Source: an uncultured Dehalococcoidales bacterium (GTDB lineage: Bacteria > Chloroflexota > Dehalococcoidia > Dehalococcoidales > UBA2162). Taken from it: a stretch of 61,036 nucleotides of DNA. Below the pieces are notes generated by a model that saw only the letters and a list, made by a program, of their open reading frames with translations, was not told where the DNA came from and searched no databases. A program made the position numbers and the translations under genes. The DNA is taken from NCBI GenBank assembly GCA_964489895.1, contig CAZBAN010000003.1, forward strand, positions 1 to 61,036, written 5' to 3'. Numbering within the stretch: position 1 is the first letter of the stretch; every line of letters starts with the position of its first letter. Positions 1 to 61,036 of the stretch are shown in pieces.

Positions 1-341
1 ATTCTCCGGTGCTCATTACGACTAATTTCTCGCTGACCTACTTTCTTGTCTCCGGGGAAATAGAATCAAGCAGGATTCCAAGCTGGCTTCTGGTTATGGA
101 TACCGAGGGGCTTTCGGTAATGACTGCCTGGGCAGCAGGCAAGTTTGTAGCTGATGCTATCGCACCATTCGTTAAGAAGAGTGGTATTGAAGACAAAGTT
201 AAACATCGCAAGTTAATAATTCCGGGATACGCTGCTGCCGAAAGTGGCGGTCTGGAAGAGGAGTTACCTGGTTGGGAGGTTCTGGTTGGTCCAAGGGAAG
301 GTTCGCAAATAACAGCTTTTCTCAAAACATGGAGTCCATAA
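1..341 (+). CDS. acsC: Corrinoid iron-sulfur protein large subunit (AcsC/CdhE type), C-terminal fragment; the gene continues upstream of the window
   Basis: The frame is open from the window edge. Motifs TTNFSLTYF and DTEGLSVMTAWAAGKF are as I recall them from the CFeSP large-subunit C-terminal domain. acsE follows immediately. Confidence 0.7.
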   Translation, partial: SPVLITTNFSLTYFLVSGEIESSRIPSWLLVMDTEGLSVMTAWAAGKFVADAIAPFVKKSGIEDKVKHRKLIIPGYAAAESGGLEEELPGWEVLVGPREGSQITAFLKTWSP

Positions 342-351
342 GGAGGTAAAG

Positions 352-1227
352 ATGATCCTTATTGCGGAAAGCATCAATATTATGTCCCAGACTATCGGTC
401 CGGCAATGAGGGAAAGGAATCCTAAACCTATTCAGGAAATGGCTAAAGCTGAAGCTGAAGCCGGTGCAGACTACCTTGATTTGAATATTGGTCCGGCGCG
501 GAGAGCCGGCGATGAGATGATGGAATGGGTGGTGAAAACTGTGCAGGAGGTCACAGACCTGCCACTTTCGCTTGATACAACCAATCCTTTAGCTATGGAG
601 GCTGGACTAAAGGTGCACAAAGGCAAGGTGCTGATTAATTCTATCTCCCTGGTAAGGATGGAAGAAGAATTGCCATTTGTCCAGAAATATGATGCTGACT
701 TTATCGGGTTATTATGGGGAAGAGAGGGAATGCCGAGGGATGCTGATGAGAGAGCTATGATAGCCGTTGAAATTATGTCTATAGCCAGTGAGATGGGTAT
801 CTCTAATGAGCGTATCTGGTTCGACCCCATTGTTACCCCGGTAGTTAATATTGAGGCGAACCAATCCAAGCCGTGTATGGAGTTTATGAGTACGCTAGAG
901 GATATTGTTCCAGAGTCTAGATCAGCGGTTGGATTATCTAATGTCTCTAATGGTGCCCCCATTCACCTCAGGCCTATGCTTAATCGTACTTACATGATTA
1001 TGCTGATGAAGTACGGGCTGTACTCGGCAATAGTCGATATCTTTGATGCTGAACTGGTGAAAATAGCCAGAGGTGAGATGCCGGAGATTGTTGACTTGGT
1101 ACACCGGGTAATGGATGGTGAAAGACCTGACCTTTCCTCGCTTAGCAAGGAAGAATCGGATTATGTGAAAACGGTAAGGGTTCTTACCGGAGAATCACTT
1201 TACTCTCATTCCTGGCTGGAAATATAA
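352..1227 (+). CDS. acsE: Methyltetrahydrofolate:corrinoid iron-sulfur protein methyltransferase (pterin-binding, DHPS-like)
   Basis: 291 aa. N-terminal IAESIN motif, DYLDLNIGP and INSIS motifs of the pterin-binding barrel. RBS AGGAGG upstream. Wood-Ljungdahl context. Confidence 0.85.
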   Translation: MILIAESINIMSQTIGPAMRERNPKPIQEMAKAEAEAGADYLDLNIGPARRAGDEMMEWVVKTVQEVTDLPLSLDTTNPLAMEAGLKVHKGKVLINSISLVRMEEELPFVQKYDADFIGLLWGREGMPRDADERAMIAVEIMSIASEMGISNERIWFDPIVTPVVNIEANQSKPCMEFMSTLEDIVPESRSAVGLSNVSNGAPIHLRPMLNRTYMIMLMKYGLYSAIVDIFDAELVKIARGEMPEIVDLVHRVMDGERPDLSSLSKEESDYVKTVRVLTGESLYSHSWLEI

Positions 1228-1261
1228 ACCAACTAGTTCACTGGAAAGAGGAGGTGTCCTC

Positions 1262-2149
1262 ATGGTTCAAGAAATACCAGTGGTGTGGTTGGCAGCGTCT
1301 TCATGCACCGGATGCAGTATATCACTACTGAATTCAGCCAGTCCTTCTATCAAGAACTTACTGGTCGATGAGGTAATCCCCGGTGTACATATCAACCTCC
1401 GCTTTCACCAGACGGTTATGGCTGGTAGCGGTGAAGCGGCGATTCAGGTCCTCGAAGACACTGCCAGAGAGAAGAAGGGCGAGTATGTCCTGGCGGTCGA
1501 TGGCTCTATTCCAAGAGGTGATACTGCCGGATACTGTGTTATGGGAGAAAGGGGTGACAAGCCGGTAACTATGGAAAACAGGCTGGAGGAGCTGGCAAAG
1601 GATGCTCTTGCCATTCTGGCAGTGGGTACATGTGCTTCCTTCGGCGGAATCCCGGCGGCTGAGCCCAATCCCAGTAACGCTCAACCGGTAAGGAAGTTGC
1701 TCGAAGATAAAGGGATTGATAAGCCTCTGATAAATATCCCGGGTTGCCCGCCGCATCCGGACTGGATTGTCGGCACGATAGCCAGTATTTTACTGAACGG
1801 ACTGCCTAAAGCGGAAGACCTGGATGATAATCTAAGACCGCTGGCTTTCTACGGTAAATTGATACATGAGAATTGTCCCCGTCGTGCCTATTTCGATGAA
1901 GGCAAGTTTGCTAAAAAACCGGGTGATGAGGGGTGTTTGTATGAACTTGGATGCAAAGGTCCTATTACCTATGCCGATTGCTCTTTAAGACGGTGGAATG
2001 ACGGCACAAACTGGGTTATAGGTGCCGGGTCGCCCTGCCTGGGATGCACCCAGCCCGAGTTCCCTAATCTGCCTTTCTATCAGAAGCTGGTTGACGTCGA
2101 GTTACCGGTGATTGGCGCTTACTGGACAGGTGAAAAGGAGGATTTATAG
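1262..2149 (+). CDS. [NiFe] hydrogenase small subunit, no Tat signal peptide
   Basis: The proximal-cluster motif CTGCSIS lies about 10 residues from the start, with no RRxF leader. GTCASFGG and PGCPPHP are present. The C-terminal HENC...C...C...C...CLGC pattern fits medial and distal clusters. Confidence 0.9.
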   Translation: MVQEIPVVWLAASSCTGCSISLLNSASPSIKNLLVDEVIPGVHINLRFHQTVMAGSGEAAIQVLEDTAREKKGEYVLAVDGSIPRGDTAGYCVMGERGDKPVTMENRLEELAKDALAILAVGTCASFGGIPAAEPNPSNAQPVRKLLEDKGIDKPLINIPGCPPHPDWIVGTIASILLNGLPKAEDLDDNLRPLAFYGKLIHENCPRRAYFDEGKFAKKPGDEGCLYELGCKGPITYADCSLRRWNDGTNWVIGAGSPCLGCTQPEFPNLPFYQKLVDVELPVIGAYWTGEKEDL

Positions 2150-3663
2150 TGGCCAAAATAGTCATTGACCCGATGACTAGGATAGAAGGTCATCTTAAGA
2201 TTGAGACAACGGTTGAGGACGGTGTTATCAAGGACGCTCGCAGCACCGGCAACCTGTTCCGGGGCATTGAGCTTATCCTGCGGGATAGAGACCCCAGGGA
2301 TGCTCAGGTCATAACCCAGCGCATTTGCGGGGTTTGTCCCCAATCGCACGGTGTAGCGGCGGCTTTGAACCTGGATAGCGCCTTCGGTATCGGCGGTCAG
2401 ATACCGGACAACGGACGGATTATCCGCAACCTTATCCAGGGAGCTCATGTTGCTCAGGACCATATCCTGCATTTTTATCACCTGGCGGCTCTCGACTATG
2501 TGGACGTGACCGATGTGGCGAAATATGACGGTAAAGACTCGGAACTGAATTCAGTGAAGGATTTTATCAATCGGGGTGAGCTGGGACCGTTTATGCCACG
2601 GTACGAAGGCGATTACAGGCTGCCGCCTGAAGTGAACCAGATGGCGACAGCTCACTATATACAGGCGCTGGAAATCAGGAGAATCGCCCATGAGATGGTC
2701 AGTATTTTCAGCGGTAAAATCCCCCACAGCGTCGGCATCGTGCCCGGCGGCGTAACCTGCACTCCTACTATCGACATGATAACTTCCTATCTATGGAAAT
2801 TAAAGAAAGTGCGGGACTTTATTGATAATGTCTATATCCCGGACGTCCTGGCAGTGGCTGGTGTCTATCTGGATTATACCGAGATTGGAGCCGGCTGTAA
2901 GAATCTCCTTTCCTACGGGCAGTATGACCTGGAGGGCGGAGAGCCGGATGTCATCAAGCGGAAGAGAATGTATATTCCGGGAGTTACCTCGGCAGACCTG
3001 AAACCGGGCAAACTGGATGTCGACAAGATAGCCGAATATGTAACGCACTCCTGGTATGAGGACTATCCCGGAGCCAGGCATCCCTCCAAGGGAGAGACCA
3101 GACCGAACCAGAATAAAGAGGGAGCTTATTCCTGGGTAAAGTCTCCCCGGTATGACGGCATGGTATATGAAGTCGGACCTCTGGCGAGGCTGGCTGTAAA
3201 TTATGCCAGCGGCGACCCGGTGGTGAAGGAGTTGGTAGATTCTGCGCTAGCCCGGTTGAAGGCTCCGCCTTCGGCACTCTTCTCTGTTATGGGCAGGCAT
3301 CTGGCACGGGCTCTGTGTGCCAAGCTGACTGCCGATAATCTTGAGAAATGGGTACTTGAAGTAAAACCCGGAGAGCCCGCTTATACCGAATATGAAATGC
3401 CTGAAGAGTCCACCGGATTCGGCTTAACGGAAGCAGCCCGTGGTGCTCTGGGGCACTGGATTGAAATAAAGGATTATAAGATAGCCAACTATCAGTGTGT
3501 CGTACCCACCACCTGGAATGCTTCTCCCAGAGATGAAAACGGAAATCCCGGTCCCATAGAGCAGGCGATAATCGGGACTAAAATAAAGGATAAAGATAAC
3601 CCGTTTGAAATAGTGCGTATTGTTCGTTCGTTTGATCCCTGTATTGCCTGCGCCATTCATTAG
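2149..3663 (+). CDS. [NiFe] hydrogenase large subunit; ends exactly at the His of DPCxxCxxH
   Basis: RIEGHLKIE and RICGVCPQSHG (L1) motifs, and C-terminal FDPCIACAIH followed directly by TAG. GTG start overlaps the small-subunit stop by 1 nt (TAGTG). Confidence 0.92.
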   Translation: MAKIVIDPMTRIEGHLKIETTVEDGVIKDARSTGNLFRGIELILRDRDPRDAQVITQRICGVCPQSHGVAAALNLDSAFGIGGQIPDNGRIIRNLIQGAHVAQDHILHFYHLAALDYVDVTDVAKYDGKDSELNSVKDFINRGELGPFMPRYEGDYRLPPEVNQMATAHYIQALEIRRIAHEMVSIFSGKIPHSVGIVPGGVTCTPTIDMITSYLWKLKKVRDFIDNVYIPDVLAVAGVYLDYTEIGAGCKNLLSYGQYDLEGGEPDVIKRKRMYIPGVTSADLKPGKLDVDKIAEYVTHSWYEDYPGARHPSKGETRPNQNKEGAYSWVKSPRYDGMVYEVGPLARLAVNYASGDPVVKELVDSALARLKAPPSALFSVMGRHLARALCAKLTADNLEKWVLEVKPGEPAYTEYEMPEESTGFGLTEAARGALGHWIEIKDYKIANYQCVVPTTWNASPRDENGNPGPIEQAIIGTKIKDKDNPFEIVRIVRSFDPCIACAIH

Positions 3664-3722
3664 CTGCCAGAACATGGGTATCGGAGGAGTAGGTGAACTG
3701 TCCGGACCATTAAGGAGGAAAG

Positions 3723-4415
3723 ATGATTCTTTCAAAGCAAAAACCCTTTGAAGAAATACTGGAGTATCTGGACGGAGAGGGGAAGGTCTTCCTGTTGGGT
3801 TGTAACGGTTGTGCTCAAGCCTCAGGCACCGGCGGTCCGGAGCAGGTTGAGGAGATGAAAGCCAGACTGGAAGAAGTCGGTAAAAAAATCACTGGCAGCG
3901 CTGTAATTGATTTTCTCTGCGATAAAGCCCTGATTAGGTCACGATTGAGGAATTATATAGAAGAAATTAAAGCAGCCGATTCGATACTGGTTATGACCTG
4001 CGGTGTCGGTGTACAGGCGACGGCTGCTTCGGTCAATAAACTCTGCCATCCCGCCTGTGATACGGTCAATCTGGGCGGCAGCCGCGGAGAATGGCCGGGC
4101 AGTGAAAGGTGCATGGAGTGTGGCGAATGTATGCTTGAATATACGGGAGGCATTTGCCCATTAACAGCCTGTGCCAAAGGTTTATTGAACGGGCAGTGCG
4201 GGGGAGCATCCGGGGGAAAGTGCGAGGTCAGCCCGGAGAAGGACTGTGGCTGGGAACTCATTTACAAGAGACTTAAAGCCCTGAACAGGCTGGATAAGCT
4301 GGGGAAGTTCGTTACCCCCAAAGACCATAGCAAAACACTGCCTGAGACCGGACTGATGTCGACATCAAAATGGGCACTGGAACAGACCGGCAATAAGGAG
4401 AGGGTTGCAGAATGA
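3723..4415 (+). CDS. metV: Methylene-THF reductase-associated Cys-rich subunit MetV (MTHFR C-terminal-like domain)
   Basis: 230 aa. LLGCNGCAQ and CMECGECM...CPLTACAKGLLNGQCGG motifs. Stop overlaps the metF start (ATGA). Confidence 0.8.
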   Translation: MILSKQKPFEEILEYLDGEGKVFLLGCNGCAQASGTGGPEQVEEMKARLEEVGKKITGSAVIDFLCDKALIRSRLRNYIEEIKAADSILVMTCGVGVQATAASVNKLCHPACDTVNLGGSRGEWPGSERCMECGECMLEYTGGICPLTACAKGLLNGQCGGASGGKCEVSPEKDCGWELIYKRLKALNRLDKLGKFVTPKDHSKTLPETGLMSTSKWALEQTGNKERVAE

Positions 4416-5287
4416 GCTTGAAAACATCCCTTGAAAAACAAAAATTCGTGATAACCTGCGAAATCGGCCCTCTTAAAGGGACGGATACTGCGGAGATACT
4501 CGAAGCAGCCGAACTTCTACGGGGAAGAGTCCATGCGGCTAACGTTACCGACCAGCAGAGCTCGGTAATGAGGCTGGGTTCAATGGTTACCAGCTATCTA
4601 ATAAAAGAAAAAGGGCTTGACCCTATATTCCAGATGACCTGCCGGGACAGAAACCGGATAGCGCTGCAATCGGACCTTTTAAGTGCCAGTGTGTTGGGAA
4701 TCGAGAATGTACTGGCTATCACCGGCGATCTTCCATCGCTGGGAGACCATCCTCAGGCTATGTCTGTTTATGATTTGGATTCCGTCCAGCTCCTGTGGGT
4801 GATAGGACAGTTAAATGAAGGTTATGATATGGTGGGTAACGAGCTGAAAGGCAGGACAAACTTTTACCCGGGAGCGGTGGTGAACCCCGGAGCTGATACT
4901 GAAGCCAGTCTTGAACTACAGATTATAAAGATGGAGAAGAAAATAGAAGCCGGTGCCAAGTTTTTTCAAACACAGGCGATTTATGACGTAGACTCCTTTG
5001 CTAAATTTATGAATAGGGTGGAGGGATACAAGATACCTGTCCTGGCTGGTATTATACCGTTAAAGTCAGTCGGTATGGCGCGGTTTATGAATAAGAGTGT
5101 GGCCGGTGTCTTTGTGCCGGAAGAATTGATTAAGAAGATGGCTGATGCCGAGAATAAGACCGAGACCGGGATACAGATTGCGGCAGACCTGATAAAGGAC
5201 CTTAGAGATATCTGCCAGGGCGTGCACATTATGGCTATCGGCTGGGAGAAGAAAGTACCCCAGATACTTGATACCGCCGGGCTTTAG
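4412..5287 (+). CDS. metF: 5,10-methylenetetrahydrofolate reductase
   Basis: 291 aa. MetF-like TIM barrel signatures (FVITCEI, QMTCRDRNR, NVLAITGD, FFQTQAIYD). Confidence 0.88.
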   Translation: MSLKTSLEKQKFVITCEIGPLKGTDTAEILEAAELLRGRVHAANVTDQQSSVMRLGSMVTSYLIKEKGLDPIFQMTCRDRNRIALQSDLLSASVLGIENVLAITGDLPSLGDHPQAMSVYDLDSVQLLWVIGQLNEGYDMVGNELKGRTNFYPGAVVNPGADTEASLELQIIKMEKKIEAGAKFFQTQAIYDVDSFAKFMNRVEGYKIPVLAGIIPLKSVGMARFMNKSVAGVFVPEELIKKMADAENKTETGIQIAADLIKDLRDICQGVHIMAIGWEKKVPQILDTAGL

Positions 5288-5304
5288 TAGAGTTTCACTG
5301 TAGA

Positions 5305-5967
5305 ATGGAAGACAAGCATATTAGAGTACCAGAGAACAAGAATTATGAGTATGGTTTAGAGCAAGCCTATAAACTTGTCTGTGAGAAATTGCTTAAGATA
5401 GAAGATTTCGAGCGGCAGTGTAGTAACAGCGGCAGCAACTACTGGCAGATAGATTCCAAGAAGATAATCAGTATCCGTTACCTGAACAGATTGTACAATA
5501 TAGTAGTTCCGGATATCGAGATTTCACTGGCTGATTCCACCGAGGAAGTCTCTTTAAGGGAGAAGGTCCTTATCCTCCACTATTTCACTCAGGCAAAAGG
5601 CACGCCGCTTTCCGGACAGTTAATCACCTTCAGAGAGTTACCGGAAGGTAAGGTTTATTTACCGACATTCTCAAAAAGGACCGTCAATCCCCTGATGGAG
5701 AATTTCGGCAGAGAACCGCTGCGTATGGTTGAGGTCAGTAAGGAACTGGGAGGCAGGGAGACGGACTACGGGGATACGGCGGTAACGATTGATGCCTTTC
5801 CCCGAGTCCCTCTAACCATGGTTATCTGGCATGGCGACGAAGAGTTTGCTCCTCAGGGGAATATTGTATTCGATGCCAGCATAACCGATTACCTTTCAAC
5901 AGAAGATATAACCGTGGTTAGTGAGATTATCACCTGGAAACTGGTGAGGCTATCGAGAGAAGCCTGA
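5305..5967 (+). CDS. DUF3786-like protein commonly linked to acs/met clusters
   Basis: 220 aa. Recalled similarity to DUF3786 proteins found in Wood-Ljungdahl gene clusters, plus its position directly after metF. Confidence 0.5.
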   Translation: MEDKHIRVPENKNYEYGLEQAYKLVCEKLLKIEDFERQCSNSGSNYWQIDSKKIISIRYLNRLYNIVVPDIEISLADSTEEVSLREKVLILHYFTQAKGTPLSGQLITFRELPEGKVYLPTFSKRTVNPLMENFGREPLRMVEVSKELGGRETDYGDTAVTIDAFPRVPLTMVIWHGDEEFAPQGNIVFDASITDYLSTEDITVVSEIITWKLVRLSREA

Positions 5968-6072
5968 AAATTTGCCGACAGAGCAGGTCAGCGTAAACCT
6001 TGCCTTTCTCTTGAAAAGAGTCATAGAGTATTATATTCACACCAGAAGGTTGAGGGTACTTTCAACGATTGT

Positions 6073-6678
6073 ATGGAGATAACATCGATTATCCTGGCCG
6101 GGGGCAAGAACCTTCGGCTGGGAAGAAGCAAAGCCCTGGAACTTGTTAACGGTAAAAGCCTCATCGAACGGGTTTTCGAACGACTGAAACCGCTGTCCGA
6201 TGAGATTCTGGTGGTAACCTCGCCGGAGCAGTTTGACCTCCCAGGTGATTACCGGGCTAAGATGACGGAAGATATCTATCCCGGTAAAGGTCCCATCGGA
6301 GGTTTATATACGGGCTTGATGGCTTCAAAATCGCTGATAAATATCGTGGTCGCCTGTGACATGCCGTTTCTCAATACGGGGTTGTTGGAGTATATGGTCG
6401 GCCTGGCAGGCGACTATGATGCAGTTGTGCCCCGTTTAGAAAACGGGATGATAGAACCTCTCCATTCAATATACTCCAGGAGTTGTTTGAGTTATATTGA
6501 AAAGCAAATGGGAAATAGCCGGTTGAGCATTCATGCTTTTCTAGACAAGGCACGTGTAAGATATGTAGAGCGGACAGAAAGCGGAAAATTAGACCCACAG
6601 TATTTGTCCTTTTTTAATATAAACGACCAGTCGGACCTGGACCGGGCTATCGAGCTAGCTGAGAAGCACGGCATCTAA
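6073..6678 (+). CDS. mobA: Molybdenum cofactor guanylyltransferase
   Basis: 201 aa. N-terminal ILAGGKNLRLG nucleotide-binding loop, and VACDMPF and EPLHSIY motifs. Confidence 0.8.
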   Translation: MEITSIILAGGKNLRLGRSKALELVNGKSLIERVFERLKPLSDEILVVTSPEQFDLPGDYRAKMTEDIYPGKGPIGGLYTGLMASKSLINIVVACDMPFLNTGLLEYMVGLAGDYDAVVPRLENGMIEPLHSIYSRSCLSYIEKQMGNSRLSIHAFLDKARVRYVERTESGKLDPQYLSFFNINDQSDLDRAIELAEKHGI

Positions 6679-6747
6679 CAGGAACTCAGTCAAAATACAT
6701 CCGTTTTGATGCAAATGTAAAAATTCCTTTTACATACTATTATTATA

Positions 6748-6776
6748 TTGACAATAGTCATATAGATAGCTATAAT
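6748..6776 (+). promoter_or_regulatory. Sigma70-type promoter with perfect consensus
   Basis: TTGACA (6748-6753), 17-nt spacer, TATAAT (6771-6776). An AT-rich 8-bp inverted repeat ATGTAAAA/TTTTACAT (6715-6735) lies just upstream. Confidence 0.5.
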
Positions 6777-6809
6777 GTGGACTACTGTCACTCCGAATGG
6801 AGGTGCCAC

Positions 6810-7178
6810 ATTTATAGCGTCCTCGTGGTAGGTAACGAACCTTACTTCGGGTCCATACTCTCCGACGCTCTGACTGGAGCAGACCTGGAGGTGGCCGGAG
6901 TTTCAGATTACTCCGAAGCTATATCGGAGCTAATAGAGTCAAAACGTGACATCGTGGTTATAAATATAGATTTACCTTCAACTAATGTCCTGGATGCCTG
7001 TTATTATTTACACAGGGCATTTAACATACCTGTTATCATTGTAGGAAAAGAAACAGAAGATGTAACATGGGAGAAAGCTGTACAGGCAGGGGCTGACCAT
7101 CTACTTGAGGGACCTGTCAGCGGTATAGAACTGGCAGCAAGGATTAAAGCTATTCTCCGTCGATACGAAAGTGGCTAA
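6810..7178 (+). CDS. Stand-alone receiver-domain protein with a degenerate phosphoacceptor pocket; start codon uncertain
   Basis: CheY-like (beta-alpha)5 pattern: VLVVGNEP, DIVVINIDLP, PVIIVGK, GADHLLEGP. GGAGG at 6799-6803 is followed 6 nt later by ATT. The GTG at 6777 lies upstream of the predicted transcription start. Confidence 0.55.
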   Translation: MYSVLVVGNEPYFGSILSDALTGADLEVAGVSDYSEAISELIESKRDIVVINIDLPSTNVLDACYYLHRAFNIPVIIVGKETEDVTWEKAVQAGADHLLEGPVSGIELAARIKAILRRYESG

Positions 7179-7342
7179 CCCACTCGTCTCTTACAAGTTT
7201 TACCCTTTTTTCCAATTTACCGTATACATCTAAAACCCTCTTCGGTTCAGAGCTACCCTCCGCTATGTCCGAACTCATTAACCGCGACCTGTCTTGATAT
7301 TTATAACTGTATCAATTAGCATAATATTGGTATTTGATTTAT

Positions 7343-8050
7343 ATGATAGAGAGCGCTTCGTTATTAGCTGCTACTGGTATTGCCTTCGTTGCCGGTCTGG
7401 CAAGTTTCCTTTCTCCCTGTGTATTACCTCTGGCACCGGTATATCTTGCCAGCCTTGCTGGACCGAGTGTGTTCGATACCGGTGAAAAACAGAGGCGATT
7501 ACCAATATTCCTGCACTCTCTGAGTTTTGTAGCAGGGTTTACGATTATATTCAGCCTCTGGGGAGCCGGCGCGGGACTGATTGGTTCTACCCTTGTTGCC
7601 TACGCAGCGGTAATACGCCAGGTGGTTGGTATTCTGCTTATTATATTCGGGCTGGTTATGCTGGCTGCCCTGAAGATACCCTGGCTGAATTATGAAAGGC
7701 GGCTGTCCCCATCCGTGGGTAATACCAGCGGTTATCTCCGTTCTTTCCTGACGGGAAGTCTGTTTTGCTTTGCCTGGACCCCTTGTCTGAGCTGGCAGAT
7801 TACCGGTATCCTGTCCCTTGCGGGGAGCACGGGGACAGTGTTACGCGGTACTTACCTGCTGAGTATATATTCTCTTGGTCTGGGTCTCCCGTTCCTGATA
7901 CTGGGTGCGGCTTTTGACTTTATTAACCCGCTGCTTAAGAAAATAGGCCGGTATTCCAGCTGGATTTATATTATCAGCGGCTTGCTGCTTATAACGGTGG
8001 GAATACTTATCCTGACCAATAACCTGGGCTGGTTTTTAGGAGCTTTTTAA
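7343..8050 (+). CDS. ccdA: Cytochrome c biogenesis / thiol-disulfide transporter CcdA (DsbD family)
   Basis: Polytopic membrane protein with the FLSPCVLPL motif and a second Cys motif, AWTPC. Confidence 0.85.
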   Translation: MIESASLLAATGIAFVAGLASFLSPCVLPLAPVYLASLAGPSVFDTGEKQRRLPIFLHSLSFVAGFTIIFSLWGAGAGLIGSTLVAYAAVIRQVVGILLIIFGLVMLAALKIPWLNYERRLSPSVGNTSGYLRSFLTGSLFCFAWTPCLSWQITGILSLAGSTGTVLRGTYLLSIYSLGLGLPFLILGAAFDFINPLLKKIGRYSSWIYIISGLLLITVGILILTNNLGWFLGAF

Positions 8051-8079
8051 GTATAGAATAAACCTGGAGGGTGTAACCG

Positions 8080-8586
8080 ATGAAAAGAGTCGCAGGAGTA
8101 ATAATACTGATACTGACTCTATCAATGCTAATTACCGGGTGTTCCGGCGGGGGAAGTTCGTCAGCGGAAGTGGGCTCTAAAGCTCCTGATTTCTGTTTAA
8201 AAGACCTTTCGGGACAGGAGTATTCCCTGAGCGAACTAAAGGGAAAGCCGGTATTGTTAAATTTCTGGGCGACCTGGTGCGGTCCCTGTCGCGGTGAAAT
8301 GCCGTATCTCGAAGAGATTTATAGAGAGTGGTCAGGAAAGGGACTGACATTGTTTGCGGTTAATATCGGTGAAAGCTCTTCTCAGGCTAGAGGGTACCTG
8401 CAGACTTATGGCATGTCTCTGCCGGTACTGCTGGATAGCGCCCAGACAGTAGCAAAAAGATACAACATAACGGGTATTCCCACTACCTTCTTCATTGATA
8501 AGAATGGTATAATTCAGGGTAAAGTGGTCGGAGCTTTCCGGGATAAGGAAAGCATTGTACCATATATTGCCGATATAATGCCCTGA
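8080..8586 (+). CDS. TlpA/ResA-family thioredoxin-like lipoprotein
   Basis: Lipobox LITGC, WATWCGPC active site, and adjacency to ccdA. Confidence 0.85.
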   Translation: MKRVAGVIILILTLSMLITGCSGGGSSSAEVGSKAPDFCLKDLSGQEYSLSELKGKPVLLNFWATWCGPCRGEMPYLEEIYREWSGKGLTLFAVNIGESSSQARGYLQTYGMSLPVLLDSAQTVAKRYNITGIPTTFFIDKNGIIQGKVVGAFRDKESIVPYIADIMP

Positions 8587-8634
8587 AAATTATATATACT
8601 GATTAACAGTTGGTGATACAAAGGAGGTCGGAGT

Positions 8635-8952
8635 ATGGGGGATGCTTTTAACGAAGCATACGGGATAGTCCAGTGTAAGGAGTGTCCCTGGTATAAGTCC
8701 TGTGTGACGCCGATGAAATTCACGGCGGAAGATATCCGCCGACAGATAGAGTCGTCGCCCGGGATGAATGCATCCTCACAGGCTGATATGGGTATTGAGA
8801 GTCTGCTATCGAGTATGGCGTCTGCCGCTCAGAACTCGTTGCTGGAGGGCTGCCCCGTCTTTATCGAGCGTTTACGCTCCAATCCGATTCTTGCCCAGCG
8901 TGTGAAACAGATGATGCAGAACTGGGCTAAAGAAGAACAGTCACCCGATTAA
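8635..8952 (+). CDS. Hypothetical small Cys-containing protein
   Basis: 105-aa ORF with RBS AAGGAGG upstream and a CKECPWYKSC motif. No family recognised. Confidence 0.4.
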   Translation: MGDAFNEAYGIVQCKECPWYKSCVTPMKFTAEDIRRQIESSPGMNASSQADMGIESLLSSMASAAQNSLLEGCPVFIERLRSNPILAQRVKQMMQNWAKEEQSPD

Positions 8953-8993
8953 AAAGTTGCTATCATACAAATACCAATAGTAGTACCGGGGGA

Positions 8994-10559
8994 GTGATGT
9001 CTGAAGATACCGAAATTAAGAAAGAACAACTGGCAAATTTGAAAGAGCGCCGTAAAAAAGTCCTCGGAATGGGGGGAAGCGACCGTGTGGAGGCGCAGAA
9101 AAAGAAGGATAAGCTGACGGCCCGGGAACGGATAGATGCTCTGCTTGATAAAAACACCTTTAGAGAGACCGGCATGTTCGCTAGGAGCAGGGGGGCGGTT
9201 ACCGATATCCCGGCTGACGGTGTGATTACGGGATACGGTAAAATCGACGGCAGAAAGGTATATATCTATTCACAGGACTTCACAAGTACCGGAGGCACGC
9301 TGTCTGAAGTACACGCTCAAAAAATATGCACCATACTGGACAGCGCCATGAAAACCGGCTGCCCGGTGATCGGGATGAACGATTCCGGCGGAGCCAGGAT
9401 TCAGGACGGCGTGGACGCACTCGCCGGTTACGGTAAAATATTTGTCAGAAATACCATGGCTTCCGGCGTCATTCCCCAGATATGCACCATCCTGGGTCCG
9501 AATGCCGGAGGCGCCGTGTACTCACCGGCGCTGATGGACTTCATATTCATGGTAAAGGGCATCAGCTTTGCCTATATTACCGGACCGCGGGTCGTTCAGT
9601 CGGTGATGGGGCAGGAGATAACCGATGATGAACTGGGCGGTGCAACCGTTGCCCAGAAAAAAGCCGGGGTTGCCTGCCGCTCCGAGAACAGCGAAGAAGA
9701 GTGCTTTAAGAACATAAAGGAACTGCTTGCCTATCTGCCTTCAAGTAACCGGGAAAAGCCGCCCAGGGTCGACTGGGGAGATAAGCCCGACCGCTTGGAC
9801 GATTCTCTGTTTGATATTGTCCCGGCGGCTCCGAATAAACCCTACGACATGCACAAAATAATCGAGAGCGTCTTCGACCAGCGGAAAGACGGTTTAAACT
9901 ATTTCGAGCTGTTCCCTTTATTCGCCACCAACATCATTACCTGCTTTTCCAGGATGAACGGCTGGACGGTGGGTATAATAGCCAACCAGCCGATGTCGAA
10001 GGCTGGTTGTCTGGATATCGACGCCAGCGATAAAGCCTCCCGGTTTATCAGGTTCTGCGACGCTTTTAATATCCCCATCGTCAACCTGGTTGATGTACCG
10101 GGATACCTCCCCGGGAGCGAACAGGAGTGGGGAGGCATAATAAGGCACGGGGCGAAGATGCTTTATGCTTACTCAGAAGCAACCGTGCCCAAGATAACTC
10201 TCACCATCCGGAAAGCCTATGGAGGCGCGTACCTGGGGATGTGCAGTAAAGACCTGGGGGCTGATTTCGTGTACTGCTGGCCCAGCACCGAGCTGGCGGT
10301 GATGGGTGCCGAAGGCGCCGCACCGATTATATTCAGGAGAGAGCTGGAGAAAGCCGAGAACGCCGAGGAGCTGTTACAGCAAAAGATAGATGAGTACCGC
10401 AAAGAGTTCGCCAACCCGTACCGGGCTGCCGAACACCTGCATGTGGATGACGTGATAGAGCCGGCACAGACCAGGTCAAGACTGATAGAGACCCTGGAAA
10501 TGCTGCTGGACAAAAAAGAAGACAGACCAGTAAAGAAACATGGGATAATACCGGCTTAG
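8994..10559 (+). CDS. Acyl-CoA carboxylase carboxyltransferase subunit (propionyl-CoA carboxylase beta / methylmalonyl-CoA decarboxylase alpha family)
   Basis: 521 aa. KLTARERIDALLD N-terminus, GGARIQDG and AYGGAY motifs. The exact start (GTG 8994 or ATG 8997) is uncertain. Confidence 0.88.
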   Translation: MMSEDTEIKKEQLANLKERRKKVLGMGGSDRVEAQKKKDKLTARERIDALLDKNTFRETGMFARSRGAVTDIPADGVITGYGKIDGRKVYIYSQDFTSTGGTLSEVHAQKICTILDSAMKTGCPVIGMNDSGGARIQDGVDALAGYGKIFVRNTMASGVIPQICTILGPNAGGAVYSPALMDFIFMVKGISFAYITGPRVVQSVMGQEITDDELGGATVAQKKAGVACRSENSEEECFKNIKELLAYLPSSNREKPPRVDWGDKPDRLDDSLFDIVPAAPNKPYDMHKIIESVFDQRKDGLNYFELFPLFATNIITCFSRMNGWTVGIIANQPMSKAGCLDIDASDKASRFIRFCDAFNIPIVNLVDVPGYLPGSEQEWGGIIRHGAKMLYAYSEATVPKITLTIRKAYGGAYLGMCSKDLGADFVYCWPSTELAVMGAEGAAPIIFRRELEKAENAEELLQQKIDEYRKEFANPYRAAEHLHVDDVIEPAQTRSRLIETLEMLLDKKEDRPVKKHGIIPA

Positions 10560-10617
10560 ATTTATATCCACTCTGTAATCAGGATTTAGACCGCTTTACG
10601 CTTGGCAGGGACGAGAT

Positions 10618-11655
10618 TTGCTATATATATTATCGGGTCAGGATGATTACTCCATCGCCCGGGCGCTTGAGGCAATAAAACATGAGCTCGGCGACCAGTC
10701 GGCTTTGGCGGCGGGTACCACCACACTCGAAGGCAATCAACTGACGCTGGATGAGCTTAAAACCACCTGCGAAACGATGCCGTTTTTGACCGAAAAGCGA
10801 CTGGTTATCATCAACGGTTTACTGGGTCGGTTCGAACCTCAGCGCAGGTCCCGCCGCCAGGGAAGAACCGCCAAAAACAACGGGAATAAGGACGAAGCCA
10901 GGGCATTCATCGACTGCATCGGCGGAATCCCGGACAGCACCGTGCTGGTGCTGGTCGAGGGCGTGATATCCGGTGACAATCCTCTCCTGAAAGGACTTGC
11001 CGGCAGGGCAACGGTCAGGAATTTCCCTCTGCCAAAAGAAGCAAAGCTTCGCGAGTGGATTCAGAAAAAGGTGAAGGATAAAGGCGGCAGTATCTCGCCG
11101 AAGGCGGTACAGCTCCTGGCGAGGCTGGTGGGCAGCAACCTGTGGATTATGGCCAGCGAGGTTGAAAAGCTGCTCCTGTATGTTGAAGGTCGCACCATCG
11201 GGGAAGAGGACGTTAGGGCTGTAGTCGGCTATAACCAGCAGGCGACTGTTTTCAATATGGTTGACGCCATCCTTGAGTTCAGAGCCGAACTGGCCGAGCA
11301 GTTCCTTCAGCAACTGTTTCTCAGCGGTGTAGCCCCGGTGTACCTGCTCTTTATGCTGTCGCGGCAGGTGCAGTTTATAGTCAGGGTGAAAGAGCTGGCA
11401 AGAAAAAGGAGGACCAACAGGGAGATGCAGAACAGTCTGGGCATGACCTCGGAGTATGTCCTGAAAAAGACACTGGAGCAGGCAAGCAGGTATTCTTTAC
11501 CCAGGCTCAGAGAAGTATACCGGCGCATTCTTGATACCGACCTCTCCATTAAGACCGGGAAGTACGATGCCGAGCTTGCCCTTAACATGCTGGTTGCCGA
11601 GCTGTGTAAAAGGAGCAGGAGCCGTCCTGTCCAGTCCAGACCGGAGATGAGTTGA
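10618..11655 (+). CDS. holA: DNA polymerase III delta subunit
   Basis: 345 aa, TTG start. YILSGQDDY N-terminus and an overall HolA-like pattern. Confidence 0.75.
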   Translation: MLYILSGQDDYSIARALEAIKHELGDQSALAAGTTTLEGNQLTLDELKTTCETMPFLTEKRLVIINGLLGRFEPQRRSRRQGRTAKNNGNKDEARAFIDCIGGIPDSTVLVLVEGVISGDNPLLKGLAGRATVRNFPLPKEAKLREWIQKKVKDKGGSISPKAVQLLARLVGSNLWIMASEVEKLLLYVEGRTIGEEDVRAVVGYNQQATVFNMVDAILEFRAELAEQFLQQLFLSGVAPVYLLFMLSRQVQFIVRVKELARKRRTNREMQNSLGMTSEYVLKKTLEQASRYSLPRLREVYRRILDTDLSIKTGKYDAELALNMLVAELCKRSRSRPVQSRPEMS

Positions 11656-11656
11656 A

Positions 11657-12670
11657 ATGGCTGCCGGAGATAAAGCTGTTATTGCCGTAACAATGGGTGA
11701 CGCTGCCGGCATCGGTCCTGAAATCATCGTCAAAGCCCTCGGGCAGGAGCATATCTACCGCGTCTGTTGTCCTCTGGTCATCGGTGAAAGCGGCATTATG
11801 CGGCAGGCTATAAAGCTGGTAAACAGCCCGTTGAAGCTGAATCCTGTAGAAACGGCAGATGAGATAAAGGGCACTCACGGCACTATTGACCTTCTTGACC
11901 TTAAAAATCTCGATATTAAAGAAGTGGTCATGGGGCAGGTAAACGCGGCTTGCGGCAGGGCGGCTATGGAGTACATCGCCAGGGCTGCCGATATGGCGCT
12001 GAAAGGTGAGGTCAGGGCTATCGCTACCGCGCCGATAAACAAGGGAGCGGTGATAAAGGCGGGATATGAAGACACCGGGCACATGAAATATCTTGCCCGT
12101 CTGACCGGCACCACCGAATATGCCGCTATGCTGGTCACCGGGTCGCTGCGGGTAGTGCATCTGAGCGACCACTATTCGCTTAAAGAGGCATGTGAACTGG
12201 TTACCAGAGATAGAATACTTGCCAAGCTGAGACTGGTGGATAGATCTTTCCGTCAGTGGGGTTTTGAAAAGCCCCGTATCGGCGTGGCTGCCCTCAATCC
12301 CCACGGCAGCGACGGCGGGTTGTTCGGCTCGGAAGAAGCGGAGCAGATTGCGCCGGCTGTTGAAGAAGCGAGGGATTCGGGCATAGATGCCCGTGGTCCT
12401 TTTCCCGCCGATACGATATATACCCGCGCTATCAACGGAGAGTTCGATGTCGTCCTCGCCATGTACCACGACCAGGGGCATATCGCCGTCAAAGTACACG
12501 GCTTCGAGAAGAGCGTGGCTGTTACCCTGGGACTGCCGTTCGTGCGTACTTCCGTTGACCACGGTACGGCTTTCGATATAGCCGGTAAGGGCATCGCTGA
12601 TTCTCAAAGCATGGAAGAAGCAATCAGGACAGCCGTGAAATTGAGCGGAGAAGGCGGGCTTGCGGAGTAA
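11657..12670 (+). CDS. pdxA: 4-hydroxythreonine-4-phosphate dehydrogenase family (PdxA)
   Basis: 337 aa. ITMGDAAGIGPEI, LNPHG and MYHDQGH motifs. Confidence 0.85.
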   Translation: MAAGDKAVIAVTMGDAAGIGPEIIVKALGQEHIYRVCCPLVIGESGIMRQAIKLVNSPLKLNPVETADEIKGTHGTIDLLDLKNLDIKEVVMGQVNAACGRAAMEYIARAADMALKGEVRAIATAPINKGAVIKAGYEDTGHMKYLARLTGTTEYAAMLVTGSLRVVHLSDHYSLKEACELVTRDRILAKLRLVDRSFRQWGFEKPRIGVAALNPHGSDGGLFGSEEAEQIAPAVEEARDSGIDARGPFPADTIYTRAINGEFDVVLAMYHDQGHIAVKVHGFEKSVAVTLGLPFVRTSVDHGTAFDIAGKGIADSQSMEEAIRTAVKLSGEGGLAE

Positions 12671-12671
12671 A

Positions 12672-13640
12672 ATGAAGACTGAAGACCGGCCCGTTTTAGC
12701 CGTAGACCTGGGCGGCACCAAGATGGTTATCGCCTTGGTCTCTCCCGATGGCAGGATTCCACGCAGACTTGACCTTACCACCTCAGCCACCGAAGGACAC
12801 AAGGTGGTTATCGAAAGGATGTTTTCCGGCATAGACAGCCTTCTCGGTAAAAGCGGTCTGTCCAGAGAGCAGTTGCGTGCTATAAGCATTGCCGCCGCCG
12901 GAATCATTGATATGGATGGGGGGATGATTACCGGGGCGCCCAACCTTCCCGACTGGAAGGATATTCCGCTGAAGCGTATCGTTGCGGAGAGATACGGAAT
13001 GGATACCTTTCTGGTCAACGATGCCGATGCGGCAATTCTGGGGGAGCACCGCTTCGGCGCCGGTGAAGGGCAGAACAACCTTGTCCTGCTGACGCTAGGT
13101 ACGGGGATCGGCGGCGGGATTATCATTGACGGGAAACTTTATACCGGCTCCTCAGGCGGCGGTGCCGAACTGGGGCATATGGTTATAAAGGAAGACGGAC
13201 CGGAGTGCGGCTGCGGTAATAACGGTTGTCTGGAGAGTCTGGCTTCCGGTACAGCTATTGCCAGAGAGGCTAAAAAGCGTATCGGTAAGGGTGAGAAGTC
13301 TTCACTTAATGAACTGGTTCACGGGAGACCGGATGATATTACCGCCGAGACAGTCCATCAGGCGGCTCAAGAGGGGGACTCTCTGGCTCTGGAGGTTATA
13401 GGTGAAGCAGCGCACTATCTGGGAATAGGCGTATTGAACCTTGTACAGATATTTAATCCGGAGATGGTTATTCTCGGGGGAAGCGTGGCGCAGATGGGCG
13501 ACCTGTTATTCGAGCCCGTCAGGAAAATGGTGAAAGAGAAAGCCTTCCCGCTGATGGCGAAATCCGTTCAAATCGTGCCGGCCAGACTCGGTAATGATGC
13601 CGGGGTTATCGGCGCGGCTGTTTTCGCCCTTGAACAATAA
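12672..13640 (+). CDS. ROK-family sugar kinase (glucokinase-like)
   Basis: AVDLGGTK N-terminus and the ROK zinc motif ELGHM...CGCGNNGCLE. I prefer ATG 12672 over the upstream TTG 12660. Confidence 0.8.
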   Translation: MKTEDRPVLAVDLGGTKMVIALVSPDGRIPRRLDLTTSATEGHKVVIERMFSGIDSLLGKSGLSREQLRAISIAAAGIIDMDGGMITGAPNLPDWKDIPLKRIVAERYGMDTFLVNDADAAILGEHRFGAGEGQNNLVLLTLGTGIGGGIIIDGKLYTGSSGGGAELGHMVIKEDGPECGCGNNGCLESLASGTAIAREAKKRIGKGEKSSLNELVHGRPDDITAETVHQAAQEGDSLALEVIGEAAHYLGIGVLNLVQIFNPEMVILGGSVAQMGDLLFEPVRKMVKEKAFPLMAKSVQIVPARLGNDAGVIGAAVFALEQ

Positions 13641-13663
13641 ATCTGGACTCTAAGCTAATCTCA

Positions 13664-13692
13664 TTGACAGGTAGTATTACTTACTCTAAAAT
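13664..13692 (+). promoter_or_regulatory. Sigma70-type promoter upstream of alaS
   Basis: TTGACA (13664-13669), 17-nt spacer, TAAAAT (13687-13692). A 6-bp inverted repeat AACTGA/TCAGTT follows in the leader. Confidence 0.45.
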
Positions 13693-13754
13693 CGTATGTA
13701 ACTGAAGCTGATGAGCAGAGTCAGTTAATTATATTCGAGGACGGCGTATTATCA

Positions 13755-16373
13755 GTGACCAGTGACGAGTTACGAGAGTTATTTCTAAAATTCTTTGAAA
13801 ATAAAGACCACAGTATAATTCCCAGTTCCTCTCTGATACCTCATGGCGACCCCACGTTACTGCTTACCAATGCTGGTATGGTACAGATGAAACCTTACTT
13901 CCTCGGAGAAGCAATTCCTCCGAACAAGCGGATGGCGTCCTGTCAGAAGTGCTTCCGCACTACGGATATAGACCTGGTCGGAGATGCTACCCACCTTACT
14001 TTCTTCGAGATGCTGGGCAACTTCAGCGTCGGCGATTACTTCAAACAAGAAGCTGTTAGCTGGGCTTGGGAATTCATAACCGAGCACCTTAAACTCTCGC
14101 CGGAACGGCTTTGGATAACTGTCTTTACCGACGATGATGAGGCCTATGAATGTTGGCGGCAGATTGGTCTGCCCGAGGAGAAAATACAGAGATTCGGCGA
14201 GGAGGACAACTTCTGGGGACCGGCTGGCGACTCCGGACCCTGCGGGCCCTGTAGCGAAATTTTTTACGACTTCGGGAAAGAAATTGGTTGTGGTAAGCCT
14301 TCCTGCGGTCCGAACTGCGACTGCGGTCGCTTCTCCGAAATCTGGAATCTTGTCTTTACCCAGTATAATCAGGATAGGGATGGAAACCGTACCCTGCTGC
14401 CCAGTCCCAACATTGATACGGGTATGGGACTGGAGAGGACAACTGCCGCCGTGGAGGGTAAAACAACTATATTTGAGACCGGGCTATTTGCACAACTGTT
14501 GGGTAATATCACCAAGTACATAGGAAATGAATATGGCTCAAACGATGAAGCTGATAAAGCAATGAGGATAATAGTCGAACATGGGCGTGCTTTAACTTTT
14601 CTTATTGCCGACGGTGTGGTACCGGGTAACGAAGGGCGTGGTTACGTGCTGAGACGTTTATTACGTAGGGCTGCTCTTTACGGGCGGAGACTGGGTCTGG
14701 AAAAACCATTTCTAAACCAGATAGCCGGAGCAACAGTTGGTAGTATGTCAAATATCTATCCAGAATTACAGCAAAGGCAGAATTTCATATACCAGGTTGT
14801 AGAAGCTGAGGAAACTAAATTCCGGGAGACTCTTAACAACGGACTGGAGCTCATCGAAGGAATCACGGCAGGAAATACGGGCGAGATATCGGGAGAGGAT
14901 GTTTTTCGACTGTACGATACTTACGGTTTCCCGGTGGAGCTGACCCGTGAGATGGCTGCCGATAAAGGTTTTACGGTTGATATGGACGGGTTTGAGAAGG
15001 AAATGGAGAAGCAGCGGGAGAGGGCGAAAGCGGCTCAGAAGTTTAAGCTTACCGAGCAGGCGGAGTGGATAGATAAACTTGACATAACATCAACTCTATT
15101 TTCAGGATACAATAACTATAAGCAGAATAGTAATGTGCTCAGTATTATAGTCGATAACGACTCCGTTGATACGATACAGGAAGGGCAGGAGGCAGGTCTG
15201 ATACTGGCGGATACCCCTTTCTACGGTGAGATGGGTGGGCAGGTAGGAGATACCGGAGAAATACGGAGTCCGGCGGGAAGTTTTACGGTGACGGATACCA
15301 TACGTATACCACCGGATATTTTTGTCCATCAGGGGAAGGTTACCGGCGGCAGCTTGACAGTCGGGGACGAGGTGGAGGCAGAGGTTGATATTGAGCGGCG
15401 ACTCGAAATTGCCCGCAATCACACTGCCACTCATTTGCTACAGGCGGCTCTACGCCAGGTGCTGGGCGAGCATATCCAGCAGAGAGGCTCGCTGGTTGCC
15501 CCGGAGCGGTTAAGGTTCGACTTTTCTCACCTGGTGGCGATGACCAGAGAACAAATCGGAGAAGTGCAGAGTATCGTCAACGACTTCATCCGCCGCGACC
15601 TGCCAGTGTACGACGAGGATATCCCTTACAGGCAGGCAATCGAGGAAGGGGCGATAGCCCTCTTCGATGAGAAGTACGGCGATGTCGTACGCGTATTGAG
15701 AATCGGCAGACCGCCTGTCAGTATCGAGCTTTGCGGCGGTACTCACGTTAATACAACGGGAGAGATAGGTTTCTTTTGCATATTGAGTGAAAGCAGCATC
15801 GGGGCAGGTTTACGCCGCATCGAAGCCCTGACCGGAAGAGGTGCTGAGAACTATATCAACCGGCGCTTGTCGGACCTGGAGAGGATAGCCGGGTACATGG
15901 AGTCGGAGCCGGACGAGATTGTGGAAAAGACGGGAAGCATGATAGCGGAGATGAAGAATGAACGCCGACGGGCTGATAGTCTGGAAAGTGAGCTGGCGGC
16001 GAAGACAGCCGAGTCGTTACTGGATAAAGTAGAGACGGTGAACGGCGTAAGCGTGCTGGCTGCGAAGGTAAAGTCCTCAAGGGTTGAGATTTTACGGGAA
16101 ATGAGTGACCTGCTGAGAGACCGGCTGAAGAGTGTGATTGTGGTACTGGGAAGCATCTATGAAGACAGGCCTGTTTTTGTTGCTGTCGTAACGCCTGACC
16201 TGATATCTAAAGGATATAATGCCGGAAATATAATCAAGCAGGTGGCTGAAGTGACCGGGGGAGGTGGTGGAGGTAAGGCGGAGTTAGCCCAGGCAGGCGG
16301 CAGGCAGAAAGACAAGCTGGACGAAGCTCTGCAAAAGGTAGCAAAGATAGTAAAAGAATCAGGTAATTCGTAA
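13755..16373 (+). CDS. alaS: Alanine--tRNA ligase
   Basis: 872 aa, GTG start. Class II AlaRS motifs, the HTATHLL editing-domain motif, and a C-terminal GGGGGKAELAQAGG segment. Confidence 0.95.
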   Translation: MTSDELRELFLKFFENKDHSIIPSSSLIPHGDPTLLLTNAGMVQMKPYFLGEAIPPNKRMASCQKCFRTTDIDLVGDATHLTFFEMLGNFSVGDYFKQEAVSWAWEFITEHLKLSPERLWITVFTDDDEAYECWRQIGLPEEKIQRFGEEDNFWGPAGDSGPCGPCSEIFYDFGKEIGCGKPSCGPNCDCGRFSEIWNLVFTQYNQDRDGNRTLLPSPNIDTGMGLERTTAAVEGKTTIFETGLFAQLLGNITKYIGNEYGSNDEADKAMRIIVEHGRALTFLIADGVVPGNEGRGYVLRRLLRRAALYGRRLGLEKPFLNQIAGATVGSMSNIYPELQQRQNFIYQVVEAEETKFRETLNNGLELIEGITAGNTGEISGEDVFRLYDTYGFPVELTREMAADKGFTVDMDGFEKEMEKQRERAKAAQKFKLTEQAEWIDKLDITSTLFSGYNNYKQNSNVLSIIVDNDSVDTIQEGQEAGLILADTPFYGEMGGQVGDTGEIRSPAGSFTVTDTIRIPPDIFVHQGKVTGGSLTVGDEVEAEVDIERRLEIARNHTATHLLQAALRQVLGEHIQQRGSLVAPERLRFDFSHLVAMTREQIGEVQSIVNDFIRRDLPVYDEDIPYRQAIEEGAIALFDEKYGDVVRVLRIGRPPVSIELCGGTHVNTTGEIGFFCILSESSIGAGLRRIEALTGRGAENYINRRLSDLERIAGYMESEPDEIVEKTGSMIAEMKNERRRADSLESELAAKTAESLLDKVETVNGVSVLAAKVKSSRVEILREMSDLLRDRLKSVIVVLGSIYEDRPVFVAVVTPDLISKGYNAGNIIKQVAEVTGGGGGGKAELAQAGGRQKDKLDEALQKVAKIVKESGNS

Positions 16374-16393
16374 GGGGTACTGTCACGCGCAGT

Positions 16394-16804
16394 CTGGGAC
16401 TTGATATCGGTGATAAGAGGATAGGGGTTGCTCTCAGCGACCCGGGCGGTATTCTAGCCAGCCCTTTGACAATAATCGAGCGTACCGACGAGAACCGTGA
16501 TATAAATACGATTATCGAAATCATCGAGCAGCACCAGGTAGGACGGGTCATAGCCGGTCTGCCGCGCTTGATGGATGGCAGCATCGGGCAGCAGGCTGAG
16601 AAGGTGAAAGACTTCGTTCGGAGTTTGTCGGGTCGGACAGATGTTCCGGTAGAGTTCAGGGACGAGCGTTTGACCACGGTATCGGCAAGACGCCTGATGC
16701 AGGCAGCCCGTACGAAGAAAACCCGAAAAAAGACCAGGGATGACGCCGTGGCTGCCGCCCTCATTCTCCAGGGCTACCTGGACGAAGGACGGAGTGACCT
16801 GTAA
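16394..16804 (+). CDS. ruvX: Putative pre-16S rRNA nuclease / Holliday junction resolvase-like YqgF; start codon non-canonical or unresolved
   Basis: The conserved N-terminus LGLDIGDKRIGVALSD is encoded at 16394-16441, upstream of the first ATG (16466). The frame is open from 16367 and contains no ATG, GTG or TTG before that motif. CTG at 16394 is the best candidate start. Confidence 0.75.
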   Translation: MGLDIGDKRIGVALSDPGGILASPLTIIERTDENRDINTIIEIIEQHQVGRVIAGLPRLMDGSIGQQAEKVKDFVRSLSGRTDVPVEFRDERLTTVSARRLMQAARTKKTRKKTRDDAVAAALILQGYLDEGRSDL

Positions 16805-16812
16805 AAAAAGCC

Positions 16813-17331
16813 TTGAAAATGAAAATACACGTATTGGACAGGACCTTTCTTCAACACCCGAGGAACTACGTTATCCAGAGTCTGCTGGCGGTACTGGCGG
16901 TGGCGGTAATACTGTACTTCGTCGAATCGTTAACCCACGCCGCTATTGTCGCCGCTCTCGGTTCCAGCGTGTTCATTATATTCGCCATGCCCAGGACTAT
17001 TGCTGCCGAACCGAGACGGCTCGTAGGGGGACACATTACCGGGCTGGTATGCGGGATTATATGTTACTACGCGTTTTTCGCCAGCCCTCTGGTTGATTTC
17101 TTTGAGTCTAACGAGGTAATTCACTGGATTCCCGCGGCGATTGCCGTGGGGTTGTCAATCTTCTTGATGACGGTTTTTAATTTCGAGCATCCCCCGGCGG
17201 CGGGTACCGCCCTTGGTATTGTCGCCCACGAATGGACGTATCAGACTATCATCTTTATCGTTGCCTTTGCTGTCGGACTGGCTATCGTGAAATGGTTACT
17301 GAAGAGGTACCTGGTAAATTTATGTACATGA
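16813..17331 (+). CDS. HPP-family membrane protein
   Basis: 172 aa, 4-5 predicted transmembrane segments, and the FEHPPAAGTALG motif. Confidence 0.7.
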   Translation: MKMKIHVLDRTFLQHPRNYVIQSLLAVLAVAVILYFVESLTHAAIVAALGSSVFIIFAMPRTIAAEPRRLVGGHITGLVCGIICYYAFFASPLVDFFESNEVIHWIPAAIAVGLSIFLMTVFNFEHPPAAGTALGIVAHEWTYQTIIFIVAFAVGLAIVKWLLKRYLVNLCT

Positions 17332-17346
17332 TGAGAGTGACTGCCG

Positions 17347-18537
17347 ATGAACAGTGCTGGTGATTTCCGTCTGGTGAAGACCTCCCCGGACAGCAGGGCT
17401 CGCGCCGGGGAACTGGTCACGGGTCACGGTACGGTACCGACTCCGGTGTTCATGCCCGTGGCTACCCAGGGAACGGTTAAAACACTCACCCCTGAAGAAG
17501 TAAAGGACATCGGGTTTAAGATGGTGCTGTCCAACACCTATCATCTCTACCTCAGACCGGGGATTTCGACTGTTGAGCAGGCAGGTGGTTTACATAAATA
17601 TATGAGCTGGGACAGAGCCATTCTTACCGACAGCGGCGGCTACCAGGTATTCAGTCTTGCCCGGTTGCGCCGCGTTGACGATGAAGGTGTTGTCTTCCGT
17701 TCTCATATAGACGGCAGCGAACACCTGATTACTCCGGAGCTGGCTGTGCAGTACCAGGAAGCAGTCGGTGCGGATATCATTATGGTGCTTGATGAGTGTA
17801 TATCCCATGACGAAAGCCTTGAGAAGACACGGCTCGCCATGAACCGCACTCACCAATGGGCGAAGCGGTGCCTTGAAGCCCATAAGCGCAGCGACCAGGC
17901 ACTGTATGCCATAATCCAGGGCGGGACATCGCTGGAACTCCGCCGTCAGTCAGCCGAGTACCTGACTTCGCTTGATTTTCCCGGCTATGCAATCGGCGGA
18001 CTTTGTATCGGTGAACCGAAGAAAGTGACCAATACCATGGTTGACGGGACAGTGGCTTATTTGCCGGAAAACAAACCACGCTATCTTATGGGGGTCGGTT
18101 CGCCCGAGGACCTCCTCGAAGGAGTATCCAGGGGGATTGACATGTTTGACAGCGCTCTGCCGACCCGCATTGCCAGAAACGGCTCTCTCTTTACCCGTCT
18201 CGGCAGGGTGAATATACGGAATGCCGCCTTCTCTCAGATACAGGGACCTGTAGAACCTGAATGTGAATGCTATACCTGCCGGACTTTCTCGGCGTCTTAT
18301 CTTCACCACCTGTTCGATACCAGGGAACTGCTGGCTTACAGGCTGGCGACCATTCACAATCTGACCTTCGTCTCCAGACTGATAACGGATATACGCCAGG
18401 CTATTCTTGATGACTCTTTTGTTTCTTACAAGAAAAAATTCCTGTCGAGTTACAGGACTACGGATGAACAGGTAAGGGTCGAGCAGAAACAGAAGTGGCT
18501 GAAAGCCCGGGAACAAAATGCCGATAATACGGCCTAA
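17347..18537 (+). CDS. tgt: Queuine tRNA-ribosyltransferase (tRNA-guanine transglycosylase)
   Basis: 396 aa. TPVFMPV, LTDSGGYQV, GLCIGE, and the zinc site CxCxxC...H. Confidence 0.93.
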   Translation: MNSAGDFRLVKTSPDSRARAGELVTGHGTVPTPVFMPVATQGTVKTLTPEEVKDIGFKMVLSNTYHLYLRPGISTVEQAGGLHKYMSWDRAILTDSGGYQVFSLARLRRVDDEGVVFRSHIDGSEHLITPELAVQYQEAVGADIIMVLDECISHDESLEKTRLAMNRTHQWAKRCLEAHKRSDQALYAIIQGGTSLELRRQSAEYLTSLDFPGYAIGGLCIGEPKKVTNTMVDGTVAYLPENKPRYLMGVGSPEDLLEGVSRGIDMFDSALPTRIARNGSLFTRLGRVNIRNAAFSQIQGPVEPECECYTCRTFSASYLHHLFDTRELLAYRLATIHNLTFVSRLITDIRQAILDDSFVSYKKKFLSSYRTTDEQVRVEQKQKWLKAREQNADNTA

Positions 18538-18589
18538 GGGGGTGAGTACTATTACTACCAAAACTGAGTACAACCCGCTTAAACTCGAT

Positions 18590-18618
18590 TTGACACGATT
18601 AAATTGATACTATACAAT
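18590..18618 (+). promoter_or_regulatory. Sigma70-type promoter driving the structured leader
   Basis: TTGACA (18590-18595), 17-nt spacer, TACAAT (18613-18618). Confidence 0.5.
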
Positions 18619-18625
18619 TAAACCA

Positions 18626-18787
18626 CTATCTAGATTACGGAATACGGGAGGAAATCGGTGCCGAACTGGGACGGACAGTCCAGCTTTAACAAAGGGGCTT
18701 CCCGCATGATGATGCCCTGGGCTTGGCATGCCGCCAGTTCGGGGACGATGCGAGCGTAATCCCCAGACTGATAGAGGTGCTGACCGG
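18626..18787 (+). promoter_or_regulatory. Unclassified structured RNA leader (candidate riboswitch, attenuator or small RNA)
   Basis: Three nested long-range helices: 18622-18630 with 18770-18778 (one mismatch), GATTACG 18633-18639 with CGTAATC 18755-18761, and CCGAACTGG 18661-18669 with CCAGTTCGG 18734-18742. The element lies between a promoter and an intrinsic terminator. Confidence 0.45.
18706..18759 (+). CDS. Candidate leader peptide MMMPWAWHAASSGTMRA (17 aa)
   Basis: ATGATGATG begins a 17-codon ORF inside the leader. AAAGGGG lies 8 nt upstream. 4 of 17 codons are Met. The stop codon lies inside one of the long-range helices. Confidence 0.3.
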   Translation: MMMPWAWHAASSGTMRA

Positions 18788-18820
18788 GCCCGGGTACGAT
18801 TGTATCCGGGCTTTTATTTT
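18788..18820 (+). terminator. Intrinsic terminator at the end of the leader
   Basis: GCCCGGGTA/TATCCGGGC stem (one G-U pair), 6-nt loop, then TTTTATTTT. Confidence 0.7.
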
Positions 18821-18836
18821 AACCGGAAACACCAAT

Positions 18837-18865
18837 TTGACAGTGCAGAATGCAGATATTAATAT
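18837..18865 (+). promoter_or_regulatory. Second sigma70-type promoter, immediately upstream of the COG1900 gene
   Basis: TTGACA (18837-18842), 17-nt spacer, TAATAT (18860-18865). RBS AGGAGG at 18870-18875. Confidence 0.45.
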
Positions 18866-18882
18866 CTTTAGGAGGCTGAAAC

Positions 18883-20091
18883 ATGGCTAAAACAGTCGAA
18901 CAGATAAACAAAAAGATAAAAGAAGGCAAGGCAGTAGTAGTTACTGCTGAAGAAATAATTGACCTGGTCAAAGAAAAGGGCGTGAAAAAAGCTGCCAGTG
19001 AAGTAGACGTTGTCACCACCGGTACTTTCAGCCCGATGTGCTCATCGAGTGCTTATTTCAACATCGGACACTCAAATCCTAGAATTAAATTGGCTGGAGG
19101 AAGGACGTATCTCAATGATGTCCCGGCATATACCGGAATGGCGGCAGTAGACCTGCTGATAGGTGCCACCGCCATTCCCGATGACGACCCCAGGAACAGA
19201 GTCCATCCCGGTGAATTCAACTACGGGGGCGGTCACGTTATCGAAGAACTCGTTGCTGGCAAAGACGTCAGGCTGGTGGCAACCGCTCACGGTACCGACT
19301 GCTACCCGCGGAGACGGCTGGAGACCTGGATTAACATCAAAGACCTGAATGAGGCGGTGCTCTTTAACCTCAGGAATGCCTGCCAGAATTACAACGTAGC
19401 CGTGAATCTTTCAGACAAAACTATTTATACCTACATGGGCATTCTAAAACCCCGCCTGGGCAATGCCAATTACTCCAGCGCCGGGCAGCTTTCACCGCTG
19501 TTCAACGATCCCTATTATAAGACAATTGGCATCGGCACCAGGGTATTCCTTGGAGGCGGTACCGGATTCGTTACCTGGCAGGGTACCCAGCACAATCCCG
19601 GAGTGCCCCGTAACGAAAAAGGAGTGCCGAAAAGCGGAGCCGGAACTCTGGCTTTAGTCGGCGACCTTAAGCAGATGAACTCGAAGTGGCTGGTTGGAAT
19701 CAGCATACTCGGTTACGGCTGCTCACTCAGCGTCGGCATCGGCGTACCCATACCGGTTCTTTCTGAAGAAATCCTGGAATACACGGCAATTACCGATGAC
19801 GACATAATAGCCACGATTATCGACTACTCCCAGGCATACCCCAATCTAGAGTCGGATAATCTGGGAGAAGTCACTTACGGGCAGCTCAGGAGCGGGCAGA
19901 TAAAGATACAGAACAAGAACGTGCCCACGGCTTCTCTTTCCAGCTACTCTCGCGCCGTGGAAATCGCAACCATACTGAAAAAGTGGATACAGGACGGCAA
20001 ATTCCTGCTTACGGAACCGGTAGCGCCCATACCCGGCGCAGACTCGGGCGTTACCTTCAAGCCGCTTAAAGAACGTCCGCTGGAGGGATAA
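18883..20091 (+). CDS. COG1900/DUF39 homocysteine biosynthesis protein (aspartate-semialdehyde sulfur-incorporation type)
   Basis: 402 aa. VVTAEE...VDVVTTGTFSPMCSS N-terminal pattern typical of COG1900. Followed by a NIL-ferredoxin gene, as in methanogens. Confidence 0.8.
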   Translation: MAKTVEQINKKIKEGKAVVVTAEEIIDLVKEKGVKKAASEVDVVTTGTFSPMCSSSAYFNIGHSNPRIKLAGGRTYLNDVPAYTGMAAVDLLIGATAIPDDDPRNRVHPGEFNYGGGHVIEELVAGKDVRLVATAHGTDCYPRRRLETWINIKDLNEAVLFNLRNACQNYNVAVNLSDKTIYTYMGILKPRLGNANYSSAGQLSPLFNDPYYKTIGIGTRVFLGGGTGFVTWQGTQHNPGVPRNEKGVPKSGAGTLALVGDLKQMNSKWLVGISILGYGCSLSVGIGVPIPVLSEEILEYTAITDDDIIATIIDYSQAYPNLESDNLGEVTYGQLRSGQIKIQNKNVPTASLSSYSRAVEIATILKKWIQDGKFLLTEPVAPIPGADSGVTFKPLKERPLEG

Positions 20092-20133
20092 AACCTGCCG
20101 GTAACCTTATAATAGCTAAAGGGGGAAAAAGGG

Positions 20134-20544
20134 ATGGCTACTTCAAAAAGGATAGTATTACGTTTCCCGAGGCGGCTGGTAGACCGGCCTATAGTCAGCC
20201 GTCTGGTAAGGGACTATAACCTCGATTTTAATATTCTCAAGGCATCGGTAACGCCTGAAGAGGAAGGCCTTCTGGTACTCGAAATGAGCGGAAAACAGGA
20301 CGATTACGATAAAGGTATCGAGTACCTGACCAAAACAGGCGTACAAATCCAGTCGCTCAGTCAGGACGTGACCCGAAACGAGGAAAGGTGTACTCATTGC
20401 GGGTTATGCGTGACCGTCTGTCCGGCAGGAGCTTTTGAGATGGACACCTCGACAAGGAAGATCAAGTTCCTCGACAAGAAGTGTATTGCCTGCGGGCTGT
20501 GTATCAAGGCATGCCCTCCGAGAGCCATGGAGCTGCATTTTTAA
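20134..20544 (+). CDS. NIL domain plus 2x[4Fe-4S] ferredoxin partner protein
   Basis: 136 aa. NIL-like N-terminal half, then CTHCGLCVTVCP and CIACGLCIKACP motifs. Confidence 0.8.
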   Translation: MATSKRIVLRFPRRLVDRPIVSRLVRDYNLDFNILKASVTPEEEGLLVLEMSGKQDDYDKGIEYLTKTGVQIQSLSQDVTRNEERCTHCGLCVTVCPAGAFEMDTSTRKIKFLDKKCIACGLCIKACPPRAMELHF

Positions 20545-20547
20545 CCG

Positions 20548-21273
20548 ATGTACCAGCCCAGATTATATCGCAGCCGGATTACCGGCAAAGACATGGTCGC
20601 CTTTAGCGTAACGGTTAAAGAGACGGATTTGTATATCCGCGCTCTGAAGAACCTTAAAAGCAAAGCCGGGAAACTGGTTATAAAATACCGCGAGATGCTG
20701 GAGAAATATATCGAGCGTCACCCGCTTTTCCTGACAACGCTCGAACCTTTCTCCCCCGGAGATGACGCTCCCGCGATAGTAAAAGTAATGGCAGACTCAG
20801 CCGCAGAGGCGGGAGTGGGTCCGATGGCGACGGTAGCGGGAGCAATTGCCGAATTCGTCGGCAACGGGCTGCTGGAATTTTCGCCGGAGGTAATCGTTGA
20901 GAACGGTGGCGACGTATTTCTGAAGAGCCTGAAAAATAGAATAGTAAGCATTTACGCCGGAGAGTCCCCCCTCAGCGAGAAAATAGGCCTGGAAATCCAG
21001 CCTGAAGAGACGCCTCTGGGAATCTGCACCTCCTCCGGGACGGTCGGACATTCGCTGAGTTACGGTCAGGCTGATGCTGTGGTGGCTGTATCTAAGTCCA
21101 CCCCGCTGGCTGACGCCGCCGCCACGGCAATAGCCAACCTTATAAGTAAGCCCGATGACATACCGAAAGGCATTGAGTTTGCTGAAAGTATCCGGGGGTT
21201 GAAAGGAACGGTTATAATAAAGGGTGACAGAATGGGAGTATGGGGCGATATAAAAATTAGCCAGACAGGTTAA
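20548..21273 (+). CDS. UPF0280 / COG2122 (ApbE-superfamily) protein
   Basis: 241 aa. Recalled family pattern (KETDLYI..., MATVAGAIAE) and genomic linkage to COG1900 genes. Confidence 0.6.
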   Translation: MYQPRLYRSRITGKDMVAFSVTVKETDLYIRALKNLKSKAGKLVIKYREMLEKYIERHPLFLTTLEPFSPGDDAPAIVKVMADSAAEAGVGPMATVAGAIAEFVGNGLLEFSPEVIVENGGDVFLKSLKNRIVSIYAGESPLSEKIGLEIQPEETPLGICTSSGTVGHSLSYGQADAVVAVSKSTPLADAAATAIANLISKPDDIPKGIEFAESIRGLKGTVIIKGDRMGVWGDIKISQTG

Positions 21274-21298
21274 AAACCGCTGAAAGTGAGCGTGAGTT

Positions 21299-22042
21299 AT
21301 GCTGACTAAAGCTGAACTGGAGAGGTACGACCGGCAGATAATAATGAGGGGGTTCGGTGAGGAAGGACAGGAAAAGCTTAAAAAAGCGAAGGTGGTTATC
21401 GCCGGTTGCGGCGGTCTCGGCTCTCCAATAGCAATATATCTGGCTGCCGCCGGGGTGGGTACTGTAAGGATAATTGACCATGACACAATCGAACTCTCCA
21501 ACCTGAACCGGCAGATTTTACACTGGGATAAGGATATAGGCAGAAATAAAACCGAATCATCCGCCGAAAAGTTGAGCCAGATAAACGGTGAAGTGAAGAT
21601 AGAAACCCTGCGAGAAACGATAGACGAAGGCAACGTATACAGGCTTACGGACGGATTCGACCTGATAATGGACGCAATGGACAACCTGCCGACCCGGTTT
21701 TTACTGAACCAGGCGGCAATCAAACATAACATCCCGTACATTCACGGAGCGGTCCACGGCCTGGAGGGAAGAGCCATGACCATCATCCCCGGTGAAACAG
21801 CCTGCCTGAGATGCATATATCGTGGAAATATCCCGGAAGAAAAATTCCCGGTGGTGGGAGTAGCTCCCGGTGTAATCGGGTGTATCCAGGCGACGGAAGC
21901 TATCAAGTACCTGGTCGGAATAGGCACGCTACTGAAAGACCGGTTGCTTGTCTATGACGGTCTGAATATCAGCTTCATGGAATTATCAGTAAAAAGGAAC
22001 CCGGAATGCGAGCACTGTGGTCACCTCGCAACGAAAGAATAA
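21299..22042 (+). CDS. ThiF/MoeB/HesA-family E1-like adenylyltransferase
   Basis: RYDRQI motif, GCGGLGS nucleotide loop, and zinc-site CxxC pairs (CLRC, CEHC). Confidence 0.85.
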   Translation: MLTKAELERYDRQIIMRGFGEEGQEKLKKAKVVIAGCGGLGSPIAIYLAAAGVGTVRIIDHDTIELSNLNRQILHWDKDIGRNKTESSAEKLSQINGEVKIETLRETIDEGNVYRLTDGFDLIMDAMDNLPTRFLLNQAAIKHNIPYIHGAVHGLEGRAMTIIPGETACLRCIYRGNIPEEKFPVVGVAPGVIGCIQATEAIKYLVGIGTLLKDRLLVYDGLNISFMELSVKRNPECEHCGHLATKE

Positions 22043-22056
22043 AATAAGGAGAATCG

Positions 22057-23184
22057 ATGGAATTTAACCTGACCGAGGGACAGCTGACAATCCAGCGGAT
22101 GGCAAGAGAGTTTTCCAAGCGGGAAATAGAGCCGATAGCGGACAGGCTGGACAGAGAAGGGAGATTGCCCGACGACCTGATAAAAAAGCTTGCCGGTCTG
22201 GGACTGCTGGGGATGACCGTGCCTAAAAAGTACGGCGGTACTGAGGCGGGTCACCTGGACTGCATTCTGGCTATCGAGCAGCTGGCTTACTCGGGAACAG
22301 GAGCCTGGTGGCTGGTTGGGTTCAATAACAGCATCCCGGCATCTATCGTCAGGTTCGGTTCGGAGGAAATAAAGGAGAAGTACCTCAAGCCATTCTGTGA
22401 TGGGACGGCATACGCCAGCATACAATTCACCGAGGAAGAAACGGGGTCGGACGCTACGGTTCTCACCACCACAGCCGTACCGGATGGAGACGGCTACATA
22501 ATAAACGGCATGAAACGTTTCAGCACCTTCGGCGCCCGTGAGGGTTACTCCGTTACCTATACGAAAGACGAAGACGGCAACTGTACCGCTTTCGTTATAA
22601 AGAAATTTGGAAAAGGGTATTCCGCCCCCAAGGTATGGGAACTGACGGGAGGGGGAGGAATAGAAGCGGCAGACGTGTACTTCGAGAACTTCAGGGTGCC
22701 AGCAAGCAACCTGCTGGGTCAGAAAGGCACAGGTTATGATATCCTGCTGTTCTGGATAGCTATGGAGAAGATAGAGCAGTGTGCCGCATCGGTGGGGATA
22801 GCCCGGGCTGCCCTCGATGAAGCGGTTAATTACGCTAAAACAAGAAATAGCCGGGGCAGACCTATCTCTTCGATGCAGGGTATCAGATGGACACTGGCTG
22901 ATATGCAGGCAAAACTTGAAGCCTGCCGCTGGCTGACATATAAAACGGCATTTGCCGGGGACGAGGAATCTCCCGACTGGCAGACGGAAGCGGCAACGGC
23001 AAAGCTGTTCGTGGTGCCTGCCGCAATGGAGATAGTGGAAACGGCAAGACGCCTTCATGGCGCATACGGCTACACTAAAGAAACAAAGATTGAGCGGCTG
23101 TCACGGGCTATCGCCGGATTCCCTTCCATTGCAGTCAGCCTTGAAATCAACAGGTCGATAACCGGAAGTTCACTGGTGAATTAA
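22057..23184 (+). CDS. Acyl-CoA dehydrogenase
   Basis: 375 aa with typical ACAD N-terminal, middle and C-terminal pattern (GLLGMTVPKKYGG, FTEEETGSD, YGYTKE). Confidence 0.88.
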   Translation: MEFNLTEGQLTIQRMAREFSKREIEPIADRLDREGRLPDDLIKKLAGLGLLGMTVPKKYGGTEAGHLDCILAIEQLAYSGTGAWWLVGFNNSIPASIVRFGSEEIKEKYLKPFCDGTAYASIQFTEEETGSDATVLTTTAVPDGDGYIINGMKRFSTFGAREGYSVTYTKDEDGNCTAFVIKKFGKGYSAPKVWELTGGGGIEAADVYFENFRVPASNLLGQKGTGYDILLFWIAMEKIEQCAASVGIARAALDEAVNYAKTRNSRGRPISSMQGIRWTLADMQAKLEACRWLTYKTAFAGDEESPDWQTEAATAKLFVVPAAMEIVETARRLHGAYGYTKETKIERLSRAIAGFPSIAVSLEINRSITGSSLVN

Positions 23185-23233
23185 TTTTAGATAATAAACC
23201 GAAATAGAACGATACCGAAAAATTCTGGGTGAG

Positions 23234-23263
23234 TTGAAGAATAACCTTAACATAAGCTATAAT
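23234..23263 (+). promoter_or_regulatory. Sigma70-type promoter upstream of aspS
   Basis: TTGAAG (23234-23239), 18-nt spacer, TATAAT (23258-23263). Confidence 0.45.
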
Positions 23264-23305
23264 CGCTATTAGAGAAGCCTGGATTATTCTTTCGGGAGAT
23301 GATGC

Positions 23306-25102
23306 TTGCTTAAGACCCACAGCTGTGGTGAACTGAACAGTAAACATGTTGGTAAGAGTGTGACTCTTGCCGGCTGGGTAGACCGCCGTCGCGACCACGG
23401 AGGGCTGACATTTATTGACCTACGTGATAGTAAGGGCATAGTCCAGGTGGTATTCAATCCGGAGACATCAAAAGAGTGTCACGCGGTAGCCAGCGAGATG
23501 CGTAACGAATACGTGATCGGTGTTGAAGGAGAGGTGAACTTAAGACCAAAAGGGACTGAGAATCCAAAGCTATCTACCGGTGAGATTGAAGTAATCGCTA
23601 GAAGTGCGACTATATTCAATCCCGCAGTAACACCGCCTTTTTATATCAATGAAGATACTGACGTGGATGAAAACCTCCGTCTCAAGTACCGCTATCTCGA
23701 TATGAGGCGGGAGCGCATGCATGAGAACCTTGTACTCCGTCACAGGGTGATTAAATATATCCGTGATTTCCTGGACAAGAAGGGGTTTATCGAGGTGGAG
23801 ACACCTATCCTGATAAAAAGCACTCCTGAGGGCGCGCGGGACTACCTTGTCCCCAGCCGTATCCATCCGGGCGAGTTCTACGCATTACCTCAGTCGCCTC
23901 AGCAGATAAAACAACTGCTGATGGTTGCAGGTGTGGAGAAATACTTCCAGATAGCAAGGTGTTTCCGTGATGAGGACAATCGCGCCGACCGCCAGCCCGA
24001 GCATACCCAGCTCGATCTGGAGATGAGTTTCGTCGAAGAGGAAGACATACTTAGCCTGATTGAGGAACTCTTTACATCCATGATAGAAACGATTAAACCC
24101 GAACTTAAGGTGATAAAACCCTTCCCGCGCTTGAGTTATGCCGAGGCAATGGCTAGGTACGGCACGGACCATTTCGATTTGCGGTTCGGTTTAGAGCTTG
24201 GTGATATCTCCGATATAGCCGCCGGGACGGAATTTTCCGTCTTCCTATCTGCTGTCGGCGAAGGCGGGATAGTTAAAGGTATCTGTGCTCCCGGTTGTGC
24301 CGGATACACCCGGGGTCAGCTTGACGAGCTTAACAGGATGGTGAAGACTCTGGGTGCTCCCGGACTGTTGACGATAGCGCTGGATGCTTCCCTTAGCAGA
24401 CTGGACGATTTGAAAATAGAGAAGGTGAAATCGGTAGCCTCACGCTATTTAACCGTGGAGCAGGTGAAAGAAATAGCAGGTTGTCTGGGCGCCGGACCAG
24501 GAGACCTTATGCTTGTTGTTGCCGGTAAACCGGGACTGGTCAATCTGGCTTTGAGCAGGCTGCGTGAGGAGATGGGTAATCGCCTGGGCCTTATTGATAG
24601 TAAGCTGCTTGGTTTTGCTTTCGTGGTGGATTTCCCCCTGTTTGAGCGTGACGGGGATACAGGACAGCTGGGACCGATGCACCATCCGTTTACCGCTCCC
24701 AGAGAAGAGGATATACGTTTACTGGACGAGGCGCCGGATGAGGTAAGGGGCAGACAGTATGATGTTGTCTGTAACGGTTACGAGTTAGCCAGTGGCAGTA
24801 TCAGAATTCATGACAGAGAGATTCAAAACAAGATATTCAGATTGCTGGGTTACCGGGATGAGGAGATTATGGAGCGTTTCGGGCACCTGTTGAAGGCTTT
24901 TGAATACGGAGCTCCTCCGCATGGCGGAATAGCCCCCGGCATTGACCGTCTCGTGATGCTGATGGCAGGCGAGGAAAATATCAGGGAAGTGATAGCTTTC
25001 CCCAAGAACCAGGCGGCTATGGACCTGACGATGGATGCCCCGTCACCGGTTACCGAAGAACAGCTGGCTGAACTGCATCTGAGGCTGCGGGAGGAAGAAT
25101 GA
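23306..25102 (+). CDS. aspS: Aspartate--tRNA ligase
   Basis: 598 aa, TTG start. OB-fold N-terminus, class II motifs (FRDED, GGIAPGIDR), and the bacterial insertion domain. Confidence 0.95.
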   Translation: MLKTHSCGELNSKHVGKSVTLAGWVDRRRDHGGLTFIDLRDSKGIVQVVFNPETSKECHAVASEMRNEYVIGVEGEVNLRPKGTENPKLSTGEIEVIARSATIFNPAVTPPFYINEDTDVDENLRLKYRYLDMRRERMHENLVLRHRVIKYIRDFLDKKGFIEVETPILIKSTPEGARDYLVPSRIHPGEFYALPQSPQQIKQLLMVAGVEKYFQIARCFRDEDNRADRQPEHTQLDLEMSFVEEEDILSLIEELFTSMIETIKPELKVIKPFPRLSYAEAMARYGTDHFDLRFGLELGDISDIAAGTEFSVFLSAVGEGGIVKGICAPGCAGYTRGQLDELNRMVKTLGAPGLLTIALDASLSRLDDLKIEKVKSVASRYLTVEQVKEIAGCLGAGPGDLMLVVAGKPGLVNLALSRLREEMGNRLGLIDSKLLGFAFVVDFPLFERDGDTGQLGPMHHPFTAPREEDIRLLDEAPDEVRGRQYDVVCNGYELASGSIRIHDREIQNKIFRLLGYRDEEIMERFGHLLKAFEYGAPPHGGIAPGIDRLVMLMAGEENIREVIAFPKNQAAMDLTMDAPSPVTEEQLAELHLRLREEE

Positions 25103-26421
25103 AAGTAACCAATGACAAGACCGAAAACAGCCAGGCGTTCCTGACTATCGAGATGGAACCGGAGGAAGTCGAGGAGTCGATGCAGGGAGCTTACAGGCGT
25201 CTGGTAAGGAAAACCAGGGTTCCCGGATTCCGTAAGGGGAAGACCCCGCGTAATATATTCGAACGCTATATCGGAAAAGAGACTCTTATGGAAGAGGCAC
25301 TAAACGACCTGCTGCCGGAGGTGTATAAGAAGGCAATCGAGGAGCAGGAAATCGAGGCGATTGCCCAGCCGCAGCTTGAGATTACCCAGACGGAGCCGTT
25401 GATACTAAAGGCGACAGTACCTTTGAAACCCACCGTTGAGCTCGGTGATTATAAAAGCATCAGGGTGAAGCGGGAAACAATCGAGGTAACGGAAGAAAAG
25501 GTTGACGAGGTTATTGAACAGCTTCGCCACCAGCATGCCACCTGGGAACCCACAGAGCGTTCCGTGGAGCTCAACGACCTGGTAGTCCTGGATGTTGAAG
25601 GCAGGGTTGAGGACAACAATTTCCTCAACCAGAAGGGAGTGCAATACCAGGTCATTGCCGGTCAGTCATTACCTGCAACCGGATTTGCCGAACAGCTGGT
25701 GGGAATGAACAGCAATGAGGAGAAAGAATTCACTCTGAAATACCCTGATGACTACTCTGAAGCAGATTTGGCGGGGAAGGACGCCTCTTTCAAGGTGAAA
25801 ATATCCGGGATAAAGCAGGAGATAATGCCTGAGATAAACGATGAGTTAGCTAAAACGGTTGGAGCAGAGTTTGAAACCATGACTGCTCTCCGTGAGCGTG
25901 CGTTTTCTGATATGAAAACACGGGCGGAAGAGCAGACCAGGATAAATTTCGAGGAGGAGCTGGTTCACGCAGTGGCGGACGTGTCGGTGGTCGAATTTCC
26001 CCCGATTTTCGTGGAAACTGAAATCAACCGGATACTGAACCGGCGCTTCCAGTCGAGCAGCCAGTCGCTGGAAGACTACCTGGCGACGATAAACAAAACA
26101 GAAGAAGAGTTACGCGAAGAACTGCGACCGTCGGCTGAACGCAGTGTTATCCATTCGCTGGTCCTCGGTAAACTTGCCGAGGTTGAAGAGATTAAGGTCA
26201 GCGATGAAGAGGTGGACGCCGAGATTGAAAACATGATAAAGGACACAACCGAGAAAAAAGATGAACTCAAGAAAGTATTGAACGACCCGCAGATTCGTGA
26301 ATCAATTACACAGAGTATGATTACCAGAAAGACCATGGAGAAACTCACGGAATATGCCGGTGTTCAGGAAAAAACAAAGAAACAAAAAACCAGGAGAAAG
26401 AAAAAGGAGGAAGGGAAATGA
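25099..26421 (+). CDS. tig: Trigger factor
   Basis: 440 aa. GFRKGK ribosome-binding motif. ATGA overlap with aspS. Confidence 0.92.
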
Positions 26422-27032
26422 ACGAAAATCCAATAAATATTATCCCCGGAGTGGTTGAAAGCGGCCCGAGAGGTGAAAGGTTCTGGGATATATACTCGTT
26501 ACTCCTCAAAGAACGAATCATAATGCTGTTCACGCCGATTTCCGACCCGGTGGCGAATACCATCATAGCCCAGCTTCTATACCTGGAGCGCGAGGACCCG
26601 GATAAAGATATCAGCATGTATATCCAGAGTCCCGGTGGGGTTATCAGCTCTGGGCTTGCCATTTACGATACCATGCAGTTTATCCGCCCCGACGTATCCA
26701 CGATTTGCGTGGGGATGACAGCCAGCATGGCGACCGTGCTGCTCTGTGCCGGTGCCAAGGGCAAGCGTTACGCCCTGCCCAACTCGACGATTCATATGCA
26801 CCAGGCGAGCGGTGGCGCCCAGGGACAGGCTTCCGATATACAGATAGCCGCCCGCGAGATTGCCCGGCAGCAGGACATAATCAAGGATATTATTATCAAG
26901 CATACCGGCCAGGATGCGGAAAAGGTCACCCATGATATAGACCGTGACTTCTATCTCAATCCTCTGCAGGCGGTAGAATACGGGATTGTTGACGAAGTCC
27001 TGAACAAGACGCAAGAAGAAGCCAAAAAGTAG
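26418..27032 (+). CDS. clpP: ATP-dependent Clp protease proteolytic subunit
   Basis: 204 aa. The catalytic Ser (GMTASMA) and His (IHMHQ) contexts are conserved. Confidence 0.95.
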
Positions 27033-27073
27033 TCCCGACTTCCTGCTGCTGCGTGTGTGGTATAATTTAGTTG

Positions 27074-27547
27074 ATGGGGATAAAGACGATAACCACCAAC
27101 CGAAAAGCGTACCACAACTACCACATACAGGATAACGTGGAAGCGGGAATTGCACTGACCGGCACGGAGATAAAGTCGATACGAGCCGGTAAGACCAGCC
27201 TGTCTGATGCCTATGTCAGGCCTGAAAACGGCGAACTGTGGCTTCTGAACGCTCATATTGCCCGTTACGATGCCGCCAGCTATATGAGCCACGAGCCTAC
27301 GAGACCGAGAAAACTGCTTTTACATCGCAGAGAGATTGCAGAATTAGCCGGCAAGGTGGCGGAAAAAGGACTGACACTGGTCCCGCTCAGAATATACCTC
27401 AAGGATGGTATCGCCAAGGTCGAGATTGCCCTGGCGAGGGGCAAGAGGTTATATGACAAGCGTGAGTCCATAGCCCGTCGTGACGCAGAAAGAGAGATGG
27501 ACCGGGCTGTAAAAAGGAGGAAGCAGAAGGGCAAGGTTTACAATTAA
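27074..27547 (+). CDS. smpB: SsrA-binding protein
   Basis: About 157 aa. NRKAYHNY N-terminus and a basic C-terminal tail. ssrA follows immediately. Confidence 0.92.
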   Translation: MGIKTITTNRKAYHNYHIQDNVEAGIALTGTEIKSIRAGKTSLSDAYVRPENGELWLLNAHIARYDAASYMSHEPTRPRKLLLHRREIAELAGKVAEKGLTLVPLRIYLKDGIAKVEIALARGKRLYDKRESIARRDAEREMDRAVKRRKQKGKVYN

Positions 27548-27564
27548 CATAACATTACCTCACT

Positions 27565-27919
27565 GGGGGCGCGCGGGTTCGACAGGGGAGGTATGCTACA
27601 GGATTGCAGGCTGAGGTGCCGCTAACCTCATAAAACAAGTGGCAAAAATAACTGGCGAAGAACCAGTATTAGTTGCCGCCTAATTAATTAGGCGGCACAT
27701 CCAACCTGACCTCACCCCGGCGGGTCAGGATTGGGTGACGTTCAGTCGGGGTGCCACCGCTCCGATGTCGATAAGAGTGGTGAAAGAAAAATCGGCTGGT
27801 CTGGCCGGACTCGGTCGGCAGAGGCCGGCATAGACGAGACTAAAGAGCCGGCTAAGCCTGTAGTATATTCTGGGTAGCCTCTTTTGGACGGGGAGTTCGA
27901 CTCTCCCCCGCCTCCACCA
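27565..27919 (+). ncRNA. ssrA: Transfer-messenger RNA
   Basis: The 5' GGGGGCG pairs with the 3' CGCCUCC-ACCA, with a G3-U pair. GGUUCGAC lies near the 5' end and the T-arm GGAGUUCGACUCUCCCC near the 3' end. The tag frame GGC..GCC GCC TAA (27654-27683) encodes GEEPVLVAA. The stop codon sits in a GCCGCCUAA/UUAGGCGGC hairpin. Confidence 0.9.
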
Positions 27920-27920
27920 G
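27892..27920 (+). repeat. Direct repeat copy 1 (genuine ssrA 3' end; attL-like)
   Basis: GGAGTTCGACTCTCCCCCGCCTCCACCAG matches 30662-30690 at 26 of 29 positions. Confidence 0.6.
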
Positions 27921-28098
27921 GAAGTTGAAAAGGGCTTCGGTGAAAACGGGAGTCTTTTTTAAATATTTATGTTTTCTTGTTTCTAATTCTTGTACTGACT
28001 TTCCGTTTAGTTTATAATCGCTATGCTTTTTTCTGCATTGATCAAACATCCGAACTTGATAAATGATATCGAATAATAAAGTAAAAGGAAGGAAATAA

Positions 28099-28566
28099 AT
28101 GGGAGAGTCAAAATTTGAACAGTACATTGTAAGAGACCTGTGGCATAAGTCATATCCTGAAGACTTCCATGCCGAGGTGACAAAACCGGTTCTGGGTATG
28201 AGGATTGATAAGATGCCAGGTTCCACCTATTTGCCCTTCGCGTTGTCCTGGGTGCCGATCACAGAAGCCTTTTTAATGGCGCCGGAACCTCATGTACACG
28301 ACTGGGATGAGTTTCTCATGTTCATCGGCGGAGATACTACCAACCTGTTAGACCTGGGGGGTGAAGTCGAATTTTCTTTGGGTGATGATCCAGACAACAT
28401 GGAAAAGTTTGTCTTCACAACACCCACGGTCGTTCATCTTACAAAAGGATTATGGCATTGCCCGCTCAATTTCAAGAGAGTAGATGATCCTGCCAAGCCT
28501 GTACTTTTCACGAACCTGATGTTTACAACTGATTACACGATGAAAAGAGCAAAAGACGTAAAATAA
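28099..28566 (+). CDS. Metal-binding cupin-fold protein (paralog of 44361-44855)
   Basis: Cupin motif 1 HVHDWDEFLMFIGG (HxHx3Ex6G) and motif 2 GLWHCPLN (Gx2Hx3N). RBS AAGGAAGG upstream. Confidence 0.6.
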   Translation: MGESKFEQYIVRDLWHKSYPEDFHAEVTKPVLGMRIDKMPGSTYLPFALSWVPITEAFLMAPEPHVHDWDEFLMFIGGDTTNLLDLGGEVEFSLGDDPDNMEKFVFTTPTVVHLTKGLWHCPLNFKRVDDPAKPVLFTNLMFTTDYTMKRAKDVK

Positions 28567-28865
28567 AAAGTACATGGTGTCCGGTCGGCTAAATCTCCTG
28601 GACTTAATCAGAATCGCCAGGATGATACCTGGCCCTGGACTAGACTAAACAAAACCAAGCATTGTTTCAGGTGGATATTGGAGGAGCAGATTCGTACTAT
28701 GCCGATTATGACTTAACAGGGCTACCGTTATTTGGGGGCAGTATAATTATTCAGTGATTAGCTTTTACCTCCCGAAATCGTAGGGAGTGAATATTATGAA
28801 TGAGAGGGTACCATAAACTACCGAAAATCCGACGTTTACAGTACCCTTTATTATCAGGAGGGAAT

Positions 28866-30614
28866 ATGGTAACAAAAGACAGAATATACAAATGTTTAAA
28901 CCCCATCGGAATCCAGGACCCGGTTGACTTATATCCTCTGGCGCCCCGCCTTGACCGGCTTGATGGAAAAACTATCATGTTCAACATGATGGTCAACGTT
29001 GAACAGGAATTTCTCACACCTTTAGAGAAAATGCTGAGGAGTAATTATCCCGAAGTCAACTGGATCTTCAGGGAGTCAGGTCCACCGATACCCGATGAGG
29101 AGCTAAGTAATACCGATGCCCTGATACAGGGAGTGGCATTCTGACATGGTGCTATTAAAGGGCAGTTGCCCCATGCAGCGCAATTCGAAAAAGTGGGAAA
29201 ACCGGCTGTAGTTATCGTCTTCGAAGACCAGGATGAATGCCTCAAGCAGGGAGCCCTGCTCCTCGGTATTCCCCATGTGCGAAGAGCATACTGCTCACGT
29301 ACAGGGAATGGAGTTGAAGATGCCGCCCGTATTATCAAGCCGTTGATGGATGCCCTGACCTTGCCTCTGACTGCGAAAGAAAAAGAAGGCGGCAGATGGG
29401 GAGTATCTGATAATAGGATAATTTTCGAGGGAACCCTCGACGAAGCTGAAGAATTCTATGAGCGTGCAGAAAAAGTCCCCGTTCTTGGAAATGCCTATAT
29501 ATCTCTCTATACGGATGGGATGGCGATAAGGATCCCCACCGAGGAGCGGGTACAGGCGATGCTGAAAGGCACCAGCCATAAGCCGGATGAAGTGATAACT
29601 CTTCAATCCGGTCATAAACAAAGAGAAATGGGGGTCGGAGGTAAGAAGGGTACTCCGGTTCGTTTTGAGCCTCTGAAACGTACAGCTACCGTTGAAAAGG
29701 TTGCCATCAACGCCGTGATGGCAGGATGCAGACCGGAGTATATGCCTGTACTTCTGGCGATTGCTGAAGCAGGAGGCGGTGGGGGGGACGGGCGTGGTAG
29801 TCTGGGATTTTGCGTTAGTGGCCCTATCGCTAAAGAGATAGGAATGAATTTTGATGTGGGGATGCTCGGACCAGGAAATCAGGCCAACAGGAGTATCGGT
29901 CGAGCTGCTGAGCTCATGTGGTGTAATCTGGGAGGAAATATCCCGAAAGTAACCAGCTGCGGAATCATGGGTAACCCGCTTTTTAACTGCTTCCCGGAGA
30001 ATATCGATGCCCTGCCGCCGGGCTGGAAAGGGGTGAATGAAGAGTACGATTTTAAGAAGGATGAAAGCGTTATTTATGTACTTGGTATGAGGGGAGGGCC
30101 TCCCGGTTCATTAACATTCCACAGCACCGAGTTTAGTCCTGGCAGATACAGGACGCTTCAGAAAAGCGGCAGCGGCGGTATGGCCAAACGCCTCGGTAAA
30201 GAAGGAATTCCCGGTCCTCATAACTGGCTGGAATACCAGGTACCCTCTTTATGGGCGGGTAAAGAAGGAGGCTATAATTTCATAATACTTCCGGAGATGG
30301 CACAGCATCTGTACGAAGCCGGTTTTAAGTCCAAGGATGAAGTCTACCAGTGGCTCTATGAGGCCAGTTTCATGCCATTCAGCGAGTACAGGAAACACGC
30401 CTCGCCCGATTTCCGGACAGGCGGCTGGAGGGGAGTAGAAAAAACTTCAGGTAAACCCTGGAAAGAGCTGCCAGATGACTATATGGTACCGGCTGTAGGC
30501 GATCCTTATGAGAACTGCATAATCGTTGCCGGCGGCGGCGAAGAGACGTCTCACTGGGTCAATGGCCGGACGCCCAGCGCAGACCCTGCATATGGAATAG
30601 ATGTCTGGCGTTAA
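28866..30614 (+). CDS. Candidate selenoprotein, type A copy 1 (582 aa; in-frame UGA at 29142-29144 is residue 93)
   Basis: ORFs 28800-29144 and 29166-30614 are in the same frame and separated only by TGA. HGAI.GQL just after the TGA is conserved with the paralog at 53620-55368. There is no SD or ATG for an independent downstream start. RBS AGGAGGG precedes ATG 28866. Confidence 0.7.
29145..29175 (+). promoter_or_regulatory. Candidate bacterial SECIS hairpin
   Basis: CATG/CATG outer pairs. Apical stem GGGC (29160-29163) with GCCC (29168-29171), and an AGUU loop about 23 nt downstream of the UGA. Confidence 0.45.
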
Positions 30615-30661
30615 ATCTTAATCACATTTATTGGGAAGCAAACCAGAGCATTATTTCAGGT

Positions 30662-30690
30662 GCAGTACGACTCTCCCCCGACTCCACCAG
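30662..30690 (+). repeat. Direct repeat copy 2 (degenerate duplicate of the ssrA 3' end; attR-like)
   Basis: GCAGTACGACTCTCCCCCGACTCCACCAG. The C-to-A change would disrupt acceptor-stem pairing, so this is not a functional tmRNA end. Confidence 0.6.
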
Positions 30691-30720
30691 AAAGGAATAT
30701 GTACCGGACTGTATAAGTGT

Positions 30721-32472
30721 TTAGTATCCCATCGCGGTTTTCATGTCAGTATCAATCCAGAAGTACATAAGGTATTCGTCGATGTTATCATTTCCACCGC
30801 CACCGATGGCTCCATAGAAGTTCTGGAGCCAGGGCCACCACACTACAAATGAATGAGGCGAAGGAAGATAAATCGGCACTGCCAGTTCAAGCTCGTAGGG
30901 ACCGATTTCCTTTAGTATCTGAGCTACTCTGGCATTATCTCTGCCAATGTACCGGGCGATTTCACTGTATGCTTCCTGGATGCGCTGGTCACTGACCCGG
31001 CTGTAATTATAAGGACTTCCCCCAATCATGGACATCATTTCCTGCGGTCTGAGAAGGTAGTCACTCCCGTAAAACGCCTGCTCGTAGGTTCCGCCCATCC
31101 AGGCAGTGAATTCCACTCTGGCAAGTTCCATGTCGATATTGATGGCTTTGAGGTATTCCTTGATTATCGCGAGAAAATCGATATGTTCCGCAGCACAATC
31201 TAGTCTAAAATTAAACCCGTCGGTGTAACCGGCCTCAGCCATCAACTCTCTGGCCCTCTCAACATCATAGCCGAATAAGTCCTGGACTACCTGAGACTGC
31301 TCTTCCAGAGGAGTATATATTCTATCGAATACCGGCAGATCCATGTATGGCCAGGCCAATAGCTCAGCGTGACCGCCGTAGTAATCATCCACTAGTTCCC
31401 GCTGGTTAACCACCAGGTTCATAGCGTACCGTATCCTGATATCGCTAAAGGGAAGAGCCCTGTTGTCGAGCCGGGGCCATATCATACTGGTAATAGAATT
31501 CGCAAACGATTTCACTTCCACTTCGGGGAGTTTTTTCTTCAGATAGTCGACATCTTCCCAGCCTGAGATAACCATCGAGGCAGTGGATATTGTGTCTATT
31601 TTTCCGTTGATAAATAATGCCTGTATATATTGTGCCACTTTGGTAGGAGCATTAAAAATCAATTCTTTCATACCGTCAGCGTAAGGTAACCGGTTCTCTG
31701 GATGAAGCGGATCCATCTGCCAGTAATTGGGATTTCTTACATACTCAATATAACTGTCTATAACATAGTTATCTATCATAAAAGGTCCGGTTCCGATGAA
31801 CTGCTGCCACTCCGTTAGAGTTTCACCTCCGTTCGCCTCTACAGCATCGGGGCATATCAGCCACATATGGTCGCCGATAACAGCCGCCATCATACCCTGC
31901 CACTCAGGTATGACCTTCACCTCGACGGTATGGTTATCAAGCGCTGTAGCCGAAAGTGGAGCCTTCCCGGTTATAGTGTAGTATCTATAATTGAAAGACA
32001 TCGGTGATGAGAATTGCCTTTCGATATTCCATGCGATATCTTCTGCGGTCACTTCTCTGCCGTTAGCCGGCTCTTTATCCCACCAGTGAACATCCGGGCG
32101 GATGTGATAGACGATAGTTTCGTTATCGGGCATTTCCCAGCTTTCCGCCAGTCTGCCAACAAGCGTATCCGTGAAACCACCGAAACCGCTCGTCCAGTCA
32201 TTTTCATTGGCGCCGGCCGGACCTCTCGTCCAGTCTCCACCGAGTAACTCTTCACCCATCATAGATATATTGAACATGTCTGTTCGGGCTGCATAATCCC
32301 ACGCATTCCAACTGGTAGTGCGTATACGGTAATGTATCCCGCCGTATTTCGGCACAGCTGGATCGGCATAATTAGTTACTATATTTTCTGTTTCTTTATC
32401 GCCGCACGATACTATCAACAGCGATGATAACATCAGGAAGCTTAATAAGATGTACAGGAAATGCTTTTTCAC
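30721..32472 (-). CDS. ABC transporter solute-binding lipoprotein, family 5 (peptide/nickel/oligosaccharide type)
   Basis: 583 aa. Signal peptide with lipobox IVSC, and a family-5 SBP-like pattern throughout. No permease or ATPase genes are adjacent. Confidence 0.8.
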   Translation of the reverse strand: MKKHFLYILLSFLMLSSLLIVSCGDKETENIVTNYADPAVPKYGGIHYRIRTTSWNAWDYAARTDMFNISMMGEELLGGDWTRGPAGANENDWTSGFGGFTDTLVGRLAESWEMPDNETIVYHIRPDVHWWDKEPANGREVTAEDIAWNIERQFSSPMSFNYRYYTITGKAPLSATALDNHTVEVKVIPEWQGMMAAVIGDHMWLICPDAVEANGGETLTEWQQFIGTGPFMIDNYVIDSYIEYVRNPNYWQMDPLHPENRLPYADGMKELIFNAPTKVAQYIQALFINGKIDTISTASMVISGWEDVDYLKKKLPEVEVKSFANSITSMIWPRLDNRALPFSDIRIRYAMNLVVNQRELVDDYYGGHAELLAWPYMDLPVFDRIYTPLEEQSQVVQDLFGYDVERARELMAEAGYTDGFNFRLDCAAEHIDFLAIIKEYLKAINIDMELARVEFTAWMGGTYEQAFYGSDYLLRPQEMMSMIGGSPYNYSRVSDQRIQEAYSEIARYIGRDNARVAQILKEIGPYELELAVPIYLPSPHSFVVWWPWLQNFYGAIGGGGNDNIDEYLMYFWIDTDMKTAMGY

Positions 32473-32507
32473 AGATATCTCATCTCCCTGCTATCACAAA
32501 TATTTCT

Positions 32508-33314
32508 TTAGCAATGCCTTGCGAAAAAGGATAAGATAATGCTCTGATATTCTTCAGGTTGCTGTGAGTAGGTGTTGTGCCCGCAATTGGGGAGGACTGC
32601 CAGTTCCCCCTGGGGTAACGAGCGGTACATCAAAACCGCCTGCTCCACGTCGAACAGGCGGCTTCTATCAGGATACAGGACTAAAGCCGGACATTGAACA
32701 TTTTTCAGGGTATCCCTTAAATCAAATGGCTCTGAACCAGATTCATAGACGCCTCCCCCCTCAACGAAAAGCGAGAAAAACTCCGGGGCATAAGTTTCTC
32801 CCTGCCAGTGGATTAGCTTTTCCCGTAATTGCGGCGGGGCATTTTCAAAAGAAGGAAGAATCCTGCTATCTGGTGATTGTGGTGGTTTTTGTGGTTGTTG
32901 TGATGGCTGGTACATCCCGGTTTTGGCACAACACATTGTGCTTGATATAGCTATAGCCTTAACCTTATCAGGATTCTGAGCTGCATAATGGAACCCTATA
33001 GCTCCACCCTCACATTGACCGAGAAAATACATCTTGTTTTTTACGTCCAGGTATTCCACCAGGATTGATAATTCTCTAACACTATTCAGGATATATTGTT
33101 CACTTCTGTAATAATCCCGGAAGTCTTCTCCCTTGTCTGAGTTTCCAAAGCCTCTACGGTCATATGAAATAACTTTGTATCTGGAAGTAAATCCGGTAAG
33201 TACATCTTCCCACATCCTGGTGGAGCCAGCGCCATGATGCAGCAATACCAGAGGTTCTCCTTGACCTTGAACTTCATAATAAATATTGACTCCGTTGTTG
33301 TTTACTTTTGGCAT
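32508..33314 (-). CDS. Alpha/beta-fold hydrolase with a Cys at the nucleophile elbow
   Basis: HHGAGS oxyanion region, elbow LGQCEGG (GxCxG instead of GxSxG), and C-terminal CGHN catalytic His context. Confidence 0.75.
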   Translation of the reverse strand: MPKVNNNGVNIYYEVQGQGEPLVLLHHGAGSTRMWEDVLTGFTSRYKVISYDRRGFGNSDKGEDFRDYYRSEQYILNSVRELSILVEYLDVKNKMYFLGQCEGGAIGFHYAAQNPDKVKAIAISSTMCCAKTGMYQPSQQPQKPPQSPDSRILPSFENAPPQLREKLIHWQGETYAPEFFSLFVEGGGVYESGSEPFDLRDTLKNVQCPALVLYPDRSRLFDVEQAVLMYRSLPQGELAVLPNCGHNTYSQQPEEYQSIILSFFARHC

Positions 33315-33517
33315 ACTATCCTGCTCCAGTAATTCTATACATAATTGAGATTTCCTATTTCAATACGGAATGATGCGTTCTGACTCTCATCGCTCAGTGT
33401 ATCTATGGTGGAGTCTGGATGTCAATAACGTTCGGAGAAATCCGGTGCCATATTCTAAGGATGAAATGTTAGATTGATTCATCATAGAATGAAGTACTAA
33501 TTATCGGAGGTGGATTA

Positions 33518-34267
33518 ATGGGTAACAAGACTGTCGAAGAGAGAATAGAGGCTCTGGAGAGTATGGTGCAGCAACAGAATAAATACATAGAGATTCTTGA
33601 AAAGAAGCTGTCCAGGCTTGATGATATCGAAGATATCAAGAAACTGCAAAAAGCTTACGGATATTATTTAATAAACTGGATGCATGAGGAATTGATTGAC
33701 TGCTTTTCAACCAGCCCACAGACTACCCTTGAGTGGCCGCAGGGTACCTTCATTGGCTCTGACGGACCTCGCCGCTTTTTTGGTAATATCAATACAAAGA
33801 AAGACCCGGAGTTCATGCACCAGATGATGCAGATATCAGGTATTGTCGATATCGAACCAGAAGGTGATAGAGCCAAAGGAAGATGGTGGGGATTCGGTGC
33901 TATGGCTATTCCTGCCGGGTCTATGGAAGTACCCGGAGGAGAAGGGGTCGATCAGGCAATAGGCTGTGGTATCTATGAAATGGAATATATTCGTGAAAAA
34001 GGTATATGGAAAATTTTAAAGATAAAGTGGGTGCCTGTTTATAACGGGACACTTGAAGAAGGGTGGGTTAAACCTGAACGCAGAGCAAAGTCCAAACCTG
34101 CTCCTATTAACAGCAGGGGATTTCCTGAGTCATGGCATCCTGATGGAGGACCGGACCCTATCGATTATAATTATCCGTCAGGTTATATACTGTCATTCCA
34201 TTACCTGCATCCAGTTACGGGCAAGAAAACGTCCGAGGAAAAACGTAACGCTGAACTAAAACCATAA
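33518..34267 (+). CDS. NTF2/SnoaL-like fold protein with an N-terminal coiled-coil segment
   Basis: LSRLDDIEDIKKLQKAYGYY resembles the N-terminal helix of SnoaL_4-type NTF2 proteins. RBS GGAGG upstream. Confidence 0.5.
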   Translation: MGNKTVEERIEALESMVQQQNKYIEILEKKLSRLDDIEDIKKLQKAYGYYLINWMHEELIDCFSTSPQTTLEWPQGTFIGSDGPRRFFGNINTKKDPEFMHQMMQISGIVDIEPEGDRAKGRWWGFGAMAIPAGSMEVPGGEGVDQAIGCGIYEMEYIREKGIWKILKIKWVPVYNGTLEEGWVKPERRAKSKPAPINSRGFPESWHPDGGPDPIDYNYPSGYILSFHYLHPVTGKKTSEEKRNAELKP

Positions 34268-34316
34268 AAGATGTTATAATATTCCCTTCTTTTCCTTTCT
34301 TGAAAGGAGGACTCTG

Positions 34317-35006
34317 ATGGTTACTTATACTGAGTACGATTGCCTTTTAAACCTGGTTAGAAAAAGACGTACTATCCGTCAATTTTTACCTGATCCGGTT
34401 CCTGACGAATACATAACCAGGATTATCGAAACGGCACGCTGGGCTCCATCAGCTTTTCATACTCAACCCTGGGAATTTGTGGTCGTCAAGGATGAAGAGC
34501 TAAAAAACAAAATCGTTACCGTGTTGGAGCAGTTGGGACCACCCATAAAGGACCCGGCTAAGGAGTCATTGGAGAGGAAGAGTTTTAAGGATGCACCGGT
34601 TTACATTTTTCTATTATGTGATTGGAGGGCAAAGGTTGGGTTACCCGGTCAAGCTTCTGAGAACACTGCTCAGGTAACAAATCTTTTTAACTCCAGCTTG
34701 GCTAACGCATTTTTATACATGCATCTGGCGGCGGCGGCGCTTGGACTGGCTTCTCAGTGGTACACAGCTTCATCCCGCCTTGAAGTGGAATCTGCCGTAA
34801 AAGAGATAATTGGTATACCGGATGCTCTAACGATTTACGATATGATGGTGGTCGGCTATGAAGCTAGTCCGCCAGACACTAAAATCGTTAGAAGTATTGA
34901 TGATGTGGTGCACTATAATGATTGCGGACTACAAGATTTCAGAACAGATGAGGAAGTAATAGCCTATGCTGAAAAAACCAAAGCCTGGTGCATGTCGCAG
35001 CACTGA
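34317..35006 (+). CDS. Nitroreductase-family flavoprotein
   Basis: RRTIRQF...ARWAPSAFHTQPWEF motif. Confidence 0.85.
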   Translation: MVTYTEYDCLLNLVRKRRTIRQFLPDPVPDEYITRIIETARWAPSAFHTQPWEFVVVKDEELKNKIVTVLEQLGPPIKDPAKESLERKSFKDAPVYIFLLCDWRAKVGLPGQASENTAQVTNLFNSSLANAFLYMHLAAAALGLASQWYTASSRLEVESAVKEIIGIPDALTIYDMMVVGYEASPPDTKIVRSIDDVVHYNDCGLQDFRTDEEVIAYAEKTKAWCMSQH

Positions 35007-35025
35007 AGTTGTCACAGAAGCTGAC

Positions 35026-35463
35026 TTATCCGAGGATTTTTGGTGAGAACAGGTACTGCGTGGTCGTCTTCAGTGTTTTTCTGAGCTGGGAAAGCTGGGG
35101 TCCATATATTGTGATTCTGCCGTTATCGACGGTTACCGGCATATCCAGGACAGCCCTGATTACATCCTTTTCCACTTCGCTGCGGCAGATTACAGCCATC
35201 TCGTTCTGTCCCGGATTCACCTCGATGATCATGGGCAGCAGTAACGACTCCTGCTTATCGGAGGTTAATAAGCCTGACAGGTAGTCCAGTTCATTCCTTT
35301 TGAACAGATGGGTACTGCCGTCGTTACAGGTTACGTGTGGATATTCCTCTTCCAGCAAGTCCGAAAGCGTTTTTTGTTCGGAAGGCAGGTGGGCGTTCAG
35401 CAACCTGAGCTCGTCCTTTAACGATTCCTGAAGCATCCTTTCGTAAGGTGATTCGTCAGTCAT
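35026..35463 (-). CDS. UPF0216/DUF61-like protein (archaeal-type), last gene of the ATPase operon
   Basis: 145 aa. The pattern LNAHLP...L.DLL....P.V...DGS.H.F...EL..L...L......L.LP..IE is as I recall it from DUF61. Start abuts the atpD stop. Confidence 0.45.
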   Translation of the reverse strand: MTDESPYERMLQESLKDELRLLNAHLPSEQKTLSDLLEEEYPHVTCNDGSTHLFKRNELDYLSGLLTSDKQESLLLPMIIEVNPGQNEMAVICRSEVEKDVIRAVLDMPVTVDNGRITIYGPQLSQLRKTLKTTTQYLFSPKILG

Positions 35464-36102
35464 CTAGCCCCCCCTTTGCTCAAGCAGTGCTTTTACCCGC
35501 TTAAGGCGAGACTTCTCTTCTCTATCTCTCTCTTCGAACTTCATATAAAGGAACTTGATTGTCTCCTTCAGACCCGGAATTATCAGGTAGTCCAGGGCGT
35601 TTAGTATCCTCTTCGTCCGGTTGATTTCCTTTCCCAGTAGCTCGAGGCTGCTCTGCAGTTCAGCCAGCGCCACCATGGACCGGAGGCAGCTTTCAAACAG
35701 CTGCTGCGTCTGGTCTACGTATGCGGAGGTGTCAACCAGGCTGTAGCTTTTTACAGGTGTTTTGTCCTCTTTCAACTCGAAAGACACGACTCTCGCACCG
35801 GCTACGTTTCTCGACCCGGAAATCAGTTCCAGTTCTTTTTCCGAAGCCTGAAACTCTTTCTCCAGGGCAAGATAGCCGTGAAGACCACTGGCGACGGACA
35901 GCGACCTGTAAGCCATGGAGAACTCGTCGAGCATCTTTTGCCTTGCTTCTACTGTCTCTCTGGCTATCTGTAGAAATTCAAGCATGAGGATGGATAGCCT
36001 GTCTTTAATTATCTTCTGTATCCTTGTTGCCAGCGATAGACGGCGTCTGAGCCTGATAAGCTCAATCTTGGTCGGTCGGACCTTAATCGTCTGCTGAGTC
36101 AT
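35464..36102 (-). CDS. atpD: A/V-type ATPase subunit D
   Basis: 212 aa coiled-coil protein. [16 protein letters not shown]-terminus. Position after subunit B. Confidence 0.85.
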
Positions 36103-37516
36103 CTTCTGGTTCCTTATCGCTTTCGGTATGCTTCGGAAGATACTTCTTGATTAATTCTTCACTGATCAGTTTCAGGTCTTCTTCGGGCAGTGCCGAGAAC
36201 AGCTTCCACCCGATGTCCAGGGTATCGGTAACGCTTCTCTTTTCATACTCCTCCTGAGCAATAAACTCCCTTTCGAACCTGTCGGCAATTTCCAGGTATG
36301 TCCTGTCCCTGTCACTCAGGGCTTCGGTACCAATAATGGTGGATATTTCTCTCTCACTGTTGCCTTCCGAGTATGCCGAATAAAGCTGCATAAAGACGTT
36401 GTTATGGTCTTCTCTTGTCTTGCCGGGTCCGATACCCTCTTTCATCATCCGGGAGAGTGATAAAAAGACGTCTATCGGCGGGTAAATGCCTTTTCTTTCC
36501 AGCTCCCTCGAAATCACAATCTGACCTTCGGTAATGTAAGCGGTGAGGTCGGGAATCGGGTGGGTGATATCGTCGTCAGGCATGGTGAGGATGGGCATAA
36601 CGGTTATCGAGCCTTCCTTACCCAGAATCCTGCCGGCCCTTTCGTATATCGTCGCCAGGTCTGTGTACATATATCCGGGGTACCCCCGCCTTGAGGGTAT
36701 TTCCTCGCGCATTGCCGAAAGCTCGCGTAGAGCCTCGCAGTAATTGGTCATGTCGGTAAGCATAACCAGTATGTGCATATCGTGCTCCCAGGCGAGGTAC
36801 TCCGCGGCGGTTAAAGCCAGCCTTGGTGTCGAAATACGCTCGATGACGGGGTCCGAGGCTGTATTAATGAAAGCCACAGCCCTCTCCATAGCTCCCGTCT
36901 CCTCGAGGCTTCTGGTGAAGAAGGCAGCGTCATCATAGCTGATGCCGACGGCACCGAAGACGATGCCGAACCTTTCCTCCGTGCCTCTTACCGCAGCCTG
37001 CCTGATTACCTGAGAAGCAATCCGGTTATGCGGCAAACCAGAGCCGCTGAAGATGGGTAGTTTCTGTCCTCTGACCAGAGCGTTAAGTCCATCGATAGCC
37101 GAGATTCCGGTCTCGATAAACTCAGACGGAGGCATGCGGCTCGCCGGATTGATCGGCTGTCCGTTAATGTTCAGGTAATCCTCGGCGACTATAGCCGGTC
37201 CTCCGTCAATAGGTTCACCCATGCCATTGAAAATCCTGCCCAGGATGTCATCAGATACCGCCAGCCGCAGGGACTCGCCCCGGCACCTTAAGGTGCTTTC
37301 CTTAAGGTCTACTTCGCTGACGCCGCCGAAAACCTGGACTATAATAGCTTCGCTGCTGATATCGATTGCCTGTCCACGCTTTACCTCGCCGTCGGCGAGG
37401 ATGACATCGACAATCTCGCCGTACTTAACGCCGGGGATGTTCTCGGCAATCAGCAGCGAGCCTTTTGCTTTTTGTATAGCACTTGTTTCTCTAATATATA
37501 GTGGATTATCTGCCAT
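36083..37516 (-). CDS. atpB: A/V-type ATPase subunit B
   Basis: 477 aa non-catalytic subunit pattern ([22 protein letters not shown]). Confidence 0.93.
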
Positions 37517-39264
37517 CAGTCCGTTCCTTTACCAGCTAACAGATTTATTTCCATTTCCGACCACATGGTGTTAATTCTCTGTTCAAATACATCGTGTGGA
37601 ATATCCTTCATTCTGGATATTCTGTACACGAACGGTGAAGAGCGTAGCTCTGCTACACTCGTCCCTGAGGTAACCATACCTCTGGCAAGGTCATAGAACT
37701 TAATGATTGTCTTCAGCATCTTCTGGGCTCTTGCCGGCAGGCAGTATGTGTCGATTTCGTGGTAAGCGCTCTGCATGAGAAAGTCCTCGCGTATCATCCT
37801 AGATACCATGAGAACCAGTTTATCGTCTTCAGGCAGGGCTTCCGGACCGACCAGCCTCACAATTTCCTCCAGGTTGGCTTCCTGCTGAAGCAGTCTCAAA
37901 GTTGTTGCCCTGGTGCTTGACCAGTCGGGGTCGATTTCTGTCCACCACTTTTTAACTGAATCGGCGTACAGGCTGTAGCTGGATAGCCAGTTTATCGCCG
38001 GAAAATGTCTCTTGTTTGCCAGTGAGACGTCCAGTGAATACAGGGCTTCTATAATTCTGAGGGTATTCTGGGTAACCGGCTCACTGAAGTCGGCTCCGGG
38101 GGGGCTGACAGCGCCGGCGATAGTTACCGAGCCTCTCCTGTCCGGACTGCCTGTGCACTCGACAAGGCCGGCTCTTTCATAGAAAGAGGACAGCCTTGAA
38201 CCCAGATAAGCCGGGAACCCTTCCTCACCCGGCATTTCCTCAAGCCTGCCGCCGATTTCCCTCATAGCCTCAGCCCACCGTGAGGTTGAATCGGCAACCA
38301 GCAGGACGTCGTATCCCATATCCCGGTAATATTCTGCCATGGTAGCACCGACATAGATGCTGGCTTCACGGGCTACCACCGGCATGTTGGAGGTATTGGC
38401 AATAAATACCTCTTTTTCCTGTAATAACCTGCCCGTGTTGGGCTCTTTTAGCTCTTTAAAACTGTACAGCACGTCAGCCATCTCGTTGCCTCTTTCGCCG
38501 CAGCCGACGTAGATGTTCAACTGGGTCTGCGCCCACCTCGCCAGCTGCTGAAGGGTAACGGTCTTTCCGGTGCCGAACCCTCCCGGAAAGCAGGCTTTAC
38601 CACCCAGGGCAAGGGGGAACATGTAGTCTATAATCCGCATACCGGTTACCAGCAGCCTTGAAGGGTCGAACCTTTGTACGTAAGGGCGCGGTTTTCTGAC
38701 AGGCCACCTGTGCATCATCGTTATCTCCACTACCTTGCCGTCCTGCTCCACCAGCAGGACGGGTTCCTCCACGGTGAAATCTCCTCTGCGCGCCTCTTTT
38801 ACCACACCCTTGATTCCAGGAGGAACCATTACCCGGTGTTCGATGAGGTGAGTCTCCGGAACAGTACCAACTATATCCCCGGTGCTAACCTTATCCCCGG
38901 CTTTGACCGTAGGGGTAAACTGCCATTTCTTATTACGGGGTAGAGCCAGTGTTTTTCTACCTCTTTGCAGAAAATTGCTATCCTGCATCAAATCAACGAG
39001 AGATTCCTGCAATCCATCATATATAGAGCCGACGATACCGGGTCCCAGCTCTGCCGTCAGGATAGCGCCGGTCTCTCTGACCTGCTCGCCGATGCCCAGC
39101 CCCTGGGTCTCCTCGTGAGCCTGGATAATCGCTTTATCACCTTCCAGGCCGATTATCTCTCCGACAATTCCTTCATCACCTATCTCGACAATCTCGTAGA
39201 CCTGGGCGCCGACCATATCCTCGGCTATAACCACAGGTCCGGAAACCCTCCAAGTTTTACCCAT
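37516..39264 (-). CDS. atpA: A/V-type ATPase catalytic subunit A
   Basis: 582 aa. Walker A GGFGTGKT and the non-homologous insert typical of A subunits. Confidence 0.95.
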
Positions 39265-39289
39265 AGCTTTCTACCTCCGCAAACGGCAG

Positions 39290-39643
39290 TTAAATCTCCA
39301 CATCGAACCCGGTGAAAATCCTAACGAATGATTTGTAATACTCGGCAACATTTTCGTACTGTGTACCGGATTTTAATGGCAACGTAATTATTGCCGGGGT
39401 CAGTCTTTTACTTTCTTCCAGTTCAGATATCATGTCATCGGCGTAGATTGCGTAATCTTCCTGGATGCCTATAATACCGATACCGGGTTCATCTATCAGA
39501 CCGGCAAGTATATTCCTGACGTTTTCTCTGGCAGCAGGTTCATCCGCTATCACGAAATACTTCTTGACGCCAGCGAGCCTGAGCCCGTTGACCAGGTCTT
39601 CATCGCCTATCAGGGCTATACTTAAACTACTGACGGGTGTCAT
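39290..39643 (-). CDS. atpF: A/V-type ATPase subunit F
   Basis: 117 aa. IALIGDEDLVNGLRLAGV pattern. Position between subunits C and A. Confidence 0.8.
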   Translation of the reverse strand: MTPVSSLSIALIGDEDLVNGLRLAGVKKYFVIADEPAARENVRNILAGLIDEPGIGIIGIQEDYAIYADDMISELEESKRLTPAIITLPLKSGTQYENVAEYYKSFVRIFTGFDVEI

Positions 39644-40677
39644 GATGCCATCACCAGATAATCCTTTATTTCGTCCACGGTAATATTGTCGAACACTGCT
39701 TTCAGGATGAGCCGCAGGTTCCGCAGCTCCGTCTCCTTCACGATGAAGTACCAGACTGCCATCAGGGGTGACATTACCCGCGGCGATAGTGTCTCCCGGC
39801 TCATCTTGAATTTGTGTTTCTCGATTATTTCATCAACCACGCTAATGTTTTTGCCTTTATCGTAGCTGCTTACGACCTCTTCGGCTATCCGGGAGTACCG
39901 GTCACTTTCCAGCCTGTCGGGTATCTCATTAAGCTTGAGTGACATCATCTCCCGTATCGCCTCCACGGAAATCCTGTACCCGCCGCTAATAGTACCGGCG
40001 GTATCTGCAGCCATACCACCGATAACCGCCCTGAATATAAGCTGAAGGTTGGTCATATCAATCATGGTGCCCAGAGCCCTGGCAAGCATAGAACCGTCCA
40101 TCACCTGTTCTGCTACTCGCACCAGAGTCCTGTAGTACTCATTATCCAGCTTGCTATCAACTGGCAATCTTGCCCCATCACCTTCGTCAGTTCCGTATTC
40201 CTCCACAATTGCGGCGTATCCATGCAGACCGCACTTGACCAGCAGGTCAGCGATACCATCCGTATCATCGGCATCGGAGAGTTCTTCGAGCAGCCCGTTT
40301 TTACTGATTACTCCCACCGGCACCATACTGGCTTTCCTGCCGGATGAGATACCCAGTAAAGCTGCCTTTATATTTAACACATCGTACTTGTTGATATACA
40401 CACCGAGTAGCTTTAAAATCTCCGGGGTGACCGAGGCGAACCTTTCCAGACGACTGAAGCAATCATCCAGATAGCGCCATAAATGGTTGTCCACGTCGTT
40501 AAAGGTCTTTATGGATGCACCTTCGAGGTATGTACCGATGTCGGTCTCTCTGATAGCATCCATAATGTCCTGGACACTGGTGAGCCTGGTCATACTATTG
40601 ATATGACCTGAACCGATAATCCTGGCTTCCTCACCCTTCAGGTAAGCCGATATGAATGCGTATCCGTCGTCTGACAA
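39640..40677 (-). CDS. atpC: A/V-type ATPase subunit C (V0 d-like)
   Basis: 345 aa helical protein. NLRLILKA motif. Operon position. Confidence 0.8.
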   Translation of the reverse strand: MSDDGYAFISAYLKGEEARIIGSGHINSMTRLTSVQDIMDAIRETDIGTYLEGASIKTFNDVDNHLWRYLDDCFSRLERFASVTPEILKLLGVYINKYDVLNIKAALLGISSGRKASMVPVGVISKNGLLEELSDADDTDGIADLLVKCGLHGYAAIVEEYGTDEGDGARLPVDSKLDNEYYRTLVRVAEQVMDGSMLARALGTMIDMTNLQLIFRAVIGGMAADTAGTISGGYRISVEAIREMMSLKLNEIPDRLESDRYSRIAEEVVSSYDKGKNISVVDEIIEKHKFKMSRETLSPRVMSPLMAVWYFIVKETELRNLRLILKAVFDNITVDEIKDYLVMAS

Positions 40678-40686
40678 GACTATCTC

Positions 40687-41268
40687 CTACCTAGATTTAA
40701 AAAGCTCCTTGTTGATATCAGGCATAATCTGAGGGAGCAGTTGCTCCAGCCTGGCGTCATAGCTATTGTCTATTCTGTTCCTGCCTTCGATATCCTCGGC
40801 AATGACTCCGCCCAGACAATCGTGTTCCCTGACTTCCTGAATTTTCCCTGCCAGTTCCCTGTCTTCTTTAACCAGTTTCTTTGCTTCAGCCGTATCCTTT
40901 GGCGAAACATAAAGCACCGCTTTAGCAACACCAAGCGCCTCGACTGACTCTTTAATCAGGCCAAGGAGGGCACTTTTTCCGGCAGAGGAGCCGGACAGTT
41001 TCTCTTTTACTCTGCTGACGATGTCATCGAGTATCTGCTGTTTGGCGGCTGAAAGTTCCTGCCGTGCTTTTATAGAAGCCTGGGCATGAATGCGGGCTGC
41101 TTCACCCTCGGCTTCATCCATCAGCCAGCCTTTTTCAACTTCAAACCTGGCTTCCTGCTGTTTGACTGCCTCGTCCAGCCTCTCCAGTGCTTTTTCCTCG
41201 GCAGCTTTCACGATTTCTTGAGCCTCAGTCTTAACCTTATCCAGAATTGCTTCACCGATTTTGTCCAT
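40687..41268 (-). CDS. atpE: A/V-type ATPase subunit E
   Basis: 193 aa. A long N-terminal charged helix followed by a globular C-terminus. Operon position. Confidence 0.8.
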   Translation of the reverse strand: MDKIGEAILDKVKTEAQEIVKAAEEKALERLDEAVKQQEARFEVEKGWLMDEAEGEAARIHAQASIKARQELSAAKQQILDDIVSRVKEKLSGSSAGKSALLGLIKESVEALGVAKAVLYVSPKDTAEAKKLVKEDRELAGKIQEVREHDCLGGVIAEDIEGRNRIDNSYDARLEQLLPQIMPDINKELFKSR

Positions 41269-41280
41269 AGCATTCAGTCC

Positions 41281-41757
41281 TTACATGAGTCCCAGCATTG
41301 TCAGTGACATTATGGCGAACACCAGACCGAGTACGCCGAGTAGTTCTACAAACACGGCAAGCATGATGGCATTGGTCAATATTGCGCCCTTCGTCTTTGG
41401 CAGGAGGGATATACCGGAGGCGCATACTTTGCCCTGGTATATCGCCGAGAAGCACTCGGCAGCACCGGCAATCAGCCCTGTACCGAGTACCATGGCGCCA
41501 CCGCCTCCTTCCGCCGATATATTAGGCACCACTGCGGTAATAATCAGTATCAACACTATCAGCCCGTAGAATGTCTGGGTCATCGGCAGAGACGCCAGAA
41601 TGATGACATTTCTGAACTGTCCCGATTCTTCTGATAGAGTTGCCGCGCCTGCCGAACCGGCAATACCTATACCTATCGAAGAGCCTATAAGACCTCCAAT
41701 CAGAGCCAGGGCTCCACCAATAGCAGCCAGAGCTGCGGGGTCAAACAACATTTTCAA
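41281..41757 (-). CDS. atpK: A/V-type ATPase proteolipid subunit K (4-TM duplicated c subunit) with the Na+-site residue set
   Basis: 158 aa. SLPMTQTFYG, FSAIYQGKV and AVFVELLG align with Enterococcus hirae NtpK LLPGTQGLYG, FSGIAQGKV and AMVETYA. Confidence 0.88.
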   Translation of the reverse strand: MKMLFDPAALAAIGGALALIGGLIGSSIGIGIAGSAGAATLSEESGQFRNVIILASLPMTQTFYGLIVLILIITAVVPNISAEGGGGAMVLGTGLIAGAAECFSAIYQGKVCASGISLLPKTKGAILTNAIMLAVFVELLGVLGLVFAIMSLTMLGLM

Positions 41758-41777
41758 CCTCCTTCTTCGAGACCTTG

Positions 41778-43772
41778 CTATCTTATCGTTAGTGGTATGA
41801 CCGCCCGCTTCTTTAGCCTGAACGGGCTGTACTCATTACCTCCGCCTTCGTAGAACTTGAAAAGAAACTCCACAAAACACAACCTGAGGGAGTGCATAAA
41901 ACCGGTAATGGCAGTCAGTACCATATTTACCGTGTGTCCGAATATGATAATTACCACTCCCAGAATTCCGCCGATTATAGCGCCGGCTACACCGGGTATC
42001 ATCCCACTGAACAGCTCTGCCATCAGGTTAAAGGTGGATGCCAGGTAGAACGTAGCCAGACCCACACCGGCAAGCCGGGCGTAGGACATAACGTCACCCA
42101 GAAGCCCGGTGATGTCAAACAGCCACAGTATCGCCCCCAGGCCACCGCTCTGCATTACACTTGAAACGATAATTACCAGGACACCTCCCGCCATGACATA
42201 CGACAGTATGGAGTAAAGCTGCGGGGTGAATCCGGGTATATTGACATTAAGCAGAGAATTAAGTATGGACGGTATTCCGAACTGGACGGCAAAAAGTCCT
42301 ACCTTACCGAGTATCACTCCTCTGTTCTTATCTTTAATGCCCTTGATGAGAGCCATAATATGACCGATATTCACGTGGATGAAACCGATGCCCAGAGCCA
42401 GGACGATAAACGAAACGGGGTCCTGGAGTAACTCCTTGACTCCCTGGCTGAGAGCCAGGTCTTCAAATCCGAACAACGTATAGATATTGCCCAGGTACTG
42501 TCCGGTAAGCAGACCACCGATAAGGGCTACTCCGCTGCATATATAGAGCAACTTCTGAAACAGCTTGAAGTTCTCCGAGTCAGGGTCATCGACAAACTTA
42601 GCCAGCAGAAACCTGCCAAGCAGCATGATACCCAGGGCGTAAACCACGTCGCATACCATAATACCGAAGAAAAGAGCGAAGGAATAACTCAGTATTGGAG
42701 TGGGGTCCCACTCTCTGTACCTGGGAGTACCGAACAGGTTAACAATCACGTGAAACGGTCTGAACCCGGCAGGGTTATTCATTTTAGTGGGAGGTTCTTC
42801 ATCCGGTCCTGCCTCTCTGGTATCGATAAATATATCGTCTATGGTATCTTTAAGCTCCGATATGGTGGACTCGACACTGCTTTCAGGCATCCAGCCCTGA
42901 ATAAGAATTACGTATCTGGCTTCACACGCCTTTTCCAGGACTGCCAGCCGCTCGTTCTCCGATAGCAGTACCTCCCTGAGCAGGACAAGCCTGTTTATGT
43001 TTTCACTGGTGGCTTCAATAAGTCTGTCCTGAAGTCCGGAGAGTTCCTGCTGAAGACCGGATAATCTATCGCTGAGCTGTACGATATATTCCTGAAGCGA
43101 GTAGTCCTCGTCGGGTATCTGGAGAATCTTTCCCTCTACTCCCGTCACCAGAGATTCAATATCTTCAAGGTCCTTTACCTTGCCAATGCCATAAACAACG
43201 TTCTCGTCCTCTGCTGTAGCGACGATAGTCTCCAGAGGTCGGTCTTTTAGACTGTCTTTAACGTTCCTGAACGACTCACCGCGAAAAACGAAAACACGGG
43301 AGAAAAGATAATCGCCGGTAAATTTAAGGTCACGCAATTTCAGACCTGTCTGCCCTGTTTGCCGGGCAAGCGGTTCGAGGTACTTCTTCAACCCGCTCAA
43401 CTCTTCAATTTTTTCCGCAGGTCTGACCGTTCGCTGGTACATGTTATGGAGCCTCGTATAGAGTGACTCAACTTCGCCGTTCAGTTCATGTAAAGGCCGG
43501 GTGTAGATTACTTCAACATTCTCGGCTGGAATTAACGCTTCTTTATCGGGCAGATAGGATAGAATGGTATTAACGTTGTCCAGCAGGTGAGTGACTTCGT
43601 GGTGCTGGTCTTCAATAGCCGCCCTGTCAACCGGGCTCAGCTCTTCACTGGTATCGATATGCAGCACTCCAGCCTTATGCAGGGCTTTGAGAGTATTTTC
43701 CGAATCTTCTTTCATGGTCAATACTTTGACCTTGACCATGGTTTCGGGGGTATTAACCACAACAGGTATCAT
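41778..43772 (-). CDS. atpI: A/V-type ATPase subunit I (a-like stator/proton-channel subunit)
   Basis: 664 aa. A soluble N-terminal half and a polytopic C-terminal half containing the conserved Arg context (SYARLAGVGLA). Confidence 0.9.
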   Translation of the reverse strand: MIPVVVNTPETMVKVKVLTMKEDSENTLKALHKAGVLHIDTSEELSPVDRAAIEDQHHEVTHLLDNVNTILSYLPDKEALIPAENVEVIYTRPLHELNGEVESLYTRLHNMYQRTVRPAEKIEELSGLKKYLEPLARQTGQTGLKLRDLKFTGDYLFSRVFVFRGESFRNVKDSLKDRPLETIVATAEDENVVYGIGKVKDLEDIESLVTGVEGKILQIPDEDYSLQEYIVQLSDRLSGLQQELSGLQDRLIEATSENINRLVLLREVLLSENERLAVLEKACEARYVILIQGWMPESSVESTISELKDTIDDIFIDTREAGPDEEPPTKMNNPAGFRPFHVIVNLFGTPRYREWDPTPILSYSFALFFGIMVCDVVYALGIMLLGRFLLAKFVDDPDSENFKLFQKLLYICSGVALIGGLLTGQYLGNIYTLFGFEDLALSQGVKELLQDPVSFIVLALGIGFIHVNIGHIMALIKGIKDKNRGVILGKVGLFAVQFGIPSILNSLLNVNIPGFTPQLYSILSYVMAGGVLVIIVSSVMQSGGLGAILWLFDITGLLGDVMSYARLAGVGLATFYLASTFNLMAELFSGMIPGVAGAIIGGILGVVIIIFGHTVNMVLTAITGFMHSLRLCFVEFLFKFYEGGGNEYSPFRLKKRAVIPLTIR

Positions 43773-44083
43773 CCGGACTTTGCTCCAGAGATAGTATTTA
43801 CAATATTCTCGACTATTCCGTCCAACTTTTTGCCGGCTGTTGTCTTCAGTTCCCGAGCCTGTTTTTTAGCATCAGATACCCGGGAATCGGCTTCTTCTTT
43901 TGCTATAGCTATGATTTTCTCGCAGTCGGCTTTTACTTTATCGAGAGACAACTCGGAAGAGACGATTTGCTGGCTTTCCTCTTTAGCATTCTGGAGGATT
44001 TCATTTGCCTTTTGCCTGGCGGCTTCCAGTATACTTTCGGCTCTGGCTTCGATATCTTCTACACTACCGGTAATTTCATCCAT
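43769..44083 (-). CDS. A/V-type ATPase small peripheral-stalk subunit (H/G-like)
   Basis: About 104 aa charged helical protein. I prefer ATG 44083 because AAGAGGTG lies 8 nt upstream. ATGA overlap with subunit I. Confidence 0.65.
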   Translation of the reverse strand: MDEITGSVEDIEARAESILEAARQKANEILQNAKEESQQIVSSELSLDKVKADCEKIIAIAKEEADSRVSDAKKQARELKTTAGKKLDGIVENIVNTISGAKSG

Positions 44084-44360
44084 ATAAACGACACCTCTTG
44101 TTTGTTTAGTGCCATCAGTCAAGGTTTAGCGTATAAACATAATCGGTGCTGACTGATCAGGATTGACCTCCAATAATTTCGGAAATGATTGTCCAGACCT
44201 GACAACCGGATTAATGATAAACGACACAAACCGATAATTATTATAGCTGAAGTTCCTTCAATATGAAAGCCCTGATTGATGGGTGGAAATGTAAAGCTGG
44301 TATTAACCCGGTAATCGTTATATATTATAATAATAGTCTGTATAAGGAGGTAATTATAAA

Positions 44361-44855
44361 ATGGAGCATAAAAAATACTGGAGAAATGTGATTCAGGGGC
44401 CGTTTTTTAAGGCACCGGAACCCGGGATGACCGGCACGTCGATATTCGCTCATCACAATGAGTACGGGAATGGTACTACCCTGGGTTACCATTGCATTAA
44501 CACGAATTATGAAGTACCGTTCTCTCACTCCCATGATTTTCATGAATTACTGTGCTTTATCGGCGGGAACCCGGAAGATATAAACGATTTGGGAGCGGAA
44601 ATCAGCATCTGCCTGGGTGATGAACAGGAGGAACATATTATTACCAGTGCTACGGTTGTATCTATCCCGCCGGGCTTAAAGCATTGTCCCCTTAAAGTGA
44701 ATAAGATTTCCAAACCCTTTGTATTTCTGGAGGTATCAACGACTACAGGGTATGCCAATAACATGGGAGAGACGGCAGAGGTCCTATTAAAGCCGCCAGA
44801 CATGCCCGAAAGCAAGCCGGAAAAAACAAAAGAACAACCCGAACCTGAGAGTTAG
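44361..44855 (+). CDS. Metal-binding cupin-fold protein (paralog of 28099-28566)
   Basis: HSHDFHELLCFIGG (HxHx3Ex6G) and GLKHCPLK motifs. RBS AAGGAGG upstream. Confidence 0.55.
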   Translation: MEHKKYWRNVIQGPFFKAPEPGMTGTSIFAHHNEYGNGTTLGYHCINTNYEVPFSHSHDFHELLCFIGGNPEDINDLGAEISICLGDEQEEHIITSATVVSIPPGLKHCPLKVNKISKPFVFLEVSTTTGYANNMGETAEVLLKPPDMPESKPEKTKEQPEPES

Positions 44856-44917
44856 TACGGAGCTGTAGCCTGACCTGGAATAAGCAGGGTTTACCCCGAA
44901 TCTACCAGTAATAAAGA

Positions 44918-44948
44918 CGGTCCCGACGTTTTATCATCGGGACCGTTT
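44918..44948. terminator. Bidirectional hairpin between convergent genes
   Basis: CGGTCCCGA/TCGGGACCG 9-bp stem with a 10-nt loop. T-run on the + side and A-run on the other side. Confidence 0.55.
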
Positions 44949-45010
44949 AGTATGAGGACTAGGAATATATTGCAGAGTCGGCTGCCTGCCTCCTGTAAAT
45001 GCCGTTCGGA

Positions 45011-45949
45011 TTACCAGTCCGGCGGACCTACCTTTTGCTGTTTATCATAAATCGGGGTATATATGGTGCTGAAATTCTTCATAACAGCCCACCTTTCTTC
45101 ATTAAAAGGCTCGTCGGGTATTGCCCGGATAAGAGCGTCGTGGCGACCGATATAGCCATCCCGGAACTCGGCATGGGTGTGGATAAAGAGGTCGTTACGC
45201 TTGATACCCCGCATCACTCGTTCGCCGGTCTCCAGCGGGTCCATGAAAACTGATTCCATATCTAACGACGGGCGTTGCCGACCTTCCTGTCCGGGAGGTG
45301 GCTGAGGCGGCCAGGTCTCTCCCTCGTTCCTCAGGTGTTCGGGACGGTTTTCGAAAGTAGACTGCCCCAGGTTACCCCTCGTCGGTCCGGGGTACAGTAT
45401 GGAAACTCCTATATTTTTATCCTCAAGCTCGGAGGCAAGACACTCCATAAAGCCAGTTACGGCATACTTGGATGTGCAATAGATAGCGAAGTTGGCTGTA
45501 GCCATAAGGCCGCATGTAGAGGACGTGGAAACGATATGCCCGCCCTCACCGTGCTTAAGGATGCGGGGCAGGATGGTCAGCACGCCGTTGATAACACCCC
45601 CGATGTTGACACCCATGGAGTAGTCCCAATCTTTGAATGTTGTATTCTCCGTAGGGACACCGCCTGTACCTACACCGGCGTTATTGACCAGGACATGTAT
45701 CTTGCCGAAGACGGCTTCCGCTTCATCGGCAGCCTTAACGTAAGCCTCCCGGTCGGTCACGTTCAGGTTGATGGGATGGACTTCACCACCGTTTTCCCTG
45801 AACCATGCCATAGCCTCATCCAGAGCGTGCTGACGCGAATCGATGATGACAACCTTCATTCCGTTTTTCACGAATACCTTGGATATGCCCAGACCGATGC
45901 CACTGGCACCGCCGGTGACAAAGGCTGTTTTTCCTTCAACATTCTCCAT
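45011..45949 (-). CDS. Short-chain dehydrogenase/reductase, SDR-1
   Basis: TGGASGIGLG cofactor loop, NNAG, and catalytic S...YxxxK (YCTSK). I prefer ATG 45949 because GGAGG lies upstream. Extended C-terminal helical tail shared with SDR-2 and SDR-3. Confidence 0.88.
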   Translation of the reverse strand: MENVEGKTAFVTGGASGIGLGISKVFVKNGMKVVIIDSRQHALDEAMAWFRENGGEVHPINLNVTDREAYVKAADEAEAVFGKIHVLVNNAGVGTGGVPTENTTFKDWDYSMGVNIGGVINGVLTILPRILKHGEGGHIVSTSSTCGLMATANFAIYCTSKYAVTGFMECLASELEDKNIGVSILYPGPTRGNLGQSTFENRPEHLRNEGETWPPQPPPGQEGRQRPSLDMESVFMDPLETGERVMRGIKRNDLFIHTHAEFRDGYIGRHDALIRAIPDEPFNEERWAVMKNFSTIYTPIYDKQQKVGPPDW

Positions 45950-46004
45950 TTGAATACCTCCATAATTACTTGAACTATGTCTCAGGTTATGCTGATTATT
46001 ATTT

Positions 46005-47702
46005 TTACAGCCGGATACCACAGGTGCCTTCGGCACAGGCTACGGGTTCAGGCATGCGGAGCGGTCTGGCATCCTTCTTAATTCCGGCTTTGGGAATCCA
46101 GGGGTCTATAACCACGGTCTGGAAATGAGAGAAATCGGTGGTGACCCACATCGGATTCATTTCACCGCCGACGACAATGAAGTTGAGCCTCTCTGGATCT
46201 TTAAACTGGAACTCCGTGTTCTTAACAAGCCACTCACTGAGTTTCATCGGGTCATTATAGCCTTCATCATTTTTAAGACTCTTGGCTACCAGCGGGTCGG
46301 TGAGGAACGTAAATGCTCCGCCGAACGGACCACCCAGACTCTTTATGACATCGAGCATCCGCTGAGAAGGTCCTATTCCCTGGGTGAGGACATTCCAGCC
46401 GCGGAAAAGACTTACCGTGCTTTCTTCCTTTTTATAACCTTTACGGACGTGGAAAGGCTTCCAGGGACTTTGTTCTTCGTTCTCTGCGCAGCACATGTTG
46501 TTGTAGTTTATTGTGGTCCCGGTGCTGGCTGTGAATGTAGCCCCGGGACGCATGTCACCGAAGTTTATACTCATCAGCGTCCATGCCCGACCGATAACCG
46601 AATTGGCGTAGTTTACCGGGCTCAGGGCACCGAGCCCTGAGTTCATGCCGATTTCATTCCTTACGGGACCGTTTACCACCATCATGCTGGCGAAGGAGGT
46701 GGTGGAACTGGGCAGGGAAGGTCGCCCCGATTCTCCCAGGGCTAAAATAACCGGGAAATGCTCCGGCCTGCACCCTGCCATGACGGCGATGACGGCACAT
46801 TTCTCCACCGTATATTTGAGTCTTTCCTCATGGGTGGTTACGGACATCATGCCGACGTGTTCATCCGGGGCATGGTCTGTTCCGGTAAGCATCTCCGCCA
46901 CGCGTTCCTCGGTCGGCAGGACTATCGGGAGACCATCAGTCCAGCCGTTTTCCATGAAAAGGCGATGCAGGTTTTCTTCCGTATCCGGTTCCAGCAGGCG
47001 CTCACGTTCCGGTCTTATTTGCGCCTTAAAGGTTTTTTCATTTTCGGATAAAGGCCGGGTGAGAGCGTTATCAATCTCTTCCACGAGCGGCACGCCGGTA
47101 ACCGGGTCGTTGCCTTGAATATAGCCCTTAAGGGTCTCACGGGGCACCCATCCGACCGGGTAAGGAGGGTATGTGAAGCGGAGTGCCATTCCGTGACTCC
47201 GGCAGTCGCGTTCAACATAATCGGCAAACCGGGCGGTGACGATAGGAGCTGTCGGCATGCCGTAATCGTTTTCCATCGTGCGTGAGAATTCGGCGATACT
47301 CGCCGAACAGCCGTCTCAGCCGCCGACGCCGAAGACAACGGCGTCACCGTTTTTCTTTATCTCTTCCCAGAGTTCGGGTTCGTCGGTGAACATGCTGGAA
47401 GCCTTGTTTTTCAGGACGGTCTTTACTCCGGGGCGGTTTTTTGAGAACCAGTTCTGGAGTTCCTCCAGGAATTCTCTGGCGCCGGCAAATCCTGTGCCAA
47501 CCAGGTAAAGGGTCTTGCCTTCCAGGGTGTCGAGTCTCTCCGCCATCTTCAGCGAGCTCAGATTTTCAGCAGTGTCTCTCGGCTGATACGTGGGGTCGTG
47601 GATAGCGAACATTGGTGAGTCCGCATTGAGTCGCCGTCCGAAGATGCCGCTTGGCTGACCGACCGGGTCAAGTACTGCCATTTTAGTATCTTTTATACCC
47701 AT
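46005..47702 (-). CDS. Candidate selenoprotein, type B copy 1 (565 aa; in-frame UGA at 47316-47318, motif GVGG-U-DGC)
   Basis: ORFs 47316-47702 and 46005-47276 share one frame. The 13 codons between the TGA and the first ATG (DGCSASIAEFSRT) are conserved with the paralog at 50854-52530. About 70 percent identity to that paralog by eye. Confidence 0.7.
47289..47307 (-). promoter_or_regulatory. Candidate bacterial SECIS hairpin
   Basis: On the coding strand, UUCGGCGA-GUA-UCGCCGAA begins about 9 nt after the UGA. Confidence 0.45.
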
Positions 47703-47739
47703 GTACTCCTTCCTATCTTTGTTCGGTTCTTACCTGAAC

Positions 47740-49392
47740 TTAATACTTGGCATATACAGGTGCCAGGTTTTTATATTTCGCCACTAACTTATCCCAGGCT
47801 TTGGGAAGCTCGATTTTCTTTGTCACGTACTCCTGCCACTGTATCCAGGCTCCTGAAGCGATATACGCACCACCCGGTCCACCGGCAACGAGGATTGTCA
47901 TGTGGTCGGTACTTGACCCGGGTGGCGGCATCGGCGGAAGCTCTCGAGAATCATCTGAACTTTGCAGTCGGAATGGTTCCATAGGTGGAGCGTGTTCGGC
48001 TATATATTCCTTTGTCTTCTGCTTGGTAAAACCTTCATCGGACAGGAATTTGGCTGTGCCCGGGGGAATAACGATTATGCACATTCCGTACGCGCGTATA
48101 TTCATGGCAATTGGGTCCAGGATGCCCTCAGCACCCACTCCCATGGGAATTGTCCATCTAAACATATTGGGGAACAGGACCGAAAGAGTGCTGTCCTCTT
48201 TTTTAAAACCTTGTTCCAAGTGGAAGGGTTCCCAGGGGCTTTCCTCCTCCCACTCGCCGATTACCATGGTGTACTTCCCCGGGTTGCCGAACGAGCCGGC
48301 GTCCTCGATTCCTTTTCGTATGCCACCGATGTTCTTGATTATCAGACCCATAGCCCGTCCAATGGCGGCGTTGGCAATGTCGCCCGGACTGAAGATTCCT
48401 ATACCGCAGTTAACCAGAATATCGTTGCGCACCGGGCCGTTTATTATCCAGAAGGGGACCCATGAGCCCTGGCTGTCCTGGTAATTATCCCACCTGGTTG
48501 CCCTTTCGGGCAGAGCCTGTACTCCGGCAATGATTACCGGCAGGTGAGTCGGTAAAGCGCCAGCCATGACGGCGTTAACGGCAATCTTCTCAACGGTAGC
48601 CTTGCCCAGACGCGGACCCATCCTGGTAACCACGTGGTCAGGCGGCAGGTCGGTCCCGGTCAGCATTTCTGCCACTGCTGCCTCGGTCGGCGGTATTACC
48701 GGCAGACCGTCACCCCATCCCCTGCGGTAAAAGAACTGGTTGACTTCATTTAAATCTCCGCGGAAGAGGATTCTCGACGGTTTTTCCGGCTCTTTCTGCT
48801 TCGGTGACTTCTCTTCGTCGGTTAAGGGCCTGGTCAGGGCATCGATGATATTATCCAGTAACGGAGCGACTCCGGCTTCGACTCTCTCCGGGCTGTCACG
48901 TTCATCAACCCATTCTTCGGAGTGAATGGAATCCCAGACGACTCTTACACCGGGCATCCCTCTGCCTGACGCCGCTGAACCTTCCTCTACCAGGTATGTC
49001 TGGTTCGTCACCGCTACCGATGGTTTGCCCATTTCCTCGGCAGCTATCGTGTTGTACACAAGGTACTTGGCACAGGTCGATCAGTTGCCGACAAGGAATA
49101 TGCCGGCATCAATCCCCTTTGCCCACTCAACGAATTCTGCCTTTTTATCGGTATCGATTACAGTGACGTTCTGGTCGGTGGAATCGAAAAGGCTGGTTTC
49201 GACGCCCGGATATCTTTCCTTCAGTTTCTCTCCGATGGTCACCGCCATCTGTTTGGATGCCTGTTTGAAGTTCTGGAAGATGCCTATTTTCTTGCCTTCA
49301 AGACTCGTTAATCGTGGTGAAATGCCTTTTAGCGGCACCGGTTCAGCCTCAGCCCAGGGGCTGAGAACCTCGTACTGGTTATTGTTACTCAT
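47740..49392 (-). CDS. Candidate selenoprotein, type C (550 aa; in-frame UGA at 49081-49083, motif LVGN-U-STC)
   Basis: ORFs 49081-49392 and 47740-49059 share one frame. Domain architecture matches types A and B (PRL..LEGK N-domain; GWGDGLPVIPPTE and VEKIAVNAVMAG in the C-domain). Confidence 0.65.
49054..49073 (-). promoter_or_regulatory. Weak candidate SECIS hairpin
   Basis: On the coding strand, GUGCCAAG-UAC-CUUG(U)GUAC (one bulge) starts 8 nt after the UGA. Confidence 0.3.
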
Positions 49393-49434
49393 CGTTTTGT
49401 TCTCCTTACCTGACCTGCAATCTTTTTCTTTTTT

Positions 49435-50403
49435 CTATTCGGCTCCCTGGCGGTTTTTAACCCAGGTTAAGTCTGTCCTGGCTTTGCCAAAACCTGACTC
49501 CGAGTCCCGGTACGGACTCATATCTCTGTTCTTCGCCATTTCTTCCATTCTCTTTTTTTGCTGTTCTTCAAGTCTCTTCATGCCTTCGGCAGTGACATAA
49601 TTCATTAGAGTATCGCAGTGCTCTTTCATCGTCTGCTCGGGGTCGTCGGTGAAGGGCAGGACAAACAACACCTCGTCTTCGATACCCTTCTTCAGCTTCA
49701 AAGCCAGCTCGACGGGGTCCATTCCCTGGGCATGAATAGAACGCAGGACATTAATTGTCTCTTCATTGACGTTGTATCCCGTGTTCTTGAGGTGCTCGGG
49801 ACGGGTGTAAACCGCTTCGCCGATATTTGAGTTGATGTTGGTGGGGCACAGGCAGGTGACGCCGATATTGTACGGTTTGAGTGCCGTGTAGTAGCACTCC
49901 ATGAGCATGTCTACTCCGGCTTTGGCGACTGAATAGGGAGTACAGCCGGGTGATGCCATAAAACCTCCCCATGAAGAGACCGTGCAGATATGACCGGGTC
50001 TGCCGGACTGTATCATCCGCGGCACGAATGTCACCATACCGTTGATGACTCCGCCCAGGTCGACTCCTAAAACCCAGTCGTAGTCTTCGAATGTCGATGC
50101 TTCAGCCGGACCGAAGGTATTTACGCCTGCGGTATTGAAGAGAAGCTGGGGAGGACCGCCGTATACCTTTTCCACCTCGTCGGCAGCCTCCATATATGCC
50201 TTGCGGTCCGTTAAATCCAGTTGTATGGCATGGACTTCCGCTTTTTTGTCCTTGAAATAAGCCATTGCTTCGTCAAGATGGTCTTTGCGGATATCCACGA
50301 TGACAACCTTACAGCCTGCTTCCGAGAATACTTTAGCCTGGCCAAGTCCGGCGCCGGAAGCTCCGCCGGTGATAAACGCAACTTTTCCTGCGAAATCCTT
50401 CAT
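49435..50403 (-). CDS. Short-chain dehydrogenase/reductase, SDR-2
   Basis: TGGASGAGLG, NTAG, S...YSVAK. I prefer ATG 50403 because GGAAGGAG lies upstream. Confidence 0.88.
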   Translation of the reverse strand: MKDFAGKVAFITGGASGAGLGQAKVFSEAGCKVVIVDIRKDHLDEAMAYFKDKKAEVHAIQLDLTDRKAYMEAADEVEKVYGGPPQLLFNTAGVNTFGPAEASTFEDYDWVLGVDLGGVINGMVTFVPRMIQSGRPGHICTVSSWGGFMASPGCTPYSVAKAGVDMLMECYYTALKPYNIGVTCLCPTNINSNIGEAVYTRPEHLKNTGYNVNEETINVLRSIHAQGMDPVELALKLKKGIEDEVLFVLPFTDDPEQTMKEHCDTLMNYVTAEGMKRLEEQQKKRMEEMAKNRDMSPYRDSESGFGKARTDLTWVKNRQGAE

Positions 50404-50595
50404 TATTACTTTCTCCTTCCCCTTTTTATTTAGAATTAGCGTAATATAAACTGTACGAAATTTCAACTCCCGTTTATTCTACCTGGAGTAAAGATGGATT
50501 CGGGAAATTCTCTATAAAACAGATTATTTAGTATTTTGTTATTGGTCTCGAAGAGTTTTTATATATCGATTGTTATAAAAGGGGATTTTATATTA

Positions 50596-50706
50596 CCTCA
50601 CCCCTTACCCTTCAGGGTGAACCTTTCAGGATGAACCCCTCTCACACAAGAGAAAAAGCGTAATGCAAACCAAGGAACTGTGTGAGAGGGGGACAAAGGG
50701 GGTGAG
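50596..50706. repeat. Nested inverted repeat in the divergent intergenic region
   Basis: Inner 13-bp perfect arms CCCCTCTCACACA (50636-50648) and TGTGTGAGAGGGG (50679-50691). Outer arms CTCACCCC (50597-50604) and GGGGTGAG (50699-50706). Confidence 0.6.
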
Positions 50707-50853
50707 TAGTTCTTTCATCCAAAACCAAATAGACCCTGATATTTTGGAAATCAGCATTGTGTGAGTGTTATAATAATACCCAAGCCTGATAAAGAAACAC
50801 CGATCTATCGGTACTTGTTTATAATGGCTATATTCTACACAGGAGAGCTGAAC

Positions 50854-52530
50854 ATGAAAGATGAAAAACTTACGGTACTTGACCCCAGAGGACAGCCCAG
50901 CGGCATATTCGGTCGGCGTGGTGAGCCTGGCTCGCATATGATGGCTATTTTCAACCCCGCAACCCAGCCCACGATGACAATCGACGAGCTAGTTAAGCTG
51001 CGTATGGCGCCCCGCCTGGATAGCCTGGACGATAAAACAATCTATCTGGTGGATACCGGATTCGCCGGCAGCCATGACTTCTTTGAAGAAGTCCAGGACT
51101 GGTTCGGCAGGAACATGCCGTCGGTAAAGACAGTGCTGCATACCAAAAAGGGCAATATGTTCGCCGACGAACCCGAATTATGGGTAGAGCTCAAGGAGAA
51201 AGCGGACGGCGTTGTCTTCGGTGTCGGCGGCTGAGACGGCTGTTCGGCGAGTATCGCCGATTTTGCCCGGACAATGGAAGGCGATTACGGTGTGCCCACC
51301 GCCCCAATCGTCACCTCCAGGTTTGCGGACTACGTGCTGAAGGACGGTCATTATCACGGGATGAATTTACGGTGGACTTTCCCTCCCTACCCGGTAGGGT
51401 GGGTACCCCGTGAGACCCTCCACGATTATGTCCAGGGTAACGACCCTATCACCGGTGTTCCCCTAATGCAGGAGATTGTTAATGCCTTAACGGAGCCGCT
51501 GACGGATGCGGAGAAAAACCCGGTAATTTCCAAGAAGCCTAAAAGACCGCGCTTGCTGGAAGCGGATACCGAGTCGAACCTCCAGCGGTTCTTTCTTGAA
51601 AACGCCTGGACCGACGGCTTACCGATAGTCCTGCCCACGGAAGAAAGGGTTGCCGAGATGCTCACCGGCACCGACCACGACCCTCAGGAAGTAGTCGGCA
51701 TGATGTCGGTTGCACCTTACGAAGAAAAGAATGAATATACAGTCGAAAAGGTAGCCGTAAATGCGGTAATGGCCGGTGCCCGACCTGAGCACCTGCCGGT
51801 AATCCTGGCAATCGCTTCCGCCCGGCATCCTTCCATACTCAGCTCCACCGGTTCTTACGGGAGTATGGTGGTGGTGAACGGACCGGTACGCAACATAATC
51901 GGTATGAACTGCGGCGTCGGTGCTATGGGACCTTTCAATTATGCCAACTCGGTCATCGGCAGGGCATGGACATTGATGAGCATCAACTTCGGCGATGCCC
52001 GTCTGGGTGATAATTTTGTGGCTACCATCGGTAATGGCAATAGTTTTGCCAACCAGTGCTGTGGCGAGAACGAGGAGAAAAGCATCTGGGAGCCCTTCCA
52101 CGTCCGTAACGGGTTCAAGCCCGGGGAGAGCGCCGTGAGCGTGTTCCGTGGCTGGAATGTCATGACGCTGGGAATCGGTGCGGCTGACGGTCTGCTTGAA
52201 AGAATAAAGAGTTTTCATGGCATGGCTCACACTTTCGTGCTCGACCCGCTGGTGGCGAAATCTCTGAAAAATGATGGCTATGACAACCCCCGCAAGTTGA
52301 GTGAATGGCTTGTCAAGCAGGCGGATTCACCTTTCCTCAGACCCGAAGACATCAATTTCGTTGTTGTCGGTGGAGAGACAAACCCCATATTTCAGACTAC
52401 TGATTACGTCTATTACAAGACAACATCAGTAGATAAGTGGATACCAAAGGGCGGGATAAAGCTTGATGAGCAGCCACTACGGATGCCTGTCGGACTGCCC
52501 AGTGCCGACGGCTCATGCGGTATTGAGTAA
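50854..52530 (+). CDS. Candidate selenoprotein, type B copy 2 (558 aa; in-frame UGA at 51232-51234, motif GVGG-U-DGC)
   Basis: ORFs 50761-51234 and 51274-52530 share one frame. DGCSASIADFART between the TGA and the first ATG is conserved with the copy at 46005-47702. RBS AGGAGAG precedes ATG 50854. Confidence 0.7.
51244..51260 (+). promoter_or_regulatory. Candidate bacterial SECIS hairpin
   Basis: TCGGCGA-GTA-TCGCCGA begins 9 nt after the UGA. GGC/GCC pairs can extend the stem across an internal loop. Confidence 0.45.
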
Positions 52531-52569
52531 GGTTCAAACAAAATAATAAAAAGAAAGGAAATACAGATA

Positions 52570-53514
52570 ATGGAAAATGTAGAAGGAAAGGTAGCTTTTG
52601 TAACGGGCGGTGCCAGTGGTATCGGGCTAGGTATCGCCAAGGTGTTTGTTAAGAACGGGATGAAGGTCGTTATCATCGATATGCGACAGGATGCTCTGGA
52701 CGAGGCTATGGCATATTTCAAGGAAAACGGCACCGAGAAGATGGTCCACCCGATAAACCTCGATGTTACCGACCGTGAGGCTTATGCGGCTGCTGCCGAC
52801 GAAGCGGAGAGGGTATTCGGTAAAATACACGTGCTGGTGAACAACGCCGGTGTTGGCTCCGGCGGTTCTGTAGTGACCTCCACATATAAAGACTGGGATT
52901 ACAGCATGGGCGTGAATGTCGGAGGCGTTATTAACGGCATCGTCACCATACTGCCCCGTATTCAGAAACACGGTGAAGGCGGACATGTGGTATCGACCTC
53001 TTCGACTGTCGGACTTTTCGCCATGATCGGAAGCGGAATATATACCACCACGAAATTCGCCGTGACCGGTTTGATGGAAAGTCTGGTTTCGGAACTCGAA
53101 GGTACCGGCATCGGAGCCTCGGTGCTGTATCCCGGAGGGACCACGACCAACCTCGGGTTATCCAGCACGGTCAATCGTCCGGAGCATCTAAAGAACGAAG
53201 GTGAACCCGAATTTCCCCCGCCTTCTCAGGGACGGGAAGGAGCCAGACGGATGCCCATGATGGACATGAGTACTTTTATGGACCCGGTAGAAATGGGTGA
53301 GCGTGTTTTACGGGCTATCAGGCGTAATGATATTTTCATCATCACTCACCCGGAGTTCAGGGACGGTATCAAGTGTCGCCAGGATGCTGTTCTCCGGGCA
53401 ATCCCGGATGAGCCGCCTAACGTGAAGCGTGCCGCAGTACTGAGAGGATTCGGTACCCTCGTATATAATCCCATATATGAGAGACAGACGACTCCCGGTC
53501 CGCCTGATTGGTAG
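52570..53514 (+). CDS. Short-chain dehydrogenase/reductase, SDR-3
   Basis: TGGASGIGLG, NNAG, S...YTTTK. Close paralog of SDR-1 (same MENVEGK N-terminus and GPPDW C-terminus). Confidence 0.88.
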   Translation: MENVEGKVAFVTGGASGIGLGIAKVFVKNGMKVVIIDMRQDALDEAMAYFKENGTEKMVHPINLDVTDREAYAAAADEAERVFGKIHVLVNNAGVGSGGSVVTSTYKDWDYSMGVNVGGVINGIVTILPRIQKHGEGGHVVSTSSTVGLFAMIGSGIYTTTKFAVTGLMESLVSELEGTGIGASVLYPGGTTTNLGLSSTVNRPEHLKNEGEPEFPPPSQGREGARRMPMMDMSTFMDPVEMGERVLRAIRRNDIFIITHPEFRDGIKCRQDAVLRAIPDEPPNVKRAAVLRGFGTLVYNPIYERQTTPGPPDW

Positions 53515-53619
53515 GACCGTTCTTCTTGTATTTCTTTCCCGGTGTGGCATATAATCACCGTAACTACAGGTAGCAAAATATCAGTCCTGAGTAGAACCAG
53601 GAAAACGAGAGGAGAAGAA

Positions 53620-55368
53620 ATGGCGGAAAAATACAAGTGTCTCAACCCCGTAGGAATCCAGAAGCCGGTGGATTTACATCCTCTGGCGCCGCGCCTGGAT
53701 ACAATCGATGGTAAGACAATCTACGTCTGTATCAATGCCGGAGGCGACCAGGATATCACGATACCCTTACTGAAGCGGTTGCCGGCTGACTACCCCAACG
53801 TTAACTGGCAGATTAAGAGGCAGTTCGGTTTCAGCGCTGAGTTAACGGATGAGGAGAAGAAAGAAGCCGATGCGATGATAGCCGGGGTAATCTGGTGACA
53901 TGGAGCTATTTGGGGACAGTTGTTCCAGGTAGCAGATGTTGAACAGGCAGGCATTCCGACGGTATCTCTTATTTATGCAGACCAGGATGAATGCTTCAGG
54001 CAGGCAGCCGTGTTAAGCGGCTCGCCCTGTTTAAGACGGATACACGTTTCCCGTACGCTTCAGGGACCCGAAGACGTTGAAGGGTTCCTGGGACCAATGT
54101 TTGACGCCTTGACACGACCTCTGACGAAAGAGGAGAGTGAGGGCGGTCGTCTGGAGCTGCCGGATGACAGAATATTGTTTGAAGGCACTCTTGAGGAAGC
54201 TGAGGAGTTCTACCAGCAGATAAAGACTTACCCCGCGCTGCGCAATAACGCCCCTATCTCACTCTACACGGACGGTCTCCCGATTGTCGTTCCCACCGAG
54301 GAACGTGTGGAAAAGATGCTGAAGGGCACCAGCCACAAACCTGATGAACTGGTTGCTCTCCAGTCTGACCGGGCCTCGTTTATGAGGGGCCCGGGGGGTA
54401 AGAAGGGCGACCCGGTAAGGTTTCAGCCCGTGCTGCGAAGAGCTACGGTGGAACAGGTAGCGGTCAATGCCGTAATGGCAGGATGCAAGCCGGAATATAT
54501 GCCTGTAGTACTGGCTATTGCCGAATCGGGTGGCGGTGGAGGTCCCGATGGTCGCGGCAGTATTGGCTATGTCGTCAGTGGTCCTATCGCCAAGGAAATA
54601 GGGATGAACTTTGATGTGGGATTACTGGGACCCGGTAACCCGGCTAACAGGAGCATTGCCCGCGCCGCTGAGTTGATGTGGCGTAACTTCGGCGATAATA
54701 TCCCGGCTGTAACCAACTGCGGTGTCATGGGGTGTCCGCTTTTTAACTGCATTCCCGAGGACCTGGACGCGCTGCCGCCGGGCTGGAAAGGCCTGAACGA
54801 GGAGTATGACTTCAGGAAGGACGAAAGTATTGTCTATACAATGAACCTGGGGAGGGGAGGCACGACCAACATACACCGTACCGAATTTTCCCCGGGCGGG
54901 TATCGGGCATTCCAGAAAAGCGGTCACGGCGGCATTGCCAGACGTCTCGGTGTCAAAGGTGTGCCCGGACCGAAGAACTTCCTTGGATACATGGTTCCCG
55001 GCATCTGGGCTAACAGGGAAGGAGGCATTACGTTCCTCTTGCTCCCCCAGATGGCTCAACACCTGTACGAGTGCGGTTTTAAGTCCAAAGATGAAGTATA
55101 CGAGTGGATTTATCAAGCAAGTTTTGTGACCATGAAGGAATACCGGACCCACTCCTGGCCCGATGTCCAGACAAACTCCTGGCTGGGGATAGAACCGAAG
55201 TCAGGCAAGCCGTATAAAGAGCTGGCGGATGATTATAAGGTACCGATGGTGAGAGACCCGTATGAGAACTGCATAATCGTTACCGGCGGTGGTGAAGAAT
55301 ATCCCCAGTGGATTGGCGCTCGCAGACCTGGCTCAAGTCCCGCTTATAATATAGACGTATGGCGGTAA
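53620..55368 (+). CDS. Candidate selenoprotein, type A copy 2 (582 aa; in-frame UGA at 53896-53898 is residue 93)
   Basis: ORFs 53542-53898 and 53920-55368 share one frame. The UGA falls at the same residue number as in the copy at 28866-30614. HGAIWGQL follows the UGA. Confidence 0.7.
53913..53926 (+). promoter_or_regulatory. Candidate bacterial SECIS apical hairpin
   Basis: GGGAC-AGUU-GUUCC, with the loop at the same distance from the UGA as in copy 1. One base pair differs from copy 1 in a compensatory way. Confidence 0.45.
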
Positions 55369-55396
55369 GGGCCATTCATATCGGGCAATATTAAGA

Positions 55397-55429
55397 GGGC
55401 TGGCGGTTACACCGCCAGCCCTTGTTTTT
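55397..55429 (+). terminator. Intrinsic terminator
   Basis: Perfect 10-bp stem GGGCTGGCGG/CCGCCAGCCC, 5-nt loop, then TTGTTTTT. Confidence 0.75.
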
Positions 55430-55471
55430 CCTTATCGTTTACCATATAATCATCAAGATTTTGAGGTAATT

Positions 55472-55801
55472 ATGAGCCCGTCCAGAGAGCACCATAACGT
55501 ATATGTTATTGAGTTATCCCCGGCGATTATCAAGAATAAGAAATTTGTCAGCCAGAATCGCGGTTTGAATCCCTTTCTTCCCTGTTATTACGTGGGCATG
55601 ACCGGGCTAACGCCTGAAGAACGCTTTCAAAACCACAAAAACGACTATAAATCAAACAGGTTCGTGCATAAATACGGAATGTATCTGGTGCCCGAACTAT
55701 ATGAAAAGTATAATCCTATGTCCTACGAAAAAGCGGTGAAAAAAGAAAAAGAACTTGCCGCTGAACTCAGAGGCAAAGGTCACGGCGTCTGGCAGAACTA
55801 A
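55472..55801 (+). CDS. GIY-YIG-like small protein
   Basis: 109 aa. VYVIEL...YYVGMTG...R..NH pattern resembles the GIY-YIG core. Confidence 0.4.
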   Translation: MSPSREHHNVYVIELSPAIIKNKKFVSQNRGLNPFLPCYYVGMTGLTPEERFQNHKNDYKSNRFVHKYGMYLVPELYEKYNPMSYEKAVKKEKELAAELRGKGHGVWQN

Positions 55802-55845
55802 ACCTGCTGATACTGATTTGTGCAGAATATATAGTGTCAAGAATC

Positions 55846-55874
55846 TTGACACTGTATTGCCGACCACATACACT
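55846..55874 (+). promoter_or_regulatory. Sigma70-type promoter whose -35 box is embedded in a palindrome
   Basis: TTGACA (55846-55851), 17-nt spacer, TACACT (55869-55874). The 9-bp inverted repeat AGTGTCAAG/CTTGACACT (55833-55853) overlaps the -35 box. Confidence 0.4.
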
Positions 55875-55904
55875 GTTAGAAACATTCACTGAAGGTGTAA
55901 AGAA

Positions 55905-56321
55905 GTGATATGTCCTGTATGTAAGTCAGATATGATTGTGGTCGAGTACCGTGATATAGAGCTTGACTACTGTACCGAGTGTCAGGGAGTCTGGTTTGAT
56001 TCCGGTGAGCTTGAACTCATGCTCAATTCATATCATACGGAAGGTATAGAAAAATACCTTGAGGATATAAAGAACGCTCCAGATGCTCAAACGAAAGAGA
56101 AGAGGCGGAAGTGTCCTGTTTGCGGTCGCAAAATGGGCAAGAAAGCCATTGGCGGACAACCCCGGATATTAATTGACACATGTGAAGAAGAACACGGACT
56201 GTGGTTTGATGGTGGCGAGATTGATCAGTTACGAGGTCAAATAGTCGGCAAGACCAAGACAATAAGTGGTACAGAGAATGAGGCTATCAGTTTTCTGGGA
56301 GAGCTCTTTAATACTCCGTAA
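55905..56321 (+). CDS. Tandem TFIIB-type zinc-ribbon protein
   Basis: Two repeats of CPxC...(Y)C..C.G.WFD.GE (CPVCKS...CTECQGVWFDSGE and CPVCGR...C.EEHGLWFDGGE). GTG start. Confidence 0.6.
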   Translation: MICPVCKSDMIVVEYRDIELDYCTECQGVWFDSGELELMLNSYHTEGIEKYLEDIKNAPDAQTKEKRRKCPVCGRKMGKKAIGGQPRILIDTCEEEHGLWFDGGEIDQLRGQIVGKTKTISGTENEAISFLGELFNTP

Positions 56322-56372
56322 TATAACTCGGTAAAAGAAAGAGAATAATGACTATTTTGTAAGGGGGCGCAG

Positions 56373-56936
56373 ATGGTAGTTTATTGGGTTATCATAGGTA
56401 TTGTTGTCATTGTTGTTGGTTTCTTCTGGGTTACATATAACAATCTCGTAAGACTCCGTAATCAGGTAAAAAATGCCTGGGCACAAATTGATGTCCAGCT
56501 GAAACGGCGCTATGACCTGATTCCCAATCTTGTTGAAACCGTTAAGGGCTATATGACGCACGAGAGGGAAACTCTGGAAGCGGTAACCAACGCCCGTAAC
56601 CTTGCCCAGCAAGTATCTTCCTCCGGTGCCGGAACGAGGGCTAAGGCTGAAAGCGAATTGAGCTCAGCGCTATCCCGACTCCTCGCCGTGGTGGAGAACT
56701 ATCCCGACCTTAAAGCTAACCAGAACTTCATAGCTCTCCAGGAAGAGCTTACCTCCACAGAGAACAAGATAAGCTTTTCCCGGCAGTTTTATAATGACTC
56801 TGTGCTCGGATACAACAACAAGACGCAGATGTTCCCGTCGAACTTCGTTGCTTCTATGACAGGGTTCAAAGCCGGTGAGTTCTTTGAAGTTACTCTGGCT
56901 GCGGAGAGAGAAGCACCAAAAGTCAGTTTCAGTTAA
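56373..56936 (+). CDS. lemA: LemA-family membrane protein
   Basis: One N-terminal transmembrane segment, then YNNLV...[20 protein letters not shown], typical of LemA. Confidence 0.85.
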
Positions 56937-56954
56937 TTATCAGGTAATTTTTAT

Positions 56955-58172
56955 ATGTGGGAACAGATAAGAGCCAACAGGACAAGGTCGATGATACTGG
57001 TAATCGTCATGGGGGCGATACTGGTTTTGCTCGGTTACTTCTTGGGCCTTTCTTTTTTCGATAATGCCGTCTTTGGGCTGGTCATCGCCCTGATCATTTG
57101 GGTAGTGATGAGCCTCTTGGCTTACTACCAGGGTGACAGCCTGCTGCTGACCATCTCCGGTGCCAGGAAAATCAACCGCGATGACCATCCGCGCCTGTAT
57201 AATATCGTCGAGGAGATGAAGATTGCCTCCGGGATGGAGAAGATGCCTGACATATATATTATCGATGACCCCGCCCTCAATGCATTCGCCACCGGACGAG
57301 ATAAAAACCATGCCTCGGTTGCCATAACATCTGGACTACTGCAGAAACTCAACCGTGATGAGCTGCAGGGTGTAATCGGCCATGAGATGGCTCATATCAA
57401 AAACCGTGACGTACTTCTCATGGCAATGACCAGTGTTTTACTGGGAACCATTGTCATCCTCGCCTGGTACGGTTCCCGTTTCCTCATTTTCGGCGGTATG
57501 GGCGGTTCAAGGGGGAGACATTCATCAGGTGGTGGGGGACAGGCTCAAATAATCATTATTGTAGTGGCACTTGTATTTATGATATTAGCACCGATTTTAG
57601 CCCAGATTATTTACCTGGCGATTTCACGGAAAAGGGAGTACCTGGCCGATGCTTCTTCAGCATTATATACCCGTTATCCGGAAGGACTGGCGTCGGCACT
57701 GGAGAAACTCGGGGCATCAACAGGACAGTTAAAATCGGCTAATCAGGCTACGGCACCGATGTATATAGTTAATCCCTTCCGTAAGAAAGGCTTGAAATTC
57801 AGCGACCTCTCAAGCACCCACCCGCCTATCTCGGAGAGGATACGCATCCTGCGTGGTATGGCCGGGGCTGCCTACAATAACTATGATGAATCTTATCGTC
57901 AGGTGCACCGGGGTGGCAGGGGAATTATACCGGGATTGAGTCTCGTCGGCACCCCCGTTCCGTTAGCAGAGACACCACCTTCATTGAAAGTCGAAGAGCC
58001 TAGTGAAATACAGCGAGCTCGGGAAACGTCGAGTGCGTTACGACGGGTGAATAACTTTACATCTATTACTTGTGAATGTGGTGCCGTGTTGAAAATCCCT
58101 CCGGGCTTCAAGGGTGATAATGTCACCTGCCCGAGATGCCACAGAAGACATGCAGTCAGTCGCGGCTTTTAG
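56955..58172 (+). CDS. M48-family (HtpX-like) zinc metallopeptidase with a C-terminal zinc ribbon
   Basis: HEMAHIKNRD (HExxH), 4 transmembrane segments, and C-terminal CECG...CPRCH. The LemA-M48 gene pair is a common arrangement. Confidence 0.85.
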   Translation: MWEQIRANRTRSMILVIVMGAILVLLGYFLGLSFFDNAVFGLVIALIIWVVMSLLAYYQGDSLLLTISGARKINRDDHPRLYNIVEEMKIASGMEKMPDIYIIDDPALNAFATGRDKNHASVAITSGLLQKLNRDELQGVIGHEMAHIKNRDVLLMAMTSVLLGTIVILAWYGSRFLIFGGMGGSRGRHSSGGGGQAQIIIIVVALVFMILAPILAQIIYLAISRKREYLADASSALYTRYPEGLASALEKLGASTGQLKSANQATAPMYIVNPFRKKGLKFSDLSSTHPPISERIRILRGMAGAAYNNYDESYRQVHRGGRGIIPGLSLVGTPVPLAETPPSLKVEEPSEIQRARETSSALRRVNNFTSITCECGAVLKIPPGFKGDNVTCPRCHRRHAVSRGF

Positions 58173-58215
58173 TTCGTTACTCATTGTATATCTACTAATA
58201 ATCGGGAGGAAAGAG

Positions 58216-59469
58216 TTGGCGGAAAAGACAACCGAAGAGCTGTACCAGGAGAGAGAAAAGAGGGTTAGCGATGCCATACAGTTGAAAATACCGGATAGAG
58301 TCCCCATCGAAATGTCGTTCGGGTATTTCCCGGGAAAATACCTCGGAATAACCTGCAAGCCTGCTTATTATGATTTTGATACCTGGCTGGAAGCCACCAA
58401 GAAGACCATACTTGATTTCGAGCCGGACGCCCTCTGTCACGTGCAGGGTATTTCGCCGGGACTGGCTATGGAGTACCTCGAGCCCAGGTCGATGAAGTGG
58501 CCCGGGTATGGACTCCCCGATAAATCCGGTCACCAGGCTATAGAAGGTGAGTGGATGAAAGCGGATGAGTATGACCGCTATTTTGGCGACCGTACTGATT
58601 ATTTAATCAGGACTTTCCTGCCGCGTGTCTGCGGGGTGATGGAACCAATGGTAAACCTCCCGGATTTATCGTCCATGGGGTTCGGGTTTTTTGGAGTGAT
58701 GAGGATTGCCCAGGCGCTGGCGACACCGGAGATAGCCGCAGCTATCGAACGTCTTCAGAAAGCAGGACAAGAACTGAACAAGTTTTATCCTAAAATGATG
58801 GAATTCGACAGGGAAATAGAGAAACTGGGTTTCCCGCTTACAGGAATGGGTGCCGGCATGGCGCCTTTCGACCTTATTTCTGATAGTATCCGCGGCATGC
58901 ACGGTGCCATGCTTGATATGTACCGGCAGCCTGAGAACCTGCATAAAGCCAATGATGAGATACTGGAGAGTACCATGGAAAGAATAGCCATGCTACCCCA
59001 GAGGTACGATAATCCCAGAGTTTTTATGGCTACTCACCGCGGCTCGGACGGTTTTATGTCCTTGAAACAGTTCGAAGAGTTCTACTGGCCCGGACTTAAA
59101 ACCGTTATTCTTGCGATTATAGATAAAGGTTATGTACCGGGTATCTTTTTCGAAGGAGACTGGACTCAGCGCCTGGAATACCTGGCTGAGCTTCCCCCCG
59201 GGAAAGTACTGGGTCATTTCGACACCACGGATATCTACAGAGCTAAAGAGATACTGAAGAATAACATGTGTATCAGGGGAAATGTTCCTGCCACGTTACT
59301 ACGAGCGAGCACTGTTCAGGGAGTTAAGGACTATTGTAAAGAGCTGATAGATGTCGTCGGTAAGGACGGGGGGCTTATCGTCTGTCCCAGCGTCGTGCCT
59401 GACGAAGGCACTGCGGAAAACATCCACGCCATGATTGATTTCACCAAAGAATATGGGGTATATAGTTAG
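58216..59469 (+). CDS. Uroporphyrinogen decarboxylase (URO-D) family protein, MtaA/CmuA-like
   Basis: About 417 aa. Recalled similarity to URO-D-fold proteins. I chose TTG 58216 because GGGAGG lies 6 nt upstream and this start avoids overlap with the M48 gene. Confidence 0.55.
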   Translation: MAEKTTEELYQEREKRVSDAIQLKIPDRVPIEMSFGYFPGKYLGITCKPAYYDFDTWLEATKKTILDFEPDALCHVQGISPGLAMEYLEPRSMKWPGYGLPDKSGHQAIEGEWMKADEYDRYFGDRTDYLIRTFLPRVCGVMEPMVNLPDLSSMGFGFFGVMRIAQALATPEIAAAIERLQKAGQELNKFYPKMMEFDREIEKLGFPLTGMGAGMAPFDLISDSIRGMHGAMLDMYRQPENLHKANDEILESTMERIAMLPQRYDNPRVFMATHRGSDGFMSLKQFEEFYWPGLKTVILAIIDKGYVPGIFFEGDWTQRLEYLAELPPGKVLGHFDTTDIYRAKEILKNNMCIRGNVPATLLRASTVQGVKDYCKELIDVVGKDGGLIVCPSVVPDEGTAENIHAMIDFTKEYGVYS

Positions 59470-59548
59470 GTATTTATTACAGGATTATTTCCAATTCTAA
59501 CCCAACTTCTTGTTTTTCTATATTATCTGAAATATAATCATTAATACT

Positions 59549-60892
59549 TTGAGACTATGTGAGACAACAAAGGGTCTCCTTAAGCAATGGGACTGGGGTC
59601 TCTTTGGTCTGATATTCCTTTATATGGCGTTACCCCGGTTCTACCGTTCCTATAGCGTTTACCTGATTGGTAACGCAATACCAGATACCAACGCTCTGGC
59701 AACTGTAGCTCAATGGCAATTCATCGAACTCCTTCTTGAGGTAGTTCAGGAAACATTCGTTCTGGCTATTTTCTTTTTTGTAGGAAGAGGTTTGCAGAGA
59801 ACTGAAGGACCTGGACCACCTATCAGAACGGCATATACGTCCATACTAATTTTCAGTATTGTACTCGCAGCCGTTTTATTCTTCATGTCAGAAAGTTTCG
59901 TATCCATTATCGGTACTCCCGAAAGTATTCAGTTAATAACGTCTCAATTCCTTAAAATTAAAACTGCTACAATTCCTCTATTCCTGCTAAGTATGGCTTC
60001 TGTAATAATCGTTGAAACTGTAAATCGAAAGAAGTATTTACTGACAATCGCTATTCTTCAGGTGGTTTACCAGTTTATTTTTGATAGCCTGTTTTATGGG
60101 GGATATCCATTCTCTTTAAACCTTGGAGTACTCGGTGTTGCCTGGGCGGAGATAGCATCCGGTACCTGTCTGTTTGTAACCACCCTGATTCTGTTAAGAC
60201 ACATCATATTTGATAAGGTTAAGAGCTTTTTCGCATTCTTTACTCTCAAGGACTGGAGGGTTTATCTAAGGGTAGGTGGCTGGTCTGGTCTCGATAGCTT
60301 GGTCAGGAATGTGGCTTATTTTTTCATGATAGTCAGATTACTAAACCTACTCGGGGAAAGTAGTATTGGTGGATATTATCTGGCAATGCATATTATCTGG
60401 AGTTTCCTCCTTGTGCCGATACTGGCTCTCGCTGAGAGTACGAGAGTACTGATAGCTAACCATTCAGAAGATATTTATAGAGTTCGGCAGCTATGGTATT
60501 CAGCCTTAATCATAGGGGGAATCATTGTTGTAATATGGATTGTTCTATTACCGTTCTGGGGTGATTTTGCCGGCCTATTGAACTCAAATGTTAATATAGT
60601 AGATTTCTCCCAGAAGGCAATGGTCATTCTAATTGTCCCATACATTCTACTTGCCCTCAATATGATAACCGATAGTATATTTTATGGGGTAGGTAAGACG
60701 CAATACCAGGCATATCAGGCGATAATAACCAATGGCTCAGCGTATGTTATAGCTTTCATTTTGTATCTTAGCGGTGTCTGGACGCCAACGTTCACTTCAA
60801 TTCTTATACTCTTTGGGATTGGAATCATTGTTGATTCGATTTTAACCGTGTATTATGCGTTTAGAGTATTGTTCCCCAAGACCATCAAATGA
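59549..60892 (+). CDS. Polytopic membrane transporter, probably MATE/MOP superfamily
   Basis: 447 aa, about 12 hydrophobic segments, size and repeat organisation like MATE exporters. Confidence 0.45.
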   Translation: MRLCETTKGLLKQWDWGLFGLIFLYMALPRFYRSYSVYLIGNAIPDTNALATVAQWQFIELLLEVVQETFVLAIFFFVGRGLQRTEGPGPPIRTAYTSILIFSIVLAAVLFFMSESFVSIIGTPESIQLITSQFLKIKTATIPLFLLSMASVIIVETVNRKKYLLTIAILQVVYQFIFDSLFYGGYPFSLNLGVLGVAWAEIASGTCLFVTTLILLRHIIFDKVKSFFAFFTLKDWRVYLRVGGWSGLDSLVRNVAYFFMIVRLLNLLGESSIGGYYLAMHIIWSFLLVPILALAESTRVLIANHSEDIYRVRQLWYSALIIGGIIVVIWIVLLPFWGDFAGLLNSNVNIVDFSQKAMVILIVPYILLALNMITDSIFYGVGKTQYQAYQAIITNGSAYVIAFILYLSGVWTPTFTSILILFGIGIIVDSILTVYYAFRVLFPKTIK

Positions 60893-60925
60893 GAGATTGT
60901 TTTATAGACCGAACATACAAATTGC

Positions 60926-60954
60926 TTGACATACGGCGTAAATGTGAATACTAT
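60926..60954 (+). promoter_or_regulatory. Sigma70-type promoter for the gene starting at 61026
   Basis: TTGACA (60926-60931), 17-nt spacer, TACTAT (60949-60954). An ATG at 61026 preceded by AAAGGGGG runs off the window. Confidence 0.4.
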
Positions 60955-61036
60955 CCTTTAGGAAATAAATGAGTTCTCCTGTTTTTAGAGCTGTTTAATA
61001 TGTCTGGAATTGAAAGGGGGCAACAATGATTGAAAA

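Follow-up and report, generated by a model that had tools for sequence, protein, structure and literature searches.

A [NiFe] hydrogenase encoded with metVF: a candidate cytoplasmic H2:methylene-tetrahydrofolate oxidoreductase in an uncultured Dehalococcoidales bacterium

Introduction

Hydrogenases wired through Fe-S subunits to a C1- or disulfide-reducing enzyme, with no soluble carrier, are represented by HDCR of Acetobacterium woodii and by MvhAGD-HdrABC of methanogens. The Mvh-Hdr wiring has been summarised (PMC7325909). Methylene-tetrahydrofolate (methylene-THF) reductases (MTHFRs) of the MetVF kind have been sorted into type II/2S (MetFV of Clostridium ljungdahlii), type III/3S (RnfC2-MetVF of Acetobacterium woodii), type IV/6S (HdrABC-MvhD-MetVF of Moorella thermoacetica) and an 'X type' (NuoEFG-MetFV), and a hydrogenase-MetVF type is absent from both published schemes (types I-IV; E. 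coli/2S/3S/6S/X) (PMC8515935, PMC8760232).

H2 is known to serve as donor for methylene-THF reduction in membranes of Sporomusa ovata, where a periplasmic, Tat-exported cytochrome-b hydrogenase feeds an Hdr-MvhD-MetVF complex through quinone and energy is conserved (Kremp et al. 2022, PMC9430772). The adjacency considered here has been mentioned once, as a 'Group 1a hydrogenase (HysAB) adjacent to MetVF' in Ca. Bipolaricaulia MAGs, with one sentence suggesting that the hydrogenase gives electrons for MTHF reduction (FEMS Microbiol Ecol 2024, PMC11287216). That report gives no localisation, phylogeny or distribution analysis, and no experiment. No published biochemical test of the module was found in the literature.

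The hydSL-metVF locus

The window analysed is the whole 61,036-nucleotide stretch of DNA from an uncultured Dehalococcoidales bacterium. Its positions 1262-5287 comprise four genes, hydS, hydL, metV and metF, enclosed by a block that runs from acsC-acsE to DUF3786-mobA:

3..341, + strand: acsC, corrinoid Fe-S protein large subunit, C-terminal 112 residues (PF03599 CdhD, 110 bits; NF003195)
352..1227, + strand: acsE, methyl-THF:corrinoid Fe-S protein methyltransferase (PF00809; NF005719, 218 bits; NF040758, 197 bits)
1262..2149, + strand: hydS, [NiFe]-hydrogenase small subunit, 295 aa (PF01058 and PF14720)
2149..3663, + strand: hydL, [NiFe]-hydrogenase large subunit, 504 aa, GTG start (PF00374, 548 bits; NCBIfam NF033181, 715 bits, cut-off 600)
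3664..3722, + strand: hydL-metV spacer, 59 nt, with ribosome-binding site AAGGAGGA
3723..4415, + strand: metV, Fe-S (zinc) electron-transfer subunit of a MetVF-type methylene-THF reductase, 230 aa (PF12225, 108 bits)
4412..5287, + strand: metF, flavin-binding catalytic subunit of methylene-THF reductase, 291 aa (PF02219, 158 bits, full length)
5305..5967, + strand: DUF3786 protein (PF12654, 168 bits)
6073..6678, + strand: mobA-like molybdenum cofactor guanylyltransferase (PF12804, NF001457)

Profile matches bear out the gene order from acsC to DUF3786 proposed in an earlier sequence-only reading, with acsC clipped by the contig start so that only its C-terminus lies within the window. The tight spacing described there is likewise present: hydS and hydL overlap by 1 nt at TAGTG (2147-2151), the hydL GTG start and the hydS stop codon having one G in common, and metV and metF overlap by 4 nt at ATGA (4412-4415). 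Strong Shine-Dalgarno sequences precede hydS, hydL and metV. In a scan of the block, internal promoter- and terminator-like sites were no more frequent than expected by chance, and the hydL-metV spacer holds neither a terminator-like nor a strong promoter-like site; a consensus promoter was placed at 6748, with mobA the final gene ahead of it. The packing of hydSL-metVF, judged from these overlaps, Shine-Dalgarno sites and lack of internal signals above chance, thus appears operon-like. All four products are intact with full cofactor-ligand sets, and since fhs, folD and acs genes are present in the genome, the methyl branch is complete.

Features and origin of the hydrogenase subunits

HydS was proposed to be a three-cluster small subunit without a Tat leader, and both its ligand positions and its alignment to mature periplasmic small subunits agree. 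Its N-terminus (MVQEIPVVWL...) coincides with the start point of those mature proteins. The proximal [4Fe-4S] cluster would be held by C15, C18, C124 and C162, the distal cluster by H202, C205, C225 and C231, and the medial cluster by C240, C259 and C262; with three Cys the last is a [3Fe-4S]-type site, in which Val stands where [NiFeSe] enzymes have a fourth Cys. The conserved C-terminal tail of about 20 residues contains VDVELPVIGAYW. Alignment with the Tat- and anchor-bearing HupS of the same genome revealed neither a twin-arginine leader nor a C-terminal membrane anchor in HydS, and no Tat-like upstream frame was found in 76 relatives. In a 19-residue hydropathy window, HydL, MetV, MetF and the DUF3786 protein have no transmembrane-like segment, and HydS peaks at a borderline 1.72.

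HydL carries the Ni-Fe ligand motifs RICGVCPQSH (58-67) and DPCIACAIH (496-504). A C-terminal extension of the large subunit is normally removed by a protease. HydL ends at the Ni-site His with no such extension, in keeping with a genome that encodes only two HycI proteases for three group 1-3 hydrogenases, each adjoining one of the other two enzymes. The best PDB matches of both subunits are periplasmic [NiFeSe] enzymes (about 1e-130 for HydL; about 1e-78 for HydS, aligned from the mature N-terminus). HydSL therefore resembles group-1a-type [NiFeSe]/[NiFe] hydrogenases, such as Hys of Desulfovibrio vulgaris Hildenborough, the Desulfomicrobium baculatum enzyme (PDB 3ZE6, 2WPN, 1CC1, 4KL8) and Dehalococcoidia Hup, in its Ni-Fe ligand motifs, its three-cluster small subunit and its best matches. 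It differs from them in lacking a Tat leader, a membrane anchor and a cytochrome c3, cytochrome b, HupX or NrfD partner, in having no C-terminal extension in the source genome's subclade, and in the presence of metVF downstream; compared with [NiFeSe] enzymes, its active site also bears Cys in place of Sec, and its medial cluster has three Cys.

In the phylogeny, metVF-linked HydL sequences form one clade (68 rows, SH-aLRT 97). Its sister lineage is the source genome's own periplasmic [NiFeSe] Hup, which carries a Tat leader and an anchor, is accompanied by a HupX-like Fe-S protein and by HycI, and has no metVF. The next outgroups are periplasmic enzymes linked to NrfD/Fer4_11 or cytochrome c3, and the enzyme of genome G081 is linked to a Tat leader and cytochrome b; metVF is absent from these loci as well. 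On this tree, HydSL descends from periplasmic group-1a-like uptake enzymes, in a lineage that lost the Tat leader and membrane anchor and, in the source genome's subclade, the C-terminal extension. Sensor hydrogenases also lack a Tat leader and C-terminal extension, and in Desulfobacterota loci metF is followed by a histidine kinase and a response regulator, as might be expected if HydSL were a HupUV-type H2 sensor controlling expression of metVF or the acetyl-CoA pathway. Such a role is extremely improbable: the extension is kept in 51 of 68 clade members, many with their own protease gene, the clade is nested among catalytic group-1a-like enzymes rather than in group 2b, and no kinase adjoins the module in this window or in most loci.

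Conservation of the linkage

Synteny was compared across 80 species genomes whose HydL is closest to that of the window (65-91% identity). They are labelled Dehalococcoidia, Actinomycetota and Desulfobacterota; every one is a MAG from an uncultivated organism, and binning errors may account for some of the labels. The hydL-metV linkage is far beyond chance: of the 78 loci that could be assessed, all 78 have metV after hydL, and metF comes next in 68 of 69. The sequence-only reading had considered that this hydrogenase clade might be unlinked to metVF elsewhere; the opposite was found. The linkage holds in three subclades, under several phylum labels and in no fewer than four gene neighbourhoods, namely cooS-acsB-acsC-acsE (upstream of the module in the closest relatives), fhs and/or folD, hypFCDE, and etfBA with a CCG Fe-S protein. 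Only the acs-embedded subclade (15 loci) has a DUF3786 gene with the module. In 15 loci hydL and metV are separated by hycI, the gene for the maturation protease, an arrangement that places metVF inside the hydrogenase operon. Three subclades of MetF correspond to the three of HydL, a pattern that suggests the module was inherited as a unit; in the MetF tree, monophyly of hydrogenase-linked MetF relative to other MetF paralogues was not supported either way.

A second, evenly drawn sample comprised 151 Dehalococcoidia genomes. The Tat-less enzyme with adjoining metV occurs in nine of them besides the source genome; in an eleventh (G071), hydL is truncated by the contig and lies 521 bp upstream of metV. 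Seven matches have no adjoining metV, and none of them is of the linked type: two carry a Tat leader (the source genome's own C45 enzyme and that of G081), and five are in single-contig genomes without any metV.

These data bear on whether the proteins form a complex at all. HydSL might instead be a free cytoplasmic uptake hydrogenase whose electrons reach MetVF and other enzymes through a soluble carrier (ferredoxin, flavodoxin or thioredoxin), with adjacency reflecting co-regulation. In vitro, two-subunit MetFV does take electrons from ferredoxin, flavodoxin and thioredoxin in their reduced forms (PMC8515935), and one exceptional locus (L058) has the order hydSL-hycI-metV followed by a B12-radical-SAM gene in metF's place, so that MetV may be a general adaptor, which counts against reading HydSL-MetVF as a single enzyme. 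Co-regulation nevertheless leaves unexplained both the invariant adjacency in 78 of 78 loci while other neighbours change and the nesting of hycI between hydL and metV. The module has no conserved carrier gene, and H2-driven ferredoxin reduction by a group-1-type enzyme would be unfavourable at low partial pressure. We regard a carrier-mediated arrangement as very improbable.

MetV and the other metVF copies

MetV has four conserved Cys (27, 30, 66, 93) in an N-terminal alpha/beta domain and eight in the C-terminal PF12225 domain, as checked in the genome's four paralogues and 44 homologues; all four MetV of the genome keep the same 12. In the AlphaFold2 model (pLDDT 85), a search for structural relatives of the N-domain gave none that was informative and no docking element was identified, and hhalign detected no relationship between MvhD and MetV.

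The expectation that no Hdr-MvhD or Rnf-like partner is encoded holds at the locus and fails genome-wide, where five MvhD homologues occur. The genome has three further metVF pairs. The first follows FdhA/NuoG-like and NuoEF-GltD-like genes and corresponds to the 'X type' of PMC8515935, the second comes immediately after an HdrA/GltD-like-MvhD fusion, and the third stands alone. The hdr/mvhD-like genes, raised earlier as possible partners, thus adjoin their own metVF copy and are not obvious partners of the hydSL-linked one. With metVF pairs of one genome behind differing modules and the 12 Cys kept, the gene upstream of metV looks like an electron-input module, giving four alternative MetVF modules in one genome.

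Proposed reaction, direction and energetics

The clade-wide metV linkage supports the earlier suggestion of an H2:methylene-THF oxidoreductase, and we favour, with moderate confidence, the reading that hydS-hydL-metV-metF encode one soluble cytoplasmic enzyme of this kind, a MetVF-type reductase with a [NiFe] hydrogenase as its electron-input module. H2 would be split at the Ni-Fe site of HydL, and electrons would pass through the proximal, medial and distal clusters of HydS into the Fe-S sites of MetV and on to the MetF flavin, the site at which methylene-THF would be reduced to methyl-THF. The corrinoid protein of the acetyl-CoA pathway would in turn receive the methyl group from AcsE, whose gene lies just upstream. 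Complex formation, direct HydS-to-MetV transfer, the H2-uptake direction and the lack of energy coupling are inferred. If true, a normally exported hydrogenase type, having lost its export signal, supplies H2 electrons directly to methylene-THF reduction in the cytoplasm.

Given E0' values of -414 mV for H+/H2 and -200 mV for methylene/methyl-THF (PMC8760232), the reaction is calculated to yield about -41 kJ/mol. H2 is therefore able to drive it directly even when scarce, as it probably does in the acetyl-CoA pathway here. Against this main reading, some 41 kJ/mol would be wasted unconserved, which is unusual in organisms living at the energy limit.

Reaction direction cannot be fixed from sequence alone. 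The same complex might run in the opposite or a switchable direction, oxidising methyl-THF and releasing H2 as the acetyl-CoA pathway operates oxidatively, for instance in syntrophic acetate or methyl-group oxidation or as a redox valve set by the ambient H2 level. Lineages carrying the module do include some labelled Syntrophaceae/Desulfobacterota as well as Dehalococcoidia from sediment, and the nearest solved relatives of its hydrogenase are [NiFeSe]-type enzymes, which are good H2 producers. The lowest H2 levels reported for sulfate-reducing sediments are close to 1e-7 bar. Equilibrium would lie near that pressure, 1e-7 bar (calculated from PMC8760232 potentials). We nonetheless consider this direction unlikely: under standard conditions it is endergonic by about 41 kJ/mol with no membrane or bifurcating partner to drive it, the module of this window sits between acsE and the remainder of a complete reductive set, and the three-Cys medial cluster resembles that of standard uptake [NiFe] enzymes.

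Energy could instead be saved if, as in MvhAGD-HdrABC, H2 simultaneously reduced methylene-THF, at high potential, and an acceptor of low potential such as ferredoxin. Such bifurcation (or confurcation) is thermodynamically allowed, the calculated mean of about -200 and -500 mV lying above -414 mV, and MTHFR is a long-suspected coupling site (PMC8760232, PMC8515935); in about ten Dehalococcoidales loci, etfBA and a CCG Fe-S oxidoreductase gene stand directly upstream of hydS. Those etf genes are missing from this window and most loci, however, and the conserved four-gene core has no HdrA-, EtfAB- or NuoF-type bifurcating flavoprotein, its sole flavin being that of MetF, the hydride donor to folate. 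Nor was bifurcation seen with the purified two-subunit MetFV of C. ljungdahlii (PMC8515935), which leaves a bifurcating enzyme quite improbable.

Comparison with described systems

The proposed H2:methylene-THF oxidoreductase shares with known MetVF types the MetV (PF12225, conserved Cys) and MetF core, a metV gene upstream of and overlapping metF, the Wood-Ljungdahl context and an input module from the upstream gene (PMC8515935, PMC8760232); it differs in that this module is a [NiFe] hydrogenase and the donor would be H2, not NADH or ferredoxin. The hydrogenases of MvhAGD-HdrABC and HDCR belong to other classes (group 3c [NiFe] and [FeFe], respectively), with MvhD and HycB-like adaptors. Likeness to Ca. 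Bipolaricaulia HysAB-MetVF extends to adjacency and suggested role, by description and not by clade placement (PMC11287216). Donor and acceptor are those of S. ovata membranes (PMC9430772), here proposed from genes; in contrast to that route, HydSL-MetVF is predicted to work entirely in the cytoplasm as a soluble enzyme, linked to neither quinone nor cytochrome.

Gene organization of the locus

The ORF listing, together with Pfam/NCBIfam scans, resolved the following genes at the start of the window, all on one strand:

3-341, +, acsC, C-terminus (ORF listing, Pfam/NCBIfam)
352-1227, +, acsE (ORF listing, Pfam/NCBIfam)
1262-2149, +, hydS, [NiFe]-hydrogenase small subunit (ORF listing, Pfam/NCBIfam)
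2149-3663, +, hydL, large subunit (PF00374, 548 bits; NF033181, 715 bits, cut-off 600)
3723-4415, +, metV (PF12225 C-terminal domain, 108 bits)
4412-5287, +, metF (PF02219, 158 bits, profile positions 3-287 of 287, i.e., a full-length MTHFR domain)
5305-5967, +, DUF3786 (ORF listing, Pfam/NCBIfam)
6073-6678, +, mobA (ORF listing, Pfam/NCBIfam)

The order acsC-acsE-hydS-hydL-metV-metF-DUF3786 proposed by the sequence-only reading was thereby borne out, and the two overlaps it had pointed to, TAGTG between hydS and hydL and ATGA between metV and metF, are both real in the sequence. A strong Shine-Dalgarno sequence stands ahead of each of hydS, hydL and metV, and promoter- and terminator-like matches within the acsC-mobA block were no more frequent than expected from shuffled sequence. 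The sole perfect consensus promoter of the scan begins at 6748, 3' of mobA. This sigma-70 sequence (12/12, TTGACA-17-TATAAT, 6748-6776) lies directly past mobA and before a receiver-domain gene (6777-7178), and would mark the end of the acs-hyd-met unit. Pfam/NCBIfam scans found neither RnfC2 nor HdrABC-MvhD, the type III/IV partners, between acsE and mobA. The reductase itself is, by sequence, a member of the MetVF family, and it fits none of the published MTHFR types I-IV (PMC8760232) and none of the categories of the E. coli/2S/3S/6S/X scheme (PMC8515935).

Hydrogenase subunits and predicted localization

HydL carries both Ni-Fe ligand motifs, RICGVCPQSH at 58-67 and DPCIACAIH at 496-504, and its ORF stops at His504 followed by TAG, without a C-terminal extension. 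In a PDB sequence search, its best solved relatives were periplasmic [NiFeSe] hydrogenases (~1e-130). Alignment of HydS to PDB 3ZE6_A and five relatives assigned C15/C18/C124/C162 to the proximal cluster, C240/C259/C262 to the medial cluster, and H202/C205/C225/C231, including one His, to the distal cluster; the medial site is a three-Cys one, with Val occupying the position of the fourth Cys of [NiFeSe] enzymes. HydS aligns to these periplasmic enzymes from their mature N-terminus, and the frame upstream of it contains no Tat leader motif (RRxFxK), which was also absent from 76 relatives. Thus, the earlier description of the small subunit as having a three-cluster Cys/His pattern and no Tat leader held up, with all ligands present and a mature-type N-terminus. 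With a 19-residue hydropathy window, no transmembrane-like segment was detected in HydL, MetV, MetF or DUF3786, and the maximum of HydS was a borderline 1.72. Cytochrome c3, cytochrome b, and HybA/HupX plus NrfD partners were all absent from the acsC-mobA block and from the 80 loci of HydL relatives described below; periplasmic or membrane-type redox partners were found in every outgroup locus examined. As judged from its Tat-less small subunit, HydSL is located in the cytoplasm.

The hydrogenase class was approached through PDB neighbours, NCBIfam and a tree. The sister in the tree is a periplasmic [NiFeSe] enzyme of Dehalococcoidia, placed among periplasmic lineages, and the nearest PDB entries are likewise [NiFeSe] enzymes. 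HydSL appears to descend from, and to work like, group-1a-type hydrogenases, from which it differs by the lack of a Tat leader, cytochrome and NrfD. Identity with the H2-sensing group 2b (HupUV/HoxBC) was considered and rejected: both in the PDB and in the tree, the nearest neighbours are catalytic enzymes of group-1 type, and the extension that a protease cleaves off is retained by most of the clade. The same observations, together with the lack of any kinase, including the HupT/HoxJ type, in the acsC-mobA block, make a role of HydSL as an H2 sensor very improbable.

Linkage of the hydrogenase clade to metVF

A one-genome-per-species scan yielded 230 HydL relatives, of which the best 80 (65-91% identity to HydL) were examined. 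Among these 80, metV followed hydL in all 78 loci with a continuing contig (L064 and L074 were left out because their contigs end too early), and metF followed metV in 68 of 69. The sole exception, L058 (4795-8063), has the order hydS-hydL-hycI-metV, after which a gene for a B12-binding radical-SAM protein and one for an amidohydrolase take the place of metF; this hints that a hydrogenase plus MetV can serve an enzyme other than MetF. The closest relatives share flanks with cooS-acsB-acsC-acsE upstream and DUF3786-mobA downstream, and fhs and/or folD occur upstream in Desulfobacterota- and Actinomycetota-labelled loci. In 15 loci, hypFCDE is found upstream and hycI between hydL and metV. All relatives derive from MAGs, and some taxonomic labels are doubtful (e.g., "Acidobacteriota" for L004).

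An independent second sample comprised 151 evenly drawn Dehalococcoidia genomes, 51 of which encode MetV. Besides the genome under study, 11 contain a MetV with 48-72% identity to that of the window, and in 10 of these 11 HydL lies 0-550 bp upstream; in the eleventh (G139), metV is 326 bp from the contig end. Conversely, a HydL homologue at E <= 1e-100 was detected in 16 genomes and adjoins metV in 10, own genome counted. Seven HydL hits, all of a kind other than the linked enzyme, are without adjoining metV, namely the own Tat-bearing Hup (the periplasmic [NiFeSe] hydrogenase of this genome), an enzyme with an SRRDFIKL leader and cytochrome b in G081, and five from single-contig genomes lacking any MetV. 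How often this hydrogenase clade neighbours metVF had been put forward as a check, and the answer is linkage in 78 of 78 loci with two-way agreement in the 151-genome sample. Percent identity proved unsuitable as a marker of the linked type, since periplasmic Hup-like enzymes at 60-66% to HydL overlap linked enzymes at 65-76%; the two are separable only by tree, Tat-leader loss and synteny.

Several variants of the locus were also observed. In about 10 Dehalococcoidales loci (e.g., L021, L035, L039, L045, L048, L049, L057), hydS is directly preceded by etfB-etfA and a gene for a CCG Fe-S protein. The EtfA carries a ferredoxin domain at its N-terminus, and the CCG protein is an oxidoreductase of 655 aa with Fer4 and CCG domains; this set could be an additional redox partner. 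In the Desulfobacterota-labelled loci L067, L069, L073, L079 and L080, the region downstream of metF encodes a histidine kinase with sCache/HAMP domains, a receiver protein and another metV-metF pair (~40% and 51% identity). A second, divergent metV (40-45% identity) stands in tandem inside the hydSL-metVF module at L007:8555-9948, L016:2991-4025 and L022:8571-11804, the last with a second metF in tandem as well. At L078 (6116-8557), hydS and hydL appear to share one continuous frame with no stop between them, which reflects either a fusion of the two subunits or a misassembly.

Phylogeny and origin

All trees come from quick searches, and SH-aLRT is the only branch support given. In the one built from 116 large subunits, the 68 sequences linked to metVF group together as a single clade (97). 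Its sister branch and closest outgroup is the periplasmic [NiFeSe] Hup of the same genome (82), followed by genes of Phycisphaerae, Anaerolineales and Acidobacteriota in hupL-hycI-hupS-Fer4_11-NrfD operons. Other Acidobacteriota outgroup genes belong to cytochrome c3-hynS-hynL-hycI operons, and of the two such loci examined, one (L104) showed a Tat signal on its small subunit. Neither the NrfD-linked nor the cytochrome c3-linked outgroup operons contain metVF. Within the linked clade, 51 of 68 members keep the 15-residue HydL extension; the other 17, among them the HydL of the window, make up one nested subclade (92), to which the loss maps. MetF forms three linked clades mirroring three HydL subclades, with weak deeper nodes (46-88), including those relating it to unlinked MetF paralogues. 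The simplest history would start from a periplasmic uptake hydrogenase that shed both leader and anchor and came to be joined to metVF, after which the four-gene unit spread. It would illustrate clearly how a respiratory hydrogenase of the periplasm can be re-localized and wired anew, serving a cytoplasmic enzyme as its input module.

Proposed electron transfer and alternative explanations

Which donor supplies MetVF-type methylene-THF reductases with electrons in the cell is recognized as an open question in the bioenergetics of acetogens (PMC8760232, PMC8515935), and calculated ATP yields of the Wood-Ljungdahl pathway hinge on it. HydSL and MetVF probably constitute a soluble complex that passes electrons from H2 to methylene-THF. 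Gene content, motifs, cytoplasmic location, strict synteny, ancestry and modularity were read from the sequences; complex formation, electron path, direction and absence of energy coupling are inferred. Electrons from H2 would move from the Ni-Fe site of HydL through the three HydS clusters to the metal sites of MetV and then to the MetF flavin, which would reduce methylene-THF to methyl-THF for subsequent use by AcsE, encoded next door. With respect to MetV, an N-terminal domain acting as an MvhD-like adaptor was rejected (hhalign of 44 MetV against own-genome MvhD, probability 0.5%). No MetV-like chain was found in the PDB by sequence, and an AF2 model (pLDDT 85) gave only generic Rossmann-like or periplasmic-binding-protein matches in Foldseek against the PDB (E > 0.001).

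Based on E0' values of -414 mV for H+/H2 and -200 mV for methylene/methyl-THF (PMC8760232), H2-driven methylene-THF reduction is calculated to yield about -41 kJ/mol. The reaction is still feasible at very low H2 and approaches equilibrium near 1e-7 bar, so that reverse operation of HydSL-MetVF within oxidative pathways is conceivable, though we regard it as rather unlikely. Electron bifurcation, in which two H2 are oxidized and both methylene-THF and a low-potential acceptor (e.g., ferredoxin) are reduced, is improbable; if it were true, the Wood-Ljungdahl pathway would save energy at its most exergonic step with no Hdr, Etf or NuoF module involved, and either the MetF flavin or a metal centre of MetV would have to be a bifurcating site of a new kind. 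A free hydrogenase serving MetVF through a soluble carrier is slightly less probable still.

In comparison with the proposed HydSL-MetVF complex, H2-dependent methylene-THF reduction in Sporomusa ovata proceeds from a periplasmic cytochrome-b hydrogenase via quinone to Hdr-MvhD-MetVF (PMC9430772); the overall reaction is the same but the architecture differs, the one here being proposed from sequence. Papers dealing with Chloroflexi, Actinobacteria and Acetothermia mention no arrangement other than Hdr-MvhD-MetVF. For Ca. Bipolaricaulia MAGs, a "group 1a" hydrogenase adjoining MetVF is mentioned in one sentence (PMC11287216), beyond which no other mention or biochemical study of hydSL-metVF adjacency was found in the open literature, the search being confined to papers outside subscription. 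The adjacency has been noticed before but not characterized. A cytoplasmic module of hydrogenase and MetVF that is shared by a whole clade suggests one more answer to the donor problem, in which H2 would be used directly, without NADH, ferredoxin, Hdr or Rnf. The module is carried by widespread, uncultivated lineages of sediments and the subsurface (Dehalococcoidia; Actinomycetota- and Desulfobacterota-labelled MAGs). With four genes and a standard Hyp maturation set, this hypothesis is within reach of a direct test.

Other hydrogenases and MetVF modules of the genome

The Dehalococcoidales MAG containing the window (2.03 Mb, 92% complete) encodes two further group 1-3 hydrogenases besides HydSL, and four metV-metF pairs. 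The relevant loci on other contigs are:

C45 8581-12723 (L095), -, Hup-like hydrogenase operon: small subunit, Fer4_11, large subunit, HycI
C6 30242-31787 (L097:10242-...), metV-metF pair behind an FdhA/NuoG-like protein and a NuoE/F-GltD-like fusion
C35 12548-14126 (L098), metV-metF pair behind an HdrA/GltD-like-MvhD fusion
C61 8188-9827 (L096), metV-metF pair alone, with no redox neighbour

On C45, the Hup small subunit combines a TRRDFLKL leader with a hydrophobic anchor at the C-terminus, and its operon includes a HupX-like Fer4_11 protein and a HycI protease. Its large subunit contains an in-frame TGA in a DP(U)LGC motif, apparently a selenocysteine codon, and a 15-residue extension. The second enzyme is Mvh-like and has its own HycI. 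These are the only two hycI genes of the genome, each adjoining one of the other two hydrogenases; two proteases for three enzymes fits the extension-less HydL.

Each alternative redox module of the genome is paired with its own MetVF copy, giving a single genome four alternative input modules for MetVF. The C6 copy has the same arrangement as the "X type" of Yi et al. (PMC8515935). The C35 copy qualifies the statement of the sequence-only reading that Hdr-MvhD partners are not encoded here, which is true only of the locus. The four MetV paralogues share the same 12 invariant Cys; C30 is only nearly invariant (>=90%) among 44 homologues. Fhs and FolD are also encoded. Five MvhD/FlpD homologues are present, two of which, at C4:19359-19727 and C23:9386-9748, have one in-frame TGA each and are possibly selenocysteine-containing MvhD proteins.

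Follow-up and report, generated by a model that had tools for sequence, protein, structure and literature searches.

A methionine-codon leader ORF upstream of COG1900 genes in Dehalococcoidales as a candidate ribosome-mediated transcription attenuator

The leader upstream of the COG1900 homocysteine-synthesis gene of an uncultured Dehalococcoidales bacterium is probably (with a rough probability of 0.62) a ribosome-mediated, trpL-type attenuator that would sense charged elongator Met-tRNA, and not a metabolite riboswitch. The leader was found in a window of 61,036 nt (the whole stretch of DNA analysed, contig CAZBAN010000003.1) and conserved copies of it occur in about 47 Dehalococcoidales genomes. 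The initial annotation, made from the letters of the window, had proposed a methionine-linked riboswitch-like leader with its own promoter and of no known class. A cis-acting, terminator-based attenuator with its own promoter, a link to methionine and no known class is what we also find, but the sensor is unlikely to be a ligand-binding RNA. A conserved Shine-Dalgarno (SD) sequence with variation only among start codons, a frame open in 43 of 43 relatives, an invariant Met run beside the antiterminator and a stop codon in a hairpin loop all speak against such a sensor and are marks of ribosome-mediated attenuation. The features in the window are as follows.

18590-18618, + strand: promoter P1 of the leader transcript, TTGACA-17-TACAAT, 11/12 matches
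18647-18651, + strand: putative SD sequence GGAGG of the leader ORF, 6 nt 5′ of the GTG start codon
18658-18759, + strand: leader ORF, 33 codons plus stop, encoding MPNW, 12 variable codons and MMM-PWAWHAASSGTM-RA
18661-18669, + strand: 5′ strand of helix H1, codons 2-4, CCGAACUGG, pairing with CCAGUUCGG at 18734-18742 (codons 26-28)
18694-18698, + strand: 5′ strand of helix P2, GGGGC, pairing with GCCCU at 18714-18718, with the MMM codons in the P2 loop
18706-18714, + strand: proposed sensor, a run of three Met codons (codons 17-19), ATGATGATG in 41 of 43 aligned relatives
18716-18726, + strand: 5′ strand of the predicted antiterminator, codons 20-23 (PWAW), CCUGGGCUUGG, pairing with 18784-18794
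18735-18745, + strand: 5′ strand of hairpin H4, CAGUU-C-GGGGA, overlapping the 3′ strand of H1 (18734-18742)
18748-18759, + strand: conserved fourth Met codon (18748-18750) and stop codon (18757-18759), both inside the H4 loop
18760-18770, + strand: 3′ strand of H4, UCCCCAGACUG, non-coding; hairpin of -16.9 kcal/mol in the window
18784-18820, + strand: 3′ strand of the antiterminator (18784-18794) overlapping the intrinsic terminator; terminator of -20.7 kcal/mol
18786-18820, + strand: terminator parts, 5′ arm 18786-18797, loop 18798-18801, 3′ arm 18802-18813, U-tract 18812-18820
18837-18865, + strand: second promoter, between the attenuator and the COG1900 gene, TTGACA-17-TAATAT
18883-20091, + strand: first regulated gene, COG1900/HcyBio homocysteine-synthesis enzyme (PF01837, E 4e-153)
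20134-20544, + strand: NIL-ferredoxin gene (PF09383 and Fer4), next after the COG1900 gene

The leader ORF was absent from the initial annotation, and an exact peptide look-up in public protein sets found no call of the leader peptide. An SD-like core (GGAG, GAGG or AGGA) is located 4-12 nt 5′ of the start codon in 42 of 43 relatives, and the start codon is GTG in 39, TTG in three and ATG in one, with no other codon in use. From the start codon to MMM the frame is open in all 43 relatives; the other two frames contain stops in 18 and 31 of them. The ORF is 31-33 codons long across the relatives, and indels within it occur only in threes (one 3-nt indel). A short ORF with a ribosome-binding site and a start codon, putatively translated, is expected of an attenuator of this type, as is a run of codons for the amino acid that is made or charged by the products of the downstream genes, and both were found here. 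The run is MMM in all but two of the aligned relatives, which carry MIM and MVM, and one additional leader (L063) carries MMMM. It always abuts the antiterminator strand, with no indels between them. Codons 5-16 are free to vary without a codon-position pattern and MMM is nearly invariant (entropy 0.00-0.05), which is the pattern typical of a leader peptide and not of a functional protein.

The codons 3′ of the Met run bear on a different possibility, that the peptide MMMPWAW(R/H)AASSGxM acts as a ligand-sensing arrest peptide and stalls the ribosome from within the exit tunnel on free methionine or SAM, so that the arrested ribosome and not a hungry codon sets the fold. TnaC and Arabidopsis CGS1 (MTO1) likewise use a short upstream ORF to govern downstream expression through a stalled ribosome; their arrest depends on specific nascent-chain residues and a bound ligand, and CGS1, which regulates methionine synthesis, is responsive to SAM. 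Codons 17 to 31 of the leader are strongly conserved, Trp residues lie 10-12 positions from the C-terminus, and a Met codon is conserved just before a stop codon that lies within a regulatory hairpin, all as an arrest peptide might require. The stop codon follows this fourth Met after 0-2 codons in nearly all relatives and after 0-3 codons in L042, L063 and L051; L057 diverges. However, third positions in codons 20-29 are as conserved as first and second positions, and the conservation coincides with the RNA helices, unlike in TnaC and CGS1. W21 is replaced by R, C, L, Q or G, H24 by R, C or P, and S27 by G together with a compensating base change, which are non-conservative replacements occurring where RNA pairing permits them. 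The C-terminal tail also has a variable length of 0-2 residues. W23, Met31 and the Ser-Gly of codons 28-29 hardly vary, and peptide and RNA constraints are inseparable at these codons. A ribosome arrested near the stop codon would sit between the two antiterminator strands, so termination on ligand would follow only if arrest itself were the OFF signal, which is possible at the cost of extra assumptions. We consider an arrest peptide of this kind unlikely. The conserved fourth Met codon nevertheless lies outside what the attenuator model accounts for and counts against it.

The RNA of the leader was predicted to form two mutually exclusive folds. The 213-nt stretch folds better than its shuffles (z = -3.2), and the helices H1, P2, H4 and the antiterminator are 85-95% paired in the relatives, against at most 60% when slid, with a few compensatory changes in each. 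H1 is paired in 95% of cells among the 43 relatives, with U-A to C-G in three sequences, and in paralogous cassettes CUGGAA/UUCCAG is replaced by CCGGAA/UUCCGG. P2 is 91% paired, with G-C to A-U in five sequences; as its GGGGC pairs with GCCCU at 18714-18718, the start of the antiterminator strand is sequestered by it. H4, assessed only by folding individual sequences and on the raw MAFFT alignment, was predicted in nearly all relatives, with 85% paired on the raw alignment and A-U to G-C in three to four sequences. The antiterminator is 86-90% paired, with U-A to C-G at one pair in three (A1) and eight (A2) sequences, including the synonymous change GCU to GCC. Its covariation was not above the shuffle control on the main alignment (109/500) and was modestly above it when paralogs were added (10/500 and 49/500); therefore, its support is mainly conserved complementarity.

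The terminator showed strong covariation. Its stem of 11-12 bp (12 pairs in the window) is followed by the U-tract, six pairs are changed on both sides, and the stem is 98% paired among the 43 relatives, which upholds the intrinsic terminator of the initial annotation, here placed at 18786-18820. This Rho-independent terminator lies between the leader ORF and the structural genes. The C residues at 18784-18785 are outside the terminator stem; the first never varies and the second hardly does. Only the innermost of the three nested long-range helices in the initial annotation, which has 9 bp and corresponds to H1, is conserved; GAUUACG/CGUAAUC and AUCG/CGAU, the outer two, were 48% paired in the 43 relatives, the level of the shuffled and slid controls, and were rejected. 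The hairpin 18735-18745/18760-18770 and the antiterminator 18716-18726/18784-18794 had not been described there.

Since H1 and H4 have a strand in common, they cannot form together, and the strands common to the antiterminator and the terminator, and to P2 and the antiterminator, likewise separate the two folds. In the predicted OFF fold, H1 joins codons 2-4 to codons 26-28, P2 joins GGGGC to GCCCU, and the terminator is present. In the predicted ON fold, the PWAW codons (18716-18726) pair with the terminator 5′ arm (18784-18794) around the hairpin that contains the stop codon. An antiterminator that has a strand in common with the terminator, and upstream helices (P2 and H1) that compete for the antiterminator strand, are further features expected of an attenuator.

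These elements could in principle also belong to a metabolite riboswitch of a new class, in which H1 and P2 with the AUGAUGAUG loop would bind SAM, SAH, methionine or homocysteine, and the anti-antiterminator would thereby be stabilised and the terminator formed, the ORF being incidental. The order of promoter, structured domain and terminator with a mutually exclusive antiterminator, the very high nucleotide conservation at all three codon positions in 18706-18745, the methionine-gene regulon, and a genome without SAM-I are all compatible with this. T-boxes with a Met specifier and SAM riboswitches (S-box and others) likewise control methionine biosynthesis genes through a terminator and an antiterminator. 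However, cmscan of the whole window against Rfam 15 returned no match at the gathering threshold to SAM-I to SAM-VI, SAH, cobalamin, THF or any other family, and a permissive scan of 18500-18920 returned chance-level matches to unrelated families only (E 0.85-9), in agreement with the earlier statement, made by eye, that no riboswitch class was recognisable. No SAM-I riboswitch (RF00162) was found in the genome or in the element. The T-box model (RF00230) had no match in the element, which has no specifier loop and no T-box sequence; the two T-box matches of the genome are on other contigs. A non-coding aptamer would not be expected to show variation restricted to start codons beside a retained SD sequence, an absence of stops in one specific frame, or 3-nt indels. 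With free variation over the 36 nt that separate H1 from P2, little conserved unpaired sequence is left for a ligand pocket, and the nucleotides that are conserved are explained by the alternative helices and the Met codons. One of the downstream genes encodes methionyl-tRNA synthetase (MetRS; see below), and, judging from T-box and S-box regulons, MetRS genes are typical targets of tRNA-charging sensors, not of SAM riboswitches. A riboswitch is thus very improbable. The T-box also controls MetRS genes and reads tRNA charging; here, sensing would go through the ribosome.

For ribosome-mediated attenuation by Met-tRNA, we infer the following sequence of events, in which the ORF is translated, the ribosome stalls at the Met codons and a stall turns the operon on. 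P1 would launch a transcript of about 195 nt, and the 33-codon ORF (18658-18759) would be translated co-transcriptionally, with RNA polymerase still on the leader. In the default or methionine-replete state, H1 (codons 2-4 with 26-28) and P2 would form, or, alternatively, the ribosome would proceed to the stop codon in the H4 loop and cover H4. Both routes would keep the antiterminator strand (codons 20-23) from the terminator 5′ arm; the terminator (18786-18820) would form, and transcription would end. When Met-tRNA is scarce, the ribosome would stall when one of the first two codons of the Met run occupies the A site. It would then occupy strand c of P2 (GGGGC, 18694-18698) and the space between the H1 strands, keeping H1 and P2 apart, while its leading edge would leave 18716-18726 just clear. 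H4 would form, 18716-18726 would pair with 18784-18794 around it, no terminator would form, and polymerase would enter the COG1900 operon.

This geometry was assessed by folding the 43 sequences under a ribosome mask, with each transcript truncated at a point where the terminator 3′ arm has not yet emerged. The predicted probability of the antiterminator was 0.98 (42 of 43 sequences) with the A site at Met17, and likewise at Met18 with a +12 ribosome edge. One codon further on it fell to 0.40, and with the ribosome anywhere from codon 20 to the stop codon it was 0. In silico, therefore, the antiterminator is freed by a stall at the sensor codons and blocked by a ribosome that has reached the stop codon; this codon falls within the H4 loop in nearly all relatives, L057 being divergent. 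With a +15 ribosome edge, a stall would be productive at the first Met codon only, and a stall at the third Met would favour termination; the Met codons are unusually near the antiterminator strand, which counts against the attenuator reading. When the full leader was folded to equilibrium under ribosome masks, the terminator formed in every case; the states are thus indistinguishable by that method, for which reason cut-transcript folding was used, and the switch must be kinetic. The naked RNA cut before the terminator 3′ arm was predicted to favour the antiterminator (0.68), so the default in which absence of translation means OFF hangs on an assumed co-transcriptional trapping.

The MMM leader was located 5′ of COG1900 genes at 44 loci in all (42 of 45 in the first set), of metY at two loci, and of the MetRS gene (metG; PF09334, E 8e-104) at one locus. 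Of the two metY-type loci, one carries a Cys/Met PLP enzyme gene (PF01053, E 4e-133) and the other an Rrf2 regulator gene and metY. A methionine-pathway or MetRS gene lies 3′ of every MMM copy with a readable downstream gene; L030 stops at the contig end. Conservation of every sequence element, covariation of the terminator and linkage to three different methionine genes were directly observed. A pattern search with ATGATGATG-N6-GCNTGGC in 363 genomes gave eight extra matches, one of which (L063) is a genuine second leader copy; the other seven, inside long ORFs or without a terminator, were discarded as chance. Weak BLAST matches (L053-L056 and L058-L062) contained no leader on re-scoring with nhmmer.

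Paralogous cassettes without Met runs were found before genes for SAM methyltransferases, GNAT acetyltransferases and tautomerase-like proteins. They keep the architecture (a small ORF, an H1-like helix, an equally distant antiterminator and a similar terminator), and they count against the Met attenuator reading. They would fit a generic translation-coupled attenuator of the ermC or pyrBI type, which senses ribosome speed or availability and not methionine, MMM being a quirk of the lineage. However, MMM or MMMM is kept in all copies before methionine genes, in at least five families, and the paralogs have other codons there; together with the methionine-pathway or MetRS gene after each readable MMM copy, this makes a generic sensor improbable. 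It is also conceivable, although doubtful, that Dehalococcoidales have a modular, multi-copy family of leader-peptide attenuators to which the Met leader belongs and whose scaffold was re-targeted by swapping the sensor codons, or else that the conserved peptide acts as a metabolite-sensing arrest peptide. The scaffold common to such a family would consist of the clamp helix, similar terminators and an antiterminator placed about 56 nt 5′ of them, with MMM before methionine genes, I-I or I-V-I before SAM methyltransferases, and M-C-C before GNAT acetyltransferases. Specifier codons are swapped in T-box leaders in much the same way.

Both promoters proposed in the initial annotation, at 18590-18618 and 18837-18865, were recovered. 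An equivalent of P1 (TTGACA-17/18-TAnAAT) is present in 44 of 44 related loci, 25-46 nt 5′ of the leader start codon. The second promoter is kept in families f1, f26, f44, f49 and part of f35; such a strong-looking promoter 3′ of the terminator in most genomes counts against the attenuator reading. It makes room for an independent small gene or small RNA, in which P1, the ORF and the terminator would form a self-contained unit for a micropeptide or trans-acting RNA, the COG1900 gene would be expressed from the second promoter only, and the terminator would serve as an insulator. A strong promoter and an efficient-looking terminator of its own, a second consensus-like promoter conserved across four to five families, and a terminator that always wins at equilibrium would all suit such a unit. 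However, the second promoter, with its TTGACAG judged by eye, is absent from four COG1900 loci (L044, L047, L049 and L050), and the region from the terminator to the gene contains no promoter-like site at the metG locus and one metY locus, so expression at these loci must go via the attenuator. Moreover, the variable half of the peptide shows no pattern of purifying selection, the cassette travels with three unrelated methionine genes, and the C residues before the terminator stem and the matching GG in the ORF would have no role in a plain terminator. An independent unit is therefore unlikely. Under Met-tRNA-dependent attenuation, the second promoter would probably supply basal expression, to which read-through would add.

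The enterobacterial leaders trpL, hisL, pheL, thrL, leuL and ilvL likewise carry a short ORF that includes a codon run specific to the regulated amino acid, an intrinsic terminator with a strand-sharing antiterminator and an upstream sequestering helix, and a stop codon placed where a terminating ribosome blocks the antiterminating fold, and likewise control biosynthetic genes for the sensed amino acid. The present leader shows no sequence similarity to them, and differs in its amino acid (methionine) and its lineage (uncultured Dehalococcoidales, Chloroflexota). Its antiterminator is a long-range helix that encloses hairpin H4 and not a simple 2:3 hairpin, an extra clamp helix joins codons 2-4 to codons 26-28, and a second promoter lies 3′ of the terminator. 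Its sensor codons directly adjoin the antiterminator strand, at 12 nt, compared with about 20 nt in trpL. Leader-peptide attenuation is a textbook mechanism for Trp, His, Phe, Leu, Thr and Ile/Val, and methionine genes are classically under SAM riboswitches, T-boxes or the MetJ/MetR proteins; to our knowledge, leader-peptide attenuation has not been established for Met. A literature search for an established methionine leader-peptide attenuator found only an unvalidated annotation in Streptomyces lividans. This ‘metL’ leader of strain TK24, 5′ of metNIQ, was predicted from RNA-seq data to be a methionine-dependent attenuator, and, in the part of that report concerned with it, is likewise a short leader ORF with Met codons 5′ of a methionine-related operon (PMC8079986). 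As given there, it has scattered Met and Cys codons (…CMCRRMCAF) and no run, belongs to another phylum, target gene and RNA, and is unrelated in sequence to the present leader (PMC8079986).

If the reading of the element as a Met-tRNA-sensing attenuator is correct, runs of elongator Met codons would be able to act as a starvation sensor, and ribosome-mediated attenuation would reach Chloroflexota. The leader would contain an unannotated 33-codon gene overlooked by gene callers, and a conserved leader would be spared from listing as an orphan riboswitch candidate. For the bacterial version of the methanogen-type (COG1900) homocysteine pathway, it would also be a first regulatory handle.

The leader upstream of the COG1900/HcyBio homocysteine-synthesis gene (PF01837, E 4e-153) was proposed in the initial annotation to be an unclassified riboswitch, and that observation was partly confirmed. 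The sigma-70-like promoter (P1), the intrinsic terminator and a second promoter downstream of it are all present, and no known riboswitch class was matched in Rfam 15 at gathering thresholds; at E values up to 10 the element generated only chance-level matches to unrelated families. The 213-nt leader folded better than shuffled sequences (z = -3.2). Among the three nested helices originally drawn, the inner one (H1) held up, whereas the two outer ones had 48% of cells paired, equal to shuffled and slid controls, and were rejected. The metabolite-riboswitch reading gave way to a different one: based on translation signals, a kept reading frame and Met codons, together with folding models, the leader is predicted, with a probability of roughly 0.6, to be a Met-codon leader-peptide attenuator. 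Conservation figures are from an alignment of 43 leader sequences (A1).

Features of the leader region (all on the + strand)
18590-18618, promoter P1, TTGACA-17-TACAAT
18658-18759, leader ORF
18661-18669 with 18734-18742, clamp helix H1; 95% paired, U-A to C-G in three sequences
18694-18698 (GGGGC) with 18714-18718 (GCCCU), helix P2; 91% paired, G-C to A-U in five sequences
18706-18714, three Met codons (MMM, codons 17-19), proposed sensor
18716-18726 (CCUGGGCUUGG, codons 20-23) with 18784-18794 (CCGGGCCCGGG), antiterminator AT; conserved complementarity
18735-18745 (CAGUU-C-GGGGA) with 18760-18770 (UCCCC-AGACUG), helix H4; predicted in nearly every relative, 85% paired in the raw alignment
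18786-18813, terminator, 12-pair stem then U-tract; 98% of cells paired in relatives
18837-18865, second promoter, TTGACA-17-TAATAT
18883-20091, COG1900/HcyBio gene

In A1, a Shine-Dalgarno sequence of GGAGG type is followed 4-12 nt downstream by the leader start codon (18658 in the window), for which 39 sequences use GTG, three TTG and one ATG. Codons 2-4 are conserved as CCGAACUGG, and twelve freely varying codons separate them from the Met run, which is ATGATGATG in 41 of 43 sequences and encodes MIM or MVM in the other two. A near-invariant stretch encoding P-W-A-W-(H/R)-A-A-S-S-G-x-M follows, with the stop codon 0-2 codons past it. Between the start codon and MMM, none of the 43 sequences contains an in-frame stop, versus 18 and 31 sequences in the other two frames, and the sole indel is 3 nt. 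A 17-codon ORF beginning at MMM has also been proposed, but comparison of the relatives speaks for the longer one from 18658. Because the variable codons lack a third-position excess (entropy 0.91, 1.10 and 1.18) and only the leader frame is stop-free, the peptide as such appears to be under no obvious selection, though its frame stays open. The conserved 3′ half of the ORF varies equally little at first, second and third codon positions and appears to be constrained as RNA. A collection of 15 billion predicted proteins contained no match to the peptide; therefore, gene callers do not call this ORF. A new riboswitch class is possible but less likely: neither the translation signals nor the frame conservation would be accounted for, and few conserved unpaired nucleotides are available in the leader to build a ligand pocket.

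The terminator carries both-side changes at six pairs. The MMM codons lie in the loop of P2, and H4, with A-U to G-C changes in 3-4 sequences, holds in its loop the stop codon and a fourth Met codon (18748-18750), placed 0-2 codons before the stop and retained by 42 of the 43 relatives. The downstream AT strand, CCGGGCCCGGG, comprises the terminator 5′ arm and two C's that are not part of the terminator stem; the first of these never varies and the second hardly ever does. AT complementarity on A1 was 90%, versus 62% or less when slid. Covariation of AT on A1 was not above the shuffle control (109/500); three sequences have a synonymous GCU-to-GCC change paired with A-to-G in the partner strand. 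In alignment A2, which adds eleven paralogous cassettes to A1, 17 AT cells were changed on both sides versus 11 +/- 2.8 when shuffled (10/500), with compensatory change types at three pairs. An arrest peptide like TnaC or CGS1 is also possible as an explanation of the conserved stretch, but peptide conservation overlaps the RNA helices, residues change non-conservatively where pairing permits (W21 to R/C/L/Q/G), and S27 changes to G with a compensating change.

Strands are shared by H1 and H4 (18734-18742), P2 and AT (18716-18718), and AT and the terminator (18786-18794), so that two mutually exclusive folds are available to the leader. In the model, the OFF fold would consist of H1, P2 and the terminator, and the ON fold of AT enclosing H4. 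The predicted energies in the window are -36.4 kcal/mol for the 5′ domain (H1 and P2), -16.9 kcal/mol for H4 alone, -43.4 kcal/mol for AT with H4, and -20.7 kcal/mol for the terminator.

All 43 sequences were folded with a ribosome at successive codons; pairing was restricted to RNA 3′ of the ribosome, in a transcript truncated ahead of the terminator 3′ arm. When Met17 occupied the A site, the antiterminator probability was 0.98 in 42 of 43 sequences at a leading edge of +12 or +15; it was 0.98 (+12) and 0.40 (+15) at Met18, 0.40 (+12) and 0.07 (+15) at Met19, and 0 from codon 20 to the stop codon. Thus, the Met run represents the last stall sites that break the 5′ domain yet spare the antiterminator strand. 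A ribosome stalled there would disrupt the 5′ domain and leave the antiterminator strand free, while one at the stop codon, within the loop of H4, would cover H4 and lie between the two AT strands, allowing the terminator to form. As the terminator always won in the complete transcript at equilibrium, the switch must be kinetic, as in other attenuators. Naked RNA with the same cut point favoured AT (0.68), a weakness of the model, so termination without translation would need the 5′ domain to form first during transcription. The stalled-ribosome model gives no account of the conservation of the fourth Met codon.

By DNA search, 14 of 61 close relatives contain the element, as do about 45 of 363 genomes from the order, representing at least five families. 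All 44 loci examined have P1, positioned 25-46 nt ahead of the leader start codon. The start codon of COG1900 lay 150-250 nt downstream of the element in 42 of 45 first-set loci; the exceptions were L030, at a contig end, and L014 and L051 (the latter escaped the first BLAST), with a different gene downstream. The exact pattern matched 34 times in 185,579 species genomes, against 0.27 expected by our own estimate. Thirty-one matches carried a Chloroflexota label, most of them being MAGs of Dehalococcoidales or Dehalococcoidia, and the remaining three were labelled Planctomycetaceae (one) and Deltaproteobacteria (two); one of these three, L102, is a contig of genome G089, placed in Dehalococcoidales by genome search.

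In the window, the COG1900 gene is followed by a NIL-ferredoxin gene, a 241-aa ORF (20548-21273) without a Pfam match at E <= 0.01, and a ThiF-family gene. The MMM leader precedes a methionyl-tRNA synthetase gene in L014 (PF09334, E 8e-104), a target compatible with a tRNA-charging sensor, and in L051 a Cys/Met-metabolism PLP enzyme gene (PF01053, E 4e-133) whose product has an N-terminus of O-acetylhomoserine sulfhydrylase type. In L057 (G321:C268) it is followed by an Rrf2-family regulator gene (PF02082) and a metY-type gene; between the terminator and these genes lies a strong TTGACA-17-TATAAT promoter. Genome G152 has two copies, one before COG1900, with MMMM in its peptide, and one before metY. 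The second promoter (TTGACAG … TAnTATC) is kept in most other genomes, in at least four families, and may either drive basal expression or be the target of a repressor; we assume the former, with P1 read-through added on top. No promoter-like site was found between terminator and gene in L014 and L051, and the conserved TTGACAG promoter was not seen by eye after the terminator in four COG1900 loci of family f35; expression at these loci must therefore pass the attenuator. An independent small gene or sRNA, which the second promoter had suggested, is made less likely by such loci and by the occurrence of the leader before three different Met genes.

A second, diverged cassette (nhmmer E 3e-6) was found in the window's own genome on contig C6 (about 12692-12852, minus strand; L105:2293-2453), upstream of a class I SAM-dependent methyltransferase gene (L105:1514-2266, minus strand). 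It has a promoter, a 31-codon ORF (MKAGNW…PPMIIGGRAWRVSSFST) with M-I-I in place of the main family's MMM, an antiterminator complement and a terminator, GCCCGGGAAGAGAAAAUCCCGGG. In relatives, as many as three or more additional cassettes occur; genomes of family f1 contain several, each made up of a small ORF and a terminator.

Genes downstream of paralogous cassettes
Methyltransferase: L107, L109, L112, L115, L052
GNAT acetyltransferase: L108, L110, L111, L113, L116
Tautomerase-like: L114

The leader ORFs of the paralogs are 26-43 codons long (in most cases 31-36), with I-I, I-V-I or M-C-C at the sensor position, and the H1-like helix covaries (CUGGAA/UUCCAG to CCGGAA/UUCCGG). Eleven paralogs were tabulated, L108 being left out; ten have an antiterminator complement that stops 55-59 nt short of the terminator, and in L113 this distance is 50 nt. 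These cassettes could constitute a modular attenuator family; alternatively, they suggest a generic translation-speed sensor.

The window's genome has no SAM-I riboswitch, and its two T-boxes lie elsewhere than the leader. Searches of full-text papers turned up no description of a methionine leader-peptide attenuator save Streptomyces lividans 'metL', upstream of metNIQ, which was predicted from RNA-seq (PMC8079986). According to a 2010 survey, leader-peptide systems had by that time been described only in Proteobacteria and Actinobacteria, with Firmicutes a new addition (PMC2965389). The Dehalococcoidales leader has all the sequence-level features of the trpL/hisL-type class and would share its working principle. 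It differs in that its antiterminator is long-range and wrapped around a hairpin, in its extra clamp helix, in sensor codons very near the antiterminator, in a promoter downstream of the leader, and in its lineage and the amino acid that it would sense, methionine.

Follow-up and report, generated by a model that had tools for sequence, protein, structure and literature searches.

Islands specific to ssrA, the tmRNA gene, are the vehicle by which vinyl-chloride and other dehalogenase genes spread in Dehalococcoides and Dehalogenimonas. The ssrA-specific islands (ssrA-GIs) of Dehalococcoides have been described as carrying an integration module with a DsiB-like large serine recombinase, ParB and Mom (McMurdie 2011, PMC3146451). 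This module, found in 16/31 published islands, lies beside attL and comprises DsiB, DsiA, RecF-like, ParB, Mom and a tRNA-like gene; the same study reported a TTCAG-type motif upstream of the non-ssrA repeats and similarity between DsiB and CcrB (PMC3146451). In Dehalogenimonas, an ssrA-associated dcpA island has been reported (PMC13390414).

Here, we report this island type, already known from Dehalococcoides, with other cargo genes in an uncultured relative. The locus lies in a stretch of 61,036 nucleotides from an uncultured Dehalococcoidales bacterium (the window). We consider it probable that positions 27890-30692 are the remnant of two tandem integrase-less cassettes, A and B, belonging to the Dehalococcoidia ssrA-specific island family.

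Table 1. Features of the ssrA locus in the window
Feature	Position	Strand	Basis or description
smpB	27071..27547	+	Pfam SmpB 208 bits; NCBIfam equivalog
ssrA (tmRNA), intact	27565..27919	+	ARAGORN; Rfam RF00023 170.5 bits, model 1-374 (full)
attL core, T-arm to CCA end of ssrA	27890..27919	+	start of homology to the L107/L118 array
Left arm of cassette A	27920..28098	+	terminator-like GGGCTTCGG, then AT-rich region upstream of cargo gene
Cargo gene A, 155-aa protein	28099..28566	+	identical protein on 11 metagenome contigs
Truncated attR arm of cassette A, repeat half deleted	28641..28675	+	nhmmer attR profile, profile positions 3-28; E=0.025 genome-wide, a modest significance supported by position and by the 97.7% match to L118
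Deletion junction	28676..28689		~2.65 kb of L118 absent from window
Cargo gene B, long UGSC-family protein	28866..30614	+	Pfam UGSC PF24696, residues 11-139
attR of cassette B	30641..30692	+	nhmmer E=1e-10; arm 30641-30667 and ssrA-end copy 30668-30689
Family-5 solute-binding protein, first gene outside element	30721..32472	-	Pfam SBP_bac_5; outside L118 homology

The ssrA 3' end and its second copy

The genes 5' of ssrA encode trigger factor, ClpP and SmpB (Pfam, NCBIfam), and ssrA itself specifies the tag peptide GEEPVLVAA. The tig-clpP-smpB-ssrA block is common to the window and four related genomes (G003, G007, G001 and G008), with smpB being the final conserved syntenic protein gene ahead of a variable region. 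Synteny between the window and its relatives stops at the 3' end of ssrA, as anticipated by the original prediction that gene content switches at this gene; the relatives could have carried the same content downstream but share none of it. The locus thus shows what is expected of an ssrA-GI, namely, a gene order broken relative to related genomes and horizontally acquired content. An exact-protein look-up with SmpB for strain variants with an empty ssrA site found none on record.

The 29-mers at 27892-27920 and 30662-30690 share 26/29 identities. Within them, the core CGACTCTCCCCCG[C/A]CTCCACCA is 21/22 identical between 27898-27919 and 30668-30689, and a search for it in 100 dinucleotide shuffles gave 0 matches. 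Both copies lie on the + strand, 2.75 kb apart, with the second downstream of ssrA, in the direct-repeat arrangement of ssrA-GIs. A directly repeated tRNA or tmRNA 3' end is also typical of tyrosine-integrase islands. The C-to-A change in the second copy lies at 30681, which reads from the sequence as acceptor-stem position C68, the partner of G5. The duplication, the C-to-A change and the interpretation of the repeat as an integration scar had all been proposed earlier and all stand, the repeat being an att-site scar left by the integration of an element at ssrA.

The second copy is preceded by an upstream arm of ~35 nt (AAACAAAAC..CAGCATTGTTTCAGGKRGAGT) that is a hallmark of ssrA-specific island attR sites across Dehalococcoidales. 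The arm TGTTTCAGGKRGAGT and the upstream AAACAAAAC..CAGCAT are common to the second copy and to non-ssrA copies in many genomes, and the arm is also present in attR of G007, G003, G004, G027, L118 and ~25 others. With <=2 mismatches allowed, the arm pattern occurs in 20/301 genomes of the order, and reversed-pattern controls gave 0. A species collection yielded 25 loci with the pattern, 23 of which are labelled Dehalococcoidia or other Chloroflexota groups (the labels being Dehalococcoidia, Dehalococcoidales, Dehalococcoidaceae, Dehalogenimonas, SAR202, Chloroflexota, Chloroflexi and Chloroflexia). As in ssrA-GIs, a TTCAG-type motif (TTTCAGGTGCAGTA, 30654-30667) lies directly 5' of the non-ssrA repeat, where it takes the place of the ssrA sequence found 5' of the T-loop. 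Compared with the family consensus, attR of cassette B has GGTGCAGTA in place of GGKRGAGTT and the C to A in the core, and it carries ~3-4 substitutions at positions conserved in the collected copies.

Two cassettes and a deletion

Two metagenome contigs, L107 and L118, carry the window cassettes as an intact array in another context. By blastn, window positions 27890-28675 correspond to L118 392-1176 (97.7%) and L107 5793-6577 (97.6%), and the sequence upstream of the start of homology in both contigs is unrelated to ssrA. The leftmost repeat in these contigs is unattached to ssrA, and arrays can therefore sit, or be rearranged, away from this gene. The window matches L118 up to 1176 and again from L118 3825 onward, with the match ending at window position 30693; the flanks of attR B and L118 diverge directly past CCACCA. 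Judging from the Pfam assignments of the L118 ORFs, the sequence absent from the window comprises the half of attR-A that holds the repeat, a URO-D-like cassette together with the attR belonging to it, and a gene for a 165-aa protein.

The arm at 28641-28675 aligns with the attR arms of G007, G003, G027 and L118, and the same arm runs into a full repeat in L107 and L118. Because this truncated arm is internal, the 2.8 kb represent two tandem cassettes. Several samples, among them JGI 3300031551, 3300032062 and 3300031620, yielded independent metagenome contigs that match the window arrangement over 3.8 kb (99.6% identity), which is therefore no assembly artefact. Same-species metagenome contigs (L108-L116), a biased sample in that they were retrieved via a cargo gene, have the identical arrangement where covered in 9/9 cases.

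The first ~60 nt of the cassette A left arm have their homologue in the flank downstream of ssrA in G007, and arms resembling it are found after several att sites in G007, G027 and G019. A terminator scan of 27920-28098 found no good hairpin, the hairpin having decayed. One of the 11 metagenome contigs encoding the identical 155-aa protein has a different neighbourhood. This protein has no match in Pfam, NCBIfam or PDB; a cupin identity was rejected, having no support from these databases and no more than a weak HxH-like match to a G007 cupin.

Cargo gene B contains an in-frame TGA (29142-29144), a candidate selenocysteine codon, and forms a single open frame upon TGA readthrough; tRNA-Sec is present in the genome. 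About 17 paralogs of cargo B occur in the same genome, all <=61% identical. Cargo A shares 94% amino acid and 81% third-position identity with its homolog on G001:C49 (core genes, 47-50% at third positions), and cargo B shares 90% and 70% with its counterpart on G007:C16 (core genes, 43-47%). The third-position identity of the cargo, 70-81% compared with 43-50% for the core genes tig, clpP and smpB, therefore indicates horizontal transfer, and its elevation could in part reflect codon-usage constraint.

These observations are consistent with the following history. In this family, attP would combine three parts: a right arm of ~35 nt, a copy of the T-arm and acceptor end of ssrA, and a terminator-supplying left arm. 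As inferred from the family, a DsiB-type large serine recombinase would recombine attP with the 3' end of ssrA, leaving ssrA intact and turning the displaced repeat into attR. Repeated integration could then stack cassettes downstream of ssrA. In the lineage of the window, cassette A (the 155-aa ORF) and cassette B (the UGSC selenoprotein gene) were probably acquired horizontally, after which a ~2.65-kb deletion would have fused the two, with loss of the repeat half of attR-A and of the 5' portion of B. Point mutations would have accumulated in the attR that survived (30641-30692).

Recombinases, mobility and the extent of the acquired segment

The relatives provide examples of ssrA islands with a recombinase. 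G027 has a 16.4-kb island bounded by the same arm as the second copy in the window; a 541-aa Resolvase+Recombinase+Zn_ribbon protein, ParB and Mom adjoin ssrA on the opposite strand, where the recombinase gene overlaps attL. Within the family to which the window belongs, five genomes have a DsiB homologue overlapping the ssrA 3' end, as a gene, a pseudogene or a remnant, and the closest relative, G003, has a remnant there. The G027 gene at L027:17722-19347 is an example of a full-length DsiB homologue. In G007, at least five att sites lie within 7 kb of ssrA and separate one- or two-gene cassettes; the serine recombinase on G007:C35 is considered unlinked because no att site is nearby. A contig-end seed on C18 was also considered and proved to be an ordinary tRNA.

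In the window, Pfam and NCBIfam searches of 27920-30690 found no integration module genes of the ssrA-GI type, and no integrase was found within or adjoining the segment. The sole tblastn match to DsiB in the window is a reverse translation of the ssrA 3' end, and there is therefore no dsiB remnant in the window. A search of the window's own assembly (G000) for PF00239 resolvases found none; the genome is 92% complete, and a DsiB on an unassembled piece is possible. The earlier impression of a decayed element with no visible integrase accords with the lack of a recombinase in the window, the mutated attR and the truncation of the other site. Since the window contains no recombinase and the assembly no detectable resolvase-type gene, we conclude that the cassettes are now fixed chromosomal genes.

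One alternative is that a DsiB encoded elsewhere, or arriving on another element, could still move the cassettes in trans, with ssrA and the repeat at 30668 serving as the sites of a cis-mobilisable element. Both outer sites are present and differ at one of 22 core bases, and integrase-less ssrA islands are common and have been proposed in the literature to be cis-mobilisable. However, attR is off consensus at 3-4 conserved positions, the assembly contains no resolvase-family gene, and L108-L116 (cargo-retrieved and hence biased) all have the identical arrangement where covered. Ongoing mobility is thus unlikely, and fixation remains our preferred reading.

The original prediction also held that the true island might extend from 27.9 to ~55 kb, taking in the A/V-ATPase and a block of catabolic and redox genes (the redox/selenoprotein block), in which case 30662-30690 would be an att site inside it or an older one. 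Several observations are compatible with this larger island. Synteny is lost at ssrA, and in other species the genes found downstream of it here are dispersed over different contigs; the best homologues of the solute-binding protein, for example, are on contigs other than the ssrA contig in G001 and G007. The 31-36 kb region has a lower GC content (0.44-0.45) and is in the 92-94th percentile of tetranucleotide distance, and third-position identity is slightly elevated (49-61%) for genes at 30.7-35 kb. UGSC and SDR paralogs adjoin att sites in relatives, and the att profile search of G000, which also answers the earlier call to look for repeat copies beyond the window, found two further att remnants on other contigs (C14:33124-33169 and C35:9108-9161). 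Finally, ameliorated ancient islands have been proposed for Dehalococcoides (McMurdie 2011, PMC3146451).

Against the larger island, the profile search found no additional att site from 30.7 to 61 kb, and the window and the mobile array cease to be homologous at 30693; the internal att site that exists is within the 2.8 kb, at 28641-28675. Third-position identity is like that of core genes both for V-ATPase A/B (41-46%) and for the genes of the selenoprotein cluster at 45-47 kb (46-49% versus G007 and G001), and the ATPase operon is found as a unit in 4/5 genus members. The GC and tetranucleotide profiles suggested at the outset showed no clear break at 55 kb or at the two repeats, composition being ordinary. 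An extension to ~55 kb therefore seems improbable. In practical terms, the acquired part of the window is exactly 27890-30692, and neither the ATPase nor the redox block further downstream belongs to it.

It is less probable still that the segment is a decayed tyrosine-integrase island or a prophage targeting the tmRNA 3' end, the former being the origin first proposed. A direct 3'-end repeat is typical of such islands (Williams 2003), and the search for integrases beyond the window did identify four PF00589 genes in G000. These genes, however, are on contigs C8, C71, C75 and C14 rather than at ssrA; two are Xer-like, and the other two are beside tRNA genes (C14 and C75). No PF00589 gene was found in the ssrA-proximal regions of G000, G003, G007, G004, G019 and G027, and thus none adjoins an att site at this target, as would be expected of a tyrosine-integrase tmRNA or tRNA island. 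Instead, the recombinase at ssrA in relatives is of the large serine type.

Least credible is that the second copy reflects chance similarity or a tRNA-like RNA element in the UGSC 3' UTR: while it lies 53 nt past the UGSC stop codon and the orthologous gene on G007:C16 is also followed by a homologous copy, in a more decayed state, chance is excluded by the shuffles (0/100), no T-arm can form because the 5' half of the T-stem is mutated, the predicted fold is no better than shuffles (z = -1.5), Rfam has no match at the second copy, and the same arm and repeat follow unrelated genes elsewhere (sulfatase, DUF4286, URO-D-like).

Relation to known mobile elements

As the remnant of two ssrA-specific cassettes, this locus, together with its relatives, points to one att-site family in use across uncultured Dehalococcoidales. 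The cargo carried by this family is very different, with some genes belonging to a large selenoprotein family that is uncharacterised, and the locus and its relatives indicate that ssrA islands can exist as tiny single-gene cassettes in arrays. The conserved ~57-nt att profile offers a handle for finding recently exchanged accessory genes in hard-to-culture bacteria, and cassette exchange at ssrA may help explain the diversification of expanded enzyme families.

A broader and more tentative interpretation, which we consider possible but doubtful, is that ssrA in these uncultured Dehalococcoidales anchors integron-like gene capture, with the window holding a fossil two-cassette array. If so, the units would be integrase-less cassettes of 0.5-2.7 kb with 1-2 catabolic genes each, running from a terminator/promoter left arm through the cargo to a conserved right arm of ~35 nt and the ssrA repeat. 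Mobilised in trans by DsiB-type serine recombinases, these cassettes would be stacked into arrays, and paralogs from enzyme families that have expanded (UGSC selenoproteins, small cupin-like proteins, URO-D-like methyltransferases and sulfatases) would be shuffled between species. The resemblance to an integron is confined to the layout as an array of one-gene cassettes. Integrons are recognized by IntI, attI, a Pc promoter and attC hairpins, whereas there is no integrase at the array and the cassette ends are ssrA-derived repeats plus a linear conserved arm without significant folding.

Other systems share individual features with this locus. Like the tyrosine-integrase tmRNA islands, it has an ssrA 3'-end repeat and an ssrA gene restored by element sequence, but no tyrosine integrase is associated with ssrA in its lineage. 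In the cis-mobilisable elements of the ICESt1 family (Pavlovic 2004), att-flanked segments without recombination genes likewise undergo accretion and deletion. Those segments lie beside, or derive from, autonomous elements and depend on tyrosine integrases at the fda locus, whereas mobilisation here is only putative. SCCmec (CcrAB) is similar in its large serine recombinase, its targeting of the 3' end of a single-copy essential gene, its tandem or composite cassettes and its non-autonomous remnants. Its target is orfX/rlmH rather than ssrA and its host is staphylococcal, and the relation is one of analogy plus the reported DsiB-CcrB similarity.

The closest match is to the ssrA-GIs of Dehalococcoides and Dehalogenimonas. 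The host differs in belonging to another, uncultured Dehalococcoidales family, and the cargo consists of a UGSC-type selenoprotein gene and a small ORF, with no reductive dehalogenase genes; relatives of the window genome carry sulfatase, URO-D-like and DUF4286 genes. The cassettes are also very small (0.5-2.7 kb, one or two genes), and in the window one att site is truncated by deletion, the other is mutated, and the assembly has no recombinase. In common with the ssrA-GIs, the target is the 3' end of the single-copy ssrA, with a ~20-nt direct repeat that spans T-loop to CCA; each non-ssrA repeat is immediately preceded by a conserved motif containing TTCAG. Elements are likewise stacked in tandem downstream of ssrA in a region that is highly variable between strains, and many islands are without an integration module, while the relative G027 retains DsiB-ParB-Mom.

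The repeated 3' end of the tmRNA gene

In the window, the genes for trigger factor, clpP and smpB precede a complete tmRNA gene (ssrA), the last part of which recurs downstream. The two 29-mers are identical at 26 of 29 positions, as the original prediction had counted, and the core CGACTCTCCCCCG[C/A]CTCCACCA is restricted to these two places, with zero matches in any shuffle of the window. The C-to-A change in the second copy does, as proposed, hit acceptor-stem base pairing (with G5), but this copy belongs to no tmRNA. The 5' half of its T-stem is also mutated, and its RNA folding is no better than that of shuffled sequence.

Two genes lie between the copies, the second of which has a frame that is open only with readthrough of an in-frame TGA. 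The window's own genome assembly (G000) encodes a tRNA-Sec and about 17 paralogs of this UGSC gene. The segment between the copies holds a recombinase gene of neither class, in agreement with the integrase-free element described from the sequence. The recombinase is absent from both window and assembly: no resolvase-family gene was found in the 92%-complete G000, and of its four tyrosine recombinases, two are Xer-like and the other two are encoded beside tRNA genes on other contigs.

Coordinates of features in the window and on other contigs of the same assembly
Feature	Position	Strand	Remark
ssrA (tmRNA), complete	27565-27919	+	ARAGORN and Rfam agree
29-mer, first copy	27892-27920		core at 27898-27919
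155-aa ORF	28099-28566	+	no family match
Match to att profile	28650-28675		arm half only
UGSC gene, 582-codon frame	28866-30614	+	N-terminus matches Pfam UGSC
In-frame TGA	29142-29144		in UGSC gene
29-mer, second copy	30662-30690		core at 30668-30689; C-to-A at 30681
tRNA-Sec	C17:34872-34968
Decayed att site	C35:9108-9161
tRNA-Pro(CGG) genes	C35:6374-6450, 18935-19011		75/77 identical
tRNA-Pro-like 3' fragment	C35:9293-9340		48 nt
tRNA 3' half, tyrosine integrase	C14:1-1127		contig start
Decayed att site	C14:33124-33169		L057 9125-9170

Two cassettes joined by deletion and a lineage-wide class of att sites

The same arrangement occurs on independent contigs from several metagenomes (99.6% identity over 3.8 kb), so the junctions are not assembly artefacts. 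Two overlapping metagenome contigs, L118 and L107, carry an intact cassette array in another genomic context. Homology to them starts at the ssrA T-arm (27890), further upstream of which both contigs are unrelated to ssrA, and ends at 30693, four bases beyond the second copy's CCACCA (30689); past that point the flanks are wholly different. The repeats thus coincide exactly with the ends of a segment found elsewhere and are the true ends of a transferable segment.

The L118 array begins with the repeat, the 155-aa ORF, a full attR (a displaced, non-ssrA copy), a URO-D-like 455-aa gene and another full attR; its last unit is a 165-aa gene and the UGSC gene followed by a full attR. Positions 27890-28675 of the window match this array at 97.7% identity and positions 28690-30693 at 92.1%, and an internal deletion has removed the 2.65 kb of array between these stretches, the breakpoint lying after TTTCAGGTGGA within the arm of the first attR. 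The 2.8 kb consists of two cassettes that a deletion has joined, and the window is a deleted derivative of an L118-type array. The match to the att profile between the two genes, which BLAST also aligns to the arm in the related genome G007, is probably an arm-only att remnant, given its modest profile score and the L118 comparison.

Searching relatives with the tmRNA gene revealed that extra copies of the ssrA 3' end are common in the family and order. In the alignment, non-ssrA copies share a stretch missing from ssrA, TGTTTCAGG(G/T)(G/A)GAGT, immediately 5' of TCGAC; within the genus, AAACAAAAC..CAGCAT additionally lies upstream of the shared arm. The window's second copy reads GCAAACCAGAGCATTATTTCAGGTGCAGTA-CGAC... 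and matches a profile built from 25 such sites (E=1e-10). At up to two mismatches, the att pattern occurs in 20 of the order's 301 genomes, among which the reversed-pattern control gave zero matches. A collection of 185,579 species yielded 25 exact matches, 23 of them in records bearing the labels Dehalococcoidia, Dehalococcoidales, Dehalococcoidaceae, Dehalogenimonas, SAR202, Chloroflexota, Chloroflexi or Chloroflexia; the other two come from an unclassified "uncultured bacterium" contig and from a short contig with a Patescibacteria label. The second copy is therefore a member of a recognisable, lineage-wide att-site class, and the distribution of the pattern also places the window's organism among the uncultured Dehalococcoidales.

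In G007, at least five att sites within 7 kb of ssrA divide one- or two-gene units, and on its contig C16 the orthologous UGSC gene is followed by an att site even more decayed than the window's. In two other relatives (G003 and G004), att sites adjoin other UGSC and SDR paralogs. Att variants on G007:C13 (L025 9599-9675 and 11218-11289) have an insertion of ~22 nt (CTCCTGCGGCGGATC..GAC) separating the T-loop part from the acceptor part of the repeat, and may represent a distinct element subfamily. Directly after the last site of the G007 array, a protein of 388 aa (L025 11437-12603) has two 4Fe-4S motifs at its C-terminus and is possibly a dehalogenase-like enzyme or a related iron-sulfur enzyme.

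The proposed search for repeat copies beyond the window found two more decayed att sites of this class, on G000 contigs C35 and C14. On C35 (L023), two tRNA-Pro(CGG) genes lie 12.5 kb apart; the tRNA-Pro-like fragment between them, 130 bp from the att remnant, has the look of a scar left beside rpoD by a separate, tRNA-targeted integration. C14 starts with a separate tRNA island, and ~32 kb further its ssrA-type attR follows a 183-aa ORF that shares 84% nucleotide identity with the gene opening the L118 UGSC cassette.

Origin of the cargo and extent of the island

Against relatives represented by draft MAGs, third-codon-position identity is 43-47% for tig, clpP, smpB and a neighbour (G007) and 47-50% for core genes (G001). 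The corresponding values are 70% (90% amino acid identity) and 64% for the UGSC gene against G007 and G004, and 81% (94% amino acid identity) for the 155-aa ORF against G001, an excess of synonymous similarity in the cargo genes that points to horizontal transfer. The neighbours of the L107 cassette have no counterparts in G000 and match other genera of the family best.

The suggestion of a larger island, reaching to ~55 kb, found no support. The att profile detected no further site in the window, and against G007 and G001 the V-ATPase A/B subunits (41-46%) and the genes at 45-47 kb (46-49%) diverge like core genes; four of the five genus members have retained the ATPase operon as a unit. Nor did composition mark the segment, the tetranucleotide distance of 28-31 kb being only at the genome's 77th percentile. 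Only 31-36 kb is mildly atypical (92-94th percentile; GC 0.44-0.45), and third-position identity is intermediate (49-61%) for the four genes at 30.7-35 kb; this short stretch may be an older, ameliorated acquisition. Genes at 31000-36000 encode a solute-binding protein, an alpha/beta hydrolase, a SnoaL-like protein and a nitroreductase, with homologues dispersed over different contigs in relatives. What does hold of the proposed switch at ssrA is that conserved gene order stops there in every relative examined, paralleling the high-plasticity region 3' of ssrA in Dehalococcoides.

Serine recombinases at ssrA and known island systems

The repeat had been read as a tyrosine-integrase footprint. 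In G027, a genome with 16.4 kb between its tmRNA gene and an att site with the same arm, a 541-aa Resolvase + Recombinase + zinc-ribbon protein is encoded on the opposite strand, running into the ssrA 3' end, followed by ParB-N and Mom family genes. This set is the integration module of Dehalococcoides ssrA-specific genomic islands (McMurdie et al., PMC3146451), whose large serine recombinase is DsiB. In five genomes from the window's own family, a homologue of the G027 recombinase overlaps the 3' end of ssrA: split over two reading frames in G288, interrupted by stops in G022, with one TGA in the G196 match, and as C-terminal portions only in G218 and G003, the closest relative found. No tyrosine recombinase was found in the ssrA regions of relatives examined. 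In relatives, the att-site class is thus associated with DsiB-type modules located at ssrA, and "DsiB-type serine-recombinase island" is the appropriate label. The rest of the G027 island, which is intact, is defence-type cargo; it includes (L027 3097-13923) a PAPS-reductase-like gene, an SMC/AAA gene, a PLD-helicase and DUF3800, and catabolic genes are absent.

DsiB would catalyse attP x ssrA recombination, the present ssrA 3' end and terminator region presumably being supplied by the element. The small cassettes may have moved in trans or by accretion, and the mutated attR would no longer be a substrate. The arrays might also, though less probably than not, work as an integron-like capture system run by a serine recombinase.

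A full-text literature search returned no paper that treats ssrA, Dehalococcoidia and serine recombinase together, and we found no description of the ssrA-island system in other Dehalococcoidales families. The system itself is already known from Dehalococcoides (2009-2011) and Dehalogenimonas (PMC13390414). The Dehalococcoides islands are reported to have a ~20-nt repeat and a TTCAG-containing motif 5' of each repeat, to be inserted in the T-loop and to lie in tandem, and 15 are without any integration module (PMC3146451). The novel features of this locus are its host lineage, the miniature cassette size and the cargo, which is not dehalogenases but a gene for a UGSC-type selenoprotein plus a small ORF of no known family.

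Follow-up and report, generated by a model that had tools for sequence, protein, structure and literature searches.

The window (the whole 61,036-nt stretch of DNA analyzed here, from an uncultured Dehalococcoidales bacterium) contains a tmRNA gene, ssrA, followed by a cupin gene and by A1, a type-A member of a family of genes with an in-frame TGA. As the initial annotation had it, the true 3' end of ssrA lies on one side of cupin and A1 and a degenerate copy of it on the other. No other gene lies between these repeats. The features of the segment are as follows.

27565..27919, + strand: ssrA (tmRNA gene), found with ARAGORN; Rfam RF00023, 170.5 bits, full length
27890-27919, + strand: left repeat (putative attL core), the last 30 nt of ssrA, GGGGAGTTCGACTCTCCCCCGCCTCCACCA; homology to the L001 and L094 arrays begins exactly at 27890
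27920..28675, + strand: predicted cassette 1, with the cupin gene, from the ssrA end to the right arm; 97.6-97.7% nucleotide identity to L001/L094
28099..28566, + strand: cupin gene, 155 aa, assigned from an AlphaFold2 model with PDB fold matches and from motifs
28651-28671: right arm of cassette 1, AAAACCAAGCATTGTTTCAGG, a conserved arm motif
28676..28689, no strand: short unique stretch at the junction between the cassettes, from blastn of L094 against the window and manual junction alignment
28690..30689, + strand: predicted remnant of cassette 2, with A1; 92.1% nucleotide identity to L094 3525-5528
28866..30614, + strand: A1, type-A selenoprotein gene (predicted), 582 codons plus TAA, by translation
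29142..29144, + strand: UGA codon 93 of A1, most likely read as selenocysteine (Sec); TGA kept in 88/88 type-A copies
29160..29171, + strand: SECIS-like hairpin GGGC-AGUU-GCCC, beginning 16 nt past the UGA, from comparative analysis
30660..30689, + strand: degenerate direct repeat of the ssrA 3' end (putative attR core), GTGCAGTACGACTCTCCCCCGACTCCACCA, 26/30 identical

Window genes were annotated by Pfam scans; exact look-ups of two window proteins gave no match. The GC content of the cupin cassette is slightly low (0.42-0.46 vs ~0.51) and that of A1 is unremarkable. A promoter and terminator scan of the ssrA-flanked segment returned nothing above chance.

A1 and its paralogs

The A1 reading frame holds a single in-frame TGA, at codon 93, in the context GVAF-U-HGAIKGQLP. 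A paralog at 53620-55368 (+), 61% identical to A1, likewise has TGA at codon 93 of 582 (GVIW-U-HGAIWGQL), so that the match in length and TGA residue pointed out in the initial annotation holds. TGA also occurs at the aligned position of three further paralogs (47702->46005, about 49395->47740, and about 50851->52530), where the motifs are U-D-G-C, U-S-T-C, and U-D-G-C, respectively. Within the window, in-frame TGA is restricted to these five paralogous genes, the number counted previously, and TGA serves as the ordinary stop of 12 of 55 genes. The Sec motif is thus U-H-G-A in A1 and A2 vs U-D-G-C or U-S-T-C in B1, B2, and C. In the phylogeny that had been suggested as a check, A1 falls in its own clade, apart from the clade of A2, which belongs to the main cluster.

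Evidence for recoding of UGA

Comparative sequence data indicate that UGA-93 of A1 most likely encodes selenocysteine, in agreement with the earlier view of A1 as a Sec protein. TGA occupies the aligned codon in all 88 type-A copies, retrieved from 80 metagenome loci, with alignments spanning residues 1-582. The full-length homolog P0011 carries Cys at the Sec position (VVW-C-HGAIW), and other full-length homologs display a CxxC motif at the position of the UGA (CGSC, CPGC, CGVC, CSTC).

The SECIS-like hairpin covers alignment columns 18-31 past the UGA and has AGUU as its apical loop. Alignment of 80 distinct sequences shows no variation at C22, A23, and G24 and conservation of at least 90% at T25-G27, synonymous sites included; GC to AU switches (in either direction) occur at three stem pairs, and 90.8% of cells are paired. 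None of 500 shuffles reached the observed values and slid controls scored lower, a test that overstates the independence of the sequences because the stem overlaps conserved codons and the sequences share descent. Folding of single SECIS regions gave weak z-scores; support for the hairpin comes from the comparative analysis, which is consistent with a SECIS that would help UGA decoding.

In all public annotation, the TGA is instead treated as a true stop separating two genes, encoding proteins of 92 aa and 473-482 aa. Gene callers split the A1-type gene in every contig, a TTG start is available at 29166, and the window shows no Sec machinery: a tRNA-Sec gene was not found in the 61 kb, nor did the Pfam scan of 42 window ORFs reveal selA, selB, or selD. 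Against two separate genes, both the frame and the protein similarity cross the TGA in 88/88 copies, the Cys homologs are single polypeptides, the hairpin past the TGA co-varies and its synonymous sites are conserved, and both parts are packed in one modelled fold (pTM 0.91); we give this reading almost no credence. The initial annotation had itself raised the prospect that the two halves are independent genes, and they proved to be in frame and co-linear in every type-A copy and continuous in the Cys homolog. A single selenoprotein is the reading retained below.

Database gene calls for the family are nearly all C-terminal fragments of ~480 aa, and TGA is therefore pervasive across the family. 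The NiFe hydrogenase large subunit encoded in the window was considered as additional evidence for Sec usage and rejected; being the Cys form (DPCIACAIH), it provides no independent support.

Domains and proposed chemistry of the A1 protein

Residues 11-139 of A1 form a UGSC-like domain, followed by ~400 aa of an uncharacterized C-terminal domain. The match of A1 to Pfam PF24696 (UGSC) is marginal (25.3 bits, for a cut-off of 25), and 27 of 61 relatives match the same model, with a best E-value of 3.1e-34. No match of A1 was obtained with the NCBIfam equivalog NF041046 (147 positions, cut-off of 125 bits), for which P0011 reaches 13 bits and further fusion relatives 47-54 bits. The C-terminal ~400 aa of A1 match no Pfam family and give no significant PDB fold match, the NCBIfam scan returned nothing for the C-terminal parts of the paralogs, and a PDB sequence search with A1 yielded noise only (E>0.5).

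The AlphaFold2 model of P0011 comprises two domains (pLDDT 89.8, pTM 0.91), with the residue equivalent to Sec placed between a β-strand and a helix. A Foldseek search for a PDB fold of the full-length model was not productive, the hits being generic α/β folds over the N-terminal domain (TM<=0.18).

Selenoproteins containing UGSC were described by Zhang & Gladyshev (2008), and a "UGSC/Unknown_1" fusion was seen in ocean metagenomes (PMC2398784). A1 resembles this family in that its N-terminal domain matches PF24696 with Sec in the equivalent position, and its sister paralogs retain the U-x-x-C motif of the family. In contrast, the U-G-S-C or U-x-x-C redox motif is absent from A1 and A2, which carry U-H-G-A without a resolving Cys, give no match to NF041046, and possess the additional ~400-aa domain that has neither a Pfam model nor a PDB fold match. 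A1 would be a selenol-based redox enzyme, its Sec acting as a redox-active selenol in the N-terminal UGSC-like α/β domain. Because U-H-G-A replaces the U-x-x-C of the sister paralogs, the type-A selenol would have to be resolved by a thiol that lies elsewhere; a conserved Cys is present in a VMAGC motif. The C-terminal domain, large and without known relatives in Pfam or the PDB, presumably binds the substrate. Neighboring genes include SBP_bac_5 transporters, short-chain dehydrogenases, and cupins.

The cupin gene

The product of the cupin gene shows two metal-site motifs, read from the sequence, H65-x-H67-x3-E71-x6-G78 and G117-x2-H120-x3-N124, in which H65, H67, and H120 are invariant among relatives. 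No Pfam or NCBIfam cupin model matched it at E<=0.1. Its AlphaFold2 model (pLDDT 92.6) gave 98 PDB matches at E<=1e-3, and the best 50 of these 98 are nearly all of cupin fold; PGI, MncA, OxdC, and vicilins are among the fold matches, with E-values of ~1e-5. As previously noted, the gene precedes A1 and has a paralog (44361-44855) adjoining the main cluster; the two products are 40% identical over 83 aa. Orthologs of the cupin occupy at least 3 other genomic contexts. In L008, a tRNA-Ala gene lies just upstream of the cupin ortholog and was considered as an integration site, which was rejected as no repeat of the tRNA end follows the cupin gene.

Repeats at the ssrA end and related arrays

The last 24 nt of ssrA recur at 30666-30689 with 2 mismatches, for which no equivalent was found in 100 shuffles, and the attR site is also found in the same-lineage contigs L002, L005, L093, and L099. 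A conserved arm of ~21 nt, AAAACACAGCATTGTTTCAGG, and then the ssrA-end core close off each cassette; the unit was written as the pattern CATTGTTTCAGG-N2-GAGTTCGACTC...CCACCA. In the window, the cassette 2 remnant ends with such a right arm (30640-30660) and then the degenerate repeat. In cassette 1 the arm is kept and the att core, which comes next in both L094 and L001, is missing. No further ssrA-end copies bounding the main cluster were found, with up to 10 mismatches allowed, and the main cluster therefore lies outside the ssrA array.

L094 and L001 are sister metagenome contigs. In the L094 array, four copies of the ssrA end bound three cassettes, all in one orientation: a cupin, then a cassette encoding a 455-aa protein, then cup3 together with an A1 ortholog. 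The segment with this ortholog (3525-5528) terminates in a perfect ssrA-end repeat. L001 has the cupin alone between two ssrA-end copies. The counterparts of cassette 1 (L001 9793-10577 and L094 92-876) have intact ssrA-end repeats on both sides, and their cupin is orthologous to that of the window (98.7% aa and 97.7% nt identity). Relative to the L094 array, the window is short of 2.65 kb, which comprise the att2 core, the 455-aa-protein cassette, att3, and the second cupin-like gene; the unique stretch at 28676-28689 stands in their place. In L030, a second Dehalococcoidia genome, two small cassettes are bounded by ssrA repeats.

The initial annotation had proposed one mobile or separately acquired cassette made of the cupin and the Sec-protein gene. 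The comparison of arrays upholds the insertion and replaces the single cassette by two; the pairing of cupin and A1 in the window is best read as a secondary fusion, because the cupin has its own cassette in L094 and L001 and the A1 ortholog occurs in another, with a different cupin-like gene. That cupin and A1 were acquired as one functional two-gene cassette or operon is unlikely. It would accord with the presence of cup3 and the A1 ortholog within one L094 cassette, with the cupin paralog that flanks the main cluster, and with L009, where the cupin ortholog adjoins a type-B-like paralog. Yet the window cupin is the ortholog of the L094/L001 single-gene cassette with its own repeats, not of cup3 (38% identity), and the conserved right arm of that cassette persists at 28651-28671. 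Furthermore, the A1 orthologs of L007, L173, and L174 have no cupin alongside, and any cupin lies nearby at only 2 of 80 type-A loci, the outcome of the proposed search for recurring cupin and type-A pairs.

Two cassettes rather than one are thus the preferred reading of the segment, and the flank of a related species bears on whether they were inserted. In L013, the only related species recovered with a comparable flank, nucleotide identity of ~81% extends up to the ssrA end and homology stops at 27923; unrelated DNA comes right after ssrA and neither cassette is there. According to the initial annotation, relatives with the same cassette at ssrA but without repeats would have indicated an ancestral locus, whereas L013 lacks the cassette. 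An L013 match at 55574-55711 had led us to consider the whole 27.9-55.5 kb as an insertion, but the 138 nt that match are only part of a small gene, and no att is close by.

We regard it as improbable, more so than joint acquisition, that the segment is ancestral at ssrA, the degenerate copy being a relic of local duplication and the genes having been lost in relatives. The same-lineage contigs L002-L006, L093, and L099 all have the window arrangement and the composition is not strikingly foreign, as would be expected from such a history, and the comparison with other species depends on L013. However, the same modules sit between intact repeats in the L001/L094 arrays, whose first repeat is not attached to ssrA, arm-plus-core units are found at every cassette end, and the orthologs are dispersed over unrelated contexts; those of A1 (88-90% protein identity) occur in at least 3 others, among which L007 keeps the arm and a truncated core.

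Proposed origin and mobility

Taken together, A1 would be one 582-aa selenoprotein, and the cupin and A1 would reside in two miniature, recombinase-less ssrA cassettes derived by loss from a larger array; we assign this joint reading a probability of roughly 0.8. In this scheme, the 3' end of ssrA would have received two miniature genomic-island cassettes, and its last ~30 nt would have been duplicated each time. The window would derive from an L094-like array (cupin; 455-aa-protein cassette; cupin3 plus A1), from which the 2.65-kb stretch probably dropped out where arm and core meet.

Neither the segment nor the 42 scanned window ORFs yielded a recombinase, so that movement of the cassettes in trans, by a recombinase encoded elsewhere, is what we infer, as is any present-day mobility. 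A viral contig collection searched with the ssrA-end core gave no match, and hence no attP carried by a phage. With 4 mismatches in attR and the internal att gone, the cassettes may have become immobile.

Comparison with known mobile systems

The closest known system is that of the ssrA-specific genomic islands (ssrA-GIs) of Dehalococcoides (McMurdie et al. 2011), which occur in tandem and of which 15 of 31 have no integration module, these being proposed as cis-mobilizable (PMC3146451). In both systems, which belong to the class Dehalococcoidia, the integration site is the 3' terminus of the single-copy tmRNA gene, whose end is repeated directly at the borders; tandem arrays and variable accessory cargo are likewise common to the two. 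The segment lies directly downstream of ssrA, is bounded by 3'-end repeats, and coincides with a break in synteny. Since no integration module lies between the repeats, we group it with the module-less islands of that study. The differences are that one or two genes in 0.78 to ~2.7 kb make the present cassettes much smaller, that they have no DsiB/DsiA serine recombinase, ParB, or Mom module, and that the repeat consists of ~30 nt plus the conserved 21-nt arm, vs the 20 bp reported for ssrA-GIs. Moreover, a gene for a selenoprotein, a cupin, or the 455-aa protein is carried in place of reductive dehalogenases, and the host is a Dehalococcoidales bacterium other than Dehalococcoides itself.

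The segment also resembles cis-mobilizable elements (CIMEs) and the accretion of islands at tRNA or tmRNA genes, with att at either border, a lack of genes for recombination or transfer, and accretion in tandem beside other elements (PMC3146451); it differs in the loss of one internal att, and its mobilization is putative. Integron arrays are similar in having one- or two-gene units split by a conserved recombination site, and the L094 units are co-oriented. Unlike in integrons, the T-arm and acceptor end of ssrA are copied at the repeated site in place of an attC hairpin, neither IntI nor attI was found here, and the cassette genes of L030 lie on both strands.

A bolder and rather doubtful possibility is that Dehalococcoidia have a dedicated, integron-like system of gene capture that recombines at the arm plus ssrA-end units, and that the cassettes are not decayed remnants of larger islands. 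Such a system, with its recombinase encoded elsewhere, would stockpile and shuffle single metabolic genes, selenoprotein genes included, as 0.8-3 kb cassettes downstream of the tmRNA gene.

Significance

The islands at ssrA are already known; the miniature, integron-like size of the cassettes and a selenoprotein gene as their cargo are new. Annotation takes the conserved UGA of a very large family (>2,000 clusters at 50% identity, with five copies in the 61-kb window) for a stop, and in Dehalococcoidales and Chloroflexota its members are therefore systematically and wrongly entered as pairs of hypothetical ORFs. The type-A branch is a well-defined target for new selenium biochemistry, since it is without U-x-x-C and its additional ~400-aa domain, modelled with confidence, has no relatives known by sequence or structure. 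The locus suggests that ssrA repeats delimit very small units in which such genes travel. The ssrA-island model of Dehalococcoides, formerly linked with dehalogenase genes, is thereby extended to other Dehalococcoidales and down to the size of cassettes.

A UGA-containing gene beside ssrA and its paralogs

We reexamined the gene A1, for which the initial annotation gave correct details: it occupies 28866-30614 on the forward strand and has 582 sense codons with one in-frame TGA, at codon 93. AGGAGG, a strong ribosome-binding site, lies upstream of its ATG. The described match with A2, the paralog at 53620-55368 in the main cluster, also holds, as A2 likewise has 582 codons, its codon 93 is TGA too, and it shares 61% identity with A1. 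The three further paralogs (B1, B2 and C) are only 28-30% identical, and the in-frame TGA was found at the aligned position in all five.

Features of the ssrA locus and of the main cluster
27565-27919, tmRNA (ssrA)
28099-28566, +, cupin gene, 155-aa product
29142-29144, +, in-frame TGA of A1, codon 93, context GVAF-U-HGAIKGQLP
29160-29171, +, SECIS-like hairpin GGGC-AGUU-GCCC, beginning 16 nt after the UGA
47702 to 46005, -, more distant paralog, TGA at the aligned position, motif U-D-G-C
about 49395 to 47740, -, more distant paralog, TGA aligned, motif U-S-T-C
about 50851 to 52530, +, more distant paralog, TGA aligned, motif U-D-G-C
45011-46036, 49435-50466 and 52570-53514, short-chain dehydrogenase genes, two of the three 70% identical

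The UGA as a probable selenocysteine codon

Five lines of evidence, drawn from sequences and a structure model, agree in pointing to the A1 UGA as a selenocysteine codon. Across 80 metagenome loci, tblastn alignments pass through the stop codon in A1 relatives, and TGA stands at the aligned position in 88 of the 88 gene copies covering it (TGT or TGC in 0/88). P0011, a rare full-length database homolog (585 aa, 56% identical to A1), has Cys at this position (VVW-C-HGAIW), and in more distant full-length homologs the residue is missing or the motif is CGSC, CPGC, CGVC or CSTC. The AlphaFold2 model of P0011 is one compact two-domain protein (pLDDT 89.8, pTM 0.91); public gene calls nearly always split members of the family into two hypothetical proteins, one of about 92 aa and one of about 480 aa.

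In the hexamer CAGTTG, C22, A23 and G24 never vary among 80 distinct sequences and T25-G27 show conservation of 90% or more, which holds also for the synonymous third positions of the Gln and Leu codons. Three stem pairs of the hairpin alternate between G-C and A-U, with A-U in 12, 7 and 14 of these sequences. Paired cells reached 90.8% (84.3% in shuffles) and double-sided changes 34 cells (9.7 in shuffles); these values were reached by 0 of 500 shuffles and every slid control scored lower, with the caveat that the sequences share descent and that the stem sits inside coding sequence. Lying about 21-23 nt past the UGA, the G/U of the loop has a placement like that in the E. coli fdhF SECIS. 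The genome does not reassign TGA: 12 of the 55 window genes end with it, and it is in frame only within the five paralogs. Within the window, neither Sec-decoding genes nor tRNA-Sec were found.

A diverged UGSC domain fused to a conserved C-terminal region

Pfam PF24696 (UGSC family) is matched by residues 11-139 of A1 with 25.3 bits, barely over the 25-bit threshold, and by 27 of 61 relatives with E-values down to 3e-34, so the N-terminal domain is a diverged UGSC domain. UGSC selenoproteins of the canonical type are short; NCBIfam NF041046 (147 positions, 125-bit cut-off) is not matched by A1, and other fusion relatives reach only 13-54 bits. UGSC-containing proteins are a known yet uncharacterised selenoprotein family, abundant in aquatic metagenomes (PMC2398784; PMC13188914), and a 'UGSC/Unknown_1' fusion was already mentioned in 2008 (PMC2398784).

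Conserved motifs of the C-terminal region, which spans about 400 aa, are W-TDGLP-x3-PTEE, GTSH-PDE, TVEKVAxNAVMAGC-PE, GPI-KEIGMN and N-AN-IGRA. Neither Pfam nor NCBIfam has a model for this region, no PDB sequence matches it, and PDB fold matches at E<=1e-3 were generic ones to the N-terminal alpha/beta domain only (TM<=0.18), none being found for the C-terminal region. The family comprises 2,103 representatives at 50% identity (E<=1e-3), and the matches with an organism named by the source are mainly from Dehalococcoidales and Chloroflexota. Several full-length non-Sec homologs (P0214, P0219, P0238, P0244, P0274 and P0278; alignment A3) have hydrophobic starts resembling signal peptides or lipoprotein signals, from which some family members may be extracytoplasmic; such a leader is absent from the window's five paralogs.

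Two mini-cassettes at the ssrA end

The degenerate copy of the ssrA end noted initially was recovered: the last 24 nt of the tmRNA recur at 30666-30689 with 2 mismatches (0/100 in shuffled sequence), and over 30 nt copy and original are identical at 26/30 positions. Of the proposed single cupin plus Sec-protein cassette, the ssrA-flanked segment stands and the single unit does not, since the sister metagenome contigs L094 and L001 point to two fused mini-cassettes.

Exact look-up of the cupin protein retrieved contigs of the same lineage (L002-L006) with the window's arrangement at >99% identity, and also L001, whose arrangement is unlike the window's. The stretch homologous to L001 runs from 27890, precisely where the repeated ssrA end starts, to 28675. 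In L001 the cupin gene lies alone between two copies of GGGGAGTTCGACTCT(C/T)CCCCGCCTCCACCA, without a tmRNA gene and among unrelated neighbours. L094 has four ssrA-end copies (at 95, 875, 2793 and 5498), each of the last three preceded by AAAACACAG(C/T)ATTGTTTCAGG, which delimit three cassettes.

Cassettes of L094
Cassette 1, cupin, 98.7% aa identity to the window's cupin
Cassette 2, 455-aa protein
Cassette 3, cup3 (cupin-like, 153 aa, sharing 38% identity with the window's cupin), then A1 ortholog (93%)

Window 27890-28675 corresponds to L094 92-876 (97.7%) and window 28690-30693 to L094 3525-5528 (92.1%); compared with L094, the window is thus missing 2.65 kb holding the att2 core, cassette 2, att3 and cup3. 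The break is located right at the boundary between the repeat core and the conserved arm preceding it, and the arm is still found at 28651-28671 and 30640-30660, its only two matches in the window. The adjacency of cupin and A1 in the window is therefore secondary.

At 27902 the tmRNA T-loop differs by one base, reading GTTCGACTCTCC in the window and GTTCGACCCTCC in L002 and L093, of the same lineage, and in L013, a related species. Cassette-borne repeats have the T variant at this position, like the window's ssrA, and the difference could mark the position of crossover. On the opposite strand, a 124-aa ORF (27852-28226) runs across the 3' end of ssrA and the first part of the cupin gene. JGI contigs list it as a gene of 65 aa; it is probably spurious, although an overlap of this kind exists between dsiB and attL in Dehalococcoides.

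The cupin gene

The cupin product matched none of the curated sequence models. Its confident structure model (pLDDT 92.6) matched cupin-fold proteins in the PDB, among them cupin-type phosphoglucose isomerase, MncA, oxalate decarboxylase, vicilins and quercetinase. The classical motifs are readable as H65-x-H67-x3-E71-x6-G78 and G117-x2-H120-x3-N124, and H65, H67 and H120 do not vary among 38 relatives. The claimed paralogy with the 44361-44855 product was borne out (40% identity over 83 aa).

Among the cupin homologs in databases, many have gene calls longer by about 57 aa (P0121-P0124 and P0130 have 200-212 aa), the frame being open upstream back to the ssrA-end repeat in those strains; the longer calls probably have an over-extended start. 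In the element upstream of the L001 cupin cassette, further small cupin paralogs (2016-4011) have phosphotriesterase-family and metallo-beta-lactamase genes as neighbours, and a double cupin adjoins the cupin ortholog on contig L009 (6809-7891). On contig L008 (5681-6474), a tRNA-Ala(CGC) gene is followed after 245 nt by a cupin ortholog of 84% identity, and no repeat of the tRNA end comes after that ortholog.

Proposed mobility and comparison with known ssrA islands

L013 is the closest other species recovered (93% SmpB identity, about 81% nt identity over 4.7 kb upstream), and the comparison of synteny at ssrA shows it collinear with the window up to 27923, followed by unrelated DNA. A1-clade orthologs with 88-90% protein identity occur in at least three unrelated neighbourhoods without cupin or ssrA (L007, L173 and L174/L175). 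In L007 (complete genome CP070800.1), the ortholog adjoins APH and isochorismatase genes, and the arm and the first 11 nt of the core are retained directly after it. Cupin orthologs (83-88% identity) are likewise found in unrelated contexts (L008, L009 and L012). A neighbour-joining tree places A1 with its orthologs in one clade and A2 in another; A1 is therefore not a recent copy of the main-cluster gene. The absence of the segment from L013, the scattered orthologs, the L094 and L001 arrays and the separate A1 clade thus support the proposal of a mobile or separately acquired segment. No recombinase gene was found in the segment or among the 42 window ORFs scanned, and a slightly reduced GC content was seen in the cupin cassette alone.

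A small ORF (about 55473-55802) just after A2 looks GIY-YIG-like by eye; a 138-nt fragment with 80% identity lies at L013 9081-9218, about 230 nt downstream of the L013 ssrA.

The mobile-element side of the locus matches the ssrA-specific genomic islands of Dehalococcoides, which are arranged in tandem downstream of ssrA and bounded by a 20-bp repeat of its end (PMC3146451). Sixteen of those islands have a DsiB/DsiA serine-recombinase integration module and 15 do not, the latter being proposed as cis-mobilizable (PMC3146451). In contrast to these islands, the cassettes in the window and L094 are much smaller, at 0.78 to about 2.7 kb with one or two genes each, have a longer conserved arm-plus-core unit, carry different cargo and reside in a Dehalococcoidales bacterium that is not Dehalococcoides itself. 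The miniature format may be widespread, since L030 (Dehalococcoidia bacterium OZ240221.1, 8515-13760) has two more copies of the ssrA 3' end after ssrA, at +1975 and +4867, bounding units of 2.0 kb (360-aa ORF) and 2.9 kb (385-aa and 424-aa ORFs); no recombinase was found in these units, and about 40 nt after each repeat are conserved too. Repeats of this kind were seen in only 1 of 35 ssrA loci examined. Both components of the locus are thus of known kinds, UGSC-type selenoproteins and ssrA islands of Dehalococcoidia, yet both are unusual variants.

Gene neighbourhoods and likely function

In the main cluster (44361-55368), the B and C paralogs alternate with the three short-chain dehydrogenase genes; the cupin paralog lies at one end, next to a V/A-type ATPase operon (35026-44122). 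As to whether cupin and type A pairs recur elsewhere, cupins are near only 2 of 80 type-A loci; short-chain dehydrogenases are near 4. Tandem type-A copies are common among these loci, and family-5 solute-binding-protein genes are near 15, often directly upstream on the same strand. Directly 5', same-strand examples occur in many unrelated contigs (L125, L128, L136, L138, L142, L144, L152, L153 and L161). In the window, an SBP_bac_5 gene (30721-32472) lies just outside attR, convergent with A1.

The adjacent solute-binding-protein genes may point to the substrate class. We infer that the type-A protein would be an oxidoreductase working through its selenol, with a small organic compound imported by the cell as substrate and its resolving thiol presumably located elsewhere than at the U-x-x-C position.
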